Assembly: GCA_027063065.1 (NCBI GenBank) | Contig: JAMOSO010000003.1 | Coordinates: forward strand, 1,524-65,523 | Source: Planctomycetota bacterium | GTDB taxonomy: Bacteria; Planctomycetota; JAMOSO01 | Length of the DNA: 64,000 nt | Reading direction: 5' to 3' | Shown here: positions 1 through 64,000 of the stretch, piece by piece | How the letters are laid out: each line of letters opens with the position of its first letter | Position numbering within the stretch: the first letter of the stretch is position 1 | Program-made: the position numbers and the translations under genes | Notes under the pieces: generated by a model | Database searches by the model: none | What the model was told of the DNA's origin: nothing | Seen by the model: only the letters and a program-made list of their open reading frames with translations

Positions 1-663
1 AACAGCGCATTCATTTAAGGCCTCTTCTGGAGAAATACTACCGTCAGTAGTAATATCCAGTGTCAAGCGATCGTAATTTTGATCGCGTCCAACACGAGTT
101 TTAGATACAGAATACTTAACATTTGTAATTGGGCTAAATATAGAATCAATATAAATTAAACCTAACGCCTTATCTCCACGGGTTTCATGTTCTTCAGAAG
201 GTTCGTATCCACGACCCTTCTTCACTAAAATTTCACCATTAAAAGAGATATCTTCGGTAAGTGTTGCAATAACTAAATCTGGATTTGCTATTGAACAATT
301 ATGATCACAAATAAGATCGCCAGCTAAAATATCTCCAGCTCCTGTTTTCTCGATACGAATTACTGATGGCTCTTCACTATCTAGGCGAACAACCAATTTT
401 TTGATATTTAACATAATTTCAGCAACGTCTTGATAAACACCATCGATAGTTGCAAATTCATGTGACGCGCCTTCGATACGTACAGCGTACGGAGCTGCAC
501 CTTCAATGCTACCTAACAAAACACGACGTAATGAATTTCCAATAGTATGCCCAAAGCCATACTCAAAAGGTTCTACTACAAAACTGCCAAAGTTATCGGT
601 ACGTGTGGCTTCATCACAAATCACTCGTGAAGGAAGCTCAAATCCGTTCCATCTAATTCTCAT
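1..663 (-). CDS. rpoA: DNA-directed RNA polymerase alpha subunit, N-terminal part (C-terminus lies beyond window start)
   Basis: Reverse-strand translation from ATG (complement of 661-663) gives MRIRWNGFELPSRVICDEATRTDNFGSFVVEPFEYGFGHTIGNSLRRVLLGSIEGAAPY..., a typical RpoA N-terminal domain. AGGAG RBS 5 nt upstream. Sits downstream of rpsK as in canonical alpha operon. No stop before position 1. Confidence 0.85.
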   Translation of the reverse strand, partial: MRIRWNGFELPSRVICDEATRTDNFGSFVVEPFEYGFGHTIGNSLRRVLLGSIEGAAPYAVRIEGASHEFATIDGVYQDVAEIMLNIKKLVVRLDSEEPSVIRIEKTGAGDILAGDLICDHNCSIANPDLVIATLTEDISFNGEILVKKGRGYEPSEEHETRGDKALGLIYIDSIFSPITNVKYSVSKTRVGRDQNYDRLTLDITTDGSISPEEALNECAV

Positions 664-691
664 TCTATCTCCTAATTCGAGATCAAAATAA

Positions 692-1072
692 CTAAACGCG
701 TCGTTTCTTTTTAGGACGACAACCGTTATGAGGTAGCGGTGTTACATCCTCGATTGAACGAATCGTAAGACCACGGGTTTCAAGAGCACGGATTGCAGAT
801 TCACGTCCTGCACCTGGTCCATTGACTCTGACATCTAATTCGGCCAAGCCAAAATTACGAGCTTCTTCAGCTGCAATTTCAGCAGTGCGTTGACCAGCAT
901 AAGGTGTACTTTTACGAGAACCCTTAAAACCACATCCACCAGCTGTTTTCCAGCATAGTATATCACCTTCTTGTGTTCCAATTGAAACAATTGTGTTATT
1001 AAAACTTGCTTTAATAAATGCAACACCACGGCGCACATTTTTAGAAGTTTTTTTCTTAGTGTATTTAGCCAT
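692..1072 (-). CDS. rpsK: 30S ribosomal protein S11
   Basis: 126 aa ORF, conserved S11 sequence ([16 protein letters not shown]...). Position between rpsM and rpoA. Confidence 0.95.
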
Positions 1073-1074
1073 GC

Positions 1075-1443
1075 TTATCCTTTCTTACCTGTTACTGTTT
1101 TACGCTTACCTTTACGGGTACGAGCATTAGTTTTGGTACGTTGACCATTTACAGGTAATCCACGAATGTGGCGAAAACCACGGTAACACTTAATTTGACG
1201 CAAACGCGCGATGTTTTGTGATACTTCGCGGCGTAATTGACCTTCGACATTATATTGATCCGTCAACAAAGTATTAATTTTGTAAACTTCATCATCACTT
1301 AATTTGTGGGCACGCAGATTAGGATCAAGACCCATCTGGCCGATAATTTTACGCGAAGTTGTCAAACCAATACCATAAATATAAGTAAGTGAAACTTCTA
1401 AACGTTTATTATCGGGAATATCTACACCAGCTATTCTTGGCAC
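1075..1443 (-). CDS. rpsM: 30S ribosomal protein S13
   Basis: 122 aa, [26 protein letters not shown]... classic S13. Confidence 0.95.
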
Positions 1444-1458
1444 AATACTACTCCTTAA

Positions 1459-1572
1459 TTAACCCTGACGCTGCTTATGGCGTGGGTTGGTACAAATAAC
1501 TCTAACGCTACCATGGCGTTTAATAATTTTACAGTTTTCGCAAATGCGTTTTACTGAGGCTCTAACTTTCAT
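1459..1572 (-). CDS. rpmJ: 50S ribosomal protein L36
   Basis: Not in ORF track (<60 aa). Reverse translation gives [37 protein letters not shown] (37 aa) with C-x2-C...C-x4-H zinc ribbon. Sits between secY and rpsM. Confidence 0.85.
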
Positions 1573-1584
1573 TTTCTTTCTCGC

Positions 1585-2904
1585 TTAAATTCTACCGCGT
1601 ACGCGGGAGTTTCCCATAAAGCCATCATAATGATGGGTCACCAACATAGACTCAATTTTTTGAATAACATCTAATCCTACACCAACTACAATCAATAGTC
1701 CAGTGCCACCAAAAAAACCAGTCACTGCATAGGAGACATTAAATCCTTTAATCATAAAAAGAGGCATAATTGCAATAGCCGCAAAAAATATTGCGCCAGC
1801 AAAAGTTATGCGTGTCATGATATATTCTAAAAAATCTGCAGTAGCTTTTCCAGGACGAATACCAGGAATAAAACTACCATTTTGTTTCATGTTTTCACCA
1901 ATTTCTTTTGGATTAAAGATTATTGCAGTATAGAAAAAACAGAAAAATATTATAAGCACAACGTAAGCAGTATTATATAAAAAAGACTGCATACCGAAGA
2001 GCTCTGGATAATCCGGCAAGAGCTGATTAAAAGCCCAAGCTGGCACTATTAACAAGGCCTGAGCAAAAATGATGGGTATTACTCCAGCATGATTTACTCT
2101 CAATGGAAGATAAGTGGTGTTACCACTATCAACACGTGAAACCTTTGCCTGTTGAACAGGCACACGACGCTGTGCTTGAGTAATAGCCACTACGCCGTAA
2201 ACGATTAAAAAGAACAAAGCAACTAAAACAGCTAATTTACCTGGACCAAAACTTGAGCTTCCATCCATAGAAAAATTACTTGCTATTTCAACTACTGCTA
2301 CAGGAGCAGATGAAATAATACTTGCCATAATAATCATTGATATGCCATTGGTTATACCAAAGGCTGTTATCTGCTCGCCTAACCACATTAAAAATGCAGT
2401 TCCAGCGGTCAGTGTCATTACGGAAATGATTACAAAACTAATACCTTGTTGGTCTGGAGCTACTAGTGAAAGGCTATTGCCTCCCCCACTCTGTAAACCA
2501 ACAGCTAAGAAAGTTGCCTGTATCATACAAATACCAATGGTAGCATAGCGGGTCCATTGACTAATTTTACGACGACCTGATGGTCCCTCCTTCGAAACAG
2601 CTTCCAAAGCTGGTATCACCTGAGTCAGCATTTGAAAGATAATCGAAGCAGATATATAAGGCATTATTCCTAAAGCAAAAACGGTAGCATTTCGTAAACC
2701 ACCACCGGAAAACATGTTTATCATTCCAACAAATTTACCAAAATCACCTTCGGTTAATTTTTTGAAATAAAACTCAAGAGCCGCGCTATCAATTCCAGGA
2801 AGAGTTACAAATGTTCCCAAACGATAAACGGCAACTAACGCCAGCGTAATTAATATACGCTGACGCAAGTCTTTAATCTTGAATACGTTGATGATGGATT
2901 CCAT
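1585..2904 (-). CDS. secY: preprotein translocase subunit SecY
   Basis: 439 aa multi-TM protein with SecY signature regions. Canonical position after rplO. Confidence 0.95.
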   Translation of the reverse strand: MESIINVFKIKDLRQRILITLALVAVYRLGTFVTLPGIDSAALEFYFKKLTEGDFGKFVGMINMFSGGGLRNATVFALGIMPYISASIIFQMLTQVIPALEAVSKEGPSGRRKISQWTRYATIGICMIQATFLAVGLQSGGGNSLSLVAPDQQGISFVIISVMTLTAGTAFLMWLGEQITAFGITNGISMIIMASIISSAPVAVVEIASNFSMDGSSSFGPGKLAVLVALFFLIVYGVVAITQAQRRVPVQQAKVSRVDSGNTTYLPLRVNHAGVIPIIFAQALLIVPAWAFNQLLPDYPELFGMQSFLYNTAYVVLIIFFCFFYTAIIFNPKEIGENMKQNGSFIPGIRPGKATADFLEYIMTRITFAGAIFFAAIAIMPLFMIKGFNVSYAVTGFFGGTGLLIVVGVGLDVIQKIESMLVTHHYDGFMGNSRVRGRI

Positions 2905-2914
2905 ATTAAATTAA

Positions 2915-3361
2915 TTAACCTTGAACCTTAGTTGTTCCACCAGCTGCTTCAATTTTAGATAAAGCACCTTCTGTGAATTTGGCAGCAACAACTGTCAACT
3001 TCTTGGTCAAATCACCATTGCCTAATACTTTTAAGCGAGCCTCACCTTTTTTGATGATGCCTTTTGCTAATAGCATTTCAGCTGTAACTTCTGTGCCATT
3101 ATCAAAAATTTCTAAGGCACTAACATTTATTGTGCGGAACAATTTCATATAACGTTTATTAGTAAAACCAATTTTAGGAATACGCCTAAACAATGATGTC
3201 GTACCACCTGCAAATGTCATCTTAATAGACGCACCTGTACGTGATTTCTGACCATTAGCACCGCGACCTGCAGTCTTGCCCCAACCAGAAGATTCGCCAC
3301 GACCTATACGACGACGCTTCTTGTGTGCAGACCATTCATTTTTAGCTTGAGATAAATTCAT
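2915..3361 (-). CDS. rplO: 50S ribosomal protein L15
   Basis: 148 aa, Gly/Arg-rich N-terminus typical of L15. Operon position. Confidence 0.9.
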   Translation of the reverse strand: MNLSQAKNEWSAHKKRRRIGRGESSGWGKTAGRGANGQKSRTGASIKMTFAGGTTSLFRRIPKIGFTNKRYMKLFRTINVSALEIFDNGTEVTAEMLLAKGIIKKGEARLKVLGNGDLTKKLTVVAAKFTEGALSKIEAAGGTTKVQG

Positions 3362-3371
3362 AATTACTCTC

Positions 3372-3887
3372 TTAAAGTTTTACACCACGAAGGCGTTCAA
3401 CATGCTCTTTAGTTTTTAATTGATTCAAAGCCTTAACTGTTGCTTTAGCAACATTCATAGGATTCCGAGAACCATATACTTTAGTAAGTACATCTTTTAT
3501 TCCGGTAGCTTCCACTAAATCACGTACCGCAGCTGATGCAATTACACCTGTTCCAGATGAAGCAGGGATAAGTCGAACATAAGATGTTCCTACCTTAGCT
3601 TCAACTTGAAAAGGTATGGTATCACCACTTAATGCAACTTTACGGATATTTTTTCTACCATCCTTACTAGCTTTTTGTATGGCACCAGCAACCATGCTGT
3701 CTTTACCATAACCAATACCAACATTGCCATTGCCATCACCGACAACCACTGTTGCTGCAAAGCTGAAACTACGTCCGCCTTTAGCTACAGAAGCATTGCG
3801 ATTGATATGTACAACGCGTTCGTCGTATTCTATACCGTCTGACTTCTTTTCATTACGTTTATCATTACGTCTGTCTTGTTTTGCCAT
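3372..3887 (-). CDS. rpsE: 30S ribosomal protein S5
   Basis: 171 aa, S5 dsRBD-like and C-terminal domain motifs (VVHINRNASVAKGGRSFSF...). Confidence 0.95.
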   Translation of the reverse strand: MAKQDRRNDKRNEKKSDGIEYDERVVHINRNASVAKGGRSFSFAATVVVGDGNGNVGIGYGKDSMVAGAIQKASKDGRKNIRKVALSGDTIPFQVEAKVGTSYVRLIPASSGTGVIASAAVRDLVEATGIKDVLTKVYGSRNPMNVAKATVKALNQLKTKEHVERLRGVKL

Positions 3888-3896
3888 ATTTAATCC

Positions 3897-4268
3897 TTAA
3901 AAGTCTAGACCACCCTCGCGGGCTCCATCGGCTAAAGCCTTAACACGGCCATGATAAAGATAACCAGAGCGATCGAACACTACTTTCTCAATATTCTTTT
4001 CTTTGGCTAGCTCGGCAATCATTTTGCCAAGTTCAGCTGCTGCACTCATATTTCCTTTAGATCCACTTATGCGTTCGGCAACACTTTTAGAAAGAGTTGA
4101 TAACCCAACCAAAGTTTGTCCTGTTTCGTCATTAATGATTTGCACTGACATATTTTGCAGTGAACGATTAACACTCATACGAGGACGCAAAGCAGTTCCA
4201 GACACACTATTTCTAATATGCCATTTACGACGCTGTTTAAGCATTTTTTTTCTTTTTTGCTGTTTCAT
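3897..4268 (-). CDS. rplR: 50S ribosomal protein L18
   Basis: 123 aa, basic N-terminus, L18 family. Operon position. Confidence 0.9.
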   Translation of the reverse strand: MKQQKRKKMLKQRRKWHIRNSVSGTALRPRMSVNRSLQNMSVQIINDETGQTLVGLSTLSKSVAERISGSKGNMSAAAELGKMIAELAKEKNIEKVVFDRSGYLYHGRVKALADGAREGGLDF

Positions 4269-4282
4269 TTCGTTAGCCTACC

Positions 4283-4831
4283 TTATTTAGCAAAAGACTT
4301 ACCCGCTTTACGACGGATAATTTCATCAGAATAACGAATACCTTTACCTTTATATGGTTCAGGTTTACGAATTGCGCGAATATCAGCAGCTGTTTGTCCT
4401 AATACTTGTTTGTCACAACCTTTTAGGATTATTTCAGTATTACTTGGTAATTCAGCACTAATGCCTTCGGCCAATTCATGTATTACAGGATGACAAAAGC
4501 CTATCTGAAATTCAATCTTTCTACCTTTTAAGGCAGCACGATAACCAACACCTTCTATAAGAAGTCTCTTGGTAAACTGTTCACTTACACCAATAACCAT
4601 ATTAGTTATTAGTCGATAATAAGTGCCCTGTAGGGCTTTTTGAGAAACATCCTCTTGGTCAGTGCGATCCACAGTTAGACTATTTCCATCTTCGGCAACA
4701 GTAGCAGTAATACCACCTGTCAAATCTAGTGTTAGTTCACCGTGTTTGCCCTTGACCGTTATGGAGTTTCCGCTCATTACGGCGTCTACTCCAGCAGGAA
4801 GCATCATGGGTTTTTTAGCGATTCTTGACAT
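4283..4831 (-). CDS. rplF: 50S ribosomal protein L6
   Basis: ORF track extends to 4888, but the conserved L6 N-terminus MSRIAKKPMMLP begins at the internal Met (start 4831), leaving an 8-nt gap to rpsH. Confidence 0.9.
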   Translation of the reverse strand: MSRIAKKPMMLPAGVDAVMSGNSITVKGKHGELTLDLTGGITATVAEDGNSLTVDRTDQEDVSQKALQGTYYRLITNMVIGVSEQFTKRLLIEGVGYRAALKGRKIEFQIGFCHPVIHELAEGISAELPSNTEIILKGCDKQVLGQTAADIRAIRKPEPYKGKGIRYSDEIIRRKAGKSFAK

Positions 4832-4839
4832 TATATTCC

Positions 4840-5238
4840 TTAAAAGACGGTCGCGAGGATTTCGCCACCAACTGCCCTTTGACGACACTCTTTGTCGCTT
4901 ATAATACCTTGTGAAGTGCTTACGATATCGATACCAAAACCATTGCGCACAGGGCGTAATTGATCTTTAGTGGCATACATACGACATCCAGGCTTAGATA
5001 CACGTTTAATTTCAGTTATTACGCGTTCTTTTTCTTCACCATACTTCAAGGTTATCTTGATAGAGTTCTGAGGTTTTGCTTCAACGATTTGAAAATCATT
5101 GATAAAACCTTCTTTCTTAAGTACTTCCAACATTCCAATTTTTACTTTGGATGCAGGTACTTCAGTATGATTATATCCACGCATATTAGCATTGCGGATA
5201 CTAGTCAACATATTAGCGATGGGGTCACTTAAGCTCAT
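4840..5238 (-). CDS. rpsH: 30S ribosomal protein S8
   Basis: 132 aa, MSLSDPIANMLTSIRNANM... classic S8. Confidence 0.95.
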   Translation of the reverse strand: MSLSDPIANMLTSIRNANMRGYNHTEVPASKVKIGMLEVLKKEGFINDFQIVEAKPQNSIKITLKYGEEKERVITEIKRVSKPGCRMYATKDQLRPVRNGFGIDIVSTSQGIISDKECRQRAVGGEILATVF

Positions 5239-5247
5239 TGCTACTCC

Positions 5248-5433
5248 TTACCAGCTCGACTTACGAACACCTGGGATTTCTCCCTCTAGTGCCAGTTTGC
5301 GAAAACAACATCTACAGATTTTAAATTTGCGATAGACCGAACGAGGGCGACCACAAAGCTGACAACGAGTATATTCGCGTGAGCTAAACTTCTGCTTTTT
5401 ATTACACTTTTCAATTAGTGCTTTTCTAGCCAT
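5248..5433 (-). CDS. rpsN: 30S ribosomal protein S14, zinc-binding type Z (61 aa)
   Basis: 61 aa with C-x2-C ... C-x2-C ([20 protein letters not shown]). Operon position between rplE and rpsH. Confidence 0.9.
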
Positions 5434-5442
5434 CTTGATCCT

Positions 5443-5985
5443 TTATTTCTTACGAAATGGAAAACCAATGGCTTCCATTGTCGCTAGAGATTTTTCAGCG
5501 TTAGAATTTTCAAAAACTAAAGTAATATCCATGCCAAATTCTTGATCGACATCAGCAATACTTAGTTCTGGGAAAATTGATTGCTCGGCAACTCCTAAAG
5601 AGAAATTACCAGCCTTATCGAAAGATTTACGGCTATAACCGTTAAAATCACGAATTCTAGGCATTGCAAGGGACATAAAGCGATCTAGGAAATTGTACAT
5701 GCGTTCACCACGCAATGTTACACGAGTTCCAACGGCATCGCCTTCACGAAGTTTAAAGTTAGAAACTGACATTCTAGCCTTGATTACAACAGGTTTTTGA
5801 CCTGTGATTTTACCCAAAACAGTTTGTGCAGACTCAAAACGCTTTGCTTCGTTTTTAGCTTGACCCATGCCAATATTTAAACAAATTTTGTTTAATTTTG
5901 GCGCGGCCATTTTATTTTTGATTCCAAAAGATTCACAAATCTTTGGAACAACTTCAGTGTTGAATTTTTCTTGTAGTCTAGACAT
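5443..5985 (-). CDS. rplE: 50S ribosomal protein L5
   Basis: 180 aa, conserved L5 sequence. Confidence 0.95.
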   Translation of the reverse strand: MSRLQEKFNTEVVPKICESFGIKNKMAAPKLNKICLNIGMGQAKNEAKRFESAQTVLGKITGQKPVVIKARMSVSNFKLREGDAVGTRVTLRGERMYNFLDRFMSLAMPRIRDFNGYSRKSFDKAGNFSLGVAEQSIFPELSIADVDQEFGMDITLVFENSNAEKSLATMEAIGFPFRKK

Positions 5986-5996
5986 TATCTTTCTAC

Positions 5997-6251
5997 CTAC
6001 TTGGCAGCACGTTTTGCGTCATAAACGCTTTTTAACTGCACATTAGAAATATGAATAGGACATTCTTTTTCAATGCGACCACCTTTTGGGTTAGCCTGCG
6101 TTGGTTTTAAATGCCTAAAACGTTTATTAACACCTTCGACAATAACTTTATTACTGTCGACCAGAACTTGAAGAACTGCACCTGTACGGCCTTTATTAGC
6201 ACCGGCAATTACAGTTACCTCTTCACCTTTTTTAATTTTATTAGCCATCAT
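5997..6251 (-). CDS. rplX: 50S ribosomal protein L24
   Basis: 84 aa, KOW-motif protein (IKKGEEVTVIAGANKGRTG). Confidence 0.9.
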   Translation of the reverse strand: MMANKIKKGEEVTVIAGANKGRTGAVLQVLVDSNKVIVEGVNKRFRHLKPTQANPKGGRIEKECPIHISNVQLKSVYDAKRAAK

Positions 6252-6257
6252 ATACTC

Positions 6258-6626
6258 CTAGACAACTTCTGGTGCGAGGGAAACAATCTTCATAAAAGAA
6301 CCTTTACGTAACTCACGAGCTACTGGTCCAAAAATTCTTGTTCCGCGAGGAGCACCGTTACCGTCTAAAATTACAACAGAATTGGTATCAAAACGAACAG
6401 TTGTTCCGTCGGGGCGTCTTATATCTTTCTTGGTGCGAACTATCACACCTTTTACCACTTCACCCTTCTTAACCGCAGAACGGGGCATGGCCTTCTTTAC
6501 ACTCATCACAATGACATCACCAATCTTAGCGTAACGACGCTTTGAGCCTCCAAGTACCTTAATGCACATGCATTCTTTAGCACCTGAATTATCGGCAACA
6601 TCGAGTCTTGTTTGCATTTGTATCAT
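6258..6626 (-). CDS. rplN: 50S ribosomal protein L14
   Basis: 122 aa, [18 protein letters not shown]... classic L14. Confidence 0.95.
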
Positions 6627-6641
6627 AACAATTCTCCTGCG

Positions 6642-6911
6642 TTATAATTTAACGCTTTTTGCCTTTTCAGTGATAGAAACCAAACGCCAACGCTTAGATT
6701 TACTCATAGGACGTGTCTCCATGAATTGAACCTTATCGCCAACGAGGCTTTCATTTTTTTCGTCGTGCATAACAAAACGGCTATGACGTCTCATCACCTT
6801 CCCATATTTGGGATGACGAGCTTGACGTTCAACTTCAACCACACGGGTTTTGTCCATTTTATCTGTAACCACGGTACCTAGCATTATTTTACGTGTAGAA
6901 CGTTCTGCCAT
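6642..6911 (-). CDS. rpsQ: 30S ribosomal protein S17
   Basis: 89 aa, S17 OB-fold sequence. Operon position. Confidence 0.9.
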
Positions 6912-6914
6912 GGT

Positions 6915-7118
6915 TTAATCCTTTTTCTCTAATTCGCGTTCACGGATAACCGTTTTAACACGAGCAATGTCTTTTTTTATTACACCAAGTCGTGACACAG
7001 CCACGTCTTGAGAAGCAGTAGCAAGTTGAAAACGAAGATTAAATAACTCTTTTGCAAGAGAACCTTCGAGACTTACTAATTCATCGGCACTTTTGCTACG
7101 AATCTCAGATGGTTTCAT
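6915..7118 (-). CDS. rpmC: 50S ribosomal protein L29
   Basis: 67 aa helical protein between rplP and rpsQ. Overlaps rplP 3' end by 14 nt. Confidence 0.85.
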   Translation of the reverse strand: MKPSEIRSKSADELVSLEGSLAKELFNLRFQLATASQDVAVSRLGVIKKDIARVKTVIRERELEKKD

Positions 7119-7530
7119 CGTTATACCTCTTTACCATTCTAACTCTAATTGGAAGCTTATGTGCTTGACGACGAAATACTTCACGAGCAATTTCTTCAGA
7201 AACACCTTTAAGCTCAAAAAGTATAGTGCCAGGCTTAACAACAGCCGCCCAATAATCAACTTCACCTTTACCTTTACCCATTCGTGTTTCTGCAGCTGTT
7301 GCAGTAACAGGTTTATGAGGAAATATGCGAATAAACAATTTGCCTTCACCACCTGTAAAATGTGCACAAGTTAGACGACAAGATTCAATTTGACGACCAG
7401 AAATCCAAGCGTTTTCTAAAGATTGCATTCCATAATCGCCATAAGCAACATAGTGACCTTTGGCAGCTACACCTTTGTTAGAGCCGCGCATTTGTTTACG
7501 GTATTTAACTCGCTTTGGCATTAGGGCCAT
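7105..7530 (-). CDS. rplP: 50S ribosomal protein L16
   Basis: 141 aa, MALMPKRVKYRKQMRG... classic L16. Confidence 0.95.
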   Translation of the reverse strand: MALMPKRVKYRKQMRGSNKGVAAKGHYVAYGDYGMQSLENAWISGRQIESCRLTCAHFTGGEGKLFIRIFPHKPVTATAAETRMGKGKGEVDYWAAVVKPGTILFELKGVSEEIAREVFRRQAHKLPIRVRMVKRYNDETI

Positions 7531-8194
7531 TTTTGCTCCGTTCCTCTGCGTTACTCATATCAAGAATTCCTTTGAATATCCAAACCTTTACACCTAAGTC
7601 TCCATAGGTTGTAATTGCGTTTGTATAACCATAATCAATATCGGCATCCAAAGTAGACAGCGGCAATGCTCCCTCTTGAATAACCTCAGCACGTGCGATG
7701 TCCGCTCCATTTAAACGACCAGCAACACGGATTTTAATACCCAATGCACCTGATTCCATAGAGAGATCACGAGCTCTTTGCATAACACGGCGAAAAGATC
7801 CGCGGCGTTCCAACTGTTGAGCAATATTGGCAGATACCAATTTTGCATCTAAAGAAGGTTTAGCAACTTCATTGATTTTGATGTTTACCTTGCATTTTGT
7901 TAGCTTGGCAACTTCAGCGCGTAAAGCATCGATATCACGACCTTTAGGACCTATAATAAGTCCTGGACGTTCGGTGCTAATGGTCATTACGAGTTCTTCA
8001 TCACCACCGATTGGGCGGCGTTCGATCTCGATCTTAGAGATACCAGCGTGTGATAACTTCTTGTTAGTGAAGCGTTTGATCTTTTGATCTTCTACGAGCT
8101 TATCGCCAAACTCGTACTTACTGGCACTCCAACGGGATTTCCAAGGACGTGTATATCCAAGACGAAATCCGTAGGGATGTGTTTTTTGTCCCAC
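7505..8194 (-). CDS. rpsC: 30S ribosomal protein S3
   Basis: 229 aa, MGQKTHPYGFRLGYTRPW... KH domain, classic S3. Confidence 0.95.
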   Translation of the reverse strand: MGQKTHPYGFRLGYTRPWKSRWSASKYEFGDKLVEDQKIKRFTNKKLSHAGISKIEIERRPIGGDEELVMTISTERPGLIIGPKGRDIDALRAEVAKLTKCKVNIKINEVAKPSLDAKLVSANIAQQLERRGSFRRVMQRARDLSMESGALGIKIRVAGRLNGADIARAEVIQEGALPLSTLDADIDYGYTNAITTYGDLGVKVWIFKGILDMSNAEERSKNGPNAKAS

Positions 8195-8197
8195 CTA

Positions 8198-8536
8198 CTA
8201 CTCCTTTCCTGATGAAAGTTCAATGGTTATATGGCTAGTTCGCTTACGAATCGGTGTCGCGCGCCCCTGAGCCCTTGCAATAAAACGATGGATGGTGGGT
8301 CCTTCGTCGGCGAATGCCTTGCTGATGAACAAATCATCCACATTAGGATCATCTTTTTCAACAGCATTGGCCACGGCAGATTTAACTACCTTTGTTATCA
8401 TATAAGCCGCACGTTTTGGCAAGCTATCTAGAATCTCTAACGATTGATTGGCATTTTTACCACGAATCGCATCAAGAACTAAACGTACCTTACGAGCTGA
8501 CATACGAGCATTTTTATGTTGTGCTACATAACTCAT
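8198..8536 (-). CDS. rplV: 50S ribosomal protein L22
   Basis: 112 aa, L22 family. Operon position. Confidence 0.9.
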   Translation of the reverse strand: MSYVAQHKNARMSARKVRLVLDAIRGKNANQSLEILDSLPKRAAYMITKVVKSAVANAVEKDDPNVDDLFISKAFADEGPTIHRFIARAQGRATPIRKRTSHITIELSSGKE

Positions 8537-8545
8537 TCTTTACCC

Positions 8546-8806
8546 TTATTTTTTCTTATGTCCACGGAATGTGCGTGTTGGCGCAAATTCACCTAATTTG
8601 TGACTTACCATCATTTCAGTAATAGCGACATCAACAAATTTGTTACCACAATGAATTGAAAAAGTACAACCAACAAAATCTGGGATAATTGTACAGGCTC
8701 GAGCCCAAGTCTTAATGGGTTTTTTATTTCCCTCAGCTTTAGCTTTCTCAACTTTTTTAATTAACTTGAGGTCAACTGCGGGACCTTTTTTTATAGATCT
8801 ACTCAT
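8546..8806 (-). CDS. rpsS: 30S ribosomal protein S19
   Basis: 86 aa, [15 protein letters not shown]... classic S19. Confidence 0.95.
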
Positions 8807-9636
8807 TAGGATCTCCCACGACGATGTCGCACAACAAATGTATTAGTAAGTGATTTAGCTTTTCTGGTACGACCACCTTTGGCGTATATACCAGTTGGAG
8901 AACAAGGATGTCCACCAGAGTTACGGTCTTCACCACCACCCATTGGGTGATCAACTGGATTTTGAGCTGTACCACGAACTGTTGGCCTCCAACCTCTCCA
9001 GCGATTACGTCCAGCCTTACCCTGTTTTACTAAAGAATAATCTTTATTTCCAACAGTACCGACTGTAGCGCGAGCTAATCCTGAGATACGTCTAACAGCA
9101 CCAGATGGCAATGTAACTTGAACCCAAGTACCATCTTCATCTTTAGCTGATAATTTTGCCCACGAACCGGCACTACGCGCCAAACTAGCGCCTTTACCAG
9201 GTTCCGTCTCAACAGCATGTATAGTATACCCTACTGGTATATTACGCATTTCCATTGCATTTCCAACCTCTGGTTCAACTTTTGAACCACTTAGCAAAAC
9301 TTGACCTACTTCAAGATTTTGTGGCGCAATAATATAACGTTTTTCACCATCGGCATAATGCAAAAGAGCAATGTTTGAAGAACGATTTGGATCATATTCA
9401 ATAGTAGCAACAGTGGCTGGCACATTATCTTTAGTACGCTTAAAATCAATAATACGATACTTACGAGCATGACCGCCACCGCGATGACGTACTGTTATGC
9501 GACCTGTATTATTACGGCCGCCGTTTTTCTTTAAGGTTTCAACGAGGCTTTTTTCTGGTGTATCAGTAGTGATTTCTGCGAAATCAAGACTGGTCATGCC
9601 ACGTCTTCCTGGTGTATTTGGCTTATACTTTTTCAT
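8806..9636 (-). CDS. rplB: 50S ribosomal protein L2
   Basis: 276 aa, conserved L2 motifs (GGGHARKYR..., [11 protein letters not shown]). Confidence 0.95.
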
Positions 9637-9637
9637 T

Positions 9638-9919
9638 TTATACGAACTCTATTGAGTTATCCTTATTCAAAGTAACATAAGCTTTTTTCACTTGTGCGCT
9701 GCGTCCGTAACCACCTTTACGATTGCGACGCTTTGCAGCGTGACAAACAATAGTGCGTACATTTTCAACTTTTACAGAAAAAAGCTCTTCTATAGCTTTT
9801 CCAATTTGGATCTTATTGGCACGCTTATCAACCTCAAAAGGATACGTATTTTGAGTATTGATCATAGTCATGCCCTTTTCACTTACGATAGGACGTTTTA
9901 CAATTTCATGTGCTTTCAT
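9638..9919 (-). CDS. rplW: 50S ribosomal protein L23
   Basis: 93 aa, L23 family. Operon position. Confidence 0.9.
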
Positions 9920-10542
9920 TATTTAGCCGCCTTTTCAACTGCTTGAGTTATACCTTCTTTAGAGAAGATAGTAACTTCATTGTTGAGAATATCATAAGCA
10001 TTTAATTCAGATGCAACCCGAACTTCAACACGAGGAATATTACGAAAACTTTTTACAAGATTTTCATTATAACCTTCTGAAACAACTAAAACACGTTTAG
10101 ATGCTTTGAAATTATTCAGAATTGCTACTGCTTCTTTGGTTTTTGGAGCTGCAAAATCAAATGCATCAATTACTTTAACCTGAGAGTCTTGAACTTTAGA
10201 AAGAAGAGCCGATCTAACAGCAGCTTGTTTCATTTTCTTAGGAATTGTAACACTAAAATCGCGCGTACGAGGCCCCATTGCAACAGCACCGCTTCTATGA
10301 TGAGGAGCACCCTTACGACCTTGTCTTGCATTACCAGTACCTTTTTGTTTAAAGGCCTTTTTAGACGAATAAACCAAATCACGTCTTGTCAACGTATTAG
10401 CATTACCCTGACGCTGATTAGCTTCATGAGCAACCACAACTTGTTTAAGAACCACGTGATTTACTTCTTCACCTAACTTAGTTATATCTACGACCAAGGT
10501 ATCAACCTTTTCACCGTTTTTATTTAATACTTCTAGTTCCAT
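9919..10542 (-). CDS. rplD: 50S ribosomal protein L4
   Basis: 207 aa, L4 family (GTGNARQGRKGAPHHRSG). Start/stop overlap with rplW. Confidence 0.9.
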   Translation of the reverse strand: MELEVLNKNGEKVDTLVVDITKLGEEVNHVVLKQVVVAHEANQRQGNANTLTRRDLVYSSKKAFKQKGTGNARQGRKGAPHHRSGAVAMGPRTRDFSVTIPKKMKQAAVRSALLSKVQDSQVKVIDAFDFAAPKTKEAVAILNNFKASKRVLVVSEGYNENLVKSFRNIPRVEVRVASELNAYDILNNEVTIFSKEGITQAVEKAAK

Positions 10543-10552
10543 TTTCTATTCC

Positions 10553-11182
10553 TTAGCCTAACTTATTGGTTGAACGAATAAAAACATGTCCACCCTTGGG
10601 TCCTGGGACACCGCCCTTAACCACAATAAGAGACTTTTCGACGTCGATTTCAAGAACTTGTAAATTACGCATAGTAATACGTTTATTTCCGTATTGACCT
10701 GGCATTTTCTTACCCTTGATAGTTTTTCCTGGATCTGCACACATTCCGATAGAGCCTGGCTTTCTTTCCCAATCTCCACCATGCGATGCACGACCACCTC
10801 CGAATCCCCAGCGTTTTACAACACCAGAAAAACCGCGGCCTTTAGAAACACCCACAACATCGACGCTAGCAACATCAGCAAAGATGTTTACGTCTAAATC
10901 TTTCTCAACGTCAACTTCTTGACCATCATCAAGACGTACTTCACGTACAACTTGTTTAACAGCCTTACCGTTCTTAGCAGCCTTACCCGCTTCTGGTTTA
11001 TTAATACGTGATTTTTTCTTGTCACCAAAACCAATTTGGATCGCACTGTAACCATCCTTTTCAACCGTCTTGACCTGCAAGATTGGACAAGGACCTGCTT
11101 CAATTACTGTAGCCGGCACCAACTTACCATCTACAAAAAGATGAGTCATACCAAGCTTTTTTCCTAAAATTCCAGTCGCCAT
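10553..11182 (-). CDS. rplC: 50S ribosomal protein L3
   Basis: 209 aa, MATGILGKKLGMTHLF... classic L3. Confidence 0.95.
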   Translation of the reverse strand: MATGILGKKLGMTHLFVDGKLVPATVIEAGPCPILQVKTVEKDGYSAIQIGFGDKKKSRINKPEAGKAAKNGKAVKQVVREVRLDDGQEVDVEKDLDVNIFADVASVDVVGVSKGRGFSGVVKRWGFGGGRASHGGDWERKPGSIGMCADPGKTIKGKKMPGQYGNKRITMRNLQVLEIDVEKSLIVVKGGVPGPKGGHVFIRSTNKLG

Positions 11183-11190
11183 AATACTTC

Positions 11191-11505
11191 CTAGAATTTC
11201 TCTTTCAAACTAATTGAAATACCAGCCGGCATAGTCAAACGACCAACAGCATCAATAGTTTTAGGGGTCAAATCAAGCAAATCGACTAAACGTTTATGAG
11301 TACGAGCCTCAAATTGTTCACGCGACTTCTTGTTAACATGCGGAGAACGCAATACTGTATAACGTTCTATCCTTGTTGGAAGTGGGATTGGACCTGCGAC
11401 CTTGGCTCCAGATTTCTTAGCTGTTTCAACAATGTCAAAAGTAGCTTTATCTAGTAGCTCATGATCATAGGCTTCAATCTTTATCCGGATTCTTTCTCCA
11501 GCCAT
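11191..11505 (-). CDS. rpsJ: 30S ribosomal protein S10
   Basis: 104 aa, [16 protein letters not shown]... classic S10. First gene of S10 operon. Confidence 0.95.
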
Positions 11506-11540
11506 AAGATCTTTTTCCTTTAATAAGGACCCATTGGATC

Positions 11541-11570
11541 AAAAAAAACACCCTCACACATTTGAGGGCC
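11541..11570 (-). terminator. Stem-loop (ccctca/tgaggg) followed on the minus strand by T8, 35 nt upstream of rpsJ start: intrinsic terminator or S10-leader attenuator
   Basis: Minus-strand reading ggccctca-aatgtg-tgagggtg-tttttttt. Leaves no room for a promoter between hairpin and rpsJ. Confidence 0.6.
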
Positions 11571-11574
11571 ATGT

Positions 11575-11602
11575 AATATATCGTTTTAAAATATATTTGC
11601 AA
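11575..11602 (-). promoter_or_regulatory. Candidate sigma-70 promoter of S10 operon (TTGCAA-N16-TATATT), upstream of the leader hairpin
   Basis: Minus strand: TTGCAA (complement of 11597-11602), 16-nt spacer, TATATT (complement of 11575-11580). Confidence 0.4.
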
Positions 11603-11621
11603 TAAATTTTATTTTTTTATT

Positions 11622-11660
11622 AAAAAAAATAGCCCTCTTTATTTGAGGGCTATTTTTTAA
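11622..11660 (-). terminator. Bidirectional intrinsic terminator (8-bp GC-rich stem tagccctc/gagggcta, loop tttattt, T-runs on both sides) immediately downstream of rpsL
   Basis: Perfect hairpin 11630-11652 flanked by A8 upstream and T6 downstream on plus strand (so T-run on both strands). Confidence 0.7.
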
Positions 11661-11675
11661 GAATAAATATTTTAT

Positions 11676-12050
11676 TTATTTTTTAGGACGTTTTGCACCA
11701 TACTTTGAACGACCTTGTCTGCGCGACTCTACACCTGTAGCATCATAAACACCGCGCACAACGTGATAACGCACACCTGGAAGATCACGAACACGACCAC
11801 CACGCACCAATACGATACTATGCTCTTGTAAATTATGACCTTCACCACCGATATAGGCAGTTATTTCTTTCCCGTTAGAAAGACGAACACGCGCAATCTT
11901 ACGCAATGCCGAATTAGGCTTCTTTGGGGTTTGAGTTTTCACCTGAGTACATACACCACGCTTAAAAGCACAGCTTTCAAGCACAGGTGAATTAGAACGT
12001 TTTTTTACTTTAACGCGACCCTTACGGACCAGTTGATTAATTGTTGGCAT
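11676..12050 (-). CDS. rpsL: 30S ribosomal protein S12
   Basis: 124 aa, [12 protein letters not shown]... classic S12. Start codon lies 14 nt inside the 3' end of the rpoBC ORF. Confidence 0.95.
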
Positions 12051-15000
12051 TTACCAATTCTCCTTCAGTTTCTAAATCAGTTTTAACTTCTTCTTCAAGG
12101 ATTTCAGGTGCTTGAATTTTAAGCGGAGCCTTGAAAAGAGATTGTAATCCCGTTCCTGCAGGAATTACATGTCCCAGTATAACGTTTTCTTTTAAACCGA
12201 CAAGGTTATCTACCTTACCAGTAATAGCGGCATCAGTCAAAACCTTAGTAGTTTCTTGGAATGAAGCTGCCGATATAAAACTCTGGGAATTAATAGCCGC
12301 CTTAGTAACACCTAATAATGCTGGTGTTCCTGTGGGTGGCTGTTTTTTTGCTTCGATAAGACGCGCAACCTCAGATTTGAATAGCCATTTATCGACTTCT
12401 TCATTTGCAAGGAAACGACTATCTCCGGGATCTTCAACGTGAACCTTAGACAATTGGGCACGATTAATAATTTCTATATGCTTATCATCGATTCGCACGT
12501 TCTGGGTTGAGTATACACCTTGAACTTCTTTTAATAGATAACGTTGCAATTCTTCTTCACCCAAAATAGCAAGAATATCCTGCAAAACTAAAGGTCCATC
12601 AACTAGACCTTCACCTTTTTTAATAGGATCTCCAGTATGTACTCGCAAGTGCTTACCTTGAGGTATCAAATACTCTTTAGTAATGTCCGCATCTACGTTA
12701 GAAACTCTAACTACGCGTTTACCACGTTTTTTGTCACCTATTTCCACAATGCCGTCTATTTCAGATAGAATTGCTGGCTCTTTAGGTTTTCGAGCTTCAA
12801 ATAACTCTGTTACACGTGGTAAACCACCAGTAATATCCTGAGTACCTGCAATCTCACGAGGTGTTTTTGCCAAGACTGCACCAGCTTTTATCTCGGTACC
12901 TTCTTGCGCCTCTAAATGCGCTTTCTCTTGGATTCCATATATGCCCGCAACTTCACCATCTGCAGTTTCAATTACAATTTGAGGATGATAGTCACCTTTA
13001 TGTTCCATAATAACAGAACGTTTAATACCACTGGTATCAACTTCTTCTTTCATAGTAATATCCGCTATAATATCTTCATAACGCACCTTACCTGCATGCT
13101 CTGAAATAATAGGCACCATATGTGGATCCCATTTAGCAAGAACATCTTTAGATTTGACTTTATCACCATTAGCAACAGGTATTTCCGCACCTGTTGGAAC
13201 AGCGTATCTTTCAATCTCACGACCTTTAGTATCTTGTACTGCAATGAAACCATTACGATTTAATACTAATGACTTACCTTCCTCATTGAACACTGTTTTT
13301 AAATTGTCATAAACAACAATTCCAGATTTCTTAGCATGAAACTCTGACTCTTGCAATGCACGAGAGGCAGTTCCACCAATGTGGAAAGTACGCATGGTAA
13401 GCTGAGTTCCTGGCTCTCCAATTGACTGCGCTGCAATAATTCCAACTGCCGTTCCAGGTTCAACCATAGAACCAGTAGAAAGCATCATACCATAACATTT
13501 AGCACAAATACCCCTATCAGCCTCACAAGTTAAAGGTGAACGCACACGTATCTTGTCATAATTTAACGCTTCAATCTTTTTAGCTATTTCTTGAGTAATT
13601 AATTCTGACTCTTTAACAATCACTTCACCGGTTACAATATCAACAATTGTATCTCTAGCAACACGACCATAGATATTTGTACTCAAAGATACATCAATCT
13701 CGTCTCCACGATATACGACTCCTTTAGTAATACCCCTAAGAGTACCACAATCAGTCATAGTAATTACCTGGTTTTGAGAAACATCAACTAATTTACGCGT
13801 TAAATAACCTGAATCCGCTGTTTTTAAAGCAGTATCAGCCAAGCCCTTTCGTGCACCGTGTGATGATGAAAAGTACTCGAATCCACGTAAACCTTCTTTA
13901 AAGTTTGATTTAATAGGAGTCTCAATAATATCACCATTAGGCTTAGCCATCAATCCACGCATACCAGCTAACTGACGAATCTGCTGTTTAGAACCACGAG
14001 CTCCAGAATCCGCCATAATATAAACAGGATTCATAGGACCATCATCATTCGGCATCTGATCTTTAAGAGTTTGCATCATAGACTCACCAATTTGTTCTGT
14101 AACATGAGTCCAAATGTCAATAATTTGATTGTAACGCTCCATACGGGTTAAAGCACCCATCTTAAAATCACGCTCAATCTTTTTAACTTGTTTATCACCA
14201 GCCGCTAACAAAGTAGCTTTATCATCAGGTATTACCATATCAGCATGGCCAAAAGAAATACCCGCAAGAGTTGCTTGCTGATAACCAAGCGATTTTAAAT
14301 CATCAATCAATTTAATTGTTGGAATACGACCATTTATAGCATAACAATCGGCAATCACATCTTTAAGAACACCTTTTTTCATAGCCTTATTATAAAAAGG
14401 CATATTTTTTGGTAAAATGTTATCAAAAATAACGCGACCAACCATAGTTTCAACTAAACGACCTTTTCCACCACTAATTGAACCATCAGTTAAGACTTTA
14501 CGACCTTCTTCTAAACCTATCAAAATTCGATCATGAATTTTAATTACATTTTGAGCATAAGCCATCAAAACTTCTTCATTGTTACTGAAAATCTTTGTAG
14601 CTTCCTTACTACCGTTTGGTAAGCCTGTAATAAAGTAACAACCCAATACTATATCCTGTGAAGGACTTAGCGTAGGTTCGCCAGAAGCAGGTGAAAAAAT
14701 ATTTTGCGGAGCCATCATCAGTAAGAAAGCTTCAACCTTTGCCTCTTGAGACAACGGTAAATGCACAGCCATCTGATCACCATCAAAGTCCGCATTAAAA
14801 CCACCACAAACTAAAGGATGCAACTGAATAGCCTTACCTTCAATTAAAACTGGTTCAAAAGCTTGAATTCCAAGACGATGCAATGTTGGTGCTCGATTAA
14901 GCATTACAGGATGATTTTTAATCACATCTTCTACAATGCCCCAAATTTCCTCATCTTGTCTATCAATCATCTTGCGAGCACTCTTAATAGTGTCACATAA

Positions 15001-18000
15001 ACCACGATCTTTCAACCTGCGAATAATAAATGGTTGATAAAGTTCCAAGGCAATGCGTTTAGGCAATCCACATTGATGCAATTTTAATTCAGGTCCCACA
15101 ACAATTACAGAACGGGCTGAATAATCCACACGCTTACCTAATAAATTGCCACGGAATCTACCCTGCTTACCTTTAATCATATCAGTTAATGATTTCAGAG
15201 GACGATTACCTGTTCCCAATACAGCACGCTTACAACGAGCATTATCAAATAAAGCATCAACTGCTTGTTGTAGCATACGTTTTTCATTTTTGATAATAAT
15301 TTCTGGAGCATTTAAATCCATTAGATTTTTCAATCTATTATTACGATTAATTACTCGCCTATACAAATCATTCAAATCACTTGTAGCAAAATTACCTGAT
15401 TCCAAAGGAATAAGAGGTCGCAATTCAGGAGGTATAACGGGTATCACATTAAATATCATATCTTCTGGTTTATTTAATGATTCACCAAAGGCCTCTACTA
15501 TGCGCAAACGTTTGATAATATTCTTTTTAGTTTGTTGAGATTTTGTTTTTTCAAAATTTTCTCTTAACTCTACTGCCATTTTAACAACGTCAATAGTAGA
15601 TAAAATATCACGTATTGCTTCTGCACCCATAGCTGCACGGAACTCTGCACCAAACTTAGCACGAGTTTCTGCATACTCTTCTTCAGAAAGTATTTCACAA
15701 AATTTCAACGGAGTATCACCCGTTTCAATAACTATATATTTTTGGAAATAAATAACTTGCTGTAAATCAATTGTTTTAATGTCTAGCAAATTAGCAATTT
15801 TAGAAGGAATAGCCTTAAAAAACCAAATATGCGCAACTGGAGCAGCTAAATTAATGTGCCCCATTCTTTCACGACGCACTTTAGACCTAACTACAGATAC
15901 GCCACAACGGTCACAAGTAATACCTTTATATTTGATACCTTTATGCTTGCCACAAAAACATTCCCAGTCCTTAGTAGGCCCAAAAATCTTTTCACAAAAC
16001 AAGCCGTCACGTTCTGCACGGAACGAACGGTAATTGATAGTTTCTGGTTTTTTAACTTCACCATGACTCCAAGACCGCACTTCCTCAGCTTTGGCAATAG
16101 ATATACAAACTCGTGCAATATCATTAATTTTATCTATTTCACCTGTTTCAGGGGCTGCAGCTTCAACAGCGTCTGCCAACTCTGTTCCCGCGAAAATATC
16201 TTCTGTATCTGATTGATGTTTTTCAGTACGTAAATTTAAACCCAAACCACGGATTTCATTAACTAATACTTGAAAAGAAACTGGAGTACCAGATTCTAAA
16301 ACATTTTTTCCTCGAATCATAGATTCGTATATTTTTGTTCTTCCATCAACATCGTCAGATTTTACAGTCAAAAGTTCTTGTAAAATAGATGCTGCTCCAT
16401 AAGCCTCTAAAGCCCAAACTTCCATTTCTCCAAAACGCTGACCACCCATTCTAGCTTTACCGCCTAATGGTTGTTGCGTAATCAAAGAATAAGGACCTGT
16501 ACCACGTGCATGAATTTTGTCTTGCACTAAATGATGCAATTTCAACATATACATCACGCCAACAGTTGTACGTTGTTTAAACTTCTCACCCGTACGACCA
16601 TCATAAAGTTGTGATTTACCGCTTGGATTCATGCCCGCTTCGTTTAAAGCTTCGGCTATATCCTCTTTATTAGCACCAGTAAATACTGGAGTAATAGCTT
16701 GATATCCCATTAGCTTAGCTGCAAAGCCTAAGTGAGTTTCCAAAATCTGACCGACATTCATTCGCGATGGTACGCCTAACGGATTTAAACATATATCAAC
16801 GGGAGTACCATCTTCCAAGAATGGCATATCTTCTTGAGGCATTACCCTTGATACAACACCTTTATTTCCGTGTCGACCCGCCATTTTATCACCAGCTTGT
16901 AATTTTAACTTTCTAGCAACATAAACTTTAACAAGCTCTAACACTCCATGAGGAAGTTCATCACCATAACGCAAGTTATTTAATGCTTTCTCTTTTTCTG
17001 CACACAAAGCTGACACACCTGCATCATACTCTAAAATTGCATCTTTACATTGCCTTTCCTTGCCAGGTTCAAATTTAATATCTTCAACCTTCAAACTCTC
17101 TGAAATAGCAATGTACTCATCAGCTTTAAGACCCATAGGTAAAACACCAACCTTACGACCTTTAACATCAACAAGAGGTGCCCCATTAAGTTCTTCAAGT
17201 GTAGCAAATTTTTTCTTAATTAATTTAATAATTTTCTCATTACTCTCTTCGCGTACAACCTTAAGTTTTGCTGTCGGAGCTCTACGTCTTGGTGCGCCAT
17301 CTTCACCGCCACCATTTCGCTTAAACTTCTTAACATTAACTACAGTGCCAATAACACCTGGTTTAACGCTCAAAGAATCATTTTTTACATCTTCAGCTGA
17401 TTTACCGAAAATTGAATATAATAATTTTTCTTCTGGCGTTAAATCGCTTTTAGATCTCGGTGCAATTTTCCCTACTAAAATATCTCCAGGATTAACTTTA
17501 GTACCAATAGCTACTACGCCACTGTCATCTAAATTTGCCAAGGCGTCTTCTGGAACATTAGGTATATCACGAGTAAATTCTTCTTGACCTAACTTAGTCG
17601 CCCTAATTTCAGCAGAAAAACACTCTATATGAATAGAAGTAAATGTGTCATTTTTTAATAAATTTTCATTTACTAAAATAGCGTCTTCAAAGTTATAACC
17701 TTCCCAAGGTACAAACGCCACTGTAATGTTTTTACCTAAGGCCAAAACACCACCGTCAGTTGCAGGGCCGTCCGAAATAACCTGTCCAGCACTAACCTTT
17801 TCACCAACTTTTACCAATGGTTTTTGATTAATACAAGTACGCTCATTCAAACCCTCAAACTTACGCAATTTATATTCTTTGTCACCTATCACAATTAAAT
17901 TAGATTGAACTTTTGTAACTGTCCCTGCTTCCTCAGCAATGACAATCATTCCAGAATTTTTAGCAATTTCTGCCTCCATTCCTGTAGCAACCCAAGGTTG

Positions 18001-19890
18001 TTCAGTACGCAACAAAGGCACTGCTTGACGTTGCATATTAGATCCCATCAATGCACGATTAGCGTCATCATGCTCTAAGAAAGGTATCAAAGAAGCTGAT
18101 ACACCAACCAATTGTTTAGTTGATATATCCATTAATGTAACTTTTGATGAAGCAACTAATTTTACATCTTGTTGATTTCTAACTAATACTTGATCAGGAA
18201 CAATACGATTACCGTCCATCTCAACGTCTGCTTGCACAATAAATTGATCTTCTTCTTCATCAGCACGCATTTCTACTAATTCATCGGTAACGCACCCGTC
18301 TACTACCTTACGATAAGGAGTTACAATAAATCCCATATCATTTATAGATGCATAAATAGATAAAGACACAATCAAGCCAATATTAGCGCCCTCTGGTGTC
18401 TCAATAGGACATACTCGCCCGTAATGAGACATGTGAACATCTCGCACCTCAAAGCCTGCGCGTTTACGATTAAGACCACCTGGCCCCAAAGCAGAAAGTC
18501 TGCGTTCATTTGTTAACTGCGAAAGCGGGTTTGATTGATCGACAATATGAGATAATTCACCGCGACTAAAGAAATACTCAATAGCTGATGAAACAGCCTG
18601 GGACTGAACCAATGAACGAGGAGTTAAACGATCCTCGTTTTTTAAAGTCATTTTTTCTTTAACACCACGAGTTAAACGCAATAATCCACGTTGTATTTCC
18701 ATGCCTAACATCTGATCTATTGTTCGCACACGACGATTACCTAAATGATCGATATCATCTAAATGCGCGCCGTTACTTCCCGAACGTATATCAAGCAAAT
18801 ATTGAACAATGCCTTGCATATCAGTTTGAGTCAAAGTAAAAATTTGTTCGTCTACATTGACATTTAACTTACGATTTAAACGAAATCGACCAATATTTCC
18901 TAAATTATAACGAGAAGGATTCTCAAATCTTTCTTCAAATAATTCTCTCGCTTTATCAATAGGAGCCGGACTACGAGGGCGTACTTGCTGATATATTCTA
19001 ATTTTGGCTTCGTCGGCACTTTTTGTAGTATCCTGACGAATAGTATTCAATAACAAATCATCTTTAACTTCTTTAATAACAGAAAAACTTTTCAGTCCTG
19101 TTGACTCAATAGCTGCTATCATTTCTTCAGGAATCACTTCTTTTGACTCAAGAAGAACCTCACCCGTATTAGGATCGATAATATCTTCAACTAAAACACA
19201 GTTCGCCAATTGTTTGTAATCTGATTTTGAATTAATATTTATAGTTTCCACATTATAAAAACATGAAAGAATATCCTTATCGCTACTATTTTCACCCATG
19301 GTAGCGCGTAAAAAACAAGTGGCAACTACTTTGACACGTTGATCAATTTTTAAACGTAAAATATTACGATTAGTAACTTCCAACTCCATCCATGAGCCCA
19401 TTTCAGGTATAATGCGACAAGTAACTAATTTTTGACCTGATGGATGTGTAATTTCTGCAAAATCCACTCCTGGAGAACGCTGAATTTGTGATACGACAAC
19501 GCGTTCAGCACCATTTATCAAAAATTCACCGCCACCTATCATTTTGGGAACTTCACATAAATAGATAGATTCTTCGACTGACTCATCGTCACGTGTAAAA
19601 CGCAACCAAAGTTTAAGTGGATATGAATAGGTTAGACCTAAATCTCTACACTGTTGTACAGTGAAACGTGGCTCTCCCAATTCGTACTTGATGTACTCAA
19701 GAGCCATCGAGCCATCATAGCTCGATATGGGGAATAGCTCGCTAAATATTTTTTCGAGGCCTACATGTTGACGATCACAATATAGAACATCTTTTTGGAG
19801 GAAGGATTGATAAGACTTTCGCTGAATATCAGTTAATGTTCCAACTTTTGCGATAGATTCAACCTTTTTACCGTAGTGACGGATTTCCAT
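12037..19890 (-). CDS. rpoBC: DNA-directed RNA polymerase beta-beta' fusion protein (RpoB-RpoC single polypeptide, 2617 aa)
   Basis: Single uninterrupted ORF. N-terminal ~1225 aa carry RpoB motifs (…GPGGL…, NMQRQAVPL, …[18 protein letters not shown]…). After a linker (…[54 protein letters not shown]) comes the RpoC N-terminus ([16 protein letters not shown]…[11 protein letters not shown]…CFCGKHKG) and NADFDGD catalytic motif through to the C-terminus. Junction maps to roughly 16100-16220. Confidence 0.9.
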
Positions 19891-19931
19891 CCGGACTCCT
19901 TAAGTAACAATTATTTTATTATATGAAAGAA

Positions 19932-19967
19932 CTATAGGAGACCACCTCGTCGAGGGGTCTCCTATAG
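19932..19967 (-). promoter_or_regulatory. Long stem-loop in the rplL-rpoB intergenic region (ctataggagacc…ggtctcctatag, 12+5 bp)
   Basis: 12-bp perfect inverted repeat with an inner 5-bp pair (cctcg/cgagg). Followed on minus strand by a short T-rich run. Position is equivalent to the E. coli rplL-rpoB attenuator/RNase III site. Confidence 0.5.
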
Positions 19968-19996
19968 AGAAAAGTAACTTATTGTGTTACGCAATA

Positions 19997-20404
19997 CTAC
20001 TTAAGCTCAACAGTAGCTCCAGCTTCTTCAAGTTCTTTCTTAAGCTTTTCAGCTTCGTCTTTTGAAGCGCCTTCTTTAATTGTAGCAGGTACAGCTTCAA
20101 CCATTTTCTTAGCATCGGCTAAACCAGCACCAGTAATACCACGAACTACTTTAATAACACCAATTTTTTTCTCACCGAAAGATGTCATTACTACATCAAA
20201 TTCAGTTTTTTCTTCAGCAGCTTCAGCACCACCTGCAACAGGCATCGCCATTGCAGCCATTGGAGCAGCAGCAGATACGCCAAATTTATCTTCTAAGGCT
20301 TTAACCATATCAGCAAGTTCAATAACAGACAACTCAGCGATTTGATCAATAAGTTTTTGCACTGCTTCACTTACTTCTACTGCTTCTTTTGTTTCTTCAG
20401 ACAT
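19997..20404 (-). CDS. rplL: 50S ribosomal protein L7/L12
   Basis: 135 aa, Ala/Glu-rich, conserved L7/L12 N- and C-terminal domains. Confidence 0.95.
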
Positions 20405-20452
20405 TTTATTCTCCGTTGAATATATTTATATATATTTATTTAAATTTAAAAA

Positions 20453-20971
20453 TTAAGCTTCTTCGTTTTTGTCTTTAATGGCATTAAGCACATTTCCGAG
20501 ACCACGGATAGGACCTGCAAGTACAGTGGCCAATCCAGTTATAGGACCGTTCATCACACTTAACAATTGAGATAGTAAAATTTCGCGTGGTGGAATTTTT
20601 GCTAATTTAGCAATATCCTTATCGGTCATTAACTCACCTAAACAAAAACCACCTTTAACTACCACCGTATCATTTGCTTTTGCTAAATCACTAGCTTGTT
20701 GAGAAATAACAACAGGATCTGCGCCAGTAACAACCGCAGTTGGACCTTTACAAAACTCTGAAACACTAGCTGCATCAGTATCGCATAAAGCCACTTTTAA
20801 CAAACGATTATTTACCACTCTTAATTTAGCATCAGCAGCTGCAAGTTTTTTACGGAAATTATATGTTGCCTCAGAATTCAATCTCGAACAATCAATAAAA
20901 ACCATATTTTCACTAGCACCAACACTAGACTCAAAATCTTTTACTGCATAAGTATTTAGTACACTTGGCAT
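20453..20971 (-). CDS. rplJ: 50S ribosomal protein L10
   Basis: 172 aa, L10 family. Operon position upstream of rplL. Confidence 0.9.
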   Translation of the reverse strand: MPSVLNTYAVKDFESSVGASENMVFIDCSRLNSEATYNFRKKLAAADAKLRVVNNRLLKVALCDTDAASVSEFCKGPTAVVTGADPVVISQQASDLAKANDTVVVKGGFCLGELMTDKDIAKLAKIPPREILLSQLLSVMNGPITGLATVLAGPIRGLGNVLNAIKDKNEEA

Positions 20972-20980
20972 AATTCCTCC

Positions 20981-21658
20981 TTACACAGCGATACTAACGC
21001 CAGGTCCCATAGTTGACGATAAACTGATACCTGAAATATAAGTACCTTTAACAGCTGTTGGCCGTAATTCTTTGATATGTTTAATAAACGCCTCAACATT
21101 CTGACAAAGTTTATCTTCATCAAAATCAGACTTACCAACAGATATTTGAATATTGCCAGCATCATCATTTCTAAATTCAACCTTACCAGCTTTAAATTCT
21201 GATATAGCATCTGCTATATTTGGAGTAACCGTTCCGCTTTTAGGGGAAGGCATTTTACCTTGAGGCCCCAAAACTTTACCTAGCTTACCTACAAAACGCA
21301 TCATACTAGGATGAGCAATCACAATATCAAAATCCAACCATCCATCTGCAACTTTATTGGCTAATTCTTCACCACCAACTTCATCTGCACCTGCGTCTTT
21401 AGCTGCTTGAGCCATTGACTCGTCTACAAAAGCTATAATTTTGACATTTTTACCTGTGCCATTTGGCAAGCCAAAAGCACCACGTACTAATTGGTCCGCC
21501 TTTTTGGCATCAATTTCCAATTTTATAGCAATATCTAAATTCTCATTAAATCCAGCATTAGATGTTGATTTAACTAGCGCTACAGCATCCTTTACTGAGT
21601 AATTAATTTTCTCTTCGACCTTAGAGGCAAGAGCTTTATAGCGTTTACTGCGCTTCAT
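20981..21658 (-). CDS. rplA: 50S ribosomal protein L1
   Basis: 225 aa, L1 conserved sequence (…KFVGKLGKVLGPQGKMP…). Confidence 0.95.
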   Translation of the reverse strand: MKRSKRYKALASKVEEKINYSVKDAVALVKSTSNAGFNENLDIAIKLEIDAKKADQLVRGAFGLPNGTGKNVKIIAFVDESMAQAAKDAGADEVGGEELANKVADGWLDFDIVIAHPSMMRFVGKLGKVLGPQGKMPSPKSGTVTPNIADAISEFKAGKVEFRNDDAGNIQISVGKSDFDEDKLCQNVEAFIKHIKELRPTAVKGTYISGISLSSTMGPGVSIAV

Positions 21659-21660
21659 TT

Positions 21661-22098
21661 TTACTCCTCTACCGTTAGGCCAATACTTCTAGCTGTGCCA
21701 GAAATAACTTTAAAACCAGCTTCATCACTAAAGATTCTTAAATCTTCACGTTTAGCATTAACAATTTCCATAACTTGCTCGCGCGTAACCGAGCCAACAA
21801 TTTCACTACCTACATTAGAAGCACCTTTAGCTACACCAGCTGCTTTTTTAAGCAGAACTGCTGCAGGAGGACTTTTAAGTATGAAATCGAAGGAGCGATC
21901 TTCATACACAGAAATTTCTACTGGTATCACTGTACCACGAGATTCCTGCGTTCTATCATTAAACTGCTTGACAAAGTCCCCAATTGGAACTCCGTGCTGA
22001 CCCAAAGCGGGACCCACTGGAGGTGCAGGCGTTGCCTGACCACCAGTGATCTGCAGTTTGATTTTGGCTTTTAAGGCTTTGCCTTTTGCTTTTGCCAC
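21661..22098 (-). CDS. rplK: 50S ribosomal protein L11
   Basis: 145 aa, [37 protein letters not shown]... classic L11. Confidence 0.95.
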
Positions 22099-22113
22099 TA
22101 TACAAACTCCGTA

Positions 22114-22647
22114 TTAGAACTTTTCAACCTGCCAGAACTCAAGTTCGACAGGCGTGGACCGACCAAAAATTGGAACCATTACAGTCATAGTACCCTTCTC
22201 ATGATCGATTGACTCAACCGATCCTTCATAATTTTCAAACGAACCTTCCATAATACGCACATTATCTGAAATTTCAAAAATAGCTTTAGGCTTTGCCTTT
22301 TCAGCTTGAAAATCCATATCAGATTCAATACGCGCAATTTCGTCAGGACCCATAGGCACTGGCGCATCTCCACAACTATCTATAAAACCCGCTAAATTAG
22401 GGATATCTTCAAGAAAAAGCTGTGTTGTATCGTTGAATTCCATTTCTACTAAAATATAACCTGGAAAAATTTTGCGTTCAAAAACGCGTTTTTTACCAGA
22501 TTTAATTTCAGAAAGACGCTCTGTAGGAACAAGAATTTTACCTATATAGGTTTGTGCTTCTGATCCATCAAGACGAGCCTCGATAGCTTCTTTTACATCA
22601 AATTCACGATCTGTATAAGTTCGTAGGGGGTACCAATTTTTAGCCAT
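22114..22647 (-). CDS. nusG: transcription termination/antitermination factor NusG
   Basis: 177 aa, NGN + KOW domains (WYPLRTYTDREF…, …VRIMEGSFENYEGSVESID…). Confidence 0.9.
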   Translation of the reverse strand: MAKNWYPLRTYTDREFDVKEAIEARLDGSEAQTYIGKILVPTERLSEIKSGKKRVFERKIFPGYILVEMEFNDTTQLFLEDIPNLAGFIDSCGDAPVPMGPDEIARIESDMDFQAEKAKPKAIFEISDNVRIMEGSFENYEGSVESIDHEKGTMTVMVPIFGRSTPVELEFWQVEKF

Positions 22648-22656
22648 TTTGTCTCA

Positions 22657-23055
22657 CTATATATTTCGGATTATATCCATCAGTCTAGCCACACCATTGT
22701 CCACTACGTAAACGTAGCTACCAAACAAGACACACAAAACAATAACTACAATCGTAGAATTGAATAAATCTTTTTTGGACGACCATGATACTTTGGCCAT
22801 TTCAGATTGGACATCAACCAGAAAATCAACGCATCTAGGTTGTACCTGCGTGCAATAAAAACCTATAGCCAAAAAGACTACAACAATAGTTACTGCACCA
22901 ACACCACCTAAGCTGACGGGATTACCTGAAACCATACCAAGCATAACATCACTAAACCAAGTATTAAATTCATTTGCAGCAAGTAGCGCAAAAAGTAATA
23001 CTAAGCCTAAAACGCCCCATCTTGATATTTTTCCGTGTTCTGGTTTTATAATCAT
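22657..23055 (-). CDS. secE: preprotein translocase subunit SecE (long form with extra N-terminal TM helices)
   Basis: 132 aa, three hydrophobic segments, conserved C-terminal SecE region. Position between rpmG/tRNA-Trp and nusG. Confidence 0.8.
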   Translation of the reverse strand: MIIKPEHGKISRWGVLGLVLLFALLAANEFNTWFSDVMLGMVSGNPVSLGGVGAVTIVVVFLAIGFYCTQVQPRCVDFLVDVQSEMAKVSWSSKKDLFNSTIVVIVLCVLFGSYVYVVDNGVARLMDIIRNI

Positions 23056-23084
23056 TTAGTTATCTCAAGGATTAACAAGAAAAA

Positions 23085-23157
23085 CAGGAGTGGAGGGACT
23101 CGAACCCCCAACAATCGGATTTGGAATCCGGCGCTCTACCATTAGAGCTACACTCCT
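23085..23157 (-). tRNA. tRNA-Trp (anticodon CCA)
   Basis: Reverse complement reads AGGAGTG-TA-GCTC…GAGC…CCGGATTCCAAATCCGA…GGTTCGAGTCC…CACTCCT-G. 7-bp acceptor stem, anticodon loop TTCCAAA. No encoded CCA. Confidence 0.85.
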
Positions 23158-23168
23158 AGTTATAATTC

Positions 23169-23321
23169 TTATTTCTTCTTGCGCTCCTTATGCATGGTGT
23201 GGCTTCGGCAAAACTTACAAAACTTCTTAAGTTGGAGCTTTCCGGGTCCCTTGAGCTCTTTCTCAGTGTAGTAGTTGCGTTGCTTACATTCACCGCACTC
23301 TAAACAAACAATGTCGCGCAT
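23169..23321 (-). CDS. rpmG: 50S ribosomal protein L33
   Basis: Not in ORF track. Reverse translation gives [50 protein letters not shown] (50 aa) with the C-x2-C…C-x2-C zinc ribbon. Conserved tuf-(tRNA-Trp)-rpmG-secE-nusG position. Confidence 0.8.
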
Positions 23322-23331
23322 TATATGTCCT

Positions 23332-24525
23332 TTACTCTACGATCTTACTTACTACGCCAGCGCCAACGGTTCGTCCACCTTCGCGGATAGCGAAACGTAG
23401 ATTGTCTTCCATAGCAATTGGGCTAATAAGTGTAATGATAAGTTTTAGATTATCACCAGGCATGGCCATTTCAGCATCACCCATAAGGTCTGCTGAACCA
23501 GTAACGTCAGTTGTACGGAAGTAAAACTGAGGACGGTAACCATTAAAGAAAGGAGTATGACGACCACCCTCTTCTTTTGAAAGAACATAAACCTCAGCTT
23601 CAAATTTAGTATGAGGTGTTACAGTTCCTGGTTTAATCAAACACATTCCACGTTGAATAGCATTTTTATCAACACCACGAAGAAGAAGTCCACAGTTTTC
23701 ACCTGCTTGACCTTCATCTAATTCTTTATTGAACATTTCAACACCAGTACATGTTGTTGAAAGTTTTTCATCACGAAGACCAATAATATCAAGAGGATCA
23801 TTAATCTTAACGATTCCACGTTCAATACGTCCAGTAGCTACTGTTCCACGACCCTTAATAGAGAAAACATCCTCTACAGGCATCAAGAAATCTTTATCAG
23901 TATCACGAACTGGTTGTGGAATATAGCTATCTAAAGCTTCCATCAATTCAATAATACATTTTTGTGCATCTGGATCAGCTGGGTTTTCTGAAGCTTTTAA
24001 GGCAGAACCAGGAATTACAGGAATATCATCACCTGGAAAATCGTATTTGCTTAACAATTCACGAATTTCAAGTTCTACCAATTCCAACAATTCTTCGTCA
24101 TCAACCATATCAACTTTGTTTAAGAACACAACAATCGCTGGTACACCAACTTGGCGAGCCAACAAAATGTGTTCACGAGTTTGAGGCATAGGGCCATCAG
24201 CAGCTGATACCACGATGATAGCTCCGTCCATTTGGGCAGCACCAGTAATCATGTTTTTAACATAATCGGCGTGGCCTGGACAGTCAACGTGTGCATAGTG
24301 ACGGTTTTCTGTTCCGTATTCTACGTGTGAAGTTGCGATTGTGATACCGCGATCACGTTCTTCTGGAGCATTATCGATCGAACCAAAGTCACGCTTTTCA
24401 GCTAGACCACGTTCAGCTTGAACCATGCAGATTGCGGCTGTTAAAGTTGTCTTTCCATGGTCAACATGACCAATGGTACCTACATTACAATGAGGTTTAG
24501 ACCTATCAAATTTTTCTTTTGCCAT
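23332..24525 (-). CDS. tuf: elongation factor Tu
   Basis: 397 aa, [22 protein letters not shown] motifs. Near-universal EF-Tu sequence. Confidence 0.97.
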
Positions 24526-24602
24526 TTTTTCTCCTACTTTAAAAAAAGTGGCTTGAATTACAAAATATATTTATTAGAAGCGCTACGCGTAATAGCTGTA
24601 AA

Positions 24603-24677
24603 TGGAGCTGCTGATGGGATTTGAACCCATGACCTCGTCCTTACCAAGGACGTGCTCTACCCCTGAGCCACAGCAGC
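24603..24677 (-). tRNA. tRNA-Thr (anticodon GGT), CCA encoded
   Basis: Reverse complement GCTGCTG-TG-GCTCAGGGGTAGAGC…CCTTGGTAAGG…GGTTCAAATCC…CAGCAGC-T-CCA. Confidence 0.85.
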
Positions 24678-24684
24678 TCATGAA

Positions 24685-24758
24685 TGGAGCGGGTAGAGAG
24701 AATCGAACTCTCGTCGCTAGCTTGGAAGGCTAGAGCTTTACCACTAAGCAATACCCGC
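24685..24758 (-). tRNA. tRNA-Gly (anticodon TCC)
   Basis: Reverse complement GCGGGTA-TT-GCTTAGTGGTAAAGC…CTAGCCTTCCAAGCTAG…GGTTCGATTCC…TACCCGC-T-CCA. Confidence 0.85.
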
Positions 24759-24763
24759 ATAAA

Positions 24764-24848
24764 TGGTGGGGAGAGCAGGATTCGAACCTGCGAAGTCGAA
24801 GACAACAGATTTACAGTCTGTCCTATTTGGCCGCTTTAGTATCTCCCC
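24764..24848 (-). tRNA. tRNA-Tyr (anticodon GTA), long variable arm
   Basis: Reverse complement GGGGAGA-TA-CTAAAGCGGCCAAATAG…CAGACTGTAAATCTG…variable arm…GGTTCGAATCC…TCTCCCC-A-CCA. Confidence 0.85.
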
Positions 24849-24858
24849 AGTTATTATC

Positions 24859-24934
24859 TGGAGCCTCCAGTCGGATTCGAACCAACGACCTGCGGTTTAC
24901 AAAACCGCTGCTCTACCAACTGAGCTATGGAGGC
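24859..24934 (-). tRNA. tRNA-Thr (anticodon TGT)
   Basis: Reverse complement GCCTCCA-TA-GCTCAGTTGGTAGAGC…GGTTTTGTAAACC…GGTTCGAATCC…TGGAGGC-T-CCA. Confidence 0.85.
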
Positions 24935-25002
24935 ATTTCTTCATTTTAAAAGAGCTGTTGCTCAAGAGCAACTTTCCACTCGCCTTGCTTATGGAGGCGC
25001 AA

Positions 25003-25030
25003 ATAATAAAACTTTGAGCATTATAGTCAA
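25003..25030 (-). promoter_or_regulatory. Candidate sigma-70 promoter for the tRNA(Thr-Tyr-Gly-Thr)-tuf transcription unit (TTGACT-N16-TATTAT)
   Basis: Minus strand TTGACT (complement of 25025-25030), 16 nt, TATTAT (complement of 25003-25008), about 60 nt upstream of the first tRNA. Confidence 0.4.
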
Positions 25031-25080
25031 GAGTTTCTTTTCTTTTTTTTGATTTTTTTTGATTTAAACAAAAACATTAT

Positions 25081-25110
25081 AAAAAAGCCCCTAAAAAGGG
25101 GCTTTTTTAT
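25081..25110 (-). terminator. Bidirectional intrinsic terminator (agcccct-aaaa-aggggct flanked by A6/T6) downstream of the Na/Pi transporter gene
   Basis: Perfect 7-bp GC-rich stem, 4-nt loop, U-run on either strand. Confidence 0.7.
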
Positions 25111-25139
25111 ACGACAACACGATTTTTAAATTAATATTT

Positions 25140-26840
25140 CTACAAAACACCAGATCTTGCAGATGCAATATGAACTAAATGATCATTGATTTTTCGATAA
25201 CTAACCAAAACATCACTGTAACTTGTAATTAATAATGGATTCATTTTTTGCTCAGACACCTGAGACCAATGATTAGTCCTATATTTACGTATCTCTTTCT
25301 TAATAGCCTCACCTTCAGTCTCAGCAGTCACAGACACAACAGAAACCGCCTCATCATCTGCTGAAATAATCTTTTTAAACAAGCTATTTAGCCTGTCATT
25401 TAAGCTTTTCATTTCAACCATTTGATAACCTAAAAAGCCCAAACCATCTTCTCGCAACCTTATACATAATTTTAAAATTTGTGTTATATAATCGCTTACA
25501 GACTCATATTCGTCTGCCAACACCAAATGCGCACTTGATTCTTCTATCAATTCATGACTTAACACATCACCACGCACATCAGTAATAAATGCAGTAATTT
25601 CCTTCTGAACATTATCTAAGATATTTTCACGTTCAAATATCTTAGAAGCAGCCACATCATCATCGACATCTTCAAGAACCGCTTTTAAGTTATCCATCAT
25701 CTCCTGAGTGCGAACACCCATTCTGTCAATTTCAAACTTACTTCTTTCTATTGCAGCCCACCCAGTTTCAAAATCAGCAAAATCCAACCCTGTCAAATAA
25801 TGTTTATCAGACCCTGGCGAATCTGGAACTATACGCTCTAAAAATCGCGCAATAACTCTAACGAACGGCAAAAAGATTATAACATTTGCAATATTAAATA
25901 CTGAATGTACAGTAGCTATACCAATAGTAATGGACGTGTACTCTTTTACCCCCATTTCATCAACCTTAAACGCCATAACATCAGGTATTCCAGAAAATTT
26001 AGCCAACAACCACTCTATGCCAGGTATATAAATTGGTATAAAAATAATAGTCATAACAAACACACCTACCACATTAAACAACATATGAAAGTAAGCAGCT
26101 CGCCTAGCATTTGCCGCAGCGCCAATGGACGCCAACATAGCTGTAATGGTAGTACCTATGTTTTCTCCCAACACCAAAGCACCTGCCGTTTGAAAATCAA
26201 GCAAACCCTGTGTTGCCAACGCAATAGTAATTCCCAAAGTGGCAGATGAAGACTGAACTATAAAAGTTAAAATACACCCAACCGCTACACATTTTAAAAC
26301 GCCAAAGTAAGAATTAGCATGAAAAGTATTAAACCAAGCCTGAAATTCAGGCAAACTTTTCATTGGCTTAAACCCGTTTTTCATAAGCTCTAAACCAAAA
26401 AAAATCATTCCGACACCCATTATCGCCAAGGCAATATATCTAGTACGCTCACGTTTACTGAATAGATAAATAAATGCACAAACACCCAAGATAGGCAATC
26501 CATACTTACCTATCTTCAACGCTAAAACCCAACCTGTTATCGTAGTTCCTATATTTGCACCTAAGATTACACCCATAGCCTGATGCAAAGCCATAATCCC
26601 AGAATTTACAAAACCAATCGCCATTACAGTCGAAACAGATGAACTCTGCACAAAACACGTAACTAAAAGACCTGTAATAACTGCAGCAATCCTATTATCC
26701 GTTACAGCGCCAATCATCCTCCTCAAAGATGGACCAGTAATGGTTTGCAACCCTTCTGACATATATCGCATGCCCAAAAGAAAAATACCCAAACCACCCA
26801 CAAGTGAAAATGCCATTTTCATCAACAAATCAGTATCCAT
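25140..26840 (-). CDS. Na+/phosphate cotransporter family protein (NptA/YjbB-like) with C-terminal PhoU-like domain
   Basis: 566 aa. Two internal repeats of the Na/Pi-cotransporter signature (…QSSSVSTVM…, …QSSSATLGITIAL…), multiple TM helices, hydrophilic helical C-terminal third. Confidence 0.8.
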   Translation of the reverse strand: MDTDLLMKMAFSLVGGLGIFLLGMRYMSEGLQTITGPSLRRMIGAVTDNRIAAVITGLLVTCFVQSSSVSTVMAIGFVNSGIMALHQAMGVILGANIGTTITGWVLALKIGKYGLPILGVCAFIYLFSKRERTRYIALAIMGVGMIFFGLELMKNGFKPMKSLPEFQAWFNTFHANSYFGVLKCVAVGCILTFIVQSSSATLGITIALATQGLLDFQTAGALVLGENIGTTITAMLASIGAAANARRAAYFHMLFNVVGVFVMTIIFIPIYIPGIEWLLAKFSGIPDVMAFKVDEMGVKEYTSITIGIATVHSVFNIANVIIFLPFVRVIARFLERIVPDSPGSDKHYLTGLDFADFETGWAAIERSKFEIDRMGVRTQEMMDNLKAVLEDVDDDVAASKIFERENILDNVQKEITAFITDVRGDVLSHELIEESSAHLVLADEYESVSDYITQILKLCIRLREDGLGFLGYQMVEMKSLNDRLNSLFKKIISADDEAVSVVSVTAETEGEAIKKEIRKYRTNHWSQVSEQKMNPLLITSYSDVLVSYRKINDHLVHIASARSGVL

Positions 26841-26989
26841 ATTTCCTCACAATACAATTAAAAAATCCTTAAACTCATTCAATTTTATAGATTAATTAAC
26901 ATCTAACAAGTTATTTATATATTTAAAATGAGGAACTAAAAAACGCCAACTGACAAATAAAAATCAAAAAAATAAGTTTTATACAAATA

Positions 26990-27022
26990 CAAAAAGGGTG
27001 TTCCGCCAAAGCGAAACACCCC
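26990..27022 (-). terminator. Intrinsic terminator downstream of flagellin gene (gggtgttccgc/gcgaaacaccc stem with one mismatch, followed by T5 on minus strand)
   Basis: Inverted repeat 26996-27021 about 90 nt after the flagellin stop codon. A-run on plus strand 26990-26995. Confidence 0.6.
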
Positions 27023-27110
27023 TTTCAAGGCGCGGTTGCACATATTTAAAATATTATAAATTCCACTTGTTCATAAACCGCGATTTACAAACAAATAAAA
27101 CAATTAATTA

Positions 27111-28595
27111 TTAACCAAGTAACGACAAGACTGACTGACTCATAGTATTTGCTTGCGACATCATCGATGTACCCGACTGCATCAAGATCTGATTTTTTGT
27201 AAATTCCATCATCTCTTTGGCAAAGTCTACGTCACGAATTCTACTTTCAGAAGCTGTTAGGTTTTCATTCGTAACCCGCAAAGATGAGATATTAGCATCT
27301 AAAGTATTTTTCTGAAATGCACCCAACTGCGAACGCTGACTTGACACATCAGCAATAGCCAAATCAATAATCTTTACCGCAGCATCTGGATCTGTAGACA
27401 AATCATTATCTCCACCAGATTTCAAAGTAGACAAAAAGCCACTTCTAGCATTACCATCACTATCTACAAACAATGTTTTAGTACCTAATAATGTAGAATG
27501 AGAAGACGCTATCCCCACTACTTTTTGCTCGTTAGGATTAGTGTTTGGGCCTAACTGAAAAGTCATACCACTTTCATGCACTACAAAAGTTCTACCTTTT
27601 GTACCGGTTCCACCATCTCCAACACTAGAAGAGGAGCTTCCCAACAACTCTATTTCACCAGTAAAGAATGTAGATGAAACGTTTAAAAAATTGCCCGATG
27701 CCGAGCCAGACATACCATTTACTGTAGCCTCAGCATCTAACCCATCATCAAAATCCTGTGTCCCAACAGTGGAAACATGAAACATATCAGCCGTACCTTC
27801 TAATACCTCAACTTCAATTCTAGCGTCACTACCAAAATCGGTAGACCATAAAGTACCATCTGTATTTGCTCTAATTCCTGTATTTTCACTTAAAGCATTA
27901 ATACTATCAACAGCTTGAGCTCTAGTTTGATCTTTACCAAAAGATATAACCTCAGATCCTTCTTTTCCAGAAAATCTTATAGTAACATTTTTAGTGATTG
28001 GATCAGGAATTTCATCAGTATTAACCGCACGCTCTGAAACTCTCGATACAGCCACATTTATAGAAATTGTACTTGCAGAACCAAATTGTAAACCCCTAAT
28101 TGTTGTGCCACTTAAATTTGTTGCTGGACCTGTTGTGCCACCAATATTTGTTGTAATCCTAAAATCCTGCGAACCATCCAATAAACGCTTACCAGAAAAT
28201 CTAGTTGAATTTGCAATACGATCTATAGTTGCTATAGCAGAATCTACCTCATCCTGATTAGCCCTTATTTGCTGATCATCCATACCACCAGTATTTGCAG
28301 CCTCCACAGCCAAAACCCTAATATTTTTCAATAAAGTATTAACCTCACTTAACGCACCTTCTGCAGTGCCTATAATATTTGATGCGCGTTGAGAGTTTTC
28401 AATTGCTTGATCCATACCTCCGATTTGCGCTCTTAATTGCTCTGAAATAACCAAACCCGCAGGTTTGTCAGAAGCTCTATTAATTGCAAATCCTGAGCTT
28501 AACTTTTCTAGAGAACTATTCATTTTATCATCAGTTCTCAAAAGTTGATTGTGCGCATTGATTGATGCCACATTGTTGTTAATGCGTAGTGCCAT
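27111..28595 (-). CDS. flagellin
   Basis: 494 aa. Conserved flagellin N-terminal domain (MALRINNNVASINAHNQLL…LEKLSSGFAINRASDKPAGL…) and C-terminal domain (…QRSQLGAFQKNTLDANISSLRVTNENLTASESRIRDVDFAKEMMEFTKNQIL…). Strong AAGGAGG RBS. Confidence 0.95.
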   Translation of the reverse strand: MALRINNNVASINAHNQLLRTDDKMNSSLEKLSSGFAINRASDKPAGLVISEQLRAQIGGMDQAIENSQRASNIIGTAEGALSEVNTLLKNIRVLAVEAANTGGMDDQQIRANQDEVDSAIATIDRIANSTRFSGKRLLDGSQDFRITTNIGGTTGPATNLSGTTIRGLQFGSASTISINVAVSRVSERAVNTDEIPDPITKNVTIRFSGKEGSEVISFGKDQTRAQAVDSINALSENTGIRANTDGTLWSTDFGSDARIEVEVLEGTADMFHVSTVGTQDFDDGLDAEATVNGMSGSASGNFLNVSSTFFTGEIELLGSSSSSVGDGGTGTKGRTFVVHESGMTFQLGPNTNPNEQKVVGIASSHSTLLGTKTLFVDSDGNARSGFLSTLKSGGDNDLSTDPDAAVKIIDLAIADVSSQRSQLGAFQKNTLDANISSLRVTNENLTASESRIRDVDFAKEMMEFTKNQILMQSGTSMMSQANTMSQSVLSLLG

Positions 28596-28745
28596 TGTAT
28601 CCTCCTTGAAGAATGTTGTTTACAGCTGGGTATCCCTATCCAACTGGCGACCATAAAAGAAACATCCTTGTTCTTACAGGTCTAGTTATAAAAAAAGAAC
28701 ATGCTAAAGACTTGCTTATTTCAAACATTTGCCTTCAACACCCAA

Positions 28746-28774
28746 CTTATCGGACATAGAAAATAAACCTTTAG
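28746..28774 (-). promoter_or_regulatory. Sigma-28 (FliA)-type promoter for flagellin: TAAAGgTTT-N11-tCCGATAA
   Basis: Minus strand CTAAAGGTTTATTTTCTATGTCCGATAAG. TAAA-N15-(t)CCGATAA spacing is exact versus consensus TAAA-N15-GCCGATAA. About 140 nt upstream of flagellin ATG. Confidence 0.7.
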
Positions 28775-28990
28775 AAAAAAAATAAATCTTTTTTAAAACA
28801 TCTTTTAAGTGTCAAATACAATTTATACAGAATAACACACAATATTTAGTGACATTTTTTGGCACTGCCAGAACCATGACGACAAAATATGTCACAAGAC
28901 AAGTGACGTTTTTTGTCAAACAACAACTTTTCATATACCGCTTAAAACATAAACACCTACCAACAAACAACTTATCTAATTTGTATGTTT

Positions 28991-29006
28991 TTGGCACGAT
29001 ATTCTC
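28991..29006 (+). promoter_or_regulatory. Possible sigma-54 -24/-12 element upstream of pilin gene (TTGGCACGA…, -12 region degenerate)
   Basis: TTGGCACG matches the -24 consensus YTGGCACG perfectly. Expected -12 TTGC is TCTC (2/4). 45 nt upstream of pilin ATG. rpoN is encoded 1.5 kb away. Confidence 0.3.
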
Positions 29007-29050
29007 TATAAGAAAACTGTTAATTTCACATCTTTTAAAGGAGAAAAAAA

Positions 29051-29758
29051 ATGATGATGAAGAAAAAAGCATTCACCCTAATCGAGTTGATGATCGTTGT
29101 AGCTATTATCGCTATTATTGCAGCGATTGCGATCCCCAACTTACTAGCCGCAAAAATGAGCGCTAACGAAACAGCCTCTATCGGTAGTTTAAGCGCCATT
29201 AAAAATGCCGAAACTTTGTACGCAGAGCGAGATATTGATGGCGACGGCAAAGGCAATTACTGGAATTTAAACATTTATGGCCTTTACTCTATCCAAAACA
29301 ATGCTGGTACTGCCATTAAACTAATTCAAGACCCTGCCACTGCTATGTCAGATACAAGCACTGTATTGACAAAAGCTGATGCTGATGCCGCTTTCGTTGC
29401 AGCTGGCGCAACTGCAGCCCCTGGTTATGGCATCGCTTATGTAGCCGCCAACAAAGCCCCTAAACAAGGTTACTACATTGCAGCAGGTACCGACGGTTGG
29501 GATACAAGCACAGATTCTTCTGTAGCCTTAGACTGTGTTACAGGTGGACAATATGTATTCAGTGCATATCCAGAGAAATACAATTCTACTGGCGTAATGA
29601 CATACATACTTAACCAACAAGGCGTTGTATATCAAGGTGATTTAGCCCAAGGTGCAGCTGTAGCTAAATGGCCTGCAGAAAACCCTCAAACAGCATTGTT
29701 AACTGCTACAAATGCAGGCGTATCAAACGCTACTGCCAAATGGCAAGTTGCTAAATAA
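29051..29758 (+). CDS. type IV pilin / major pseudopilin-like protein (prepilin-type N-terminal methylation domain)
   Basis: 235 aa. MMMKKKA|FTLIELMIVVAIIAIIAAIAIPNLLAAK… is a class III signal with Glu+5 (Ala rather than Gly at -1). Only one Cys. Good RBS (AAAGGAG). Own terminator. Confidence 0.85.
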   Translation: MMMKKKAFTLIELMIVVAIIAIIAAIAIPNLLAAKMSANETASIGSLSAIKNAETLYAERDIDGDGKGNYWNLNIYGLYSIQNNAGTAIKLIQDPATAMSDTSTVLTKADADAAFVAAGATAAPGYGIAYVAANKAPKQGYYIAAGTDGWDTSTDSSVALDCVTGGQYVFSAYPEKYNSTGVMTYILNQQGVVYQGDLAQGAAVAKWPAENPQTALLTATNAGVSNATAKWQVAK

Positions 29759-29787
29759 TAACTAAGTTAGTACAGCTTAAATAAAAA

Positions 29788-29816
29788 AGGTCGCTATTAT
29801 TAGCGACCTTTTTTAT
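29788..29816 (+). terminator. Intrinsic terminator after pilin gene (aggtcgcta-ttat-tagcgacct + T6)
   Basis: 9-bp perfect stem, 4-nt loop, followed by tttttt. Confidence 0.8.
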
Positions 29817-29893
29817 TTAAGCCATTAGATATCCTATTAAAATCTAATAAATAAAATGTTGACCTCCCTATGCTTTCCGCCACAATACCACGC

Positions 29894-30505
29894 ATGCAAA
29901 GCATTCACACTTCATCAATTGAACAACTAATAGAACAGTTTCAGACTCTACCAGGGGTTGGCAAACGTAGTGCAGAAAGGTTTGCTTACCACATTTTAAA
30001 GACCCCAACCAATGATGCTATGAATATGGCCAGAGCCATCAGAGATGTAAAACAAAATATTCGCAATTGCAACTGTTGTTTTAATATTACTGAAGATGAT
30101 TTATGCACCATCTGTAATAGTTCTAAACGTAACCAACGCCAATTATGCGTTGTGGAATTTCCAAAAGATCTATTTAGCATCGAAAAATCTGGACTATACA
30201 ACGGCGTATACCATGTACTGTTAGGAAAACTATCCCCCCTTGATCATATTGGCCCTGAACGATTAAAAATTGCTGAATTATTTCAAAGATTAAAGCAAAA
30301 TGAATTTGACGAAATAATCTTAGCTACAAACCCAACTGTGGAGGGGGATGCAACTAGCTTATATATAATAAAAAAAATAAAGGAACTAAACATCAGCACC
30401 CATATCAGTAGGTTAGCACGAGGTATTCCTGCAGGCGCAGAAATCGAATTTGCATCAAAAGCTATGCTAAGCGATGCTCTTTCCAAAAGACAAGGTATCA
30501 ATTAA
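29894..30505 (+). CDS. recR: recombination protein RecR
   Basis: HhH motif (LPGVGKRSAERFAYHIL), C4 zinc finger (CNCCFNITEDDLCTICN), Toprim domain. ORF track begins 8 codons upstream (29870), but the conserved RecR N-terminus aligns to the MQSIH… Met. Confidence 0.85.
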   Translation: MQSIHTSSIEQLIEQFQTLPGVGKRSAERFAYHILKTPTNDAMNMARAIRDVKQNIRNCNCCFNITEDDLCTICNSSKRNQRQLCVVEFPKDLFSIEKSGLYNGVYHVLLGKLSPLDHIGPERLKIAELFQRLKQNEFDEIILATNPTVEGDATSLYIIKKIKELNISTHISRLARGIPAGAEIEFASKAMLSDALSKRQGIN

Positions 30506-31971
30506 TGCAATTACAAACAAATCTTAATCTAAAATTGCAACAAACTCTTAAAATAACACCTAGAATGTTGCAGTCTATTGAAATTTTACAATTACCTATC
30601 ACTAAATTAGAAGAATACATCAATAATGAACTTGTCTCAAATCCCGCATTAGAAATCACTGAAAACTCCACTGAAATAAAACAAAACCTACAAGAAGATA
30701 AAGAAAAATCGCTTAGAAAAGATGAAGGTGACTTCAGTGCCGTAGATGAATTAAGCAAGGATGATATGTGGGACGACGCTTTCGACACTCCCAAAGGACC
30801 TAAATCATCAAACGAAGAATATGGCAAAATGGAAGCAATTGAAAATACAGCCGAAATTAAAGAAACACTAAAAGATTATCTAACCGAGCAAATGCAATTT
30901 TTAGATCTAAGCCCAGAAGAAAAAAAAACACTTGAGTTTTTAATAGAAAATATTGAAGACAGTGGTTATATAGGCACTAACTACGAAGAATTAAAAAAGA
31001 TTGCTCCAGTCAAGGTAGACAATGATATTTGGGAAGCTATGGTTAGAACCTTAAAAGAAATGGATCCACCTGGTGTCGGAGCTCAAAATCTACAAGAAAC
31101 CCTATTACTACAACTATATTTTAATGGCGGCGACAATCGTATCGAAGAAATGTTAATAAAAGAACACCTGGACGACATTCTACACAACCGCATACCACAA
31201 ATAGCAAAAGCCACTAAGATGAGCCAGGCAGAAATTGTCGCATCTGTTGAAGCCATTGCAACTTTAAAACCAAAACCAGGAATTTACTTTACACCTAGCG
31301 AAACAAACAACCAAGCTATACCTGATGTTATCGTTAGTCTAATAGAAGGCGATGATGGCACACGACATTATGTAGTTAGCTTGCGAGAAGAAACTTTGCC
31401 AAATATAAGAATAAATGATTACTACGCATCTGTATTACCCACCATAAAAGAGAACAAAAAAGATTTTAACTACCTAAAAGAAAAAATAGATTCTGGCCAA
31501 AATTTAATATCTGCTCTCGAACAACGCCGCGATACTATTAAAAAAATTGCCACTTATATTGTACAAGAACAACAAGAATTTTTAGAGCATGGCATTGAAA
31601 AATTACGCCCTATGAAGATGCAAGATGTTGCCGATGCTATTGGGCGCCACTTGGCAACTGTAGGACGGGCCATATCTGGAAAATACATACAAACACCACG
31701 CGGTATATTACCATTTAAGTTTTTCTTCTCAGCTGGTTTAAATTCAACTGCAAAAAGCATCTCAAAGGGTAACACTACAGAATCAAATAAAGCCGTTATG
31801 CAAAAAATCAAACAATTAATAGATAGTGAAGACAAGTCAAGACCTTTAAGTGATCAAGAAATAGCTAACATACTAAAAAAACAAGGCACATCAATCGCCA
31901 GAAGAACTGTATCTAAATATCGAGAAGCTATGAATATCGCGTCGACAAGACAACGCAAAGTCTATAAATAA
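30505..31971 (+). CDS. rpoN: RNA polymerase sigma-54 factor
   Basis: 488 aa. Gln/Leu-rich region I, core-binding region, C-terminal HTH and RpoN box (ARRTVSKYRE). ATG overlaps recR stop (TAATG). Confidence 0.9.
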   Translation: MQLQTNLNLKLQQTLKITPRMLQSIEILQLPITKLEEYINNELVSNPALEITENSTEIKQNLQEDKEKSLRKDEGDFSAVDELSKDDMWDDAFDTPKGPKSSNEEYGKMEAIENTAEIKETLKDYLTEQMQFLDLSPEEKKTLEFLIENIEDSGYIGTNYEELKKIAPVKVDNDIWEAMVRTLKEMDPPGVGAQNLQETLLLQLYFNGGDNRIEEMLIKEHLDDILHNRIPQIAKATKMSQAEIVASVEAIATLKPKPGIYFTPSETNNQAIPDVIVSLIEGDDGTRHYVVSLREETLPNIRINDYYASVLPTIKENKKDFNYLKEKIDSGQNLISALEQRRDTIKKIATYIVQEQQEFLEHGIEKLRPMKMQDVADAIGRHLATVGRAISGKYIQTPRGILPFKFFFSAGLNSTAKSISKGNTTESNKAVMQKIKQLIDSEDKSRPLSDQEIANILKKQGTSIARRTVSKYREAMNIASTRQRKVYK

Positions 31972-31979
31972 ACATTAAA

Positions 31980-32672
31980 ATGCATTATTACCTGAAATGG
32001 TTGCAAAATAAAACATTAAACATCCTATTTCCTAACACCTGCTTAAACTGTCATGCATACTGCCATTCAACCGTATGCAACAACTGTCAAAAGCTATTTT
32101 TTTCTAAGCAATCTAATGTATGTAAACGCTGTGGAATGTTTATTCAGACACAGCTTACCACCAAAAAATGTTTTAACTGTTTAAATAGACCTGTTTTATA
32201 CACTCAAGCCCCTCTACTACATGACGGAGCCGTATCTAAAGCTATATCAGATTTTAAATATAATAAAAAAATAAAATGGGGTGATTTTTTTGCGTATATA
32301 TTATATCGTGATTGTAAGACATACATCGAAAACTTTGATATTATTTGCCCAGTACCATTACACAAATCTAGATTACGTCAACGAGGATTTAATCAAAGTG
32401 AAGAAATCGCAATTACATTAAGCAAATTAAGTGGCAAACCTATTGAACATTTATTAATACGTGCAGATAAAACCCATTCCCAAAAAGGATTGGGACGCAA
32501 AGATAGACTTTTAAATCTAAAAAATATATTTAGACCTAAATCTGATGCAAACCATCAAAATATTTTGTTGCTAGATGATGTAACTACTACAGGCTCAACT
32601 CTTTACGAATGTTCAAAAAGTATTAAAAACCCTGGTAAAATAGGTGGGATTTCTGTCAGCAGAAGAATATAA
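31980..32672 (+). CDS. comF: ComF family protein (phosphoribosyltransferase-domain competence protein ComFC-like)
   Basis: 230 aa. N-terminal Cys-rich zinc-finger (CLNCHAYCHSTVCNNCQ…CKRCG…CFNC) plus PRTase motif (ILLLDDVTTTGSTL). Confidence 0.75.
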   Translation: MHYYLKWLQNKTLNILFPNTCLNCHAYCHSTVCNNCQKLFFSKQSNVCKRCGMFIQTQLTTKKCFNCLNRPVLYTQAPLLHDGAVSKAISDFKYNKKIKWGDFFAYILYRDCKTYIENFDIICPVPLHKSRLRQRGFNQSEEIAITLSKLSGKPIEHLLIRADKTHSQKGLGRKDRLLNLKNIFRPKSDANHQNILLLDDVTTTGSTLYECSKSIKNPGKIGGISVSRRI

Positions 32673-32780
32673 ATAAAAAATTATAAATATTTCAATCTTT
32701 AAATTTTGTAATATGTCAAAAAACTTGAACTACAAATTTTGCATCTTATAATATTGTTTCCTTCAAATTATAAGGATAAT

Positions 32781-34691
32781 ATGAGCGATCCAATTAAACA
32801 TGAATGCGGTATCGGAATGATCCGCCTACTAAAACCCCTAGACTATTTTATTGAAAAATATGGTACACCCTTATGGGGATTAAATAAACTATATCTATTA
32901 ATGGAAAAACAACACAATCGAGGCCAAGATGCTTTTGGAATTGGGTGTGTAAAATTGAATATGCCTGTGGGCAATTCATTTATGATGCGCGAACGTTCTG
33001 TCGCAAACAACCCCATTGAAGATGCGTTTAAAAATATATCTACAGAATACAACAGCCTAAAACAAGCTGGAAAATTTAAGCAAAACACAGGATTTAGCTA
33101 CAAAGAAAATTTTGCCTTTGCGGGAGAACTCTATCTAGGCCATTTAAGATATGGCACACATGGCGAAAACAGTATTCACGTTGCCCATCCAGTTGTTAGA
33201 CGCAACAATTGGATAACTAAAAATATTATGTTAGCTGGTAATTTCAACATGACTAACACTCCTGCGTTAATCAAACGTCTAATGGAATTTGGACAACATC
33301 CAACGCGCAATACTGATACCATGACCATCTTAGAACAAATAGGTTACTGTGTTGATGAGGCCTATGACAAATTAAGAAGAGAACTACAAAGCGATAGCTT
33401 AAACGGCTTAGAGCTAACAGAAGAAATATCCAACCAAATTAATCTTTTAAACATTTTAAAAGACGCAAGCAAACAATGGGATGGCGGATATGTATTTGGA
33501 GGCTTCACCGGCAGTGGCGATTCTTTTGTAATGCGCGACCCTAACGGTATACGACCATGCTCTTATATCCAAACAGATGAATATGTTGCAATAGCAAGTG
33601 AACGCGTTGCTTTAATGACTGCATTCGATAGCGATATCGATTCTGTACAAAATCTACCACCAGGACATGCCATTACTATAAATCGTAAAGGTAAAATGCA
33701 AATAGATCAAGTTATGCAACCTCGCACAAAAGCTCACTGTTCGTTTGAACGCATATATTTTTCTAGACCTAACGACCCTGAAATATATACTGAACGCAAA
33801 AAATTAGGACAAGCTATTGTTCCGCAAATATTAAAAAGTATCAATAATGACTTAGAAAATGCCGTGTTTGGATTTATCCCTAATTCTGCAGAAATAGCAT
33901 ATTTAGGAATGATCGAAGCATTAGAAGATAAGTGCAAAGAAATTACCAAAAATAAAATTTTAGAGGCGCAAAAACAAGGCGAACTTACTCCCGAACAAAT
34001 TGATAAATTTTTATCATTAAAACCACGAGCTGAAAAAGTTGCCATTAAAGACGTTAAAATGCGTACGTTTATTTCTCAAAGTGATGGACGTAAAGACTTG
34101 GTTAGTCACGTATATGATATAACCTATGGCATTATTAAGCCAACAGACACCTTAATATGTATTGATGATTCAATAGTACGCGGTACAACTATGCGGGAAT
34201 CAATTTTAAGAATATTAAGTCGACTAAACCCTAAAAAAATTATTATTATTTCTTCTGCTCCACAAATCAGATATCCAGATTGTTATGGTATTGATATGTC
34301 AAGAATGACAGAATTTATTGCTTTTGAAGCTACTATTGCCCTATTACAAGAAAACAACCAAAGCGCATTAATAGATGAAGTATATAAACTGTGTGTTGAG
34401 CAGGCTCAACTACCAGATAACAAACTGCACAATTATGTTAGCAGGCTTTATAAAGAGTTTAGTCCTCAAACAGTATCAGATAAAATCACTGAAATGCTAA
34501 CTCCAACAAATATCAATTGGAAAGGCTCTATTGAAATTATTTATCAAAGCATCGAAGGCTTACACAAAGCTATACCAGAACATTCTGGCGACTGGTATTT
34601 TACTGGTAATTATCCTACACCAGGAGGTTATCGAGTACTTAATACTGCTTTTATAAATTATTACGAAAAAAACGATAAACGTTCATATTAG
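32781..34691 (+). CDS. purF: amidophosphoribosyltransferase, long form (class II glutamine amidotransferase + PRTase)
   Basis: Propeptide MSDPIKHE then nucleophile Cys (CGIGMI…) and C-terminal PRPP-binding loop (LICIDDSIVRGTTM). ORF track extends 14 codons further upstream (32739). AAGGA RBS precedes 32781. Confidence 0.75.
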   Translation: MSDPIKHECGIGMIRLLKPLDYFIEKYGTPLWGLNKLYLLMEKQHNRGQDAFGIGCVKLNMPVGNSFMMRERSVANNPIEDAFKNISTEYNSLKQAGKFKQNTGFSYKENFAFAGELYLGHLRYGTHGENSIHVAHPVVRRNNWITKNIMLAGNFNMTNTPALIKRLMEFGQHPTRNTDTMTILEQIGYCVDEAYDKLRRELQSDSLNGLELTEEISNQINLLNILKDASKQWDGGYVFGGFTGSGDSFVMRDPNGIRPCSYIQTDEYVAIASERVALMTAFDSDIDSVQNLPPGHAITINRKGKMQIDQVMQPRTKAHCSFERIYFSRPNDPEIYTERKKLGQAIVPQILKSINNDLENAVFGFIPNSAEIAYLGMIEALEDKCKEITKNKILEAQKQGELTPEQIDKFLSLKPRAEKVAIKDVKMRTFISQSDGRKDLVSHVYDITYGIIKPTDTLICIDDSIVRGTTMRESILRILSRLNPKKIIIISSAPQIRYPDCYGIDMSRMTEFIAFEATIALLQENNQSALIDEVYKLCVEQAQLPDNKLHNYVSRLYKEFSPQTVSDKITEMLTPTNINWKGSIEIIYQSIEGLHKAIPEHSGDWYFTGNYPTPGGYRVLNTAFINYYEKNDKRSY

Positions 34692-34723
34692 ATAATTATG
34701 GGGCTATAAATGCCCCATAATTA

Positions 34724-35017
34724 TTAATCAGCATCATAAATCAATACTTTATTCCAAAAAGTATTAAACTTATTTAAAAAATCTTTATGTAATGGATGCA
34801 CTTGATAAGCATCATGAGCAACCATATCTGCAAAAATTACTGTTAAACAAAAAGAATAACTACGATCTATAGCTGGCCTATCTGTTATAGCAGGAGTACC
34901 AATAAAACAAGACTCAGAATCTATTAATTTTAATGACTCTAAACCAGACTTAAAATTTTGTAACTGAGACTCAGATAAGTCTTCTTTTAACCAAAATAAA
35001 ACATTATGTACTAACAT
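34724..35017 (-). CDS. Dabb (stress-responsive alpha/beta-barrel) domain protein
   Basis: 97 aa. Pattern typical of Dabb-family small proteins. Weak family assignment. Confidence 0.45.
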   Translation of the reverse strand: MLVHNVLFWLKEDLSESQLQNFKSGLESLKLIDSESCFIGTPAITDRPAIDRSYSFCLTVIFADMVAHDAYQVHPLHKDFLNKFNTFWNKVLIYDAD

Positions 35018-35019
35018 AA

Positions 35020-36123
35020 TTAAACCTTCTTAAAATCATTCATCATATTAGTAAATTCATCGAACAAATAAGCAGAATCATGTGGACCTGGCGAAGATTC
35101 AGGGTGATATTGCACTGAAAATGCCGGCACATTTTTACAACGTATGCCCTCTAAAGTATTGTCATTTAAATTGACATGGGTCAACTCTACCTTATTTTTG
35201 TCTAACGCTTCTAGATTAACACAAAAACCATGATTTTGAGAAGTTATTTCAACTTTTTTAGTCTTTAAATTTTGAACTGGCTGATTACCACCTCTATGTC
35301 CAAACTTTAACTTATAAGCGCTACCACCCATCGCTAAAGATAGCAATTGATGCCCTAAACAAATACCAAAGACTGGGATTTTACCTAACAATTCTTTAAT
35401 AGTAACAATAGCATAGGTTAATGGCTCAGGGTCACCTGGTCCATTAGATAAAAAGACACCATCAAAACCACCATCTAAAATAGTTTGTGCATTAGTATCA
35501 GCAGGAAAAATTGTCACATTACATCCAGCAGCATCTAACATACGCAAAATATTAGTCTTAATACCAAAATCAAAGGCTGCAACTTTAAACTCTTTATCTT
35601 GCGAGTGATTTCCAAATGGTTGGGCAGTTTTGATAGAAATATCTTTGACTATATCACGACCTTCTAAGCCTGGATATTTAGCTAATTCATTTTTTAGATT
35701 ATCTATAGATAACAATTGTTCATCACCCGAGGCAATAATCGCACGCATAGCACCCTTATCGCGAATATGTCGAGTCAAGGCTCTAGTATCAATACTATCA
35801 ATACCTATAATATTATTATCTTTTAAATATTTGCCCAAAGTTTGTTGAGATTGAAAATTACTTGGATAATCACAATACTCTCTTACAACAAAACCAGAAG
35901 CAAAAATGCCACGACTTTCTATATCACCTTCATTAATACCATAATTACCTATCAGAGGATAAGTCATTGTAATAATTTGCTCATTATAAGAAGGGTCTGT
36001 TAAAATTTCTTGGTAACCCGTCATTGAGGTATTAAAAACGGCTTCACCACATTTAAATCCCTCTGCGCCAAAACCGCGACCATGAAATACAGTGCCATCT
36101 TCTAGTAGTAATACAGCTTTCAT
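35020..36123 (-). CDS. carA: carbamoyl-phosphate synthase small (glutaminase) subunit
   Basis: 367 aa. CPSase small-chain N-domain plus class I GATase with catalytic Cys (GICLGHQ) and His/Glu. Confidence 0.95.
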   Translation of the reverse strand: MKAVLLLEDGTVFHGRGFGAEGFKCGEAVFNTSMTGYQEILTDPSYNEQIITMTYPLIGNYGINEGDIESRGIFASGFVVREYCDYPSNFQSQQTLGKYLKDNNIIGIDSIDTRALTRHIRDKGAMRAIIASGDEQLLSIDNLKNELAKYPGLEGRDIVKDISIKTAQPFGNHSQDKEFKVAAFDFGIKTNILRMLDAAGCNVTIFPADTNAQTILDGGFDGVFLSNGPGDPEPLTYAIVTIKELLGKIPVFGICLGHQLLSLAMGGSAYKLKFGHRGGNQPVQNLKTKKVEITSQNHGFCVNLEALDKNKVELTHVNLNDNTLEGIRCKNVPAFSVQYHPESSPGPHDSAYLFDEFTNMMNDFKKV

Positions 36124-39100
36124 TATTTTGAGCTCCTGTTATATAGTTGCAGAGGCTTTACTGACATCCCCTGAGTTTGTAAACTTTGCATAGCTTTCAC
36201 CATGGCCTTAGCCGCTTCAAAAGTAGTTACGTAAGGTACTCCATTATCCAAAGCAGATCGACGTATAGAAAACGAATCCTTAATAGCCTTTGCGCCAACA
36301 GTGGTATTAATGACAAAATCAATGTCCCCATTAATAATTTTATCCACAACATTTGGTCTACCATCTGCAACTTTTTTAACATAATCAACCGGCACACCAA
36401 TACCGCGAATAGCGTCACAAGTGCCACCTGTTGCCACTAATTTATAGCCCATTTTGTGTAGAGGCATAGCCACTTCCATAGCTGATTTCTTGTCTAAATC
36501 TTTAATGGATATAAACACCGTACCTTTTTCTGGAGGCAATTTAGATCCAGCTGCTATTTGACTCTTAGCAAATGCAATTCCAAAATCTGTAGATAAACCC
36601 ATAACTTCACCAGTAGATAACATCTCTGGCCCTAAGGTTGTATCGACACCAGGAAATTTAATAAAAGGAAAAACTGCTTCCTTAACAGCAATGTGCTTAG
36701 GAATGACTTCTTTTGTAAAGTTTAGCTCTTTTAATGTTTTGCCTGCCATAATTTTGGCTGCTATTTTAGCTAACGGCACTCCTATCACCTTAGACACAAA
36801 AGGTACTGTTCGTGATGCTCTAGGATTTACTTCGATAATATAAACCTCGCCATCTAACACAGCATATTGAATATTTATTAATCCTAAAACTTTTAATTCC
36901 ATAGCTAATAATTTAGTTTGGCGCTTCACTTCTTTTAAAATATCATCGCTTAAAGTTACAGGAGGCAACGAACAAGCCGAATCCCCAGAATGAATCCCCG
37001 CCTCTTCAATATGCTCTAACACGCCACCAATTACAACTTCATGACCATCACAAACAGCATCTACATCTAATTCTGTTGCACCAGCTAAAAATTTATCTAT
37101 TAAAACTGGATGATCAGGAGATGCTTCAATTGCTTGAGCAACGCATCTTTCTAAATTGGCATCATCATAAACTACATTCATTGCACGACCACCCAACACA
37201 AAAGATGGTCTAACCAACACTGGATAACCTATTTTTTTTGCCATAGATAATGCACCCGCAAAATCCATAGTTGTCCCACTATATGGTTGCTGTAACTCTA
37301 ACTTATTAAGTAAAAGCCTAAAACGCTCTCTATCTTCTGCTCTGTCTATAGAATCAGGACTTGTGCCAATTATTGTAACCCCTGCCTCTTCCAAAGCCTG
37401 AGCCAATTTTAATGGCGTTTGACCACCAAACTGTACTATAACACCATCTGGCTTTTCTTTATCAATAATACTCATGACGTCTTCAAAAGCTAATGGCTCA
37501 AAATAAAGCTTATCTGAAGTATCATAGTCAGTTGAAACTGTTTCTGGATTACAATTTACCATAATACTTTCAACGTCAATTTCTTCCATAGCAAATGACG
37601 CATGAACACAACAATAATCAAATTCTATACCTTGTCCAATACGATTAGGACCACCACCAAGAATCATAATTTTACGTCTATCTGTACGCTCCGCTTCGCA
37701 TTCTTGATCATAACTTGAATATAGATATGGCGTAAAAGCTTCAAATTCTCCAGCGCATGTATCCACACGCTTAAAAGATGCAATAATACCCATAGATTTG
37801 CGTTTAGCCCTAAAATCTGATTCGGTCATATTGGCTAATTTTGCCAGATAAGAATCTGCAAAACCATATTGCTTTGCTTTGCGCATCAAATCCACATCAA
37901 TATTATCAATATTTTTTATTAGCTCTGCTTCCATTTGCACAATTTCACGCAAATTGTGCAAGTACCATGGATCTATAGCGCTTAATTGATAAATCTTAGC
38001 AACGCTAATACCACGTCTTAACGCCTCGGCCACATACCATAAACGATCCCATAAATGCTGACGTAATTTTTCCATTAAATCAACATCTGTTATATTTGCA
38101 TCGATATATTGGTTTGACAAAGAATCTCTGCCAATTTCTAAAGAACGTATGGCTTTATTAAATGCTTCTTTAAAAGTACGACCTATACTCATAGCCTCTC
38201 CAACAGAACGCATCTGAATGCCTAAAGTAGGATCGGTATTAGGAAATTTTTCAAACGTGAAGCGTGGCCATTTAACTACACAATAATCGATAGATGGCTC
38301 GAAACACGCATAAGTTTTACGAGTTATATCATTTGGGATTTCATCAAGGGTATACCCAATAGCTAATTTAGTTGCAATTTTTGCAATAGGAAAACCCGTA
38401 GCTTTAGATGCAAGAGCCGAAGAACGACTTACGCGAGGATTCATTTCGATAACAATGACTCGACCAGTTTTTGGGCAAACAGCAAATTGTACATTAGAAC
38501 CGCCTGTCTCTACACCTACTAAACGCATAATATCAATAGAAGCATCACGCAATACTTGATATTCCTTATCCGTCAAAGTCTGTGCAGGTGCAACAGTAAC
38601 AGAATCACCTGTATGAATACCCATAGGATCTAAATTCTCAATTGGACAAACAATTACAACATTATCCGCTTTATCGCGCATAACTTCTAATTCATATTCT
38701 TTCCAACCGAGGATAGACTCTTCTATTAAGACCTCACTCATTGGAGAAAGACTTAAACCCCATTCAACAAAACGCTCGTATTCATCATTATTGTAAGCGA
38801 TATTCCCTCCACTGCCTCCCAAAGTAAACGAAGGGCGAATAATAGCAGGAAAACCCACCTCATCACGGGCTTTAACTGCGTCATCCATATTATGAGCAAT
38901 AAATGATTTAGCCACTCCCAAACCAGCTTTTTCTACGATAGCTTTAAACTGCTCTCTATTTTCAGCGCGTTCGATAGTCTCACGATCTGCGCCTATCATA
39001 CGCACGCCATATTTTTCAAAAACACCATTTTCTGCTAAAGTCAATGCAGTATTTAACGCAGTTTGACCACCTAAAGTAGGCAAAACAGCATCTGGTCGCT

Positions 39101-39341
39101 CTTCTATTATAACCTTTTCAACCATTTCAGGAGTAATAGGTTCAATATATGTACGATCCGCCATATCCGGATCTGTCATTATGGTTGCAGGATTTGAATT
39201 AATAAGAACTACCTTAATTCCTTCCTCCATTAACACTTTACAGGCTTGAGCTCCAGAATAGTCAAACTCACAGGCTTGTCCAATTACAATGGGGCCTGAG
39301 CCTATCACCAACACTTTTTTGATTGAATTATCTCTTGGCAC
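36123..39341 (-). CDS. carB: carbamoyl-phosphate synthase large subunit
   Basis: 1072 aa, duplicated ATP-grasp halves plus MGS-like domain. Start/stop overlaps with pyrG and carA. Confidence 0.95.
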
Positions 39342-40996
39342 TATTTATCTCGCTTATTTGAAAAAATAATTGCTTCTTTAACTAAATTATAAAACAGTGG
39401 AGAAGGAGTCTCCAACCGTGATGTCAACTCTGGGTGAAACTGACAGGCCATAAAATATGGGTGACTAGGCAATTCCATTAATTGCATAATACGCAAATCA
39501 CTGGCGTGACCAGAAAATACAAGTCCAGCATCTTCTATTTGTTGTATATAGTCAGGGTTTACTTCATAACGATGCCTAAAACGCTGACGTACAGAAGTAG
39601 CCCCATATAACGCATGAGCTTTTGTACCTTCTTTTATTAAGACATCTTGCCCACCCAAACGCATACTGCCACCTTTTTTAGTTACTGCTTTTTGTTCTGG
39701 CAAAATATCGATAACCGCTGTTCCAACATCTATACCATCTTCCAAAATTTCTGCAGTATTAGCATCTTTAATACCCACTACATTGCGAGCATATTCAATA
39801 ACTGCCAATTGCATACCATAACATATACCCAAAAAAGGAATATTGTTTTCTCGGCAATAAGTTATTGTGCTAATTTTGCCCTCTATTCCGCGTGCTCCAA
39901 AACCTCCAGGAACAATCACCCCATCGACAAGCTCTAAAACTTCTGCCATTTTTTTAGGCTGGGTTTCTAAGCCATCTGTATCTAACCAAACCACATTAAC
40001 TTTCACATCATTGTTAGCAGCTGAATGGGTTATGGATTCGACAACGGAAGCGTATGAATCTTCTAACTCGGTATACTTTCCAGCAATAGCAATATCTATT
40101 GTTTTGGATGGATTTTTAATGTTTTTTAATAATACATTGACCCTATTACGCCAAGCATTAATTTTAGGCGGTGAATATATATTTAACTTTTTATGTAAAG
40201 TTTCTACTAAACCTTCTTGCTCATATATTAATGGTATTTCATATATACATTCAACATCAACGCCAGATATTACATCGCTTGGTTCTAAATTACAAAATAG
40301 AGCTATTTTTTCTTTAATTTTTGGAGTCAAATACTCTGAACAACGCCCTATAATTATATCGGGTTCTATACCAAATTGTTGCAAACTTTTTACACTCATC
40401 TGCGTTGGCTTAGACTTTTGTTCATTAACACCATTAGGCACGGGAACATAAGTCAAATGAATGAATATAATATTTTCTGGGCCAAATTCAAATTTTAATT
40501 GGCGCACCGCCTCTATATAAAACTGATTTTCTAAATCGCCTACCGTGCCACCAATCTCCAATAAACCCAAATCTGCCTGTTCTGTCTCAAGAGTATTATA
40601 TATTTTCTCTTTAATCATATCTGTAACATGAGGAATAAATTGCACTGTTTTGCCTAAATAGTCTCCAGCGCGCTCTTTTTCTAAAATCTCTTTAAAGACC
40701 TTTCCCATGGTGATATTCCAGTCAAACTTAGTGTCGACTCCTATAAAGCGTTCATAATGACCAAAGTCCATGTCTACCTCGCCACCGTCATCCTGTACAT
40801 AAACTTCACCATGTTCCACAGGATTCATAGTACCTGGATCAGTATTGAGATAACCATCACATTTTATTGGAACAACTTTTAAGTTAGCGGACAATAATTT
40901 GCCAATTGAGGCAGCAGCAATGCCTTTGCCCAACCCGGAGAGAACACCCCCCGTAACAACAATTAATTTAGGGGATTTTTTCTTTTTTCTGCTCAT
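39341..40996 (-). CDS. pyrG: CTP synthase
   Basis: 551 aa. N-terminal synthetase domain ([19 protein letters not shown]) and C-terminal GATase (GICYGMQ). Confidence 0.95.
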
Positions 40997-41062
40997 TCAA
41001 ACCTTTTAATTTAGGTGATTACAAAATTTCAGTGAGTATATCATAAGAACTTTTAAAATCCA

Positions 41063-43552
41063 CTATTCTTGCTCACGTATTTTAAGTTCAATTAACTTTA
41101 ATCGCAATTTTGTCTCAGCATTGTCTGGATAACGATTTAAGATTTCCTCATAAACACGCTTAATAGCATCGTATAAACGGTTTTTTTCAAAGTTCTCAAC
41201 TAATTTATACCGTCCTTCAATATAATTCATTTCTATTTGTTTTAATTTTTTACATTTATTTAAGTATCCATATAAGTCTTGTACTTGCGTATAGGCTTTA
41301 GACATTGCATAATCACTTTCAAATTTAGTTAACAACTGCCCAGCCAGTACAAAATCACCTTTTGAAATAACTTTTCTAATTTTTTCAACCAATTTATTGG
41401 CTGCTAAATTCATTTGCAATGCATCATAGTCACGTTGTTTTTTTTGTAAGTTTTTACGTAAAACTCTTATTTGCTTCTCCACTGGCAAACCAGCAAAACG
41501 CACTTCATATTGACGACAATCATTATAAAAATGAGCTATCTTTTTTCTATGCTCTGGCATATCAACACGCAAACGCTGAAAGGTTAGTTTTAAATCTGAC
41601 AAAGTTTTACTAGATTTAACTTTAATATCTTCCTGTATCTTACGAGCACTAAGAATAAACTCTGTACCTGCTTTACTGTTTAAAATACTTCTGACTACCT
41701 TACTCGCCTTAGAAAAATCTTTCTCGCTCATAAATAATTTAGCTTGTACCAATAACTTTTTTGATGATTTATTAAACTGTGGGGAATAATTTAAAACTTG
41801 CAAAACCCTAACCTTATCATTTCTATCAGCGATTACAGACATTCCTTGATTACGCAAGGTAAATTCAAAAGGTTGTTCATCTTTAAATATGACCGACTGC
41901 ACAGGATTTTTTAAAACTAATACCTCAGATAATAATTGAGATTTTACATCAGCAGACAAAAACACCTCCTTATCTGCAACCGAAAAAGCTTCAATATCTT
42001 GTACATGCGATGACAAATCCAACCCATAAACTAAAGATGCATCTGCGACTGACGGAACTACATTCCATGCACCATTTACATATTCACAATTTAATTGATA
42101 CGGTTCAAACATATTTTTATCAATATCATATAAGACACCCTTTATACTAGCAGAGGATGCGTTACAAATTAAATCGCTGGTTAAATACCCCATAGTCTGA
42201 CTTCGTAAAACTCCACCAACATACCGTTTAACAAGTTCCAAATTTGCGATACCAACTTTTGCGTCAACTGAAAAGCATAGATTTCCTGCACTTCCTATAG
42301 TGACCATAGATTTTTTAAAAGACATAGAAGCCGATCTGCGCATTACAGCCCCCACACCTCCATCATAGATCGCCACATCATCAATCAAAACAGTGCCATC
42401 AATGCCATAAAACAAGAATGCTGGTTGAACTCTTTCAACACCTTTTGGTATAACAAAATAATCTTCAAAGCTTGCATATTTATTACTAGCACACCAAGAA
42501 CGACCTCGCAATATTACTCCATCGCCATTAACATCTTTATACAACAAAGCCAATTGCACAACGCCAGATTGCAAATCAGTCTGAATATCCACCTTGTAAG
42601 TAATCGTATCGTTATTAATTTCTATAGGATTTGCATAAACCAACTTAGATTCTAAAGTACCTATACTTTGAGCGCCTAAAACCATCAAAGAATGCTTACC
42701 GTCCATAGCATCATCACTTAATTTAATCTCTAATCCACTTTTGATAGTTGCATCCCAACCTTCTAAAATATTAGATACAGATTCAAAAGAAGAATTATTA
42801 AGCAATTTATTAATCCTAGAATCGTGATAATCCGCAGGACGCAAAATAAATGCCAACACAACAACAATTGCCAATACTACAGAAACAATAACTGGCATTT
42901 TTTTTACTAAGCCAATATCGCGTTTAATTATATTTTTTTTATCCTGAATCTCTTTCAAATCTTCATCAGTACCTACAAAAAGTAAAGTTTTACCTATTCT
43001 GAACACATGATTTTGAGACAAATTTATAGTTTCAACTCTAAGTTTGTTAACCCATAAACCATTAGAGCTACCCAAATCTTTAACTACCCAACCTGCACTC
43101 CCCACCTCCACCACTGCATGCCTTTGCGAAACACCAGAATCATTTGACAAAGACACATCACAACCTTTGCGACCCAAAACTACGGACTCATTACCTAAAT
43201 CAACTTTAACCCCTTCATGTGGACCACTTAAAACTTGCAAAAATACCTGCTGATTATTTAAATCTGGCAATTGCCCAAAATAAAATAAATCCTCCCCCAA
43301 AGACACTTTATCGCCTGGACATAATTCTTGTTCACTATCAATCTTGACCCCATCAACAAATGTACCATTACTGCTACCAAGGTCGTCTATCGTAACTAAT
43401 AGCCCGTTATTTATTATTTTACAATGGGTTCTACTTAGGCCTTTTCCATTTAAACTTAAATCGCAACCTTCGTCGCGACCTATTACACAAGTTTCGGATT
43501 CAAATACAAATTCTTCAAAAACCAAACCTTTTTTGACATATAACTTAATCAC
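41063..43552 (-). CDS. Double-FHA-domain transmembrane protein with large extracytoplasmic region (CBM4_9-like beta-sandwich + C-terminal helical/TPR-like tail)
   Basis: 829 aa. Two N-terminal FHA domains (…CVIGRDEGCDLSL…SRTHCKI…LGSSNGTFVDG… and …VVLGRKGCDVSLS…SQRHAVVE…LGSSNGLWVN…). Single TM (VIVSVVLAIVVVLAFIL). Then about 600 aa periplasmic region, part of which resembles a carbohydrate-binding/jelly-roll module ending …GTVLIDDVAIYD. Confidence 0.7.
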   Translation of the reverse strand: MIKLYVKKGLVFEEFVFESETCVIGRDEGCDLSLNGKGLSRTHCKIINNGLLVTIDDLGSSNGTFVDGVKIDSEQELCPGDKVSLGEDLFYFGQLPDLNNQQVFLQVLSGPHEGVKVDLGNESVVLGRKGCDVSLSNDSGVSQRHAVVEVGSAGWVVKDLGSSNGLWVNKLRVETINLSQNHVFRIGKTLLFVGTDEDLKEIQDKKNIIKRDIGLVKKMPVIVSVVLAIVVVLAFILRPADYHDSRINKLLNNSSFESVSNILEGWDATIKSGLEIKLSDDAMDGKHSLMVLGAQSIGTLESKLVYANPIEINNDTITYKVDIQTDLQSGVVQLALLYKDVNGDGVILRGRSWCASNKYASFEDYFVIPKGVERVQPAFLFYGIDGTVLIDDVAIYDGGVGAVMRRSASMSFKKSMVTIGSAGNLCFSVDAKVGIANLELVKRYVGGVLRSQTMGYLTSDLICNASSASIKGVLYDIDKNMFEPYQLNCEYVNGAWNVVPSVADASLVYGLDLSSHVQDIEAFSVADKEVFLSADVKSQLLSEVLVLKNPVQSVIFKDEQPFEFTLRNQGMSVIADRNDKVRVLQVLNYSPQFNKSSKKLLVQAKLFMSEKDFSKASKVVRSILNSKAGTEFILSARKIQEDIKVKSSKTLSDLKLTFQRLRVDMPEHRKKIAHFYNDCRQYEVRFAGLPVEKQIRVLRKNLQKKQRDYDALQMNLAANKLVEKIRKVISKGDFVLAGQLLTKFESDYAMSKAYTQVQDLYGYLNKCKKLKQIEMNYIEGRYKLVENFEKNRLYDAIKRVYEEILNRYPDNAETKLRLKLIELKIREQE

Positions 43553-43580
43553 TTACACTCCTTATAGAGCAATTTAAAAT

Positions 43581-44414
43581 CTAACCACCAACAGGTTTTA
43601 ATATGACTACAGAATAAATAGCTGACAAATCAATTGCTGGCTTAACTGCAACTCTGTAAAACATTTCTGTTGACAATTTCTCAACATTTACAACCGTACC
43701 CACAAATAAACCAGATGGAAAAACAGGATCTGTTCCACTTGTCAAAACCCTATCGTCAAGCTTAACAGCAATATTTTCGTTTGGTTTACCACTATCAAAT
43801 AAATATTTCATGCTACACAATAAGGAAAATGCGTTGGTCTTACCGCCTTCTAGCAAACCTTGTTTTTTATTGCGTTCTATGCAACTAGCTATTTTACAAC
43901 TATTATGAACCAATAACGCCACTGTTGAAGACTTGGCAGATACTGATTTAATACGACCCAATACACGCCCGCCCTGCACCACACCCATACCGACCTTTAT
44001 CCCATCAATTTCACCAACATCAACTGTTAATTCATCTAAAAAATGTTGGTAATTACGCCCTAACACATCAGCAGGGATAGGTATAAACCTAGCAGTTAAT
44101 ATACGATGGTTATTAGTATCTTTTAACAAACGTTCTAAATTAGAAACCTCATCGGATAATGTGATTAATCTATCGTGCATTATCCTATTAGCTTTTAATA
44201 AATGGCTTTTTTGCGACGGTTCCATCGGCCACAAACAATCTGCTACAACATCAAAAACACTAGCTGTTTTGATGCGAGAATGCACTAAAAACCGCGTAAC
44301 TGGAGCAAAAACTGATTGAACTTCAAGACGCGTAAGCTCAGAAGTACTTATAGGCAGATATATTGTCAACGCAATCGCTATTAAAAATAATAACAGAGGC
44401 TTAAAATCAATCAT
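43581..44414 (-). CDS. mreC: rod shape-determining protein MreC
   Basis: 277 aa. N-terminal TM, coiled-coil, beta-rich C-domain with MreC motif (…DDRVLTSGTDPVFPSGLFVGTVVNVE…). Confidence 0.85.
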   Translation of the reverse strand: MIDFKPLLLFLIAIALTIYLPISTSELTRLEVQSVFAPVTRFLVHSRIKTASVFDVVADCLWPMEPSQKSHLLKANRIMHDRLITLSDEVSNLERLLKDTNNHRILTARFIPIPADVLGRNYQHFLDELTVDVGEIDGIKVGMGVVQGGRVLGRIKSVSAKSSTVALLVHNSCKIASCIERNKKQGLLEGGKTNAFSLLCSMKYLFDSGKPNENIAVKLDDRVLTSGTDPVFPSGLFVGTVVNVEKLSTEMFYRVAVKPAIDLSAIYSVVILKPVGG

Positions 44415-44462
44415 GTGTCAAGCAACCAATTGACAACAGACAGGCATTATTAAAACTCTAAA

Positions 44463-45512
44463 TTATTCTTCACGACCGCTTTGTAAGGCGGGAACTAAAA
44501 TATCCAACTGTTCTAAAACCTCACCAGTACCTTTAGCCACAGCGTAAAGAGGGTCTTTAGCAACCATTACTTTAATATTTGTTTCATTTGCAATAACTTG
44601 ATCTAATCCGTGCAACATAGCCCCGCCACCTGTCATTGTTATACCAAAATCTAAAATATCAGATGCAACCTCAGGAGGTGCATGTTCTAAACAATTTTTA
44701 ATAGATTGAATAATTGCAGCAATTGGCTCTGCTAAAGCCTCCCTAATTTCTTCAGAGCTAACTGTTATAACACGAGGCAAGCCAACCATTAAATCACGCC
44801 CTTTTACTTCCATGGTTTTTTCTTCATCATAGGGGAAAGCACTACCTAAATTTATTTTAATTGCTTCAGCAGTGCGTTCTCCTATTAATAAATTATATTT
44901 TTTCTTCATATAATTTATAACCGACTCATCCATAGCATCACCTGCTACTCGCAAAGACTCGCTAATAACAATGCCTGCTAAAGATATAATAGCTACCTCA
45001 GTTGTACCACCGCCAATATCTACTATCATTGATCCTGTTGGTTCTGTAATAGGTAAGCCTACGCCAATACCAGCTGCCATTGGTTCTTCAATCAAAATAA
45101 CTTCTCTGGCACCTGCATTTTCTGCCGAATTAATTACAGCCCGTTTTTCTACGGCTGTAATACCCGATGGAATAGCAATAACAACGCGAGGCTTAACCCC
45201 CCATGATCGTTTATGCACTTTACGCATAAAATAACCCAACATGGCTTCTGTAATATCGAAATCAGCAATTACTCCATTTTTCAAAGGACGTATTGCTACT
45301 ATATTACCCGGTGTTTTGCCCAACATTTTTTTTGCTGCATCACCAACCGCATTACCATTTAGCAATACTTGATTGGTACCTTTTTTAACCGCTACAACAG
45401 AAGGCTCATTTAATACTATGCCTTCTCCACGCACACAAACTAAAACATTTGCCGTACCCAAGTCGATGCCCATATCAACGGACATTAAATTCCAAATTTT
45501 ATCTAAAATCAC
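44463..45512 (-). CDS. mreB: rod shape-determining actin homologue MreB
   Basis: Actin-fold ATPase motifs (GIDLGTANVLV, …DIGGGTTE…). ORF-track start is a GTG at 45512. An ATG 9 codons downstream (MSVDMGIDLGTAN) may be the real start. Confidence 0.95.
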   Translation of the reverse strand: MILDKIWNLMSVDMGIDLGTANVLVCVRGEGIVLNEPSVVAVKKGTNQVLLNGNAVGDAAKKMLGKTPGNIVAIRPLKNGVIADFDITEAMLGYFMRKVHKRSWGVKPRVVIAIPSGITAVEKRAVINSAENAGAREVILIEEPMAAGIGVGLPITEPTGSMIVDIGGGTTEVAIISLAGIVISESLRVAGDAMDESVINYMKKKYNLLIGERTAEAIKINLGSAFPYDEEKTMEVKGRDLMVGLPRVITVSSEEIREALAEPIAAIIQSIKNCLEHAPPEVASDILDFGITMTGGGAMLHGLDQVIANETNIKVMVAKDPLYAVAKGTGEVLEQLDILVPALQSGREE

Positions 45513-45649
45513 TTTAAGTAAAATTCAGTTAATTCTAAATAATTTAAAGTAATAGCTATTACTGTTGCAACAACAGCTATTATCATAAACCAAACATAAA
45601 TACTATCTTTGTTAATAATAGGCTGATCAATAGACTCTTGTTGAAGCAT
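45509..45649 (-). CDS. Possible 46-aa single-TM micro-protein overlapping the junction of the coiled-coil gene and mreB
   Basis: Hand translation gives MLQQESIDQPIINKDSIYVWFMIIAVVATVIAITLNYLELTEFYLS*. ATG 23 nt inside the upstream gene. TGA stop overlaps the mreB GTG start. No SD checked. Speculative. Confidence 0.25.
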   Translation of the reverse strand: MLQQESIDQPIINKDSIYVWFMIIAVVATVIAITLNYLELTEFYLK

Positions 45650-46490
45650 TATCGCCCTCCTTAATTTGTTTTTCTGTATAATCATTTAAGATTCGTGCTG
45701 AACACATATCAGGAAATATTTTTTCAACCTCTACCTTACCTAAATACTCAGAATCACGATATACTGTAAAGCGATAGCCTTGTTTGACTTCGTTTTGACT
45801 GCCAACACTTAGCATTACTAAATTAGCATCTGCTCTCACAGCCAATACTTGAGCCCTTATAGGTGTAGCTGGTCCACCAGAAATTGCAATTTCTTCTACA
45901 GGGATACCATTTTCTCTTAACTGTGCAATTATACCTTTGTTAATCTCCAATTGCTTTGTGACATCTGCTAATTTAATTTCCGCTTTTTCTAATTCAGTCT
46001 TAAGAACCTGCAAAGACTCTTCTGCTTCTGCTCTTTTTGTAGTTGCCTCTAAACGTTCAGCTTTAGCAGTGTCAGTAATTTCTTTAAGTTCGTCAGTTTT
46101 AGCTCTTAAATCCATAACCATCTGATCTTTTTCAGATAATTCTCGATCTTTGGCATCTATTTTCAAATCTTTAGAAGACACAATAGCCTCCAATTTGGTT
46201 ACTCTATTATTAGCTTCACTGAGTTCGTCACGTTTTTCTTTAAAGTCATTTGTCATATTTTCTAGGCTTGTTTTTACCGCCTCTAAAGCATCGTTAGTAC
46301 TAACAATTTTATCTTTCAACTGTGCCACTTTAGATTTCAAGTCTGTTGATTCCTTTTTGTAATCGGCACTTACCTTTTCATATTTACTACGCCAATCAAC
46401 ACGATGAGTAAACAAAACCACAGAGGTTCCACAATAAACGATGCTTAAAATCAACATCAAAAAGGCCATTATTTTTGATACTACATTCAT
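45627..46490 (-). CDS. Membrane-anchored coiled-coil protein with C-terminal beta-rich domain (function unknown)
   Basis: 287 aa. N-terminal TM (IMAFLMLILSIVYCGTSVVLF), about 160 aa of heptad-like K/E/L-rich sequence, C-terminal about 90 aa (…IRAQVLAVRADANLVMLSVGSQNEVKQGYRFTVYRDSEYLGKVEVEKI…). Confidence 0.7.
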   Translation of the reverse strand: MNVVSKIMAFLMLILSIVYCGTSVVLFTHRVDWRSKYEKVSADYKKESTDLKSKVAQLKDKIVSTNDALEAVKTSLENMTNDFKEKRDELSEANNRVTKLEAIVSSKDLKIDAKDRELSEKDQMVMDLRAKTDELKEITDTAKAERLEATTKRAEAEESLQVLKTELEKAEIKLADVTKQLEINKGIIAQLRENGIPVEEIAISGGPATPIRAQVLAVRADANLVMLSVGSQNEVKQGYRFTVYRDSEYLGKVEVEKIFPDMCSARILNDYTEKQIKEGDNASTRVY

Positions 46491-46502
46491 CGATTTCTCC
46501 TG

Positions 46503-46862
46503 TTAGACCAGCGATTTCCTGACCAATGTTCTCATATAATCCCAATTAAAGGGTTTGTCAACATATCCGTAACAATCTAGTTCTATGCACTTCATCAATC
46601 TATTATCAGTGCCATATGCTGTCATAGCGATTATATTAATTTCTGGGTAGATGTTAAGTGTTTCCTTAATTAAATCTATTCCACTTAATTCAGGCATACA
46701 AATATCACAAATTAACAAATCAAACCTGTGCTCAGCAAGTGTTTTTAAAGCTGTTGGAGAATGTGATTCACTAACGACATCGTACTCGTTGTTAAAACGT
46801 TTGACAAAAAGATGTAAAATATCCTCTTCATCATCCACAACTAAAATTCGTTTTTGACTCAA
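46503..46862 (-). CDS. CheY-like single-domain response regulator (receiver domain only)
   Basis: 119 aa. ILVVDDEEDIL…DLLICDICMPELSGIDLIKE…NIIAMTAYG with phospho-acceptor Asp and conserved T/K positions. Confidence 0.8.
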   Translation of the reverse strand: MSQKRILVVDDEEDILHLFVKRFNNEYDVVSESHSPTALKTLAEHRFDLLICDICMPELSGIDLIKETLNIYPEINIIAMTAYGTDNRLMKCIELDCYGYVDKPFNWDYMRTLVRKSLV

Positions 46863-46925
46863 TTCTATCTCCTAATTTGAATTTTTAAACTATTTAAAAT
46901 TGACAATGTAATCTATATCGGCAAA

Positions 46926-47405
46926 ATGTCAAGAATCATGACTATAAAAAAAGACAAAACAAATACAAAAGATATTATCGCACGCAATAAAAGAGCGCGT
47001 TTTGACTACGAAATACACGATGTTTACGAAGCTGGATTAGTTTTGCAAGGTACCGAAGTAAAAAGTTTAAGAGAAGGAAAAGCCTCTATTGCTGGCGGGT
47101 TTGTGCGCATACATGACGATGAGGCCTTTTTGTACGGAATACAAATTAATCCATATAGTAAAGGCGGATATTCAAACCATGACCCTGACAGAACAAGAAA
47201 ACTATTATTGAATAGGCGAGAAATTAAAAAAATAAAAATAAAAACAGAACAAAAGCATATGGCTATTGTAGCCCTATCACTATACTTCACAAAAGGAAAA
47301 GCCAAAGTTGAAATTGCCACCGCTACTGGCAAGAAAGCTCACGACAAACGTCATGCTTTAAAAGAACGCGATATCAAATTACGCATTGATAGGCTAAATA
47401 GATAA
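46926..47405 (+). CDS. smpB: SsrA-binding protein SmpB
   Basis: 159 aa, …IIARNKRARFDYEI…AGLVLQGTEVKSLREGKASI… classic SmpB. Confidence 0.9.
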   Translation: MSRIMTIKKDKTNTKDIIARNKRARFDYEIHDVYEAGLVLQGTEVKSLREGKASIAGGFVRIHDDEAFLYGIQINPYSKGGYSNHDPDRTRKLLLNRREIKKIKIKTEQKHMAIVALSLYFTKGKAKVEIATATGKKAHDKRHALKERDIKLRIDRLNR

Positions 47406-47406
47406 G

Positions 47407-48450
47407 CTATTTCCAATAATACGAAGCTCTTACAATAGCATCTGTTATGGCTTGAGCTATTTTTTGCTGATACTCATCACTAACCAACAACTTAGCCTCT
47501 TGCTTGTTGGTCAGAAAGCCTGTTTCAATCAAGACTGCTGGACAAGGCGACATTCGCAAAACATGAAAACGTGCCTGTCTCACCCCCCTAACCACATTAC
47601 CAACATCCAATTTAAAACAATCACTTAATATAGAAGCAAATGTTTTAGCCATAGCACGATGTTGCTTATTTAAAAAGTGGTATACCCGCCTTTCATACAA
47701 TGTCAAAGAACTATCCATCTCACCAAAAAACCGCTTATTTAAACAATACTTTTTATTCATTTCGCCGGCACGTTCCCAATCATCATAAGTTGCAGAAACA
47801 TAATAAAAATCTGCTCCATGCACACTGGCAGATGCCGATGCATTGGCATGGACTGACACAAACAAATCAGCTCCCTCCCGATTAGCCTTCAACCCCCTAC
47901 CTGATAAAGGCACAAAAACATCCGTATCTCTTGTATAAAAAACTTTAATATTTGCATATTTAGACAACAAAATCCCCACTTTTTTTACTATTGCAAACAC
48001 TATATCTTTTTCACGCACACCATTTGCCATAGCACCAGGATCTTTGCCCCCATGCCCAGCATCTAATACCACTCGAAATTGTCCATCAGCAATTTTATTT
48101 GTATTTTTAGACTTATTAGACGTAGACCACGGAAAAACCTTTAAAAACGATAGCGGCAAAGTAAGACGCCCACCCCGATAACAAATCGGCTCATCTAAAT
48201 TATAATATTGCCCATTAATGGTACAGCCAGCAAGATTCGGCAATAAATTGATTGTTGTAGTAGGCGATTTTAAAGTAATTAGTGAATTAGCCAAGTTTTG
48301 CTCTATCCTCAAACTGTGCCGTTTAACTATCTCACCTAAAGTAATAAACGACCCAGCCGACACTAATGATGCCACACTGCACAAAACAAGGATTAAAAAC
48401 GTTTTTTTCATTTTTTTGAGTATATAGATTAAACACAATAGAGCAAGCAA
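47407..48450 (-). CDS. N-acetylmuramoyl-L-alanine amidase (Amidase_3 family, AmiC-like) with signal peptide
   Basis: 347 aa. Signal peptide, catalytic-domain motifs (VVLDAGHGGKDPGA…, …ADLFVSVHANA…). Confidence 0.8.
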   Translation of the reverse strand: MLALLCLIYILKKMKKTFLILVLCSVASLVSAGSFITLGEIVKRHSLRIEQNLANSLITLKSPTTTINLLPNLAGCTINGQYYNLDEPICYRGGRLTLPLSFLKVFPWSTSNKSKNTNKIADGQFRVVLDAGHGGKDPGAMANGVREKDIVFAIVKKVGILLSKYANIKVFYTRDTDVFVPLSGRGLKANREGADLFVSVHANASASASVHGADFYYVSATYDDWERAGEMNKKYCLNKRFFGEMDSSLTLYERRVYHFLNKQHRAMAKTFASILSDCFKLDVGNVVRGVRQARFHVLRMSPCPAVLIETGFLTNKQEAKLLVSDEYQQKIAQAITDAIVRASYYWK

Positions 48451-48542
48451 GCATTAAAACCTTAACGCACAAGCTTTAACATTGCGTTAAATCTGTTTTT
48501 AAATTAGATTACCTTATAAATACATTTTCAATCAGGAGAAAT

Positions 48543-49943
48543 ATGACTTTTATTAATAATGATTTTATTTTAGAAACAAAATACGCCCAAGACTTATACA
48601 AAAAATACGCCGAAAAACAGCCAATCATAGACTATCACTGTCATTTAATTCCACAAGAAATAGCCGAAGATAGACGCTGGGAAAACATAACCCAAATATG
48701 GCTTTACGGAGACCACTACAAATGGCGAGCTATGCGCTCCAACGGTATCGATGAAAAATTTTGCACTGGCAACGCTAGCGATTGGGAGAAATTTCAAGCA
48801 TTTGCACAAACCATGCCAAAATTGTTACGCAACCCACTATATCATTGGACACAACTAGAACTGAAACGATATTTTAATATAGATACATTGCTGTCGCCAG
48901 AAACAGCAGAAGAAATATGGAATCAAGCCAATAAAATCATACAAAGTCCTGAATTTTCTGCTAGAAAGCTAATGCTAAAAAGTAATGTCAAAACAGTTTG
49001 CACAACTGATGACCCATTAGACACCTTAAAATGGCATCAACTAATTAAAAAAGACAACTTTGCTATCAACGTATTGCCAACATGGCGACCAGACAAAGGA
49101 ATGGCGATAGAAAATCCTGAAAACTTTATAAAATGGACAAATCAATTATCTGTCGTAACCTCTACAAACATAGATAGCTTTGAAAATTTTATAAAAGCAT
49201 TTGAAACTAGACATACGTTTTTTCATGACAACGGATGCCGTTTAAGCGATCATGGTATAGAACAATTTTATGCCACCGATTACTCACAAGCAGAAATCGA
49301 AACCATATACACAAACACCCGCCAAGGCAAAACCCCTAGCGAACTTGAAAATTTAAAATTCAAATCTGCCATGATGCATCAATTTGGCATTTGGAATCAC
49401 AAACGTAATTGGGTTCAACAATTTCATTATGGTGTTTTACGCAATAATAATTCTAGGCTATTTGCAAGCTTAGGCGCCGATACAGGCTTTGATTCCATAG
49501 GAAGTTTTGATACAGCCAAAGCAATGAGCTTGTTTTTTGACAAATTAGACACAAACAACCAATTGGCTAAATCTATTATCTATAACATAAATCCTAGCGA
49601 CAACCACATCATTGGCACAATGATTGGCAACTTTCAAGACGGTAGCGTTCCAGGAAAAATGCAATTTGGGTCTGGCTGGTGGTTTTTAGACCAAAAAGAC
49701 GGTATGGAAGCTCAAATAGAAGCGTTATCACAACTTGGATTGCTTTCACGGTTTGTAGGCATGCTGACAGATAGTCGCAGTTTTTTAAGTTATACACGCC
49801 ACGAATATTTCCGTCGCATTTTATGTAATATACTTGGAAACGATATGCAACAAGGGCTTATTCCTCAAGATATGAATCTAGTAGGCAAAATGGTAGCAGA
49901 CATCAGCTATAATAATGCTAAAGAATATTTTGATTTTAATTAA
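48543..49943 (+). CDS. uxaC: glucuronate (uronate) isomerase
   Basis: 466 aa, near-colinear with E. coli UxaC (…IIDYHCHL…GDHYKWRAMRSNG…MIGNFQDGSVPGKMQFGSGWWFLDQKDGMEAQ…LGLLSRFVGMLTDSRSFLSYTRHEYFRRILCN…). Confidence 0.9.
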   Translation: MTFINNDFILETKYAQDLYKKYAEKQPIIDYHCHLIPQEIAEDRRWENITQIWLYGDHYKWRAMRSNGIDEKFCTGNASDWEKFQAFAQTMPKLLRNPLYHWTQLELKRYFNIDTLLSPETAEEIWNQANKIIQSPEFSARKLMLKSNVKTVCTTDDPLDTLKWHQLIKKDNFAINVLPTWRPDKGMAIENPENFIKWTNQLSVVTSTNIDSFENFIKAFETRHTFFHDNGCRLSDHGIEQFYATDYSQAEIETIYTNTRQGKTPSELENLKFKSAMMHQFGIWNHKRNWVQQFHYGVLRNNNSRLFASLGADTGFDSIGSFDTAKAMSLFFDKLDTNNQLAKSIIYNINPSDNHIIGTMIGNFQDGSVPGKMQFGSGWWFLDQKDGMEAQIEALSQLGLLSRFVGMLTDSRSFLSYTRHEYFRRILCNILGNDMQQGLIPQDMNLVGKMVADISYNNAKEYFDFN

Positions 49944-49948
49944 CCATT

Positions 49949-49986
49949 AAAAGTATGCGCGTATTTATATGCGCATACTTTTAAAC
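49949..49986 (+). terminator. Intrinsic terminator after uxaC (aagtatgcgc…gcgcatactt 10-bp stem + T4A3)
   Basis: 10-bp inverted repeat 49951-49980 with AT-rich loop, followed by tttt. Confidence 0.65.
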
Positions 49987-50014
49987 TTGACTACAATGGT
50001 CAAATCAATATCAT
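49987..50014 (+). promoter_or_regulatory. Sigma-70-type promoter for prs operon (TTGACT-N16-TATCAT) with about 120-nt leader
   Basis: TTGACT 49987-49992, TATCAT 50009-50014. Leader contains inverted repeat ctcag…ctgag around 50030-50065. Confidence 0.5.
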
Positions 50015-50133
50015 CTTCATTTTTAAGTTCTCAGCGTTAGACCGAAGGATTACTCCTCTGAGTTCACTAAAACTTCTATTGGCAGTTAGCCTTGGTTTTG
50101 CGTGGATTCTTAACGTTTTAAAACAAGGAAGAT

Positions 50134-51096
50134 ATGAGCGAAGCCAATATTCTTAAGATTTTTGCCTGTAACGGTAACCCCGAATTAAGCCAAGCCATTT
50201 GCGATCATATGCAAATCCCTCTAGGCGATGCAAAGTTAGAGCGTTTTGCTGATGGTGAAATCAAAGTAATCATCAATGAAGATGTTAGAGGCAATGATAT
50301 TTTTGTTGTACAATCAACTTGTCCACCAGTCAATCGCAACTTAATGGAACTTTTGATTATGATAGACGCACTTAAACGAGCGTCTGCTAAACGCATCACC
50401 GCTGTAATTCCATACTTTGGATATGCACGCCAAGATCGCAAACACGACGGGCGCACCCCAATCACTGCCAAATTAGTAGCCAATATGATTACAACTGCTG
50501 GAGCAAACAGAGTCTTGGCGATGGATCTTCACGCCACACAAATTCAAGGTTTTTTTGACATACCTGTTGACCACTTACTGTCTGCACCTGTATTTATAAA
50601 TGAAATTAAAAAAATGAATATCGAAGATTTAACCATAATGACACCAGATATTGGTTCGTCAAAAATGGGAGGTTCTTTTGCTAGTCATTTGAAATGTGAT
50701 TTAGCTATTGGTGACAAACGCCGTCAAAGCGACACAGACGTAACAGTAGAAAGAATAATAGGCAATGTAAAAGGCAGAAATATTGTAATGATAGATGATA
50801 TGATTTCAACTGCCGGTACAATTACAGACGCCTCGCGAATGGCCCTTGAGCAAGGAGCAAAAAGTGTAAGATTAATGGCTGTACATCCTGTATTTTGCGG
50901 ACCAGCCCTTGAACGCCTTAACGCCATCAATATCAAAGAAATGATAGTAACAAATTCAATCACGGTGTCTGATGATTTTAAAACACAGTGCAACCCTAAG
51001 CTTACAACTGTAAATGTGGGCCCCTTGTTGGGCGAAGCTATTCGACGCATTCACAATGACCAGTCTGTCAGCGCCCTTTTTAAACTAAACAAATAA
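50134..51096 (+). CDS. prs: ribose-phosphate pyrophosphokinase (PRPP synthetase)
   Basis: 320 aa, …IFACNGNPELS…, PRPP-binding loop (…VMIDDMISTAGT…). Confidence 0.95.
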   Translation: MSEANILKIFACNGNPELSQAICDHMQIPLGDAKLERFADGEIKVIINEDVRGNDIFVVQSTCPPVNRNLMELLIMIDALKRASAKRITAVIPYFGYARQDRKHDGRTPITAKLVANMITTAGANRVLAMDLHATQIQGFFDIPVDHLLSAPVFINEIKKMNIEDLTIMTPDIGSSKMGGSFASHLKCDLAIGDKRRQSDTDVTVERIIGNVKGRNIVMIDDMISTAGTITDASRMALEQGAKSVRLMAVHPVFCGPALERLNAINIKEMIVTNSITVSDDFKTQCNPKLTTVNVGPLLGEAIRRIHNDQSVSALFKLNK

Positions 51097-51119
51097 CAAT
51101 TACTATATAAGGAGTAACA

Positions 51120-51392
51120 ATGTCAATTGCATTAACAGCAACCAAGCGCGACATGAAGCTAGACGCTAAAAAGCTTCGCGCTGCAGGTCGCACCCCAGCA
51201 GTTCTTTACGCCAAAGGCTTTGAGAATGTGCATTTTAGCTTAGATGCTAAAGATTTAGAAAAAGCAATCGCCAATAAGGAAGTTCAATACGAACTAAATA
51301 TTGATGGCGAAACTTACAATGCTGGCTTAAAAGATATCAGTCGTGATTATCTAAAAGATTGTATTTTTCACGTTGATTTTTTAAAGCAATAA
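51120..51392 (+). CDS. rplY: 50S ribosomal protein L25 (short form)
   Basis: 90 aa, …RTPAVLYAKGFENVHFSL… Conserved prs-rplY-pth arrangement. Confidence 0.85.
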   Translation: MSIALTATKRDMKLDAKKLRAAGRTPAVLYAKGFENVHFSLDAKDLEKAIANKEVQYELNIDGETYNAGLKDISRDYLKDCIFHVDFLKQ

Positions 51393-51393
51393 A

Positions 51394-51960
51394 ATGAAAG
51401 CCATTATTGGTTTGGGAAATCCCGGTATTGAATATCGTAAAACCAGACATAATATTGGCTTTGAAATTGTGGACGCCTTAGCTAATCGCTATGGATCTAC
51501 TTTAAACAATACAAAATTTCAGAGTGTTTTTTGTTCTGAAATGATAGGCGAAGAAAAAGTTTTGCTAGTGAAACCGCAAACTTTTATGAACTTATCAGGT
51601 CAAAGTGTACAAGCTATTAAGGCTTATTACAATTTGGCTCCGAGTCAAATGTTAATTATTTATGATGATTATCATTTAGATTTGGGACGTGTGCGCTTTC
51701 GTCCCAACGGTTCTGCCGGCGGACATAACGGCATCAAAAATATTATTGCCAAACTTGGCTCTGAGATTTTTGATAGAATGCGTATAGGTATCGGTTCACC
51801 GGGACGTAGAGAATTAACCAGCTATGTCTTAGGGAAATTTTCCCAAACCGAAATCGAAGAAATAAATTTGAGTATGCCAGAATACCTAGATATGGTTGAA
51901 TTTTGGTTACGAGAAGATATAGAAATGGTTATGACTAATTTTAACGGTACAGGCAAGTAG
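51394..51960 (+). CDS. pth: peptidyl-tRNA hydrolase
   Basis: 188 aa, MKAIIGLGNPG…TRHNIGF…GHNGIKNI… classic Pth. Confidence 0.95.
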   Translation: MKAIIGLGNPGIEYRKTRHNIGFEIVDALANRYGSTLNNTKFQSVFCSEMIGEEKVLLVKPQTFMNLSGQSVQAIKAYYNLAPSQMLIIYDDYHLDLGRVRFRPNGSAGGHNGIKNIIAKLGSEIFDRMRIGIGSPGRRELTSYVLGKFSQTEIEEINLSMPEYLDMVEFWLREDIEMVMTNFNGTGK

Positions 51961-51991
51961 CCCGTACTAAATTTATTTTTGGAGAAGTACA

Positions 51992-52375
51992 TTGAAGACT
52001 TACGAGGCCCTGTTTCTAGCCGATAGCGCCATGCCTTACGGTGCAGAAGCAGCAGAAAACAGCTCAGAAGAGACCAAGGCCACAGTTGAACAAACTGTGC
52101 AGTCCATTATGGACAAAGCTGGTGCCAAAGTTATTGACACCGTAATGTGGGGAAACCGCAAATTAGCTTATTACATCAACAAACAAACTCGTGGTATTTA
52201 CTATGCAGTTTATTTTGAATGTGATCCCCTAAAAGTGAACGTTGTTACTCAACAAGTAAATATCAGCACAGATATTTACCGTGTTATGGTGACAGAAGAT
52301 CCCAAACAAACTGCCAAAGAAAACTTTGAACTTTACATTAAACAAGCTCAGGAAGCCAAAGCTGAGACAAAATAA
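51992..52375 (+). CDS. rpsF: 30S ribosomal protein S6
   Basis: 127 aa, YEALFLA…WGNRKLAYYINK… S6 fold with a short insertion in the first loop. Confidence 0.85.
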   Translation: MKTYEALFLADSAMPYGAEAAENSSEETKATVEQTVQSIMDKAGAKVIDTVMWGNRKLAYYINKQTRGIYYAVYFECDPLKVNVVTQQVNISTDIYRVMVTEDPKQTAKENFELYIKQAQEAKAETK

Positions 52376-52863
52376 TGGCGGATTTTAACAAGGTCATTCT
52401 AGTTGGACGTTTAACTCGCGACCCTGAATTGCGCTATATTTCCAGCGGCACTGCCGTATGTGAGGTTTCATTAGCCATCGGTCGTAAGTGGAAAGGCTCT
52501 GACGGTCAAATGCGTGACGAAACTACATTTATAGACGTAGTTATTTGGGGACGCAATGGCGAAAATGTAAACCAGTATATGAAAAAAGGTAGCCAGTTAT
52601 TAGTTGAAGGCCGCCTTAACCAAGAACGCTGGGAAGACAAGAATACCGGACAAAAACGCAGTAAAGTTAATGTAGTTGCCGACAGAGTGCAATTTTTGGA
52701 TAGTAAAAATGCTGGATTAGCCAATTCAACTAACCAAAACAATGTAACTCCGCCACAACCAACAGCTACAACAAATCAGGTTCAAGCACCTATACAGCAA
52801 AAACCTGCCGAGGCAAATTTTGACGATAACTTTGATGTTCAGGGTGATGAAATCCCCTTTTAG
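52375..52863 (+). CDS. ssb: single-stranded DNA-binding protein
   Basis: 162 aa, OB-fold (…NKVILVGRLTRDPELRY…). Acidic C-terminal tail DDNFDVQGDEIPF. Confidence 0.95.
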   Translation: MADFNKVILVGRLTRDPELRYISSGTAVCEVSLAIGRKWKGSDGQMRDETTFIDVVIWGRNGENVNQYMKKGSQLLVEGRLNQERWEDKNTGQKRSKVNVVADRVQFLDSKNAGLANSTNQNNVTPPQPTATTNQVQAPIQQKPAEANFDDNFDVQGDEIPF

Positions 52864-52889
52864 GGCTCACCTCAATTTAGGAAGATAAT

Positions 52890-53129
52890 ATGATAAAAAG
52901 AACTTCTGCCTATCAAAAAGGCAAATGTCGTTTCTGTCGTAGTGGACAAGAAATAGACTATAAAGATGTAGAAAACTTAAAAAAATTAGTAACTCCACAT
53001 GGTAAAATTCAGTCACGACGTATGACTGGTACCTGTGCCCTTCACCACCGTCGCGTAACCAACGAAGTTAAAAAGGCAAGAATTATGTCTTTAATACCTT
53101 TTGCTGGTAGCACTAACGGTTCAATGTAA
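52890..53129 (+). CDS. rpsR: 30S ribosomal protein S18
   Basis: 79 aa, …CRFCRSGQEIDYKDVENLKKLVTPHGKIQSRRMTGTCALHHRRVTNEVKKAR…. Confidence 0.9.
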   Translation: MIKRTSAYQKGKCRFCRSGQEIDYKDVENLKKLVTPHGKIQSRRMTGTCALHHRRVTNEVKKARIMSLIPFAGSTNGSM

Positions 53130-53138
53130 GGAGCTAAT

Positions 53139-53591
53139 ATGGAAGTTTTACTAAACGAAGATATTCAATCACTAGGTTTAGTTGGCGATGTAGTAAAAGT
53201 AAAAACTGGCTATGCGCGCAACTATCTTTTTCCAAAGAATTTAGCAGTAATTCCTACTCCACAAGCTTTAGAGCAAATTGCCTCTAAGCGTAAAAAAGTG
53301 GAAGCTCAACGTATTAAATTACGTGAAGAAGCAACTGCTGCTGCCAAAAAATTAGAAGGCGCTTCTGTAACTCTTGAAGTTAAAGTTGGTGAAAATGAAC
53401 AATTATACGGAGCAATAAGTGCTTCTATGATTTCAGACCAACTAAAAGCTGAAACTGGTTCAGTAATCCCATCTGAGCAAATTATAGTTGCAGAACCAAT
53501 TAAAGAACTCGGTACATTTGTAGTAGATATTAAACTACATACAGATGTTATTGTACCTTTAAAAGTATGGGTTGTTAAAAGCGAGAGTTAA
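53139..53591 (+). CDS. rplI: 50S ribosomal protein L9
   Basis: 150 aa, MEVLLNEDIQSLGLVGDVVKVKTGYARNYLFPKNLAV…. Confidence 0.95.
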   Translation: MEVLLNEDIQSLGLVGDVVKVKTGYARNYLFPKNLAVIPTPQALEQIASKRKKVEAQRIKLREEATAAAKKLEGASVTLEVKVGENEQLYGAISASMISDQLKAETGSVIPSEQIIVAEPIKELGTFVVDIKLHTDVIVPLKVWVVKSES

Positions 53592-54937
53592 TGGCTGATG
53601 TTGCTCTTAATGCGTTAGACAGAATACCACCTCATGATGAAGAGGCAGAACGGGCTGTTATTGGGGCTTGTCTTTTAAATCATCGAGTTTTAGACGAAGT
53701 TACAGATATAATTCGTTCAGATGATTTTTATACAAGCCACTTTCGTATTGCTTTTGAATCTATCTTAAGTTTATACGACCGTGGACAACCTATCGATTCT
53801 GTTTTATTACGCAACTATCTTGAGAGCACAGGCAAGCTTGAAAGCATCGACTTCCAACAGGTAGTCGATGCTACCTCTTCTGTGCCTTCCATTGCAAATG
53901 CCGATTATTATGCAAATATAGTGAGAGAAAAAGCATTATTACGGGAATTAATAAATGTCTCTAGTGATGTACTTAAAAATACTTTTGAATCTTCTAGCAA
54001 TCCACGCGAAGTTTTAGATTTGGCAGAATCAAGAATATTCGATGTCGCACAACGTAATTACAAGAATGCTGGTTCATCCATTCGCGACATTTTACAAGAA
54101 ACTGTTAAACGTATCGAAGATAATTTAAAAAGGGGCGGAGGTTTAACGGGCCTCGATACAGGTTACTTTGCTTTAAATGAACAAACTAATGGTATTCAAC
54201 CCTCCGATCTTATCATCATTGCAGGTCGCCCATCAATGGGTAAAACCACATTTGCGTTAAATTTGATGGATCATTTTGCTTTAAATGGCGAAAAACCCGT
54301 TGCCGTTGCGTTATTTTCACTAGAAATGGGCAAAGAACAAATTGCAGAAAATATGCTATGTGCTCATGCACGCATAGATTCTGAAGAATTAAAAAAAGGA
54401 CGACTAACAGAAAAAAAATGGAATGATTTAATGATGGCAGCTGGAAGTTTATCCGAAGCGCCTATATACATCGATGACTCACCTGGGCTTAGTCCTTTAG
54501 AAATCCGTGCTAAAGCACGCCGATTAAAAAGCAGATATGATATTCAAGCTATTTTCATCGACTATATTCAATTAATGCAAGATAGCGCTCGAAGTCGCGA
54601 AGGTAGACAACAAGAAATTTCTAGTATATCTCGTTCATTAAAAGCTTTGGCACGGGAATTACATCTTCCTGTTATCGTTCTTTCGCAATTAAATCGATCT
54701 GTTGAACAACGAGAAAATCATAAACCACGCATGTCAGACTTGCGCGAATCTGGTGCCATCGAACAAGACGCTGATGTTATTATGTTGGTGCATCGTGATG
54801 ATTATTACGACCCCGAAAAAAACCCTGGATCTGTATTTATTAATATAGCTAAACAACGTAACGGACCAGTCGGTGAAATAGAACTATTTTTTGCTAAAGA
54901 ACATAAACGCTTTGAAAACCTTTCACGGAGACAATAA
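53591..54937 (+). CDS. dnaB: replicative DNA helicase DnaB
   Basis: 448 aa. N-terminal domain (PPHDEEAERAVIGACLL), Walker A (GRPSMGKTTFALN), Walker B and arginine finger. Confidence 0.95.
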   Translation: MADVALNALDRIPPHDEEAERAVIGACLLNHRVLDEVTDIIRSDDFYTSHFRIAFESILSLYDRGQPIDSVLLRNYLESTGKLESIDFQQVVDATSSVPSIANADYYANIVREKALLRELINVSSDVLKNTFESSSNPREVLDLAESRIFDVAQRNYKNAGSSIRDILQETVKRIEDNLKRGGGLTGLDTGYFALNEQTNGIQPSDLIIIAGRPSMGKTTFALNLMDHFALNGEKPVAVALFSLEMGKEQIAENMLCAHARIDSEELKKGRLTEKKWNDLMMAAGSLSEAPIYIDDSPGLSPLEIRAKARRLKSRYDIQAIFIDYIQLMQDSARSREGRQQEISSISRSLKALARELHLPVIVLSQLNRSVEQRENHKPRMSDLRESGAIEQDADVIMLVHRDDYYDPEKNPGSVFINIAKQRNGPVGEIELFFAKEHKRFENLSRRQ

Positions 54938-54940
54938 TAA

Positions 54941-57397
54941 ATGTCAAAAATATTATTAAATTTTAGTGTGTTGCTATTATTATCATTTGTATTTAATCAA
55001 AATACCTACGCTTTTTCACCAACAATAAGGTCAATTAAAATACGTTCTGCAGAAAGTTCCCATCAACTAAAACATCCTGAAGCCTTAATCTTACGTCAAA
55101 TGAAATCAAAACCTGGTATGCCTTTTTCTCAAAGTGTACTAGATGATGATATCGCTAGATTATTTAAATTAAATTGGTTTTATGATGTCAAGTGTCATAT
55201 TACCAACAAAATCAATCCAGATATCACTGTGACGGTGGTAGAAAAACGTAAAATTACTCAAATTTCGTATAGTGGCATAAAGAAAATACGTTCTGTGAAA
55301 CTAAATGATGTTATTTCTACACGCATTGGAGAATATGTTAATCCTTTTTTTATTACACGCGACAAAGAAGCTATTCAAAAACTATATCAAGAAAAAGGCT
55401 ATTACTTTGCCGATATCAGAGTGGAATATAAAGATCATCCTGAAGGTGTCGAATTAATCTTTGTGATTGATGAACGCAAAGATATACGTATAAGTGAAAT
55501 TATATTTGAAGGCAATGCCCACATCAAAAAAGATGAATTATTGGATGTAATGAAAAACAAAGAAGATGGGTTGTTTACTGGAGGAATATTTAACGAAGAA
55601 GAATTTGAAAAAGATTTAATTCGTTTACGCTATGTTTATATAAGTAAAGGTTGGATTAATGCTACTATTACAAGTGATGGATTTTATACTGAATTGCCAA
55701 CAGAAAAAGCTAATAAAGTAACTACTCCTAGACGTACTGATCAACGGTGGTTAAAACGTAATATTGCTTGGCATCCAATACAAAGCGAAACACCAAAAGA
55801 ACGAGTTGGCAAAATCAAAATCAACATTATCGAAGGGAAACGCTACCGCATTAACAAAGTTGTCTTTGTTAATAATATTAAAATATCCACTGAGGAGTTA
55901 ATGGATGCTATTTCTCCAGAAAAAGTACGACATTATCCCGATGAACGAGCTCTTGAAACCACATATTTAAAGGTTGGTGGTTTTTACAGTCCGTTGATTA
56001 TCGATCGTGCTAGAAAAATAATAAGCGATAAATACGGTCATTTTGGATATATGTTTACGCAAGTTAGAGTTAACGAAACAGTCGTTGACAATACTACAGA
56101 TATTAATTTAACTTTTAATATTAAAGAAGGCAGACCGACAACAGTTAATGAAATCAAAATAGAAGGTAATGATAAAACTAGAGATGTAGTAATTAGACGT
56201 GAACTACAATTTTATCCAGGCGATAAATTAACATCTGATGTTTTAAATAAAAGCCGTAATAATTTAAGAAATTTAGATTTTTTTGAAAACGTTTCTGTTG
56301 AACCTGTTGAAATAGACAAAGAAAAAGGGATTTCTGATGTCATTATTAAAGTTAAAGAAAAAAACACTGGTCAGTTTCGCTTTGGTGTTGGGTTTTCTTC
56401 TGTGGACTCCATTGTTGGAACAGTTTCGGTACAGCAACGTAACTTTGATTGGCGTGCTTGGCCATATCCAACAGGTGACGGGCAAAGCGCAGGTGTTGTT
56501 TTGAAGTTAGGTTCTGATAGTAAAACAGTTGCGTTGAATTTTACAGAACCTTATATAAATGATTTACCTATTAGAACTGGTTTTAATATATATAACACTA
56601 CTACATCAGCTGATCTTTATGATTCTACCAAACGAGGACTAGAATTATTTATAGGCAAAAAAATCATGAAAGATACATATTTAAACTTAACTTATGGATA
56701 TGTACGCAATGAAATCAGTGATATGGATGATGGTGCTTCTGATTTATTAAAAAATGAAGTAGGTACAGAATACACCACTTATATTGGGTATAGTTTAAAT
56801 TACAATACTGTGGATTCTATTTTCTTACCTACAGAAGGTTGGAAAGCAAGCGCTAGTTCTAAATTTTATGTAGATGCCTTAGGAGGCAAAACAGAAATGA
56901 TAGAATCAGCCTTATCAGCCAGTTATTTTTATAAGATTTCTGATACATTTGGAGAAAAACCGCACGTATTAATGTTTCGTGGACGTTTAAATACTATTGG
57001 TACCTATGGCGATACAGAATATGTACCATTATATAATCGATATTTTGCAGGTGGTCAAAGTACAGTAAGAGGCTATCCAAGTGGCGAATTGACCCCTGTA
57101 GATAATCAAGACGAAAATATTGGCGGTACATTTAGACCTATTATTAATGTAGAATATACATACCCTCTATACGAAGAGCTTGTACGCGGCGCTGTGTTCT
57201 TTGATGCAGGATATGCATTTTTAAATAGTAAAAATGCTAGTGTAGGCAATATGCATAAATCTTATGGACTAGGTATTAGAGTTAAAACCCCTTTAGGTCC
57301 TATGCCAATTGCTCTTGATTATGGCTGGGCGCTGGACACTGACGATGGAAGATACCCTTCTGGACGTTTTGATTTTAGTTTTGGGGCTTTGTTTTAA
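54941..57397 (+). CDS. bamA: outer-membrane protein assembly factor BamA
   Basis: 818 aa. Signal peptide, five POTRA-like repeats, C-terminal 16-strand beta-barrel ending in aromatic residue (…GALF). Confidence 0.9.
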   Translation: MSKILLNFSVLLLLSFVFNQNTYAFSPTIRSIKIRSAESSHQLKHPEALILRQMKSKPGMPFSQSVLDDDIARLFKLNWFYDVKCHITNKINPDITVTVVEKRKITQISYSGIKKIRSVKLNDVISTRIGEYVNPFFITRDKEAIQKLYQEKGYYFADIRVEYKDHPEGVELIFVIDERKDIRISEIIFEGNAHIKKDELLDVMKNKEDGLFTGGIFNEEEFEKDLIRLRYVYISKGWINATITSDGFYTELPTEKANKVTTPRRTDQRWLKRNIAWHPIQSETPKERVGKIKINIIEGKRYRINKVVFVNNIKISTEELMDAISPEKVRHYPDERALETTYLKVGGFYSPLIIDRARKIISDKYGHFGYMFTQVRVNETVVDNTTDINLTFNIKEGRPTTVNEIKIEGNDKTRDVVIRRELQFYPGDKLTSDVLNKSRNNLRNLDFFENVSVEPVEIDKEKGISDVIIKVKEKNTGQFRFGVGFSSVDSIVGTVSVQQRNFDWRAWPYPTGDGQSAGVVLKLGSDSKTVALNFTEPYINDLPIRTGFNIYNTTTSADLYDSTKRGLELFIGKKIMKDTYLNLTYGYVRNEISDMDDGASDLLKNEVGTEYTTYIGYSLNYNTVDSIFLPTEGWKASASSKFYVDALGGKTEMIESALSASYFYKISDTFGEKPHVLMFRGRLNTIGTYGDTEYVPLYNRYFAGGQSTVRGYPSGELTPVDNQDENIGGTFRPIINVEYTYPLYEELVRGAVFFDAGYAFLNSKNASVGNMHKSYGLGIRVKTPLGPMPIALDYGWALDTDDGRYPSGRFDFSFGALF

Positions 57398-57461
57398 TTG
57401 ACGAATACTAACATCCATATACAATATAAATTCATTTATTAATTATTTTGAGAGAAAAATT

Positions 57462-58031
57462 ATGAAAAAAATAATGCTAATTATCGGTATAATAGCTACT
57501 TTGAACTTAAGTAGCCCTCTTGCTAGAGCTGAGGGATTAAAAATTGGTGTTGTTCACCTTTCTCAAGTATTTGATGCTTATAACAAAACCAAACAGCTAG
57601 ATGCCGAATTAAAACTAGATACACAAAAAAAAATGGCCGATGCCGAACAAATGCGCAATAAAATAAATGCTGTACAAAAACAAATGAATAATAAAATGCT
57701 TTCATTAGATAAACGTATTGCTTTAAAAGAGGAATTTGAAATTGCAAAATTACGCTATGATATGTTTCGCAAAAAAACTATGGCACTAGCGGAACGTCAG
57801 CAAATATTAAGGATTTCTGACGTGTATAAAGATATACGTGCAGCTATTAATGATTATGCAAAAGAACAAAATTATGATTTAATTATACGTTTACAAACTA
57901 GAGATAAAAAACATACAGACATCAAAAGTTTAGAACAAGAAATCAATCTAACATCAGTTTTATACGCTAGTAATAAAGTTAATATTACTAAAATAATTAT
58001 AGAAAAACTTAATAAAGCCTATAAAAAATAA
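57462..58031 (+). CDS. skp: periplasmic chaperone Skp (OmpH family)
   Basis: 189 aa. Signal peptide, long coiled-coil, Lys-rich. Canonical bamA-skp-lpxD position. Confidence 0.8.
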   Translation: MKKIMLIIGIIATLNLSSPLARAEGLKIGVVHLSQVFDAYNKTKQLDAELKLDTQKKMADAEQMRNKINAVQKQMNNKMLSLDKRIALKEEFEIAKLRYDMFRKKTMALAERQQILRISDVYKDIRAAINDYAKEQNYDLIIRLQTRDKKHTDIKSLEQEINLTSVLYASNKVNITKIIIEKLNKAYKK

Positions 58032-59081
58032 ATGACTAAGGCCTTAAGCGAAATAATTAAGGCTTTAAAGCCAATTAATTGCAATCTAAAAAAAGACATC
58101 AACATCACCTCTTTAGCGTCTCTGAGCGACGCCAAAGAAGGTGATATCAGTTTTTTAACCAATACAAAATATATTGCCCAATTATCTTCTACATGTGCAT
58201 CTGCTGTTTTGGTTAAACCAGAACATGCCGATATACAATCCAACGCCATTTTAATTATCGTAGATAATCCTAATCTGGCCTTTGCGGAAGTAGCCAAGTT
58301 ATTGGGGTTTGAAAGACCTGTATCGCCTATGGGCATATCAGACAAGGCTTGTATTGCAAAAGATGCTCACATCTCAAATGATGTAAAGATACAAGCATAT
58401 AGTGTGATAGCTTCTGGTGTAAGCATTGGCGAATCGACAAATATTTATCCAAATGTAGTCATAGAAAACAATGTCAAAATTGGTAAATACTGCACTATCT
58501 ATCCTAATGTTACTATTATGGATGGCTGTGAAATTGGCGATAATGTCATAATTAATGCTGGTAGTGTAATAGGAAGTGACGGTTTTGGATTTGATTTAGA
58601 AAGTCCTGATAACACCAAAATACCACAAGTCGGCAACGTAATCATTGGCAATAATGTAGAAATTGGTGCCAATGTGAGCATTGATAGAGCAAGGTTTGGA
58701 TCTACAATTATCCAAGACAACGTCAAAATCGACAATCTTGTTCAAATCGCTCACAACGTCGTAATAGGTAAAAATTCAGTGATAGTTTCTCAAACTGGTA
58801 TAGCAGGTAGCTCTAAACTTGGCACGGGAGTAATAGTTGGAGGGTGTACTGCCATTTCAGGACATCTGCGTATAGCAGATAATTCTATGTTTGCTGGACG
58901 CTCAGGGGTTACCAAATCAATAACTAATGCTGGCATTTATGCTGGATTACCTGCACAACCTATTAATTCATGGCGAAAAGATATAGCCAATATTCGGTCT
59001 TTACATAAAATAAAAAAGCATATTAAAGACCTTAAAGAAAGGATACTTAAAATTGAACACAATACCCCAAAAAACACTTAA
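58032..59081 (+). CDS. lpxD: UDP-3-O-(3-hydroxyacyl)glucosamine N-acyltransferase
   Basis: 349 aa. N-terminal LpxD domain plus left-handed beta-helix hexapeptide repeats (…IGDNVIINAGSVIGSDGFGF…). Confidence 0.9.
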   Translation: MTKALSEIIKALKPINCNLKKDINITSLASLSDAKEGDISFLTNTKYIAQLSSTCASAVLVKPEHADIQSNAILIIVDNPNLAFAEVAKLLGFERPVSPMGISDKACIAKDAHISNDVKIQAYSVIASGVSIGESTNIYPNVVIENNVKIGKYCTIYPNVTIMDGCEIGDNVIINAGSVIGSDGFGFDLESPDNTKIPQVGNVIIGNNVEIGANVSIDRARFGSTIIQDNVKIDNLVQIAHNVVIGKNSVIVSQTGIAGSSKLGTGVIVGGCTAISGHLRIADNSMFAGRSGVTKSITNAGIYAGLPAQPINSWRKDIANIRSLHKIKKHIKDLKERILKIEHNTPKNT

Positions 59082-60333
59082 ATCAACTGTTATCATAAAA
59101 GGTGTCGGCCTACACAGCGGAGAAACTGCCAATTTAATCCTTGAGCCTGCCACCGCTAATCATGGAATCAAATTTATACGTACTGATGTTGATAAAAAAA
59201 ACATCATTGAATTAAATCCAGCCAATATAGTTTATAATGATAGGCGCACTCAATTAACCAATGGCAACGTCAACATCAATACTATAGAACACCTACTTGC
59301 CGTACTACATATTTTAGGTATCACAGAATTAACTATAAAATGTGACTGCGAGGAACTACCCGGTTGTGATGGATCTGGTAAAATTTACCTAGAAAAAATT
59401 GATGCTGTCGGAATTGAAACTTTAGGTGCCGAAACAAACATATTAGAAATCAATACCCCTCTTACTGTTGATAGTGAACATGGCAATATTACTGCTATAG
59501 CAAATAAAGATTTCATTATAGACTATACCTTAGACTACTCTGCCTTTGGTGTCAGCCTGCAACATAAAACTATTAATATTACAGAGCAAACATTTCGAGA
59601 AGAAATTGTCAACTGCCGTACTTTTTGTATGAAGCAAGAGTGGGATCAACGGTTAGAACACAACCTTGGCAAAGGTGCTAGTCTAGAAAATACATTAGTG
59701 ATGGATAAGGACACTCCTTTAGAAAATAAATTTAATCAACCGTTAGAGTTAAGCTGTCATAAAATTTTAGATTTAATTGGTGATTTATATCTAACTGGTC
59801 AGCCCGTTAAAGGCAAATTTATTGCTTTGAAATCTGGGCATGCCGCAAATGTTGAACTGACTCAAAAAATATTTAACCAAAGGCCTACCGAACCCGTTTA
59901 TCATCTTGAAGAACTATTAAAAGTTTTACCTCACCGATATCCAATGATGATGGTTGATCGCTTAGAAAAATTAGAACCTAAAAAAAGAGCTGTAGGATAT
60001 AAAAATTTAAGTTTTAATGAGCCTTTTTTTCAGGGGCACTTTCCTGGACAGCCTGTTATGCCTGGTGTATTGCAAATTGAAGCTATGGCACAATTAGCTG
60101 GATGCATTTTAATTGATCCTAATAGCAAAACTAAGTTAATACCAATGTTTACTGCCATCGACGGAGTTAAGTTTAGACGTCCCGTTGTACCTGGCGATAG
60201 ACTGGATATGGATACTCGTATTGTAAAGTTTAGACGAAATATGGGTGAAGTAATCGGAAAAGCCACTGTCAATGGTCAGGTTGCCTCAGAGGCCACTTTT
60301 AGATTTATTCTTATAGAAGGACCTCAAGAATGA
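59053..60333 (+). CDS. lpxC/fabZ: bifunctional UDP-3-O-acyl-GlcNAc deacetylase / 3-hydroxyacyl-ACP dehydratase (LpxC-FabZ fusion)
   Basis: 426 aa. Residues 1-~280 LpxC (…TLKSTVIIKGVGLHSGETANLILEPA…HG…, …HKILDLIGDLYL…). Residues ~285-426 FabZ hot-dog (…LPHRYPMMMVDRL…GHFPGQPVMPGVLQIEAMAQ…). Overlaps lpxD 3' end by 29 nt. Confidence 0.9.
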   Translation: MNTIPQKTLKSTVIIKGVGLHSGETANLILEPATANHGIKFIRTDVDKKNIIELNPANIVYNDRRTQLTNGNVNINTIEHLLAVLHILGITELTIKCDCEELPGCDGSGKIYLEKIDAVGIETLGAETNILEINTPLTVDSEHGNITAIANKDFIIDYTLDYSAFGVSLQHKTINITEQTFREEIVNCRTFCMKQEWDQRLEHNLGKGASLENTLVMDKDTPLENKFNQPLELSCHKILDLIGDLYLTGQPVKGKFIALKSGHAANVELTQKIFNQRPTEPVYHLEELLKVLPHRYPMMMVDRLEKLEPKKRAVGYKNLSFNEPFFQGHFPGQPVMPGVLQIEAMAQLAGCILIDPNSKTKLIPMFTAIDGVKFRRPVVPGDRLDMDTRIVKFRRNMGEVIGKATVNGQVASEATFRFILIEGPQE

Positions 60334-61130
60334 GCATCCATCCAAGCGCAGTTATTGGCAACAAAGTCAAGCTTGCTGAGGATGTGATTATTGGACCTTT
60401 TTGCCATATAGATGGAGATGTTACTATTAGCTCTGGATGTGTCTTAGACTCTCATGTACGCATAACGGGTCATACTTGTATTGGTAAAAATAATAAAATC
60501 TTTTCTTTTGCCAACATAGGTGTAGTTCCTCAAGATTTAAAATTTAAAGGCGAACCTAGCCAAGTTATTATTGGTAATAATAATACTATACGTGAATATG
60601 TCAGTATTCATTTAGGTACTCAAGGTGGCGGAAGTAAAACTATTATTGGCAATCAAAATCTAATTATGGCTTATGTACATATTGCCCACGATTGCGCTAT
60701 TGCCAACAACTGCATTTTGGCAAATGCTACGCAACTAGCCGGTCATATACATATTCAGAATAATGTTAATGTTGGTGGTGCAACTTGTGTGCATCATTTT
60801 GTCACTATTGGCAAAGGCGCAATGATTGGCGGTATGAGCCGTATCAATAAAGATTGTTTGCCGTTTTCCATTACAGAGGGCAGTCCCGCTAAAACACGTG
60901 GATTAAATTCTATTGGTTTAAGTCGCAACGGATATAGTAAAGATGACATTAGTGCCTTAAAAAAAGCTGTACGAATCTATTACAAAGCAGATGAAAACGC
61001 AAGTGCTGCCCTTGAAACAATCAAAGCAGATAAAACTCTCAATGCCAATGAACATGTGCAATATATGGTAGATTTTTTAACCAGCACCGCGCAGGGAGAA
61101 TATGGCCGAGCCCTTGAAGGTAGCCGATAA
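60330..61130 (+). CDS. lpxA: acyl-ACP--UDP-N-acetylglucosamine O-acyltransferase
   Basis: 266 aa, MSIHPSAVIG…, hexapeptide repeats, C-terminal helical domain. Confidence 0.9.
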   Translation: MSIHPSAVIGNKVKLAEDVIIGPFCHIDGDVTISSGCVLDSHVRITGHTCIGKNNKIFSFANIGVVPQDLKFKGEPSQVIIGNNNTIREYVSIHLGTQGGGSKTIIGNQNLIMAYVHIAHDCAIANNCILANATQLAGHIHIQNNVNVGGATCVHHFVTIGKGAMIGGMSRINKDCLPFSITEGSPAKTRGLNSIGLSRNGYSKDDISALKKAVRIYYKADENASAALETIKADKTLNANEHVQYMVDFLTSTAQGEYGRALEGSR

Positions 61131-62232
61131 TATTCTAATTTTTGCTGGCGAAGCCTCTGGGGATGCCTACGGGGCTTTGCTAATAAAAGAATTGCGAGCC
61201 ATAAATAATAATTTAAATATTTACGGTGGTGGTGGGTCTAATATGCTAAAAGCAGGTTTAAACCCAATTTATACAATCGACAACTTAAGTGTTATGGGGC
61301 TAGTTGAAGTTATTTCTATTATACCTAGCCTATTAAAAATCAAAAAAAGCATCATAGCTTTTGCCAAAAACAACCAACCTAAAGTAGCTATTTTTATTGA
61401 TTATCCTGGCTTTCACGTACCTTTAGCCAAAAAATTAAAGCAATTAAATATACCGATATTATATTATATTAGCCCAAAAATTTGGGCATATCGTGAAAAA
61501 CGCATCACAAAAATTATATCATCTATTAACCAGTTAGCTTCGATATTTGATTTTGAAAAAGCTATTTACACACGCTATGGATTTGATAACTGCCACTTTG
61601 TTGGACATCCTATAGTAGATGTATTAAAAACCTCTGGAGCATTAGCTACTAAGCCACATACTAATTTAATTGGTATTTTACCCGGTTCACGAAACTCAGA
61701 AATCGCTAAACTATTGCCCACTATGATAGAGGCGTGCAAATTACTTAAGCAAGAAAATCCACAATTAAAATTTTGGCTTAGCTGTGTAAATAATTTTAAC
61801 AATCAATATTATAAAAATTTAATAGGTGAATTTAAAATTGATTTTATCAAACAAGATTTGCACCTAAATATTGCAAAATCGTTTGCCATTATTGGAGCCT
61901 CTGGAACAGTAAACTTAGAAATGGCATATTTAGGCATACCTTCTGTAATTACATATAAATTGGCCCCTCTCACACATAGTATTGCAAAGCGAATTATCAA
62001 AATACCCCATGCGTCTCCTGTAAATATTATTATGCAAGAAGAATTATACCCCGAGTTGTTGCAAAATTTATGTAACCCTCAAAACATCTACAAAACTGTT
62101 AAAGAACTAATATACAATACACAAGTTCGTAACACACAACTACGCAAACTACACATATTTAAAAAGCAATTGGGATTAGCTGGCGCTAGTGAGCGTGTTG
62201 CCAAAATGGCCATCAACTTAATGGCTAAATAA
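61102..62232 (+). CDS. lpxB: lipid-A-disaccharide synthase
   Basis: 376 aa, …IFAGEASGDAYGALLIKEL… GT-B fold LpxB family. Overlaps lpxA 3' end. Confidence 0.85.
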   Translation: MAEPLKVADNILIFAGEASGDAYGALLIKELRAINNNLNIYGGGGSNMLKAGLNPIYTIDNLSVMGLVEVISIIPSLLKIKKSIIAFAKNNQPKVAIFIDYPGFHVPLAKKLKQLNIPILYYISPKIWAYREKRITKIISSINQLASIFDFEKAIYTRYGFDNCHFVGHPIVDVLKTSGALATKPHTNLIGILPGSRNSEIAKLLPTMIEACKLLKQENPQLKFWLSCVNNFNNQYYKNLIGEFKIDFIKQDLHLNIAKSFAIIGASGTVNLEMAYLGIPSVITYKLAPLTHSIAKRIIKIPHASPVNIIMQEELYPELLQNLCNPQNIYKTVKELIYNTQVRNTQLRKLHIFKKQLGLAGASERVAKMAINLMAK

Positions 62233-62233
62233 T

Positions 62234-62929
62234 ATGACACTCAAAAAAACATATTTTAGCCTAATCGAAGTTATCATTGCAATTGGCATTATCGCTGGCA
62301 TTATGGGGGTTACTTATGGATTTATGCGACAAGGATTATTAGTACGCGAACACAGCAAACAAATATCACGTCAAATCCGCCTTGAACATAATTTACTTAA
62401 TACTATATCTAAAGACATACAAGGTGCTCAATGGATAGATGCAAGCCCTATTGAAATTTTTAATCTTCAAAAAGACAAAGTACACCCTAGCTCATCAAAA
62501 CTGCAAATGTTGAGCTTTTCTAAGTTATATAACCCAGAAACCCAAACCAATACATATCTTAACCAAATAACGTACGCAATCGACTTAATGCCAAATGGTG
62601 AAAACTACGCCTTGTATAGGCAAAAAATAAGCTTAAACGACCTCAAAGACGACTCCAATAATTGGGAATATATATATGGCCCTATTACTGATTTTACTGT
62701 ACAAGTTTGGGATAAAGACAAGTCTGATTGGTTGGATAAATTCTCTAGTGGTAAATCTAAAGCCTTGCCAAATATCGTACAAATTATCATACAATTACCT
62801 AAAACCGATTTGCAAAATAAAAGTATTATTTTTCAACGTAAAATTGTTTTGCATAATAATACAACCTTTAAAAAGGCTAAACTAGAATCAAATAATGAAA
62901 TATCAAAACAACATTTGTCCGGATCATAA
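62234..62929 (+). CDS. prepilin-type N-terminal domain protein (minor pseudopilin-like, T2SS/T4P GspI/J-like)
   Basis: 231 aa. MTLKKTY|FSLIEVIIAIGIIAGIMG… has F+1, E+5 and the hydrophobic helix of class III signals, but Tyr instead of Gly at -1. Starts 1 nt after lpxB stop. Confidence 0.5.
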   Translation: MTLKKTYFSLIEVIIAIGIIAGIMGVTYGFMRQGLLVREHSKQISRQIRLEHNLLNTISKDIQGAQWIDASPIEIFNLQKDKVHPSSSKLQMLSFSKLYNPETQTNTYLNQITYAIDLMPNGENYALYRQKISLNDLKDDSNNWEYIYGPITDFTVQVWDKDKSDWLDKFSSGKSKALPNIVQIIIQLPKTDLQNKSIIFQRKIVLHNNTTFKKAKLESNNEISKQHLSGS

Positions 62930-63572
62930 TAATACATTACTAAAAATAAGCACTATCGTATCACTCACGTTGCATATTGCATTAAGTCCTATCGTCACTA
63001 AATTATTATATTTGCATAAACAAAAAGATAAAACTAATCACATATTAATTACAGAAATATTAGATAATGTTTCGCAAGGGACTAATCATAAAACAAAATG
63101 TATTTCCCATAGTCAAGTTATAGGTGTTACTCCTATCGATATAGATACTATAACACTAGAAACGCCTCTACAACCCCATTGCACACCTTATCAAAAAACA
63201 ACCGTTGAAACATTACGCAAAAACGACATCAAACATAACACTACAATATCAAGACGTAAAAATATACCTCTTTCACGAAAGCCTCTACATTTACAACGCA
63301 AATATACAAAGACAATAGCCAAAACTATTCTATCAAATATACCGCAAATTGATTTACAAAATGCACCTAAAAACAACGCAAAAGTAATGATTAAAGTTGT
63401 GATTAACCCAGTAAATGGATTTCTCAAAAATATATCAATTTTAAAAAGTTCTAATAATTGGGCATTAGATCAAGCGGGTATTATGGCTATTAAAAAATCA
63501 ATGCCCTTTCCACCATTAGACATCCCATTAGATAAAATTGTTTTTATTATACCAATTACATATAAACGCTAA
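62895..63572 (+). CDS. TonB C-terminal-domain protein (N-terminal TM anchor, Pro/Thr/Lys-rich spacer, TonB_C-like fold)
   Basis: 225 aa. TM ISTIVSLTLHIALSPIV. C-terminal …AKVMIKVVINPVNGFLKNISILKSSNNWALDQAGIMAIKKSMPFPPLDIPLDKIVFIIPITY matches the TonB_C pattern. Overlaps upstream ORF by 35 nt, so start codon uncertain. Confidence 0.5.
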   Translation: MKYQNNICPDHNNTLLKISTIVSLTLHIALSPIVTKLLYLHKQKDKTNHILITEILDNVSQGTNHKTKCISHSQVIGVTPIDIDTITLETPLQPHCTPYQKTTVETLRKNDIKHNTTISRRKNIPLSRKPLHLQRKYTKTIAKTILSNIPQIDLQNAPKNNAKVMIKVVINPVNGFLKNISILKSSNNWALDQAGIMAIKKSMPFPPLDIPLDKIVFIIPITYKR

Positions 63573-64000
63573 TTAGCTTTGTAATGTCCATTGAATTGAA
63601 ATAACATCATTGGTTACAGATTTAATACGTTTATAAATTTTGTCAAATATCACATCAGTTTTATTGCGTTTGAAAATTCTTACATTAGCTACAATTGAAT
63701 ACTCGCCCTGTACACTATTGTATTTAAAATTAACGTGTTGTAATTTACTAAATTCTTTAACCGCATCTATAACCTTAGAAGTATCATTATCCGCAGTTAA
63801 TTTTATTTTAATACTGCGATACGAATGTGATGGTAACATATTTTCTATAATGCTAACCGAAGTCAAAACTATAATCGCTAAAAAAGTTGCAATAACTGCC
63901 ACAACAATATGACCAGAACCACAGGCCATACCTATACCAGCAACAATCCACATACAAGATGCTGTAGTTAAACCCCTAATATTAATTCCAGATTTAATAA
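63573..64000 (-). CDS. mgtC: MgtC/SapB family membrane protein (partial, N-terminus beyond window end)
   Basis: Reverse frame is open to the window edge. …GLTTASCMWIVAGIGMACGSGHIVVAVIATFLAIIVL… matches the MgtC signature, followed by the cytoplasmic ACT-like C-domain. ORF track reports only the 126-aa portion from an internal Met. Confidence 0.6.
   Translation of the reverse strand, partial: IKSGINIRGLTTASCMWIVAGIGMACGSGHIVVAVIATFLAIIVLTSVSIIENMLPSHSYRSIKIKLTADNDTSKVIDAVKEFSKLQHVNFKYNSVQGEYSIVANVRIFKRNKTDVIFDKIYKRIKSVTNDVISIQWTLQS

Follow-up and report, generated by a model that had tools for sequence, protein, structure and literature searches.

Introduction

The β and β′ subunits of RNA polymerase are joined in one natural polypeptide in Helicobacter and Wolinella (family NF007172, "DNA-directed RNA polymerase subunit beta/beta'") and in Wolbachia and other Anaplasmataceae (NF011417). 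The Helicobacter-type RpoBC is encoded by one open reading frame (ORF), in which a complete β is followed by a complete β′, with a short, nonconserved linker connecting the β C-terminus to the β′ N-terminus, and the fused product occurs in the cell as a single chain. The Wolbachia-type proteins have the same head-to-tail architecture. The β C-terminus and the β′ N-terminus are believed to lie close together in the assembled enzyme, and these ends were reportedly tethered in Escherichia coli by Severinov et al. (in J Biol Chem, 1997), with assembly and function kept.

Here we analyze an rpoBC gene found in the window, that is, the whole stretch of 64,000 nucleotides under study. It is very probably a genuine, evolved fusion, which arose most likely in this lineage alone and which encodes one tethered ββ′ chain.

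Architecture of the rpoBC Gene

The rpoBC gene (12037–19890, minus strand) is one ORF, which opens with an ATG at 19890, continues for 2617 codons, and closes with the stop codon at 12037–12039; it encodes a fused ββ′ subunit of 290.2 kDa. Its RpoB-homologous part (residues 1–1226; 16213–19890, minus strand) is delimited by Pfam, by TIGR02013, and by identity to the RpoB proteins of two unfused relatives, L081 (GCA_973473515.1) and L082 (JGI 3300019487). All the β domains of Pfam (Rpb2_1, _2, _3, _45, _6, and _7) lie within residues 19–1223, and the rpoB profile TIGR02013 is matched with 1528.9 bits, against a curated cutoff of 801, residues 5–1221 corresponding to profile positions 6–1237 of 1238. 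The RpoC-homologous part (residues 1251–2617, the start being approximate; 12040–16140, minus strand) is delimited by Pfam, TIGR02386, and motifs. It holds every β′ domain, Rpb1_1 to Rpb1_5, within residues 1256–2491, and matches the rpoC profile TIGR02386 over residues 1261–2584 with 1699.7 bits (curated cutoff, 963.5). The catalytic motif NADFDGD is intact at residue 1699, and so are the cysteines of the Zn finger, in CFCGK (residue 1311) and CDRCG (residue 1326). By profile and domain content, and for RpoC also by motifs, both parts are full length.

The two parts share one reading frame, with neither a stop codon nor a frameshift between them. The ORF and the Pfam, TIGR02013, and TIGR02386 matches thus bear out the first-pass annotation, which had proposed an in-frame rpoB-rpoC fusion giving one 2617-aa polypeptide. 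The two peptides it quoted are present, at residues 1211–1226 (the end of RpoB) and 1266–1290 (the start region of RpoC), and a codon read-out confirms that nothing interrupts the frame between them. Stop-codon recoding and programmed frameshifting were also considered and rejected, as the gene has neither a stop nor a frame change to bypass.

The spacer between rplL and rpoBC (19891–19996, minus strand) contains a strong hairpin (19932–19967; minimum free energy −32.6 kcal/mol, z = −4.74) followed by UUCUUUC, and a Shine-Dalgarno sequence, AAGGAG, 6 nt before the ATG. Downstream, rpsL (11676–12050, minus strand; ribosomal protein S12, 124 aa) begins with an ATG that lies within rpoBC, the two genes overlapping by 14 nt, and GAAGGAG, the Shine-Dalgarno sequence of rpsL, falls among the final rpoBC codons. 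The strand of rpoBC had been left out of the first-pass annotation; it is the minus strand.

Junction and Linker

RpoB homology stops at Q1226 (16213–16215) and RpoC homology begins at about E1251. Between them, codon read-out, composition, and alignment with unfused relatives define a linker of 24 residues (1227–1250; 16141–16212, minus strand), which corresponds to nothing in separate RpoB or RpoC proteins and contains seven acidic residues, six alanines, and no basic residue. The region given earlier for the junction, 16100–16220, can be narrowed to these positions. The linker of about 35 aa proposed at the same time includes some 15 residues that match the usual start of RpoC in the alignment; the linker proper is about 20–24 aa.

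The β′ part has no translation start of its own, as judged from start codons and Shine-Dalgarno sequences. The ancestral RpoC methionine aligns with P1247, encoded by CCT (16150–16152), in which all three bases differ from ATG, and the codon read-out finds neither ATG nor GTG across residues 1217–1270. The sole alternative start is a TTG at residue 1238, nine codons ahead of the aligned RpoC start, upstream of which no AGGA or GGAG core was found. Such a core is present in 27 of the 45 genes of the window, including rpoBC itself and all its operon neighbors (rplK, rplA, rplJ, rplL, rpsL, and rpsJ).

The linker also has the character of coding sequence. Its in-frame codon-usage score is 15.5 bits, compared with −18 and −40 when the two remaining frames are scored; this corresponds to the 95th percentile among in-frame windows of rpoBC, and no more than 0.35% of intergenic windows score as high. 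Across the junction, GC content and skew stay even. Since the ancestral methionine is CCT, the Shine-Dalgarno sequence is missing, the linker is coding-like, and the ORF is unbroken, the fusion appears to be evolved rather than an error. An AlphaFold model of residues 1100–1400 gives the linker pLDDT values below 50 and no secondary structure. This model, built on a 67-sequence alignment, is poor as a whole (mean pLDDT 52, pTM 0.39) and is hence taken as a weak hint of an unstructured linker, not as a basis for fold searches or distance estimates. The linker is probably flexible.

Relatives and Origin of the Fusion

For RpoC, every one of the nearest relatives is an unfused protein of Planctomycetota, with 61–65% identity, and the databases searched contain no relative closer than about 65%. 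The RpoB part shows 55–56% identity to the stand-alone RpoB of L081 and L082, and at most 50% identity to fused proteins. In these two relatives, rpoB and rpoC are separated by 48 nt (L081) and 10 nt (L082), and in L081 they are in the same frame, so that the spacer amounts to 16 in-frame codons. Judging by these sequences, the organism is related to Planctomycetota and branches deeply, and in those of its relatives that have been sampled rpoB and rpoC remain two genes. In a neighbor-joining tree, the only phylogenetic method used and one whose deep nodes are uncertain, the window protein groups with the unfused Planctomycetota in every one of 100 bootstraps, in a clade without any other fused protein, and with the nearest fused group in none of 100. 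Because it groups with unfused proteins, apart from all other fused ones, the fusion looks independent. Neither the bootstraps nor the linkers, which are dissimilar, point to common descent with the fused clades of PVC or Omnitrophota type.

The rpoB stop codon would have been lost across a short in-frame spacer, after which the start codon of rpoC would have decayed along with its ribosome-binding site, and the old spacer would finally have adapted into coding sequence, the order of the mutations being the presumed one.

Frequency of ββ′ Fusions

Outside Helicobacter and Wolbachia, such fusions had been described in the first-pass annotation as otherwise rare. This does not hold: the whole-protein search finds at least 119 other fused clusters, of 2231–3132 aa, in many lineages (with labels such as Omnitrophica, Elusimicrobia, Nitrospirota, and Verrucomicrobiota, among others), and 8 of the best 150 RpoB cluster representatives have the length of a fusion. 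The ββ′ fusion is a recurrent, known kind of event, and its presence here is less surprising than was assumed. A scan of GTDB genomes with a 512-aa junction query lists at least 80 loci from across Bacteria, not including the window's own genome; only three of the loci listed are fused (in Paceibacterota, Wolbachia, and Helicobacter), and because the ranking favors loci with rpoB and rpoC in the same frame, this number is no measure of fusion frequency.

Among the best 60 of 148 sequence matches in the PDB there is no naturally fused chain. As such a chain would match both halves and rank first, no solved structure of a natural fusion is identified. A literature search on rpoBC fusions in Omnitrophota and other candidate phyla found nothing relevant; Zakharova et al. 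(1999) and Lane and Darst (2010) are cited here through PMC7483510.

Discussion

The rpoBC protein is known from one contig of one assembly of the organism (k141_213666, 102,786 bp, a name style typical of MEGAHIT). The identical protein is listed in NCBI, JGI/IMG, and ENA, all three of which may carry one deposited assembly, and no independent copy of the junction, nor any relative, occurs among the 599 pattern matches of a scan of JGI metagenomes with linker-specific peptides. One may thus ask whether a linker stop was miscalled, or whether a chimeric contig joins rpoB and rpoC from two organisms. Several linker codons sit one substitution from a stop, so that a single miscalled base is formally possible, and artefacts of this kind do exist in public data: a protein search with the junction alone returns mostly frameshift-derived fragments of 200–350 aa (the best, 64% identical, is not a true fusion), and in the one contig inspected, L083, rpoB and rpoC are chopped into many pieces. 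Yet five junction-spanning fragments that were read fully (P0241, P0246, P0247, and P0249, with P0242/243 less clear) keep a methionine at the aligned RpoC start and have a basic, junk-like read-through spacer, unlike rpoBC, with its CCT codon, missing Shine-Dalgarno sequence, and excellent linker codon usage. A 7.85-kb ORF together with about 30 intact neighbor genes argues for a very low error rate, and one indel is insufficient to explain the fusion, because both parts are read in one frame. A chimera is further disfavored by L081 being nearest to both halves, by the even composition, and by a join that falls in unique rather than conserved sequence. An artefact is thus highly improbable. 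It is also very unlikely, though somewhat less so, that the fused ORF still yields separate subunits and a two-chain enzyme, by internal initiation at TTG1238 or by proteolysis of the linker. The position of this in-frame codon just ahead of the aligned RpoC start would suit initiation, and a linker predicted to be unstructured would be accessible to proteases, which is weak evidence. However, TTG1238 lacks the core motif that most genes in the genome use, no protease-site motif is evident, and the single polypeptide of Helicobacter, with the functional tether said to have been made in E. coli, suggests that cleavage is not needed. We infer that the fused protein stays uncleaved in the cell, at about 290 kDa.

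There remains the question of whether the fusion arose here or was inherited from an ancestor common to the fused lineages of PVC or Omnitrophota type and later split in the main Planctomycetota. The next clade outside the window protein and the unfused Planctomycetota contains nine fused proteins; if these are true sisters, one gain and one loss are as parsimonious as two gains, and other fused proteins are affiliated with PVC bacteria (P0041, labeled Puniceicoccales, and the P0002 group). Against this, the outer grouping with the nine has a bootstrap of only 28%, the linkers are dissimilar, with a gap between anchor points of 48 aa in the window protein and 22 aa in the nine-protein group, and the tree places unfused Verrucomicrobiota and Kiritimatiellota beyond that grouping, at a greater distance from the window protein than the fused groups. 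The end of rpoB lies about 19 codons from the former rpoC start, which matches the in-frame spacer of L081. Inheritance from a fused ancestor is accordingly very unlikely too, if a shade less so than the production of separate subunits.

In the favored reading, one mRNA frame would give a 290-kDa polypeptide folding into the β and β′ modules of the RNA polymerase core, the acidic linker of about 24 residues acting as a flexible tether between the β C-terminus and the β′ N-terminus. Obligatory 1:1 synthesis and cotranslational assembly of β and β′ would be expected, as in Helicobacter and Wolbachia. A broader reading is conceivable, if unlikely: that the transcription-translation cluster has been rewired in an unsampled sister lineage of Planctomycetota, of class or phylum rank, with β and β′ held at 1:1, rpsL translationally coupled to the end of rpoBC by their 14-nt overlap, and the str operon having lost rpsG-fusA, and that the acidic linker, which would sit near the RNA-exit channel (the β flap and the β′ Zn-finger region), has gained a function of its own beyond passive tethering, such as factor docking or nucleic-acid mimicry.

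As an independent and well-supported natural ββ′ tether, rpoBC is the first on the Planctomycetota branch, as far as our searches show. The survey shows that fusions occur again and again in many uncultured lineages, and that Helicobacter and Wolbachia are no special cases in this respect. That convergence has repeatedly led to one junction supports the β C-terminus and β′ N-terminus as natural fusion points, and cotranslational 1:1 assembly as a selectable trait; independent cases with unfused relatives help to reconstruct how essential multisubunit enzymes fuse. There is also a lesson for annotation, as public databases contain many "fusion" proteins whose span across the junction is an artefact of a frameshift. 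Real cases can be told from these by a start codon and a Shine-Dalgarno sequence that have been lost, and by linker codon usage like that of coding sequence.

Comparison with Known Systems

The organism is neither Helicobacter nor Wolbachia, as had been noted from its gene content (the LpxC-FabZ fusion listed there is real): the window protein misses both equivalog cutoffs, and its nearest relatives are Planctomycetota. With NF007172 it scores 2605.4 bits, against a cutoff of 5372, and its RpoC part is only about 51% identical to the Helicobacter type, whose proteins are longer (about 2880–2890 aa), carry lineage-specific insertions, and have an unrelated linker. As Helicobacter belongs to a different phylum, the two fusions have independent origins. 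With NF011417 the score is 2467 bits (cutoff, 4632) and the identity of the RpoC part about 50%. The Wolbachia-type proteins have a conserved 31 aa between anchors (KQN...NIAQSFDKISISIASPES), which still resemble a β′ N-terminus, and the bacteria that carry them live as obligate endosymbionts; the window, by contrast, has genes for flagellin, sigma-54, MreBC, BamA, and lipid A synthesis.

Fused proteins of uncultured lineages (P0002–P0065 and others) have the same architecture and a similar size (2470–2720 aa), and they too come from metagenome assemblies. They are labeled Omnitrophica, Elusimicrobia, Ca. Magnetobacterium, and Puniceicoccales, with one locus of Paceibacterota (L065), and for some of them the JGI annotation reads "subunit beta-beta'". 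The best of them reaches only 53% identity overall and no more than 59% in the RpoC part, below the unfused Planctomycetota; they fall outside the clade of the window protein and their linkers are unrelated to its own. The tether in E. coli is an artificial construct, whereas the window's fusion is natural. A functional tether of this kind gives a mechanistic basis for expecting activity from a natural fusion, and by analogy the fused polymerase of the window is expected to be active.

The closest sequences for both halves are the separate RpoB and RpoC of Planctomycetota (L081, L082, Brocadiia, Planctomycetaceae, and Sedimentisphaerales). These genomes have the gene order rplKAJL-rpoB-rpoC-rpsL, as in the window, and retain rpsG-fusA after rpsL. 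They differ in having a stop codon and 10–48 nt between the two genes, and an rpoC that starts with methionine (MDSLYDRINEY.../MVDTLYNRINDY...).

A Single Gene Encodes the β and β′ Subunits

The rpoBC gene is a single open reading frame on the minus strand, from an ATG at 19890 to a stop codon at 12037–12039, and its product has 2617 residues (computed mass 290.2 kDa). All Pfam domains of the β subunit lie within residues 19–1223 and all those of β′ within residues 1256–2491, and the protein passes, full length, the NCBIfam equivalogs for RpoB (TIGR02013, 1529 bits for a cut-off of 801) and RpoC (TIGR02386, 1700 bits for a cut-off of 963). The β′ part retains an intact catalytic motif (NADFDGD, residue 1699) and intact N-terminal zinc-finger cysteines (residues 1311–1330). 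One open reading frame, with complete domain sets and both cut-offs passed, thus bears out the in-frame rpoB-rpoC fusion proposed by the first-pass annotation, whose two junction peptides are found in RpoBC in a common frame with no intervening stop, and we judge its reading as a β-β′ fusion correct.

The junction was aligned with other β′ N-termini and with rpoB and rpoC of L081 (GCA_973473515.1) and L082 (JGI 3300019487), the two nearest relatives, in which the genes are separate. Homology to RpoB ends at Q1226 (…NLRTEKHQ) and homology to RpoC restarts at about E1251, where the segment aligns with LYDRINEYAAVSIRLASPEDIRRW of the relatives. The 24 residues between (16141–16212, minus strand) have no counterpart in the relatives; 7 are acidic, none is basic, and 6 are Ala. 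The junction stays where it had been placed, with the strand added and the boundaries sharpened. In a right-anchored alignment, the ancestral RpoC initiator Met maps to P1247, whose codon is CCT. A fragment model, poor overall (mean pLDDT 52), predicts a β C-terminal strand and a β′ N-terminal strand flanking the linker, which has pLDDT <50 and no secondary structure, a weak hint that it may be unstructured. The otherwise well conserved β′ N-terminal motif (I/L)ASP(E/D) reads ISIAKAEE in residues 1262–1270 (about 16081–16107); this divergence may stem from an N-terminus that is no longer free.

A Real Fusion or an Artefact?

Several independent lines of sequence evidence lead us to favor a real, evolved fusion. 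The codons of residues 1217–1270 include no ATG or GTG, and the sole alternative start there is a TTG at residue 1238, preceded by cgggaacagag. This lacks the AGGA/GGAG core that precedes 27 of the 45 window genes, among them rpoBC itself (AAGGAG), rplK, rplA, rplJ, rplL, rpsL, and rpsJ. Because CCT and ATG differ at all three bases, the fusion is not a one-step event. The codon-usage log-likelihood of the linker is +15.5 bits in the fusion frame, whereas the two remaining frames score −18 and −40. The fusion-frame value stands at the 95th percentile among 24-codon windows read in frame along rpoBC and is matched by only 0.35% of the intergenic windows of the stretch.

As RpoB and RpoC share a frame, a single indel error cannot explain the fusion, and an open reading frame of 7.85 kb with about 30 intact neighbors implies a low error rate. 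GC content and skew do not change across the junction and both halves share one nearest relative, which argues against a chimeric join. The source contig (ENA ERZ27262648 k141_213666, 102,786 bp) has a name style typical of MEGAHIT. The exact RpoBC protein is found in NCBI, JGI/IMG, and ENA, all three of which may hold the same assembly.

False fusions do occur in public data. A junction-only protein search (P0241–P0335) returned mainly junction-spanning proteins of 200–350 aa. Six complete sequences were read, and in five of them the aligned start of RpoC is still a Met, preceded by a basic, junk-like spacer. The window junction has the opposite pattern. In the one contig inspected with such a protein (L083, ENA ERZ21849166 contig_13352), rpoB and rpoC are broken into about eight open reading frames, as is typical of long-read assemblies full of frameshifts. 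False "fusions" of this sort could mislead automated surveys.

Relatives and Phylogenetic Position

A whole-protein search found at least 119 other fused clusters (2231–3132 aa), the best match having 53% identity. The two halves are closer to unfused proteins. For the RpoC half, the best 120 matches listed are all unfused β′ subunits (1362–1452 aa, 61%–65% identity), the named ones being Planctomycetota (Brocadiia, Kuenenia, Jettenia, and "Planctomycetes bacterium"), and the best fused protein has 58.6% identity. The RpoB half has 55%–56% identity to the separate RpoB of L081 and L082 versus at most 50% to fused proteins, and among 1.84 billion cluster representatives its best match is an unfused protein (1263 aa, 53% identity).

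When relatives were surveyed for the same fusion, the two nearest proved to carry separate genes, rpoB of 1225 and 1227 aa and rpoC of 1362 and 1372 aa, with gaps of 48 nt in L081 and 10 nt in L082. In L081 the two genes are already in one frame, with 16 codons from stop to Met, to which about 19 codons correspond in the window. A 512-aa junction query matched GTDB loci L001–L080, of which 77 among those listed are unfused, and 75 of these have rpoB and rpoC in a common frame; this excess is probably a ranking artefact and not biology, because tblastn can align through the stop and so lengthen in-frame alignments.

In a neighbor-joining tree of the RpoC part, the window groups with unfused Planctomycetota in 100 of 100 bootstraps, as sister to a clade that also holds Planctomycetaceae and Sedimentisphaerales loci, and no other fused protein falls inside this grouping. 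RpoC identity between the window and the Planctomycetota clade is 62%–66%, compared with 63%–100% (mean 73%) within the clade and 55%–59% between the clade and other PVC phyla, levels that point to a deep sister lineage of Planctomycetota or one within it. No close relative was found in the databases searched (RpoC at most about 65% identity, RpoB at most about 56%), and at 90% clustering EF-Tu, L7/L12, and RpoBC each form a cluster of one. The source organism probably belongs to a deep, unsampled lineage close to the base of the phylum.

Gene Neighborhood and Content of the Window

The rpoBC gene lies in a classical, tightly spaced cluster, in the order tRNA-Thr/Tyr/Gly/Thr, tuf, tRNA-Trp, nusG, rplK, rplA, rplJ, rplL, rpoBC, rpsL, rpsJ, rplC, rplD, and onward. 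The rpsL gene begins within rpoBC, its ATG 14 nt from the 3′ end (12037–12050, minus strand), and the last rpoBC codons (…ETEGE…, the β′ C-terminus) form its Shine-Dalgarno sequence GAAGGAG, which suggests that S12 translation is coupled to the RNA polymerase gene. In L081 and L082, this overlap is replaced by gaps of 48 and 74 nt, and rpsG (S7) and fusA (EF-G) follow rpsL, whereas both are absent from the entire window. The 170-nt rpsL-rpsJ spacer (11506–11675) contains two terminator-like sites of hairpin and T-run, one read by eye (about 11631–11651) and one computed (11550–11569), with a promoter-like TTGCAA-16-TATATT (11575–11602) between them. The rplL-rpoBC spacer holds a hairpin (19932–19967, minus strand) of 16 bp with one bulge, followed by UUCUUUC, and the spacer as a whole folds at −32.6 kcal/mol (z = −4.74 versus shuffles); it resembles the partial terminator (attenuator) between rplL and rpoB of E. 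coli.

At about 37% GC, the window is densely packed with genes. These include flagellin, sigma-54, MreB/MreC, BamA, lipid A enzymes, CTP synthase, and carbamoyl-phosphate synthase, a content that indicates a free-living diderm bacterium and not a reduced endosymbiont. The LpxC-FabZ fusion noted previously is present at 59053–60333 (plus strand), within an lpxD, lpxC-fabZ, lpxA, lpxB cluster, and joins LpxC (residues 6–274) to a FabZ/FabA-like dehydratase (residues 292–414), a known bifunctional architecture. An 829-aa protein (41063–43552, minus strand) has two N-terminal FHA/YscD-like cytoplasmic domains, and its gene directly precedes mreC and mreB in the same orientation. Three sizeable open reading frames match nothing in Pfam at E ≤ 1e-5: 650 aa (32739–34691, plus), 287 aa (45627–46490, minus), and 231 aa (62234–62929, plus).

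Origin and Comparison with Known Fusions

The simplest history would start from a short in-frame spacer and the loss of the rpoB stop in this lineage alone, continue with decay of the rpoC start and its Shine-Dalgarno motif, and end with adaptation of the spacer into a coding linker. The polypeptide would fold into normal β and β′ modules. The β C-terminus and the β′ N-terminus are close to each other, and an unstructured acidic linker of 24 residues could bridge several tens of angstroms. An engineered β-β′ tether is reportedly functional in E. coli. The expected outcome would be a fixed 1:1 stoichiometry of β and β′ and co-translational assembly.

Helicobacter has a natural fusion of this kind (Zakharova et al. 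1999, as cited in PMC7483510). The first-pass annotation held such fusions to be otherwise rare outside Helicobacter and Wolbachia, which fails for uncultured bacteria: fusion length is seen in 8 of the top 150 RpoB representatives (50% clustering), fused clusters are labeled Omnitrophica, Elusimicrobia, Candidatus Magnetobacterium, Puniceicoccales, "Firmicutes," Candidatus Mesenet, Wolbachia, and Helicobacter, and one Paceibacterota locus is likewise fused. Some are already called "subunit beta-beta'" by JGI annotation. Among the papers searched, none describes fusions outside Helicobacteraceae and Wolbachia, and a PDB sequence search found no natural fused chain among the best 60 of 148 matches. 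The survey shows β-β′ fusion to be an event that recurs across bacteria. The curated NCBIfam fusion models cover only the Helicobacter and Wolbachia types, and RpoBC scores about half of either cut-off, which places it outside both families; with its nearest relatives in Planctomycetota, this agrees with the earlier view that the window is neither Helicobacter nor Wolbachia. On these relationships, rpoBC is best read as an independent new case, from a poorly sampled lineage, of a known kind of fusion; Helicobacter, Wolbachia, and the tethered E. coli construct already explain the architecture and what probably follows from it.

Follow-up and report, generated by a model that had tools for sequence, protein, structure and literature searches.

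The 64-kb stretch of DNA analysed here (hereafter the window) carries on its forward strand four consecutive genes of the same orientation, recR, rpoN, a gene of the ComF family and a long-form purF, immediately downstream of a type IV pilin-like gene. We consider it likely that the cluster consists of ordinary transcription units set among housekeeping genes, and that the pilin gene is a separate unit, driven most probably by sigma-54 acting in trans. The host genome is deep-branching, poorly sampled and Planctomycetota-like.

Gene order and junctions

All four open reading frames were confirmed. recR (29894 to 30505, 203 aa), which encodes the recombination mediator, is followed by rpoN (30505 to 31971), which encodes a sigma-54 of 488 aa; the recR TAA and the rpoN ATG share 1 nt within the TAATG at 30503-30507. 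The ComF-family gene (31980 to 32672, 230 aa) is separated from the rpoN stop codon by 8 nt, and the purF-like gene, encoding an amidophosphoribosyltransferase of 636 aa (32781 to 34691, counted from the ATG at 32781), begins 108 nt past comF. Open reading frames, domains and junction coordinates thus bear out the co-directional order, the TAATG overlap and the 108-nt spacing that an earlier note on this DNA had described. The note placed the start of the cluster at 29870, as in the list of open reading frames; recR is indeed there, but its start is most likely the ATG at 29894, because the upstream ATG is not kept in the 85% relative, whose recR also encodes 203 aa.

This relative consists of two contigs, L091 and L001, which overlap by 23 nt. 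Jointly they repeat the order flagellin, pilin, terminator, recR-rpoN-comF-purF, at 85% identity to the window for RpoN and 54% for ComF. Since the same gene order is reproduced there, we take the arrangement to be neither an assembly artefact nor the product of chance.

RecR and RpoN are both full equivalogs (TIGR00615, 232.3 bits, cut-off 162.55; TIGR02395, 386 bits, cut-off 277.35). RecR matches RecR_HhH, RecR_ZnF and Toprim_4, that is, the helix-hairpin-helix, the C4 zinc finger and the Toprim domain, and RpoN matches PF00309, PF04963 and PF04552 (activator-interacting, core-binding and DNA-binding), with an RpoN box that reads ARRTVSKYR. The two other proteins fall below the NCBIfam cut-offs and are therefore assigned at the family level: the ComF-family protein scores 107.1 bits with TIGR00201 (cut-off 233.55) and 96.6 with GntX (cut-off 304), and the purF product 125.5 bits with TIGR01134 (cut-off 350).

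A promoter scan found TTGACC-N16-CACAAT on the forward strand at 29859-29886, and both hexamers are kept in L001 between diverged flanks. As just 7 nt separate the end of the -10 element from the ATG of recR, the leader would be very short or absent. From this conserved sigma-70-type promoter, abutting the recR start, recR-rpoN-comF would be transcribed as one unit, and the TAATG overlap probably couples translation of rpoN to that of recR, which would ensure a steady, constitutive supply of sigma-54. Here as elsewhere in the cluster, the proposed operon boundaries are drawn from conserved motifs and hairpins.

The recR-rpoN pair in Planctomycetota

In E. coli, Bacillus subtilis and most bacteria, recR belongs to a dnaX-ybaB(yaaK)-recR operon. 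Comparing rpoN neighbourhoods in relatives, as the earlier note had proposed, we examined the best 80 GTDB loci for the window RpoN, all of which belong to Planctomycetota (Brocadiia, Planctomycetia and Phycisphaerae). In 66 of them recR is co-directional and lies 0 to 338 nt upstream of rpoN; 2 further loci have an insertion of 1.4 to 2.4 kb, and 5 have ybaB-rpoN without recR. The usual order among these relatives is dnaX-ybaB-recR-rpoN, a string that we define as a category for this analysis. The pairing was also found in all six distinct metagenomic relatives. In the closest of these, recR and rpoN overlap by 1 or 4 nt, and they do so although insertions lie between ybaB and recR. Most Planctomycetota relatives thus repeat, upstream of rpoN, the order and orientation of the widespread operon, to which Planctomycetota add rpoN after recR. 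The window keeps the recR-rpoN part of the string and lacks the other: neither DnaX nor YbaB had a tblastn match in the 64 kb, and one pilin and one flagellin gene stand upstream of recR in their place.

Because this adjacency is the norm in the phylum, we regard recR-rpoN as inherited housekeeping synteny, an ancestral, phylum-wide pair in which rpoN is, judging from its neighbours, the ancestral copy and not a paralogue. It would represent the tail of dnaX-ybaB-recR-rpoN, split from dnaX-ybaB in this lineage with the pair kept. One may imagine that this rpoN was horizontally acquired or duplicated, as part of an island with the pilin gene and comF, the housekeeping rpoN being elsewhere. The missing dnaX and ybaB would fit such a scenario, which is nevertheless extremely unlikely: GC content is uniform, and both GC content and skew run continuously from the cluster into its flanks; core housekeeping genes are found on both sides; the pairing with recR is the ancestral state in Planctomycetota; and the closest relatives also carry insertions between ybaB and recR while keeping the recR-rpoN overlap. 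The window as a whole is core housekeeping DNA, and its genes include those for ribosomal proteins, a fused rpoBC, tuf, carAB, pyrG, mreBC, smpB, prs and pth, as well as rpsF-ssb-rplI-dnaB and bamA-lpx genes.

The rpoN operon type of Proteobacteria is lptB-rpoN-hpf-ptsN. In both cases rpoN is at the downstream end of a tight operon of constitutively needed genes and encodes a sigma-54 with the same three domains and the RpoN box; however, lptB, hpf and ptsN are absent here, and the partners are replication and recombination genes, with recR upstream and the ComF-family gene downstream. The view that rpoN is in unusual company therefore holds with respect to Proteobacteria, but not within Planctomycetota.

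Downstream of rpoN, the neighbourhood is heterogeneous, with 88 Pfam families in 67 loci, none present in more than 6, and no phosphoribosyltransferase among the 67. Not one of the 80 GTDB species, nor any of the 5 more distant metagenomic relatives, has comF adjoining rpoN, so that comF and purF in this position are lineage-specific, being found after rpoN only in the window and in L001. A prepilin gene within 8 kb of rpoN occurs in 1 of the 80 species.

The pilin gene and its promoter

The product of the pilin-like gene (29051 to 29758, forward strand) begins with a class III signal peptide, and its C-terminal domain resembles DUF2950 (TIGR02532, 32.7 bits, cut-off 16.3; matches to PF07963, N_methyl, and to DUF2950). 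Its cleavage/methylation motif, KKA/FTLIE, has Ala instead of Gly at -1, and Glu5 and the hydrophobic alpha-1 helix are present. The protein belongs to a coherent Planctomycetota family. A structural model (pLDDT 70) shows a long N-terminal helix, residues 9 to 55, followed by strands, and a fold search with this model returned no significant match, the best being PilX (E = 0.21). Judging from its sequence, the homologue in L098 appears to lie downstream of a pilC/gspF-like gene.

The spacer from the pilin gene to recR holds, at 29775-29822, a bidirectional intrinsic terminator whose 22-bp stem has A and T runs on its flanks (-32.4 kcal/mol, z = -9.5), and the relative has at this site another sequence with the same structure. 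By this element the pilin gene is, as predicted from sequence, a separate transcription unit insulated from recR. It adjoins rpoN only in this lineage, and its position there is probably a lineage-specific coincidence and not a requirement.

Upstream of the pilin gene, three enhancer-like palindromes (consensus GTGACA-N5-TGTCAC) are found at 28849-28865, 28879-28895 and 28903-28919. The 64-kb window holds 7 matches at two mismatches or fewer, 3 of them in this cluster at 28849-28919, and the same palindrome precedes the pilin homologues of L091, L092, L093, L094 and L174. In the upstream regions of the pilin family 9 matches were counted where 0.09 were expected, the motif having been derived from the loci where it was first counted; L174, L175 and metagenome genes served as independent sets, and the palindrome was found upstream of 11 of 85 metagenomic pilin-like genes (0.66 expected). 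By analogy with the TGTC repeats of Pseudomonas, we take the palindromes for a region to which a PilR-like activator of sigma-54 may bind.

A sigma-54-type promoter candidate, TGGCACgatatTCTC (28992 to 29006, forward strand), lies 59 nt before the pilin ATG, and the palindrome centres are 81, 105 and 135 nt upstream of it, a geometry repeated in L091, L093, L094 and L174. Its -24 element, TGGCAC at 28992-28997, is perfect and kept in L091, and a block TTTGGCAC-N2-TATTCTCTA is kept between the two in an otherwise diverged spacer. The -12 element, however, reads TCTC instead of TTGC in both and so has no GC. Homologous pilin genes in other Planctomycetota have the same palindromes together with canonical TGGCAY-N5-TTGC promoters: L174, an independent test locus, has two palindromes and TGGCATattttTTGC, and another pilin gene of this locus carries TGGTACactctTTGC. 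Among the 85 metagenomic pilin-like genes, 31 have a sigma-54 promoter in the sense orientation, where about 7 were expected, against 10 in the antisense one. Neither palindromes nor a sigma-54 promoter were seen in L175, L098, L099 and L121.

Since three palindromes lie about 80 to 135 nt upstream of the -24 TGGCAC, we propose that the pilin gene is most likely switched on in trans, by the sigma-54 holoenzyme and an enhancer-binding activator resembling PilR, in the manner of pilA in Pseudomonas or Myxococcus, where PilS/PilR and sigma-54 also control pilin. Major pilin genes are under such control in Pseudomonas aeruginosa (PilS/PilR; PMC6058289) and, through RpoN2-PilRX, in Xanthomonas oryzae (PMC7170775). 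Like these, the window pilin gene would form its own unit, with TGGCAC at -24 and repeated TGTC/GACA sites about 100 nt upstream, and its homologues have canonical -24/-12 promoters. Unlike them, its promoter has no -12 GC, no pilR, pilS or assembly genes were seen in the 64 kb, and the globular part of the protein is DUF2950-like, without a significant structural match. The regulation of the pilin by sigma-54 suggested in the earlier note is accordingly credible as regards the -24 element, the palindromes and the promoters of homologues, but it is less certain here than in those homologues, because the near-invariant GC at -12 is missing.

Alternatively, the gene might be read by a sigma-70-family holoenzyme, with TGGCAC and the palindromes serving as operators for an ordinary repressor or activator. 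The lack of the -12 GC in the window and L091 would then be explained, a conserved TATTCT 2 nt after TGGCAC could act as the -10, and the family members in L098, L099 and L121 do without any sigma-54 motif. Yet no conserved -35 is found at the right distance from TATTCT, TGGCAC occupies exactly the place of the homologues' TGGCAY-N5-TTGC, at equal distance from the palindromes, and sigma-54 motifs are strongly enriched on the sense strand before such pilin genes. We thus hold a sigma-70 promoter to be possible but rather unlikely, and retain sigma-54 as the candidate regulator.

In the helix-turn-helix of RpoN, the residue beside the Arg that contacts the -12 element is Ser in 23 of 24 other Planctomycetota RpoN and Cys in one, but Gly in both the window and its relative. 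The only visible sigma-54-type promoter has the conserved TCTC. It could be imagined from these two features that the sigma-54 has an altered -12 specificity and that a minimal transformation-related module has formed around it, rpoN adjoining the pilin gene that it serves and sharing a transcript with recR and comF; we give this little credence.

The ComF-family gene and competence

The ComF-family protein has a 4-Cys double zinc ribbon (DZR_2, E = 3.9e-7) and a phosphoribosyltransferase-like domain with a PRPP-binding loop. It keeps the RGFNQ and DDVxTTGxT motifs and all 22 invariant columns of a 24-sequence alignment (A6). The public gene call, of 178 aa, is truncated, and the conserved 4-Cys ribbon backs the 230-aa frame. 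With ComFC of Helicobacter pylori (PDB 7P0H, PMC9005727) it shares the N-terminal 4-Cys zinc finger, the phosphoribosyltransferase-like domain and the DDVxTTGxT loop, and a profile search reaches 7P0H weakly, through the PRPP loop only (E = 6e-5). Unlike ComFC, ComF or GntX, in addition to scoring below the cut-offs, the gene lies outside comFA-comFB-comFC or any other competence operon. Its homologues, which carry the source name 'ComF family protein', are spread over many phyla regardless of known competence.

We propose that this gene was appended to the recR-rpoN operon in this lineage only. In L001 it starts 1 nt after rpoN, so there is little space between rpoN and comF in either genome. 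That the two genomes, although diverged, both keep it there might be due to selection for expressing it together with recR: RecR and ComF proteins both handle ssDNA (PMC9005727).

The earlier note had read pilin, RecR, ComF and sigma-54 as a competence or transformation neighbourhood, in which the pilus would be driven by sigma-54 and the DNA taken up would be processed by RecR and ComF. ComFC is needed for transformation in all competent bacteria studied, binds ssDNA and has a zinc finger that most resembles that of RecR (PMC9005727); in each of the two genomes available for the lineage, recR-rpoN-comF has the pilin gene as its neighbour, and the pilin promoter looks sigma-54-dependent. Against this, recR-rpoN goes throughout the phylum with dnaX-ybaB rather than with pilin or com genes, comF is a local addition absent from this place in the other species and relatives compared, the ComF family is distributed irrespective of competence, a strong terminator stands between the pilin gene and the operon, and purF and the other neighbours are genes of nucleotide metabolism. 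The search for uptake genes that the note had called for, here of the 64-kb window, found no comEC, comEA, dprA, pilQ or pilT, nor comFA, pilB or other pilus assembly genes. We therefore judge a competence neighbourhood to be improbable, and favour ordinary transcription units.

purF and the downstream flank

Among solved structures, the best matches of the purF product are PurF enzymes, headed by E. coli PurF (E = 1.8e-24); the GATase_2/6/7 matches are weak. We read the protein as having the class-II glutamine amidotransferase and phosphoribosyltransferase domains of a PurF. Its N-terminus, MSDPIKHE-CGIG, places the catalytic Cys after an 8-residue propeptide. A promoter scan found TTGAAC-N16-TATAAT at 32725-32752 on the forward strand, followed by an AAGGA ribosome-binding site; these three elements are kept in L001 and the rest of the spacer is not. 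No hairpin was found in the comF-purF gap. purF would thus be expressed from its own conserved promoter, among the nucleotide-synthesis genes carA, carB and pyrG, which it faces. Between purF and a convergent Dabb-domain gene, at 34691-34725, lies a terminator hairpin (-21 kcal/mol, z = -5.6).

Gene content, lineage and the close relative

The cluster lies on the forward strand, and its genes and junctions are those that the earlier note had described. After the pilin-like gene of the ORF list (29051-29758) come recR (29870/29894-30505; TIGR00615, 232 bits for a cut-off of 163) and rpoN (30505-31971; TIGR02395, 386 bits for a cut-off of 277, with three of three sigma-54 domains), which overlap in TAATG at 30503-30507. 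A ComF-family gene (31980-32672) follows directly, the spacer being 8 nt, and another 108 nt lead to the ATG at 32781 of the purF-like gene (32739/32781-34691). The latter scores 125 bits with TIGR01134, under the 350-bit cut-off, as expected of a 636-aa long form, and PurF enzymes are its best solved-structure relatives.

The closest named relatives of the RpoN protein (35 to 42% identity) are all Planctomycetota. The genome itself is not among the 185,579 GTDB species representatives (r232), where the best RpoN match reaches 40%; both search peptides of this lookup do occur in the window RpoN. Records of it are limited to ENA ERZ27262648 (here contig k141_213666, 102.8 kb, holds the window) and Logan SRR7968107, with one relative in SRR30655968; it therefore stands for a deep, barely sampled Planctomycetota-like lineage. 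This sole close relative consists of two short contigs, one (L091) carrying the flagellin and pilin genes, the other (L001) recR-rpoN-comF-purF. Since their ends share a 23-nt overlap inside a terminator hairpin, the entire arrangement is conserved in the relative, at identities of 85% for RpoN, 57% for the pilin and 54% for ComF.

Conservation of the recR-rpoN pair

In six of six distinct metagenomic relatives, recR immediately precedes rpoN, for the most part in the order dnaX-ybaB-recR-rpoN. When GTDB genomes were scanned with an RpoN alignment and neighbours identified by tblastn, 80 loci were obtained, all from Planctomycetota (Brocadiia, Planctomycetia and Phycisphaerae). The earlier note had considered the rpoN context unusual: it was right that the partner is recR and not lptB, hpf or ptsN, but the arrangement is not special, as recR is co-directional and 0 to 338 nt upstream of rpoN in 66 of the 80 loci. 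In two further loci recR is found 1.4 to 2.4 kb upstream, five have ybaB-rpoN without recR, and seven have neither gene (one of these has no upstream sequence at all). By class, adjacency holds for 9/10 Brocadiia, 4/6 Phycisphaerae and 35/41 named Planctomycetia. The pairing is an inherited synteny found throughout Planctomycetota.

Neither dnaX nor ybaB was found in the 64-kb window. In the nearest relatives after L001 (42% identity), insertions separate ybaB from recR while the 4-nt recR/rpoN overlap is kept, so that within the string it is recR-rpoN that is most stable. For Planctomycetota, the reference context of rpoN is dnaX-ybaB-recR rather than the proteobacterial lptB/hpf/ptsN model. 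Through this linkage the gene for sigma-54 belongs with an operon for replication and recombination, which can serve as a simple marker of synteny in the phylum and hints at constitutive production of sigma-54. We found no description of recR-rpoN linkage in Planctomycetota in the literature searched, and regard the conservation of dnaX-ybaB-recR-rpoN, apparently undescribed there, as a modest novelty.

comF, purF and the question of competence

Downstream of rpoN, gene content is heterogeneous. Genes at this place in 67 species fall into 88 different Pfam families, none common to more than six loci, and the 25 families listed include no phosphoribosyltransferase. Within 8 kb of rpoN, none of the 80 GTDB species loci has a homologue of ComF or PurF, and L001 alone has both; comF and purF are local additions after rpoN.

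The ComF-family protein has a double zinc ribbon and scores 107 bits with TIGR00201 (cut-off 234). It is genuine: the four zinc-binding Cys are retained, as are the RGFNQ motif and the DDVxTTGxT loop, these together accounting for 22/22 invariant columns of a 24-sequence alignment. Among solved structures, a single-sequence search gave no match, and with a profile the matches were generic ones to the PRPP loop, 7P0H among them (E = 6e-5). Homologues of the protein, none above 35% identity, are spread over many phyla and even archaeal bins, so that family membership says nothing about competence. The public call of this gene (L089, 11632-12168, corresponding to 31980-32672 here) begins 156 nt too late, and its 178-aa product is without the conserved four-Cys zinc ribbon.

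ComFC binds single-stranded DNA and has a zinc finger similar to RecR's (PMC9005727); co-expression of recR and comF would on these grounds be reasonable, if not established. A ComF-family gene beside recR and a pilin gene is not evidence of a competence island. The earlier note had read the neighbourhood as competence-flavoured, which we do not find supported: recR-rpoN is a synteny of the whole phylum, and comEC, comEA, dprA and pilus-assembly genes are all lacking from the 64 kb. Every component of the cluster is of a known kind.

The window consists of core housekeeping DNA. Encoded in it are ribosomal protein operons along with a fused rpoB-rpoC and tuf, a Na/Pi transporter and flagellin, carA, carB and pyrG, an FHA-domain protein, mreB, mreC and smpB, prs, pth and rpsF-ssb-rplI-dnaB, and bamA-skp-lpxD-lpxC/fabZ-lpxA-lpxB; purF faces other nucleotide-synthesis genes. 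A horizontal-transfer island was also considered, and was rejected because composition is uniform and the flanks are core genes.

Transcription units

Unit boundaries were sought as footprints of conservation between the window and L001 and L091. The pilin gene is followed by a hairpin with a 22-bp stem flanked by A and T runs (z = -9.5), and the relative has a hairpin of other sequence at the same place. A recR promoter, TTGACC-N16-CACAAT, is conserved, its -10 element ending 7 nt before the ATG at 29894, while the relative does not share the ATG at 29870; recR therefore probably starts at 29894, with a very short or absent mRNA leader. In L001 the rpoN-comF spacing is 1 nt. The spacer before purF has diverged except for a promoter (TTGAAC-N16-TATAAT) and an AAGGA ribosome-binding site, which are conserved, and no structure was found in it. 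A terminator hairpin separates purF from a convergent Dabb-domain gene. An Rfam scan of 27000-36000 revealed no riboswitch before purF, and gave only sub-threshold matches on the terminator hairpin. From these footprints we infer three units: pilin, recR-rpoN-comF and purF.

Sigma-54 and the pilin promoter

The pilin is a member of a large, coherent family of Planctomycetota proteins that have a class III signal peptide and, at the C-terminus, a DUF2950-like region. Its structural model, of moderate confidence, has a long N-terminal helix, and a fold search against solved structures gave no significant match for the globular part.

The earlier note had also proposed sigma-54 as regulator of the pilin. 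No canonical sigma-54 promoter was found upstream of the gene. Over the whole window, TGGCAC-N5-TTGC with at most one mismatch has 8 matches for 3.9 expected; seven lie inside listed ORFs, the exception being 52113-52127, and neither the pilin nor the flagellin gene has one upstream. In the pilin upstream spacer, otherwise diverged, the relative shares a block TTTGGCAC-N2-TATTCTCTA situated 59 nt before the ATG. Further upstream are three GTGACA-N5-TGTCAC palindromes (28849, 28879 and 28903), which make up three of the seven matches in the entire 64 kb and whose centres are 81 to 135 nt from the TGGCAC element. Another TGGCAC, at 28860, was rejected as a promoter element: it is unconserved in the relative and is half of a palindrome. 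Sigma-54 control of the divergent flagellin gene (27111-28595) was likewise rejected, for a conserved sigma-28-type promoter TAAAG-N15-CCGATAAG; this FliA-type promoter, TAAAGgtttattttctatgtCCGATAAG (28748-28773, reverse strand), has both boxes conserved in L091.

Pilin homologues in L091, L092, L093 (where the copy is perfect) and L094 are also preceded by the palindrome, with 9 matches against 0.09 expected from shuffles, and these homologues show good sense-strand sigma-54 promoters (cGGCAtgcgcgTTGC, TGGaACaaaatTTGC, TGGCAtgggccTTGC). As the motif was derived from these loci, it was tested on two loci fetched afterwards. Of the pilin genes in L174 (Brocadiia), one is preceded by two palindromes and TGGCAtattttTTGC, a second by TGGtACactctTTGC; L175 gave a weak match only. 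Three other homologue loci (L098, L099 and L121) have neither palindrome nor sigma-54 promoter.

A metagenome scan with the pilin alignment returned mostly N-terminus-only matches and few extra family members, and so served instead as a wide control, made up of 85 pilin-like genes whose N-terminus is of the FTLIELMIV type (L094-L173). Sense-strand promoters of the TGGCAC-N5-TTGC type occur within 350 nt of 31 of them, 10 being perfect, compared to 10 antisense ones; the background rate, taken from 1 Mb of Planctomycetota DNA, predicts about 7. The palindrome (C/G)TGACA-N5-TGTCA(C/G) accompanies 11/85 genes (0.66 expected), typically 90 to 130 nt ahead of the promoter. A module of activator sites and sigma-54 promoter may accordingly be widespread among pilin genes.

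TGTC repeats are a feature of PilR sites. Palindromes plus promoter form the classic enhancer-dependent layout, as for pilA under PilR and sigma-54 (PMC6058289, PMC7170775). Only one of 80 species has a prepilin-type gene within 8 kb of rpoN, and the pilin regulator most likely acts in trans. Sigma-54 as pilin regulator is supported by cis-elements, independently of gene adjacency; allowing for the missing -12 GC, we consider it fairly probable that the window promoter itself is sigma-54-dependent. To our knowledge, sigma-54 targets are essentially uncharacterised in Planctomycetota. The palindromes and sigma-54 promoters before DUF2950-type pilins make up a candidate regulon for pilus control, a module of modest novelty.

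The recognition helix of RpoN (helix-turn-helix, residues about 380-390) reads HLATVGR in the window and the 85% relative, and H-x-(S/T/A)-T-V-(S/C)-R in 24/24 other aligned Planctomycetota proteins. The conserved Arg contacts the -12 region in Klebsiella sigma-54; the residue preceding it is Gly in these two (Gly387 in the window), Ser in 23 of the 24 others and Cys in one. This Gly coincides with an unusual TCTC at -12 of the pilin promoter, besides which no further TGGCAC-type site lies between genes of the window; altered -12 specificity of this sigma-54 would be a candidate link.

Other observations on the pilin loci and flanking genes

Ala precedes the predicted prepilin cleavage site (KKA|FTLIE) in the window pilin (29051-29758), in that of L091 (2481-3212) and in the first of four tandem pilin paralogues of L092; Gly takes this position in the other 22 aligned members. 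On three unrelated Planctomycetota contigs, an NAD-dependent epimerase/dehydratase gene lies upstream of DUF2950-type pilins, on the opposite strand (L092 3681-4544, L174 1873-2814, L175 2407-3348).

RpoB and RpoC are fused in one 2617-aa ORF (12037-19890, reverse strand) directly downstream of rplL, with Rpb2 over aa 19-1223 and Rpb1 over aa 1256-2491. Such fusions exist in Helicobacter and Wolbachia; a literature search found no report of one in Planctomycetes. LpxC and FabZ are also fused, as a 426-aa protein (59053-60333, forward strand) encoded inside the bamA-lpxB cluster.

Follow-up and report, generated by a model that had tools for sequence, protein, structure and literature searches.

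A bitopic membrane protein with two FHA domains encoded directly after mreC in an uncultured, probably planctomycete, species

The locus described here lies on the minus strand of a 64,000-nucleotide stretch of DNA (the window), where closely spaced genes run in the order receiver, CC287, micro-ORF, mreB, mreC, FHA829 and pyrG-carBA. The string is headed by a CheY-like, single-domain receiver of 119 aa (46503-46862; Pfam Response_reg, 1.4e-22), followed after 12 nt by CC287, a transmembrane (TM)/coiled-coil protein of 287 aa (45627-46490) that gave coiled-coil-type matches only. The mreB gene (349 aa, 44463-45512; Pfam MreB_Mbl, 4.7e-141) and the mreC gene (277 aa, 43581-44414; Pfam MreC, 1.4e-33) come next, and 28 nt past the mreC stop codon begins FHA829, which encodes a bitopic membrane protein of 829 aa (41063-43552; Pfam FHA, 1.4e-31, and Yop-YscD_cpl, 1.4e-32). 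The pyrG gene (39341-40996) lies downstream, 66 nt beyond FHA829. A sequence-only reading of the same DNA had listed the five open reading frames from the receiver to FHA829, and all were found at their coordinates on the minus strand; what it had overlooked is a 46-aa frame with a single TM helix (45509-45649, minus strand) between CC287 and mreB, seen in the translation and also in the public gene call. This micro-ORF fills what had seemed to be a 114-nt gap, overlapping the end of CC287 by 23 nt and the start of mreB by 4 nt.

Tight same-strand spacing was also seen elsewhere in the window (rplI-dnaB, -1 nt; dnaB-bamA, 3 nt), and since short gaps also separate unrelated genes such as FHA829 and pyrG, gap size alone tells little of function. 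As had been claimed, no terminator-like site was detected between FHA829 and pyrG; such sites occurred at chance level in the region as a whole (8 found, 8.1 expected), and a 15-bp terminator-like hairpin at 45550-45582 falls within the micro-ORF. The mreC-FHA829 junction was recovered on a second contig, on which most of the surrounding genes are the same. The 28-nt gap, the common strand and the lack of a detectable terminator fit co-expression, and FHA829 is probably co-transcribed with mreBC.

The receiver scored 80.4 bits against Pfam PF00072 (threshold 30.2), and its acidic pocket, acceptor Asp, Thr and Lys are all present (D10, D11, D53, T81 and K103 in the translation), which bears out the earlier call of a CheY-like receiver. 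A receiver at the position before CC287 was found in none of the related mreB loci; receivers in these loci stand at other positions and in larger proteins, and the relatives' genes upstream of CC287 are Lnt-like, HEAT-repeat or PilZ. In line with its first description as a TM/coiled-coil protein, CC287 opens with one TM helix, continues as a coiled coil over about 160 aa and ends in a beta domain of about 85 aa. It appears MreC-like and was present in 54 of 75 related loci; judged by this comparison, it is a partner gene of mreB that Planctomycetota conserve. In 56 related loci an equivalent of the micro-ORF stands between CC287 and mreB, its TM helix preceded by a (D/N)(I/V)Y(T/S) motif, and neither CC287 nor the micro-ORF belongs to a Pfam or NCBIfam family. 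The closest relatives of mreB are from Planctomycetota MAGs (identity up to 71%). The mreC gene is highly divergent: a word-indexed search through 5.8 billion proteins gave it only 5 matches, with a best non-self identity of 30-34%.

FHA829 starts with a GTG codon and has an AAGGAG ribosome-binding site upstream. The protein passed the gathering threshold of the Pfam FHA profile (PF00498; 109.1 bits, cut-off 20.7) over two stretches. The first FHA domain (residues 14-92; 43277-43513, minus strand; best Pfam FHA stretch, residues 22-86) carries G25-R26, S40-R41-T42-H43 and S61-N62-G63 in the translation, and its top PDB match was 3gqs (8.8e-9). The second (residues 105-193; 42974-43240, minus strand; best Pfam Yop-YscD_cpl stretch, residues 107-193) carries G127-R128, S142-Q143-R144-H145 and S163-N164-G165, and matched 1uht (2.2e-8) and also GarA in the PDB. 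The Gly-Arg, Ser-x-x-His and Asn-Gly loops are the conserved phosphothreonine-binding residues of FHA domains. As read from the translation, all residues needed for phosphothreonine binding are retained in both. Pfam, the PDB matches and the binding residues agree with the earlier claim of two FHA domains. The sole Kyte-Doolittle window above 1.6 in FHA829 marks one TM helix (residues 219-237, MPVIVSVVLAIVVVLAFIL; 42842-42898, minus strand), whose N-terminal flank (KEIQDKKNIIKRDIGLVKK) is rich in K/R. The 592 residues past this helix match the single helix with about 600 aa outside the membrane that had been proposed. From the domains, their motifs and the single helix we infer the topology, binding and partners of FHA829; both FHA domains are predicted to be cytoplasmic, and the part beyond the helix would be periplasmic and ligand-binding.

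The region beyond the membrane begins with a CBM4_9-like beta-sandwich, predicted to be periplasmic, at about residues 242-404 (42341-42829, minus strand). Residues 238-407 gave no match to Pfam CBM_4_9 (PF02018) even at E = 10, and the CBM4_9-like label of the sequence-only reading holds only by way of intermediates: in a phmmer search, residues 242-404 matched two proteins (whole-library E-values, 8.7e-8 and 1.1e-7), and both matched regions are CBM_4_9 repeats that themselves exceed the Pfam threshold (30.7 and 30.5 bits). Residues of about 405-593 (41774-42340, minus strand) gave nothing in Pfam, NCBIfam, the PDB or a library of 1.84 billion proteins; some beta strands are predicted at the start of this relative-less region, and the model leaves the remainder unstructured. 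The C-terminal domain (residues 594-829; 41066-41773, minus strand) was modelled as all-helical by AlphaFold2 (pLDDT mostly 55-79) and is basic, with K and R making up 22% of its residues. Profile searches for a TPR gave a weak hint only (TPR_14, 0.03; NCBIfam tol_pal_ybgF, 0.0028), and we refer to the domain as weakly TPR/YbgF-like. The AlphaFold2 model of the region beyond the membrane as a whole was unusable (pLDDT 39, and near 23 over the CBM-like part and residues 405-593).

When residues 200-829 were searched against 1.84 billion representative proteins, no relative was found other than FHA829 itself and two weak matches to CBM_4_9 repeats, and word-indexed searching of 5.8 billion proteins retrieved only FHA829 plus FHA-only matches. 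FHA829 occurs in near-identical form in four cluster members (from ENA, JGI, NCBI/GEM and Logan). Its GC3 (0.247) equals that of its neighbours, indicating that it is a native gene. To judge from these searches, the placement of FHA829 after mreC appears confined to one uncultured, probably planctomycete, species.

For comparison we used 79 related mreB loci, 50 of them with 4 kb or more of sequence 3' of mreB. CC287, the micro-ORF, mreB and mreC are conserved in the relatives, often with mreD-pbp2-rodA next. Among the 50 loci, mreC was present in 35, mreD in 21, pbp2 in 21 and an FHA gene near mreBC in none; across all 79, no FHA domain was encoded closer to mreB than about 8 kb. An FHA gene conserved beside mreC was not found; its absence from related genomes, together with a bona fide mreD elsewhere, is what the sequence-only reading had named as refuting it. 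Immediately 3' of mreC, 21 of the 50 loci carry mreD-pbp2, and the others share no conserved gene; in the closest relative by CC287, an unrelated secreted protein follows mreC. At the locus itself there is no mreD-like frame from mreC to pyrG, as had been claimed, and HMMs built from relatives found no MreD, PBP2 or RodA in about 84 kb of contig, made up of the window and some 20 kb of flank. FHA829 shares with MreD the place directly after mreC and nothing else: MreD in the 21 related loci has about 160-180 aa and 4-6 TM helices, whereas FHA829 has 829 aa and one, and it matched neither Pfam PF04093 nor, at E < 1, an HMM of 30 MreD proteins from related loci. Membership of the MreD family was rejected on length, helix number and lack of similarity, and position alone defines no family.

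We consider it probable, with moderate confidence, that FHA829 is a phosphothreonine-reading adaptor, bitopic in the inner membrane and restricted to its lineage, and that it stands beside mreC by lineage-specific gene order. Through its cytoplasmic FHA domains it would bind proteins that Hanks-type Ser/Thr kinases have phosphorylated, and the TM helix would couple these domains to about 590 predicted-periplasmic residues. This outer part, made up of the CBM4_9-like domain, the relative-less region and the basic, weakly TPR-like end, may bind envelope glycan or protein. A rearrangement would have set FHA829 beside mreBC, of whose ancestral block it would not be a member; the mreD-pbp2-rodA tail is absent from the locus here, with FHA829 and then pyrG-carBA in its place at short gaps. 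The same contig encodes an FHA-kinase-TM protein, indicating that Ser/Thr-kinase-type signalling parts exist in the genome. The sole kinase-like gene seen has HQN where HRD is expected and, on this feature of its sequence, may be inactive. The adaptor could influence envelope growth and may have a part in the Mre machinery. Since none of the 50 related mreB loci has such a gene, adjacency is the one link between FHA829 and cell shape. It is suggestive that a receiver heads and an FHA protein ends one gene string, and a lineage-specific role is possible despite the non-conservation. Of the sequence-only reading, the FHA domains, TM helix, outer part, phosphorylatable receiver and coiled coil stand, and its phospho-input into the Mre system and its mreD slot found no comparative support.

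An unlikely reading, though the strongest competitor of the adaptor one, makes FHA829 a dedicated Mre subunit, for the rod or for division, that replaces MreD and receives Ser/Thr input, with the receiver adding His-Asp input. It would account for the start of FHA829 just 28 nt behind mreC, where a ribosome-binding site but no terminator was seen, for the lack of mreD, pbp2 and rodA in about 84 kb of contig, for the canonical FHA domains and for the receiver 12 nt ahead of CC287. Phospho-control of Mre and SEDS machinery also has precedent, one example being the mycobacterial fhaA-fhaB-pstP-rodA-pbpA-pknA-pknB cluster. Another comes from Streptomyces, in which MreC and PBP2 are phosphorylated by a Ser/Thr kinase (PMC4416010). 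However, neither FHA829 nor the receiver is conserved at its position in the related loci, the gene 3' of mreC varies across the phylum, FHA829 adjoins pyrG just as tightly, and helix count (1 against 4-6), length (829 against about 170 aa) and HMM searches leave FHA829 and MreD with nothing in common. A fuller version, in which FHA829 has replaced the mreD-pbp2-rodA tail in a low-GC, probably Planctomycetota, lineage and MreB, MreC, CC287 and the microprotein come under dual His-Asp and Ser/Thr control, with FHA829 as a new regulatory subunit that senses the envelope through its CBM-like domain, seems to us less likely still.

It is also rather improbable that FHA829 is a diverged FHA-FHA-TM-CBM-helical accessory subunit of a PilM-based type IV pilus or type II secretion-like machine encoded elsewhere in the genome. 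The idea comes from P0041 (877 aa), which resembles FHA829 in domain order and length and aligned with it by BLASTP at E = 4e-18 over residues 20-482. Outside P0041-type proteins, which were found in two other organisms (GCA_964641955.1; JGI contig Ga0272442_10000103), the domain order of FHA829 was not seen; in these proteins, two canonical FHA domains and the TM helix are followed by a CBM4_9-type domain (in P0041, a CBM_4_9 at the position equivalent to the CBM-like domain of FHA829) and a helical, weakly TPR-like end. P0041 and a 51%-identical relative each head a conserved cluster of genes for a PilM-like protein (Amuc_1101 family, 3e-35), p282, p146, a PilW-like TPR protein, a GspG-like pseudopilin and another pseudopilin, and a pseudopilin-type protein is also encoded in the window (29051-29758). 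The neighbours differ, in that P0041-type proteins sit with PilM-like, PilW-like and pseudopilin genes while FHA829 sits with mreC and pyrG, and no PilM-like gene was found in the window or the examined flanks. Away from the FHA domains, similarity is not significant: residues 240-829 retrieved neither P0041-type protein by phmmer at E < 10 (6,739-ORF database), and hhalign outside the FHA domains aligned 39 columns (E = 0.03, probability 1.6%).

That FHA829 is a known FHA-bearing component, such as T3SS SctD/YscD, T6SS TagH or gliding GltG, is hardly credible: the Yop-YscD_cpl match (1.4e-32), the weak NCBIfam SctD, TagH and GltG matches and a flagellin gene within the window point that way, but all matches are confined to the FHA domains, the NCBIfam ones fall far short of the curated cut-offs (SctD, 30.5 against 86; TagH, 47.8 against 120.25; GltG, 46.3 against 650), and neither the window nor the examined flanks yielded any T3SS, T6SS or Glt genes. 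For SctD/YscD (TIGR02500) the match covered 55 residues of the second FHA domain only, and the score cut-offs effectively refute its identity as well as those of TagH (TIGR03354) and GltG (NF033760). Membership of the FhaB-FipA family (NF049868) was likewise rejected (106.4 against a cut-off of 125, FHA domains only).

Among characterised systems, mycobacterial FhaB/FipA (Rv0019c) and FhaA (Rv0020c) are, like FHA829, FHA proteins encoded beside elongation or division genes; they read Ser/Thr-kinase phosphorylation, and FhaB was the top NCBIfam match of FHA829 (1.4e-30). In contrast to FHA829, they are small or have no large part beyond the membrane, and their clusters, which include a kinase and a phosphatase, are conserved across Actinobacteria, whereas FHA829 has no adjacent kinase and its adjacency is not conserved. 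Bitopic FHA proteins in general (those with FHA and a PQQ/FG-GAP beta-propeller, GltG, TagH and SctD) share a plan in which a single TM helix joins cytoplasmic FHA to a large outer domain, and several such proteins (P0003, P0012, P0027 and P0028) were among the best FHA matches. Their outer domains, however, are unrelated to that of FHA829, which also misses the curated family thresholds.

Published Planctomycetes genomes lack FtsZ and RodZ (PMC5147048, PMC10632474), and how wall growth and division are organised without them is the question on which FHA829 would bear if it acted on Mre; in that case the MreB system of a diderm would be seen to come under Ser/Thr-phosphorylation control. On present evidence its placement is the gene order of one species, and a larger weight has not been earned. 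The more useful outcome is comparative, namely that two uncharacterised membrane proteins are encoded just before mreB in most of the Planctomycetota loci examined. As to the membrane partners that MreB is missing in Planctomycetota, CC287 and the microprotein of about 50 aa are concrete candidates, and both are testable in cultivable species.

Analysis of the mreB region showed an unbroken gene string on the minus strand, running from 46862 to 35020 in the order receiver, CC287 (a 287-aa TM/coiled-coil protein), mreB, mreC, FHA829 (an 829-aa membrane protein with two FHA domains), pyrG, carB, and carA. The 119-aa receiver (46503-46862, minus strand; Pfam Response_reg, 1.4e-22) has kept all of residues D10, D11, D53, T81, and K103, and is followed by CC287, an ORF call at 45627-46490 (minus strand), mreB (44463-45512, minus strand; Pfam MreB_Mbl, 4.7e-141), and mreC (43581-44414, minus strand; Pfam MreC, 1.4e-33). 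FHA829 (41063-43552, minus strand) matched Pfam FHA (1.4e-31) and Yop-YscD_cpl (1.4e-32) in two stretches each, and it starts with a GTG codon 28 nt past the mreC stop, with AAGGAG upstream. Thus, Pfam matches and ORF coordinates agree with the order from receiver to FHA829 proposed in the sequence-only reading, and the genes named there were all found, but a 46-aa ORF with a single TM helix (45509-45649, minus strand; identified by ORF translation) had been overlooked. This micro-ORF shares 23 nt with the end of CC287 and 4 nt with the start of mreB. A 15-bp hairpin (45550-45582) was rejected as a candidate terminator, since it falls within the conserved micro-ORF and encodes its TM helix. 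The presence of BamA, Skp, LpxD, LpxC-FabZ, and LpxA at 54.9-61 kb of the window indicates that the source organism is a diderm.

The gap between FHA829 and pyrG is 66 nt, and the pyrG-carB, rplI-dnaB, and dnaB-bamA gaps are −1, −1, and 3 nt, respectively; because this compact genome joins other genes just as closely, short gaps are weak evidence of a shared function. No terminator was seen 3′ of FHA829, and terminator-like sites occurred at chance frequency across the region (8 found, 8.1 expected). FHA829 may plausibly be co-transcribed with mreBC and, by the same reasoning, with the pyrimidine genes. HMMs for MreD, PBP2, and RodA had no match in the window plus ~20 kb of flanking contig, and no mre genes were found in the ~20 kb of contig beyond the window.

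Several other features of the window and contig were recorded. The rpoB and rpoC genes are fused in one 2617-aa ORF (12037-19890, minus strand), with Pfam Rpb2 domains to residue 1223 and Rpb1 domain 1 from residue 1256, and LpxC and FabZ are fused in a 426-aa protein (59053-60333, plus strand) within a bamA-skp-lpxD-lpxC/fabZ-lpxA-lpxB string. Genes lie on the minus strand before ~48.4 kb and on the plus strand after it, with a sign change of GC skew near 50 kb; these changes suggested a candidate replication origin at ~48,500-50,000, but no DnaA-box cluster was found (16 matches, 21 expected), and dnaA is located ~4-5 kb outside the window, beyond its start. A flagellin gene (27111-28595, minus strand) and a gene for a pseudopilin-type protein (N_methyl + DUF2950; 29051-29758, plus strand) lie near recR and rpoN. 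In the ribosomal protein operon (window positions 1-11200 and L090), secY is followed directly by rpsM, rpsK, rpoA, and rplQ; an rpsD call is lacking between rpsK and rpoA, and adk, map, and infA, which occupy this place in the Elusimicrobiota loci, are missing.

FHA829 is an intact native gene whose product combines a pair of canonical FHA domains with a single TM helix, a putative CBM4_9-related module, and a helical tail. In characterised FHA domains, the Gly-Arg, Ser-x-x-His, and Asn-Gly residues contact phosphothreonine, and the translation showed all of these to be intact in both FHA domains of FHA829; together with the pocket residues of the receiver, they bore out the earlier domain reading (two FHA domains, one TM helix, and a receiver). 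The single hydrophobic helix (residues 219-237) follows a K/R-rich segment, which most likely places the first 218 residues in the cytoplasm and the last 592 in the periplasm. A phmmer search of residues 200-829 against 1.84 billion representative proteins returned FHA829 itself and two CBM_4_9 repeat proteins only, which matched residues 242-404 (E = 8.7e-8 and 1.1e-7) at stretches that are CBM_4_9 repeats above the Pfam threshold. The proposed CBM4_9-like sandwich is therefore supported indirectly, through these two intermediates, but residues 242-404 had no direct Pfam match. Relatives of residues 405-593 were found nowhere in the searches, including the 1.84 billion representatives (phmmer), and residues 594-829 are helical and basic (K+R = 22%; AlphaFold2 pLDDT ~55-79), with weak TPR and YbgF-type matches at the C-terminal end. 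The AlphaFold2 model of residues 200-829, built from a two-sequence alignment, had a mean pLDDT of 39, and its beta-rich part was unusable; sequence searches of the PDB with FHA829 matched the FHA domains only. Membership in the FhaB/FipA, TagH, GltG, and SctD families was rejected, as matches fell below the curated cut-offs and were confined to the FHA domains. A large outer domain, for example a beta-propeller, linked through a single TM helix to one or more cytoplasmic FHA domains was a recurring layout among the best FHA matches, so the general design of FHA829 is an already known one; its outer region is without relatives.

A word-indexed search of 5.8 billion proteins with the whole of FHA829 recovered the cluster to which it belongs, over 100 matches limited to FHA domains, and P0041, an 877-aa protein of GCA_964641955.1 that was the sole non-cluster protein with >25% coverage. 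Sequences are virtually identical across the four members of the cluster (one each from ENA, JGI, NCBI/GEM, and Logan assemblies), and the GC3 of FHA829 (0.247) equals that of the neighbouring genes, indicating that FHA829 is a real, native gene. No divergent orthologue is known from these searches, and the gene is essentially confined to one species-level lineage.

The relatives' loci came from an MreB scan with one genome per species (at least 80 loci), and their ORFs were called and compared with the window proteins and iteratively built HMMs. Nearly all of the MreB matches listed came from Planctomycetota MAGs (Phycisphaerae, Planctomycetia, Brocadiia-type, and unclassified), with a top identity of 71%; the source genome itself was not among the matches listed. 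Among these matches, mreC followed mreB in 43 of 62 loci. Of the 50 loci in which 4 kb or more of downstream sequence was available, 35 had mreC, 21 mreD, 21 pbp2, and 12 rodA; the mreD products are 160-215 aa long with 4-5 TM helices. An early survey found MreD absent from every PVC proteome and RodZ absent from Planctomycetes (PMC5147048), whereas a later paper reports mreB, mreC, and mreD of Planctopirus limnophila to be one transcriptional unit (PMC6952346). Given this mixed literature and the presence of mreD in just 21 of the 50 loci among the matches listed, the 'mreD slot' in which FHA829 had been placed is no fixed feature of the phylum. The best homologues of the window MreC are from Elusimicrobiota, where a canonical mreBCD-pbp2-rodA follows rplQ, and are uninformative on close relatives.

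An FHA829-like gene was found in 0 of the 50 loci among the matches listed, and phmmer with the whole of FHA829, which readily detects FHA domains, had no match in any of the 79 listed mreB loci. Listed loci with mreC and without mreD shared no conserved downstream gene; in L009, the locus with the most similar CC287 among these matches, mreC is followed by an unrelated secreted protein without a Pfam match. The receiver was likewise not conserved upstream of CC287 among the matches listed, the genes there being Lnt-like (20 loci), HEAT-repeat (13), or small PilZ (6; Pfam PilZ, 4.2e-7). In six Phycisphaerae loci, among them L050 (PilZ gene at 6131-6595), the small PilZ protein is encoded directly upstream of the CC287 homologue, where the window has the receiver, so differing small signalling domains head the same mreB block across lineages.

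The sequence-only reading had proposed that FHA829 and the receiver supply a phospho-signalling input to the rod machinery; with neither gene conserved at the locus, this proposal is unsupported by comparative evidence. Lack of conservation of the FHA gene beside mreC is one of the two observations that the reading had named together as grounds for refutation; for the other, a true mreD elsewhere, the window plus ~20 kb of flanking contig gave no match. We consider it fairly probable that FHA829 is a lineage-specific adaptor moved beside mreBC by rearrangement, and rank this above a connection to MreBC, which has adjacency as its one basis and which we regard as unlikely. Phospho-controlled wall synthesis has two precedents. 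One is the mycobacterial fhaA-fhaB-pstP-rodA-pbpA-pknA-pknB cluster. The other is Streptomyces, in which MreC and PBP2 are phosphorylated (PMC4416010). No description of an FHA gene attached to mreBC was found in the literature. As a lineage-specific adaptor, FHA829 would dock through its cytoplasmic FHA pair on phosphothreonine sites made by Hanks-type kinases, its periplasmic part would bind an envelope component, and the protein would thereby link kinase signalling with some part of the envelope. A kinase-like gene lies on the same contig ~3.8 kb past the window end (L091, 15547-17058) and encodes a 503-aa protein in which an N-terminal FHA domain and a C-terminal TM helix flank a Pkinase domain (Pfam, 6.4e-45); this protein may be a pseudokinase, since its catalytic-loop motif is HQN in place of HRD.

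P0041, the one protein found with the same order of parts as FHA829, has two FHA domains, a TM helix, and a CBM_4_9 domain (Pfam, 3.2e-5), and it ends in a helical part that weakly matches BamD/TPR. It heads a cluster encoding a PilM-like protein (NCBIfam Amuc_1101 family, 3e-35), two small proteins, a PilW-like TPR protein, a GspG-like pseudopilin, and another pseudopilin, and these six genes also follow a 51% identical relative in a JGI metagenome contig. This conserved cluster, at L001 (10001-20002) and L088 (8001-17917), thus occurs in two other organisms, and its second pseudopilin carries a Laminin_G_3 domain. The similarity of FHA829 to P0041 and its relative is carried by the FHA domains: phmmer with FHA829 residues 240-829 against 6,739 ORFs recovered neither protein at E <10, and the hhalign match was limited to a motif of 39 columns where the CBM-like domain ends (E = 0.03). 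A homologue search that used the aligned C-terminal parts of both FHA829 and P0041 yielded nothing new and did not recover P0041 itself. The periplasmic parts may share a common ancestry, and there is no PilM-like gene near FHA829. The placing of an FHA protein at the head of a PilM-type pilus cluster may deserve a separate study.

The conserved block is CC287, the microprotein, mreB, and mreC, and this is the durable finding. Among the matches listed, 54 of the 75 loci with sufficient upstream sequence had a full-length CC287 homologue at 1.0-1.7 kb upstream of mreB, and in 56 loci an equivalent of the micro-ORF, its TM helix preceded by a (D/N)(I/V)Y(T/S) motif, lay between CC287 and mreB. 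The CC287 family is absent from anammox-type loci (e.g., L031, L054, and L074). CC287 has no Pfam or NCBIfam family, the micro-ORF has no family annotation, and no description of either was found in the literature. The CC287 family has an MreC-like layout and motif: the full-length CC287 profile aligned with the MreC profile of the same loci (hhalign, Prob 91%, E = 1e-6), the aligned stretch covering the coiled-coil end and 'I-S-V-G-S-x-D-G-V-x-x-G-M', which matches 'I-D-x-G-S-x-x-G-V' of MreC. The beta domain alone gave 28% and 6e-4 against MreC, and ten column-shuffled controls were worse (0.05-0.75). A low-confidence model of the C-terminal domain resembles PilZ and MreC barrels, and a PDB profile search with the family returned coiled-coil noise only. 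Since published Planctomycetes genomes lack FtsZ and RodZ (PMC10632474, PMC5147048), it is reasonable to regard CC287 and the microprotein as candidate membrane partners of MreB.
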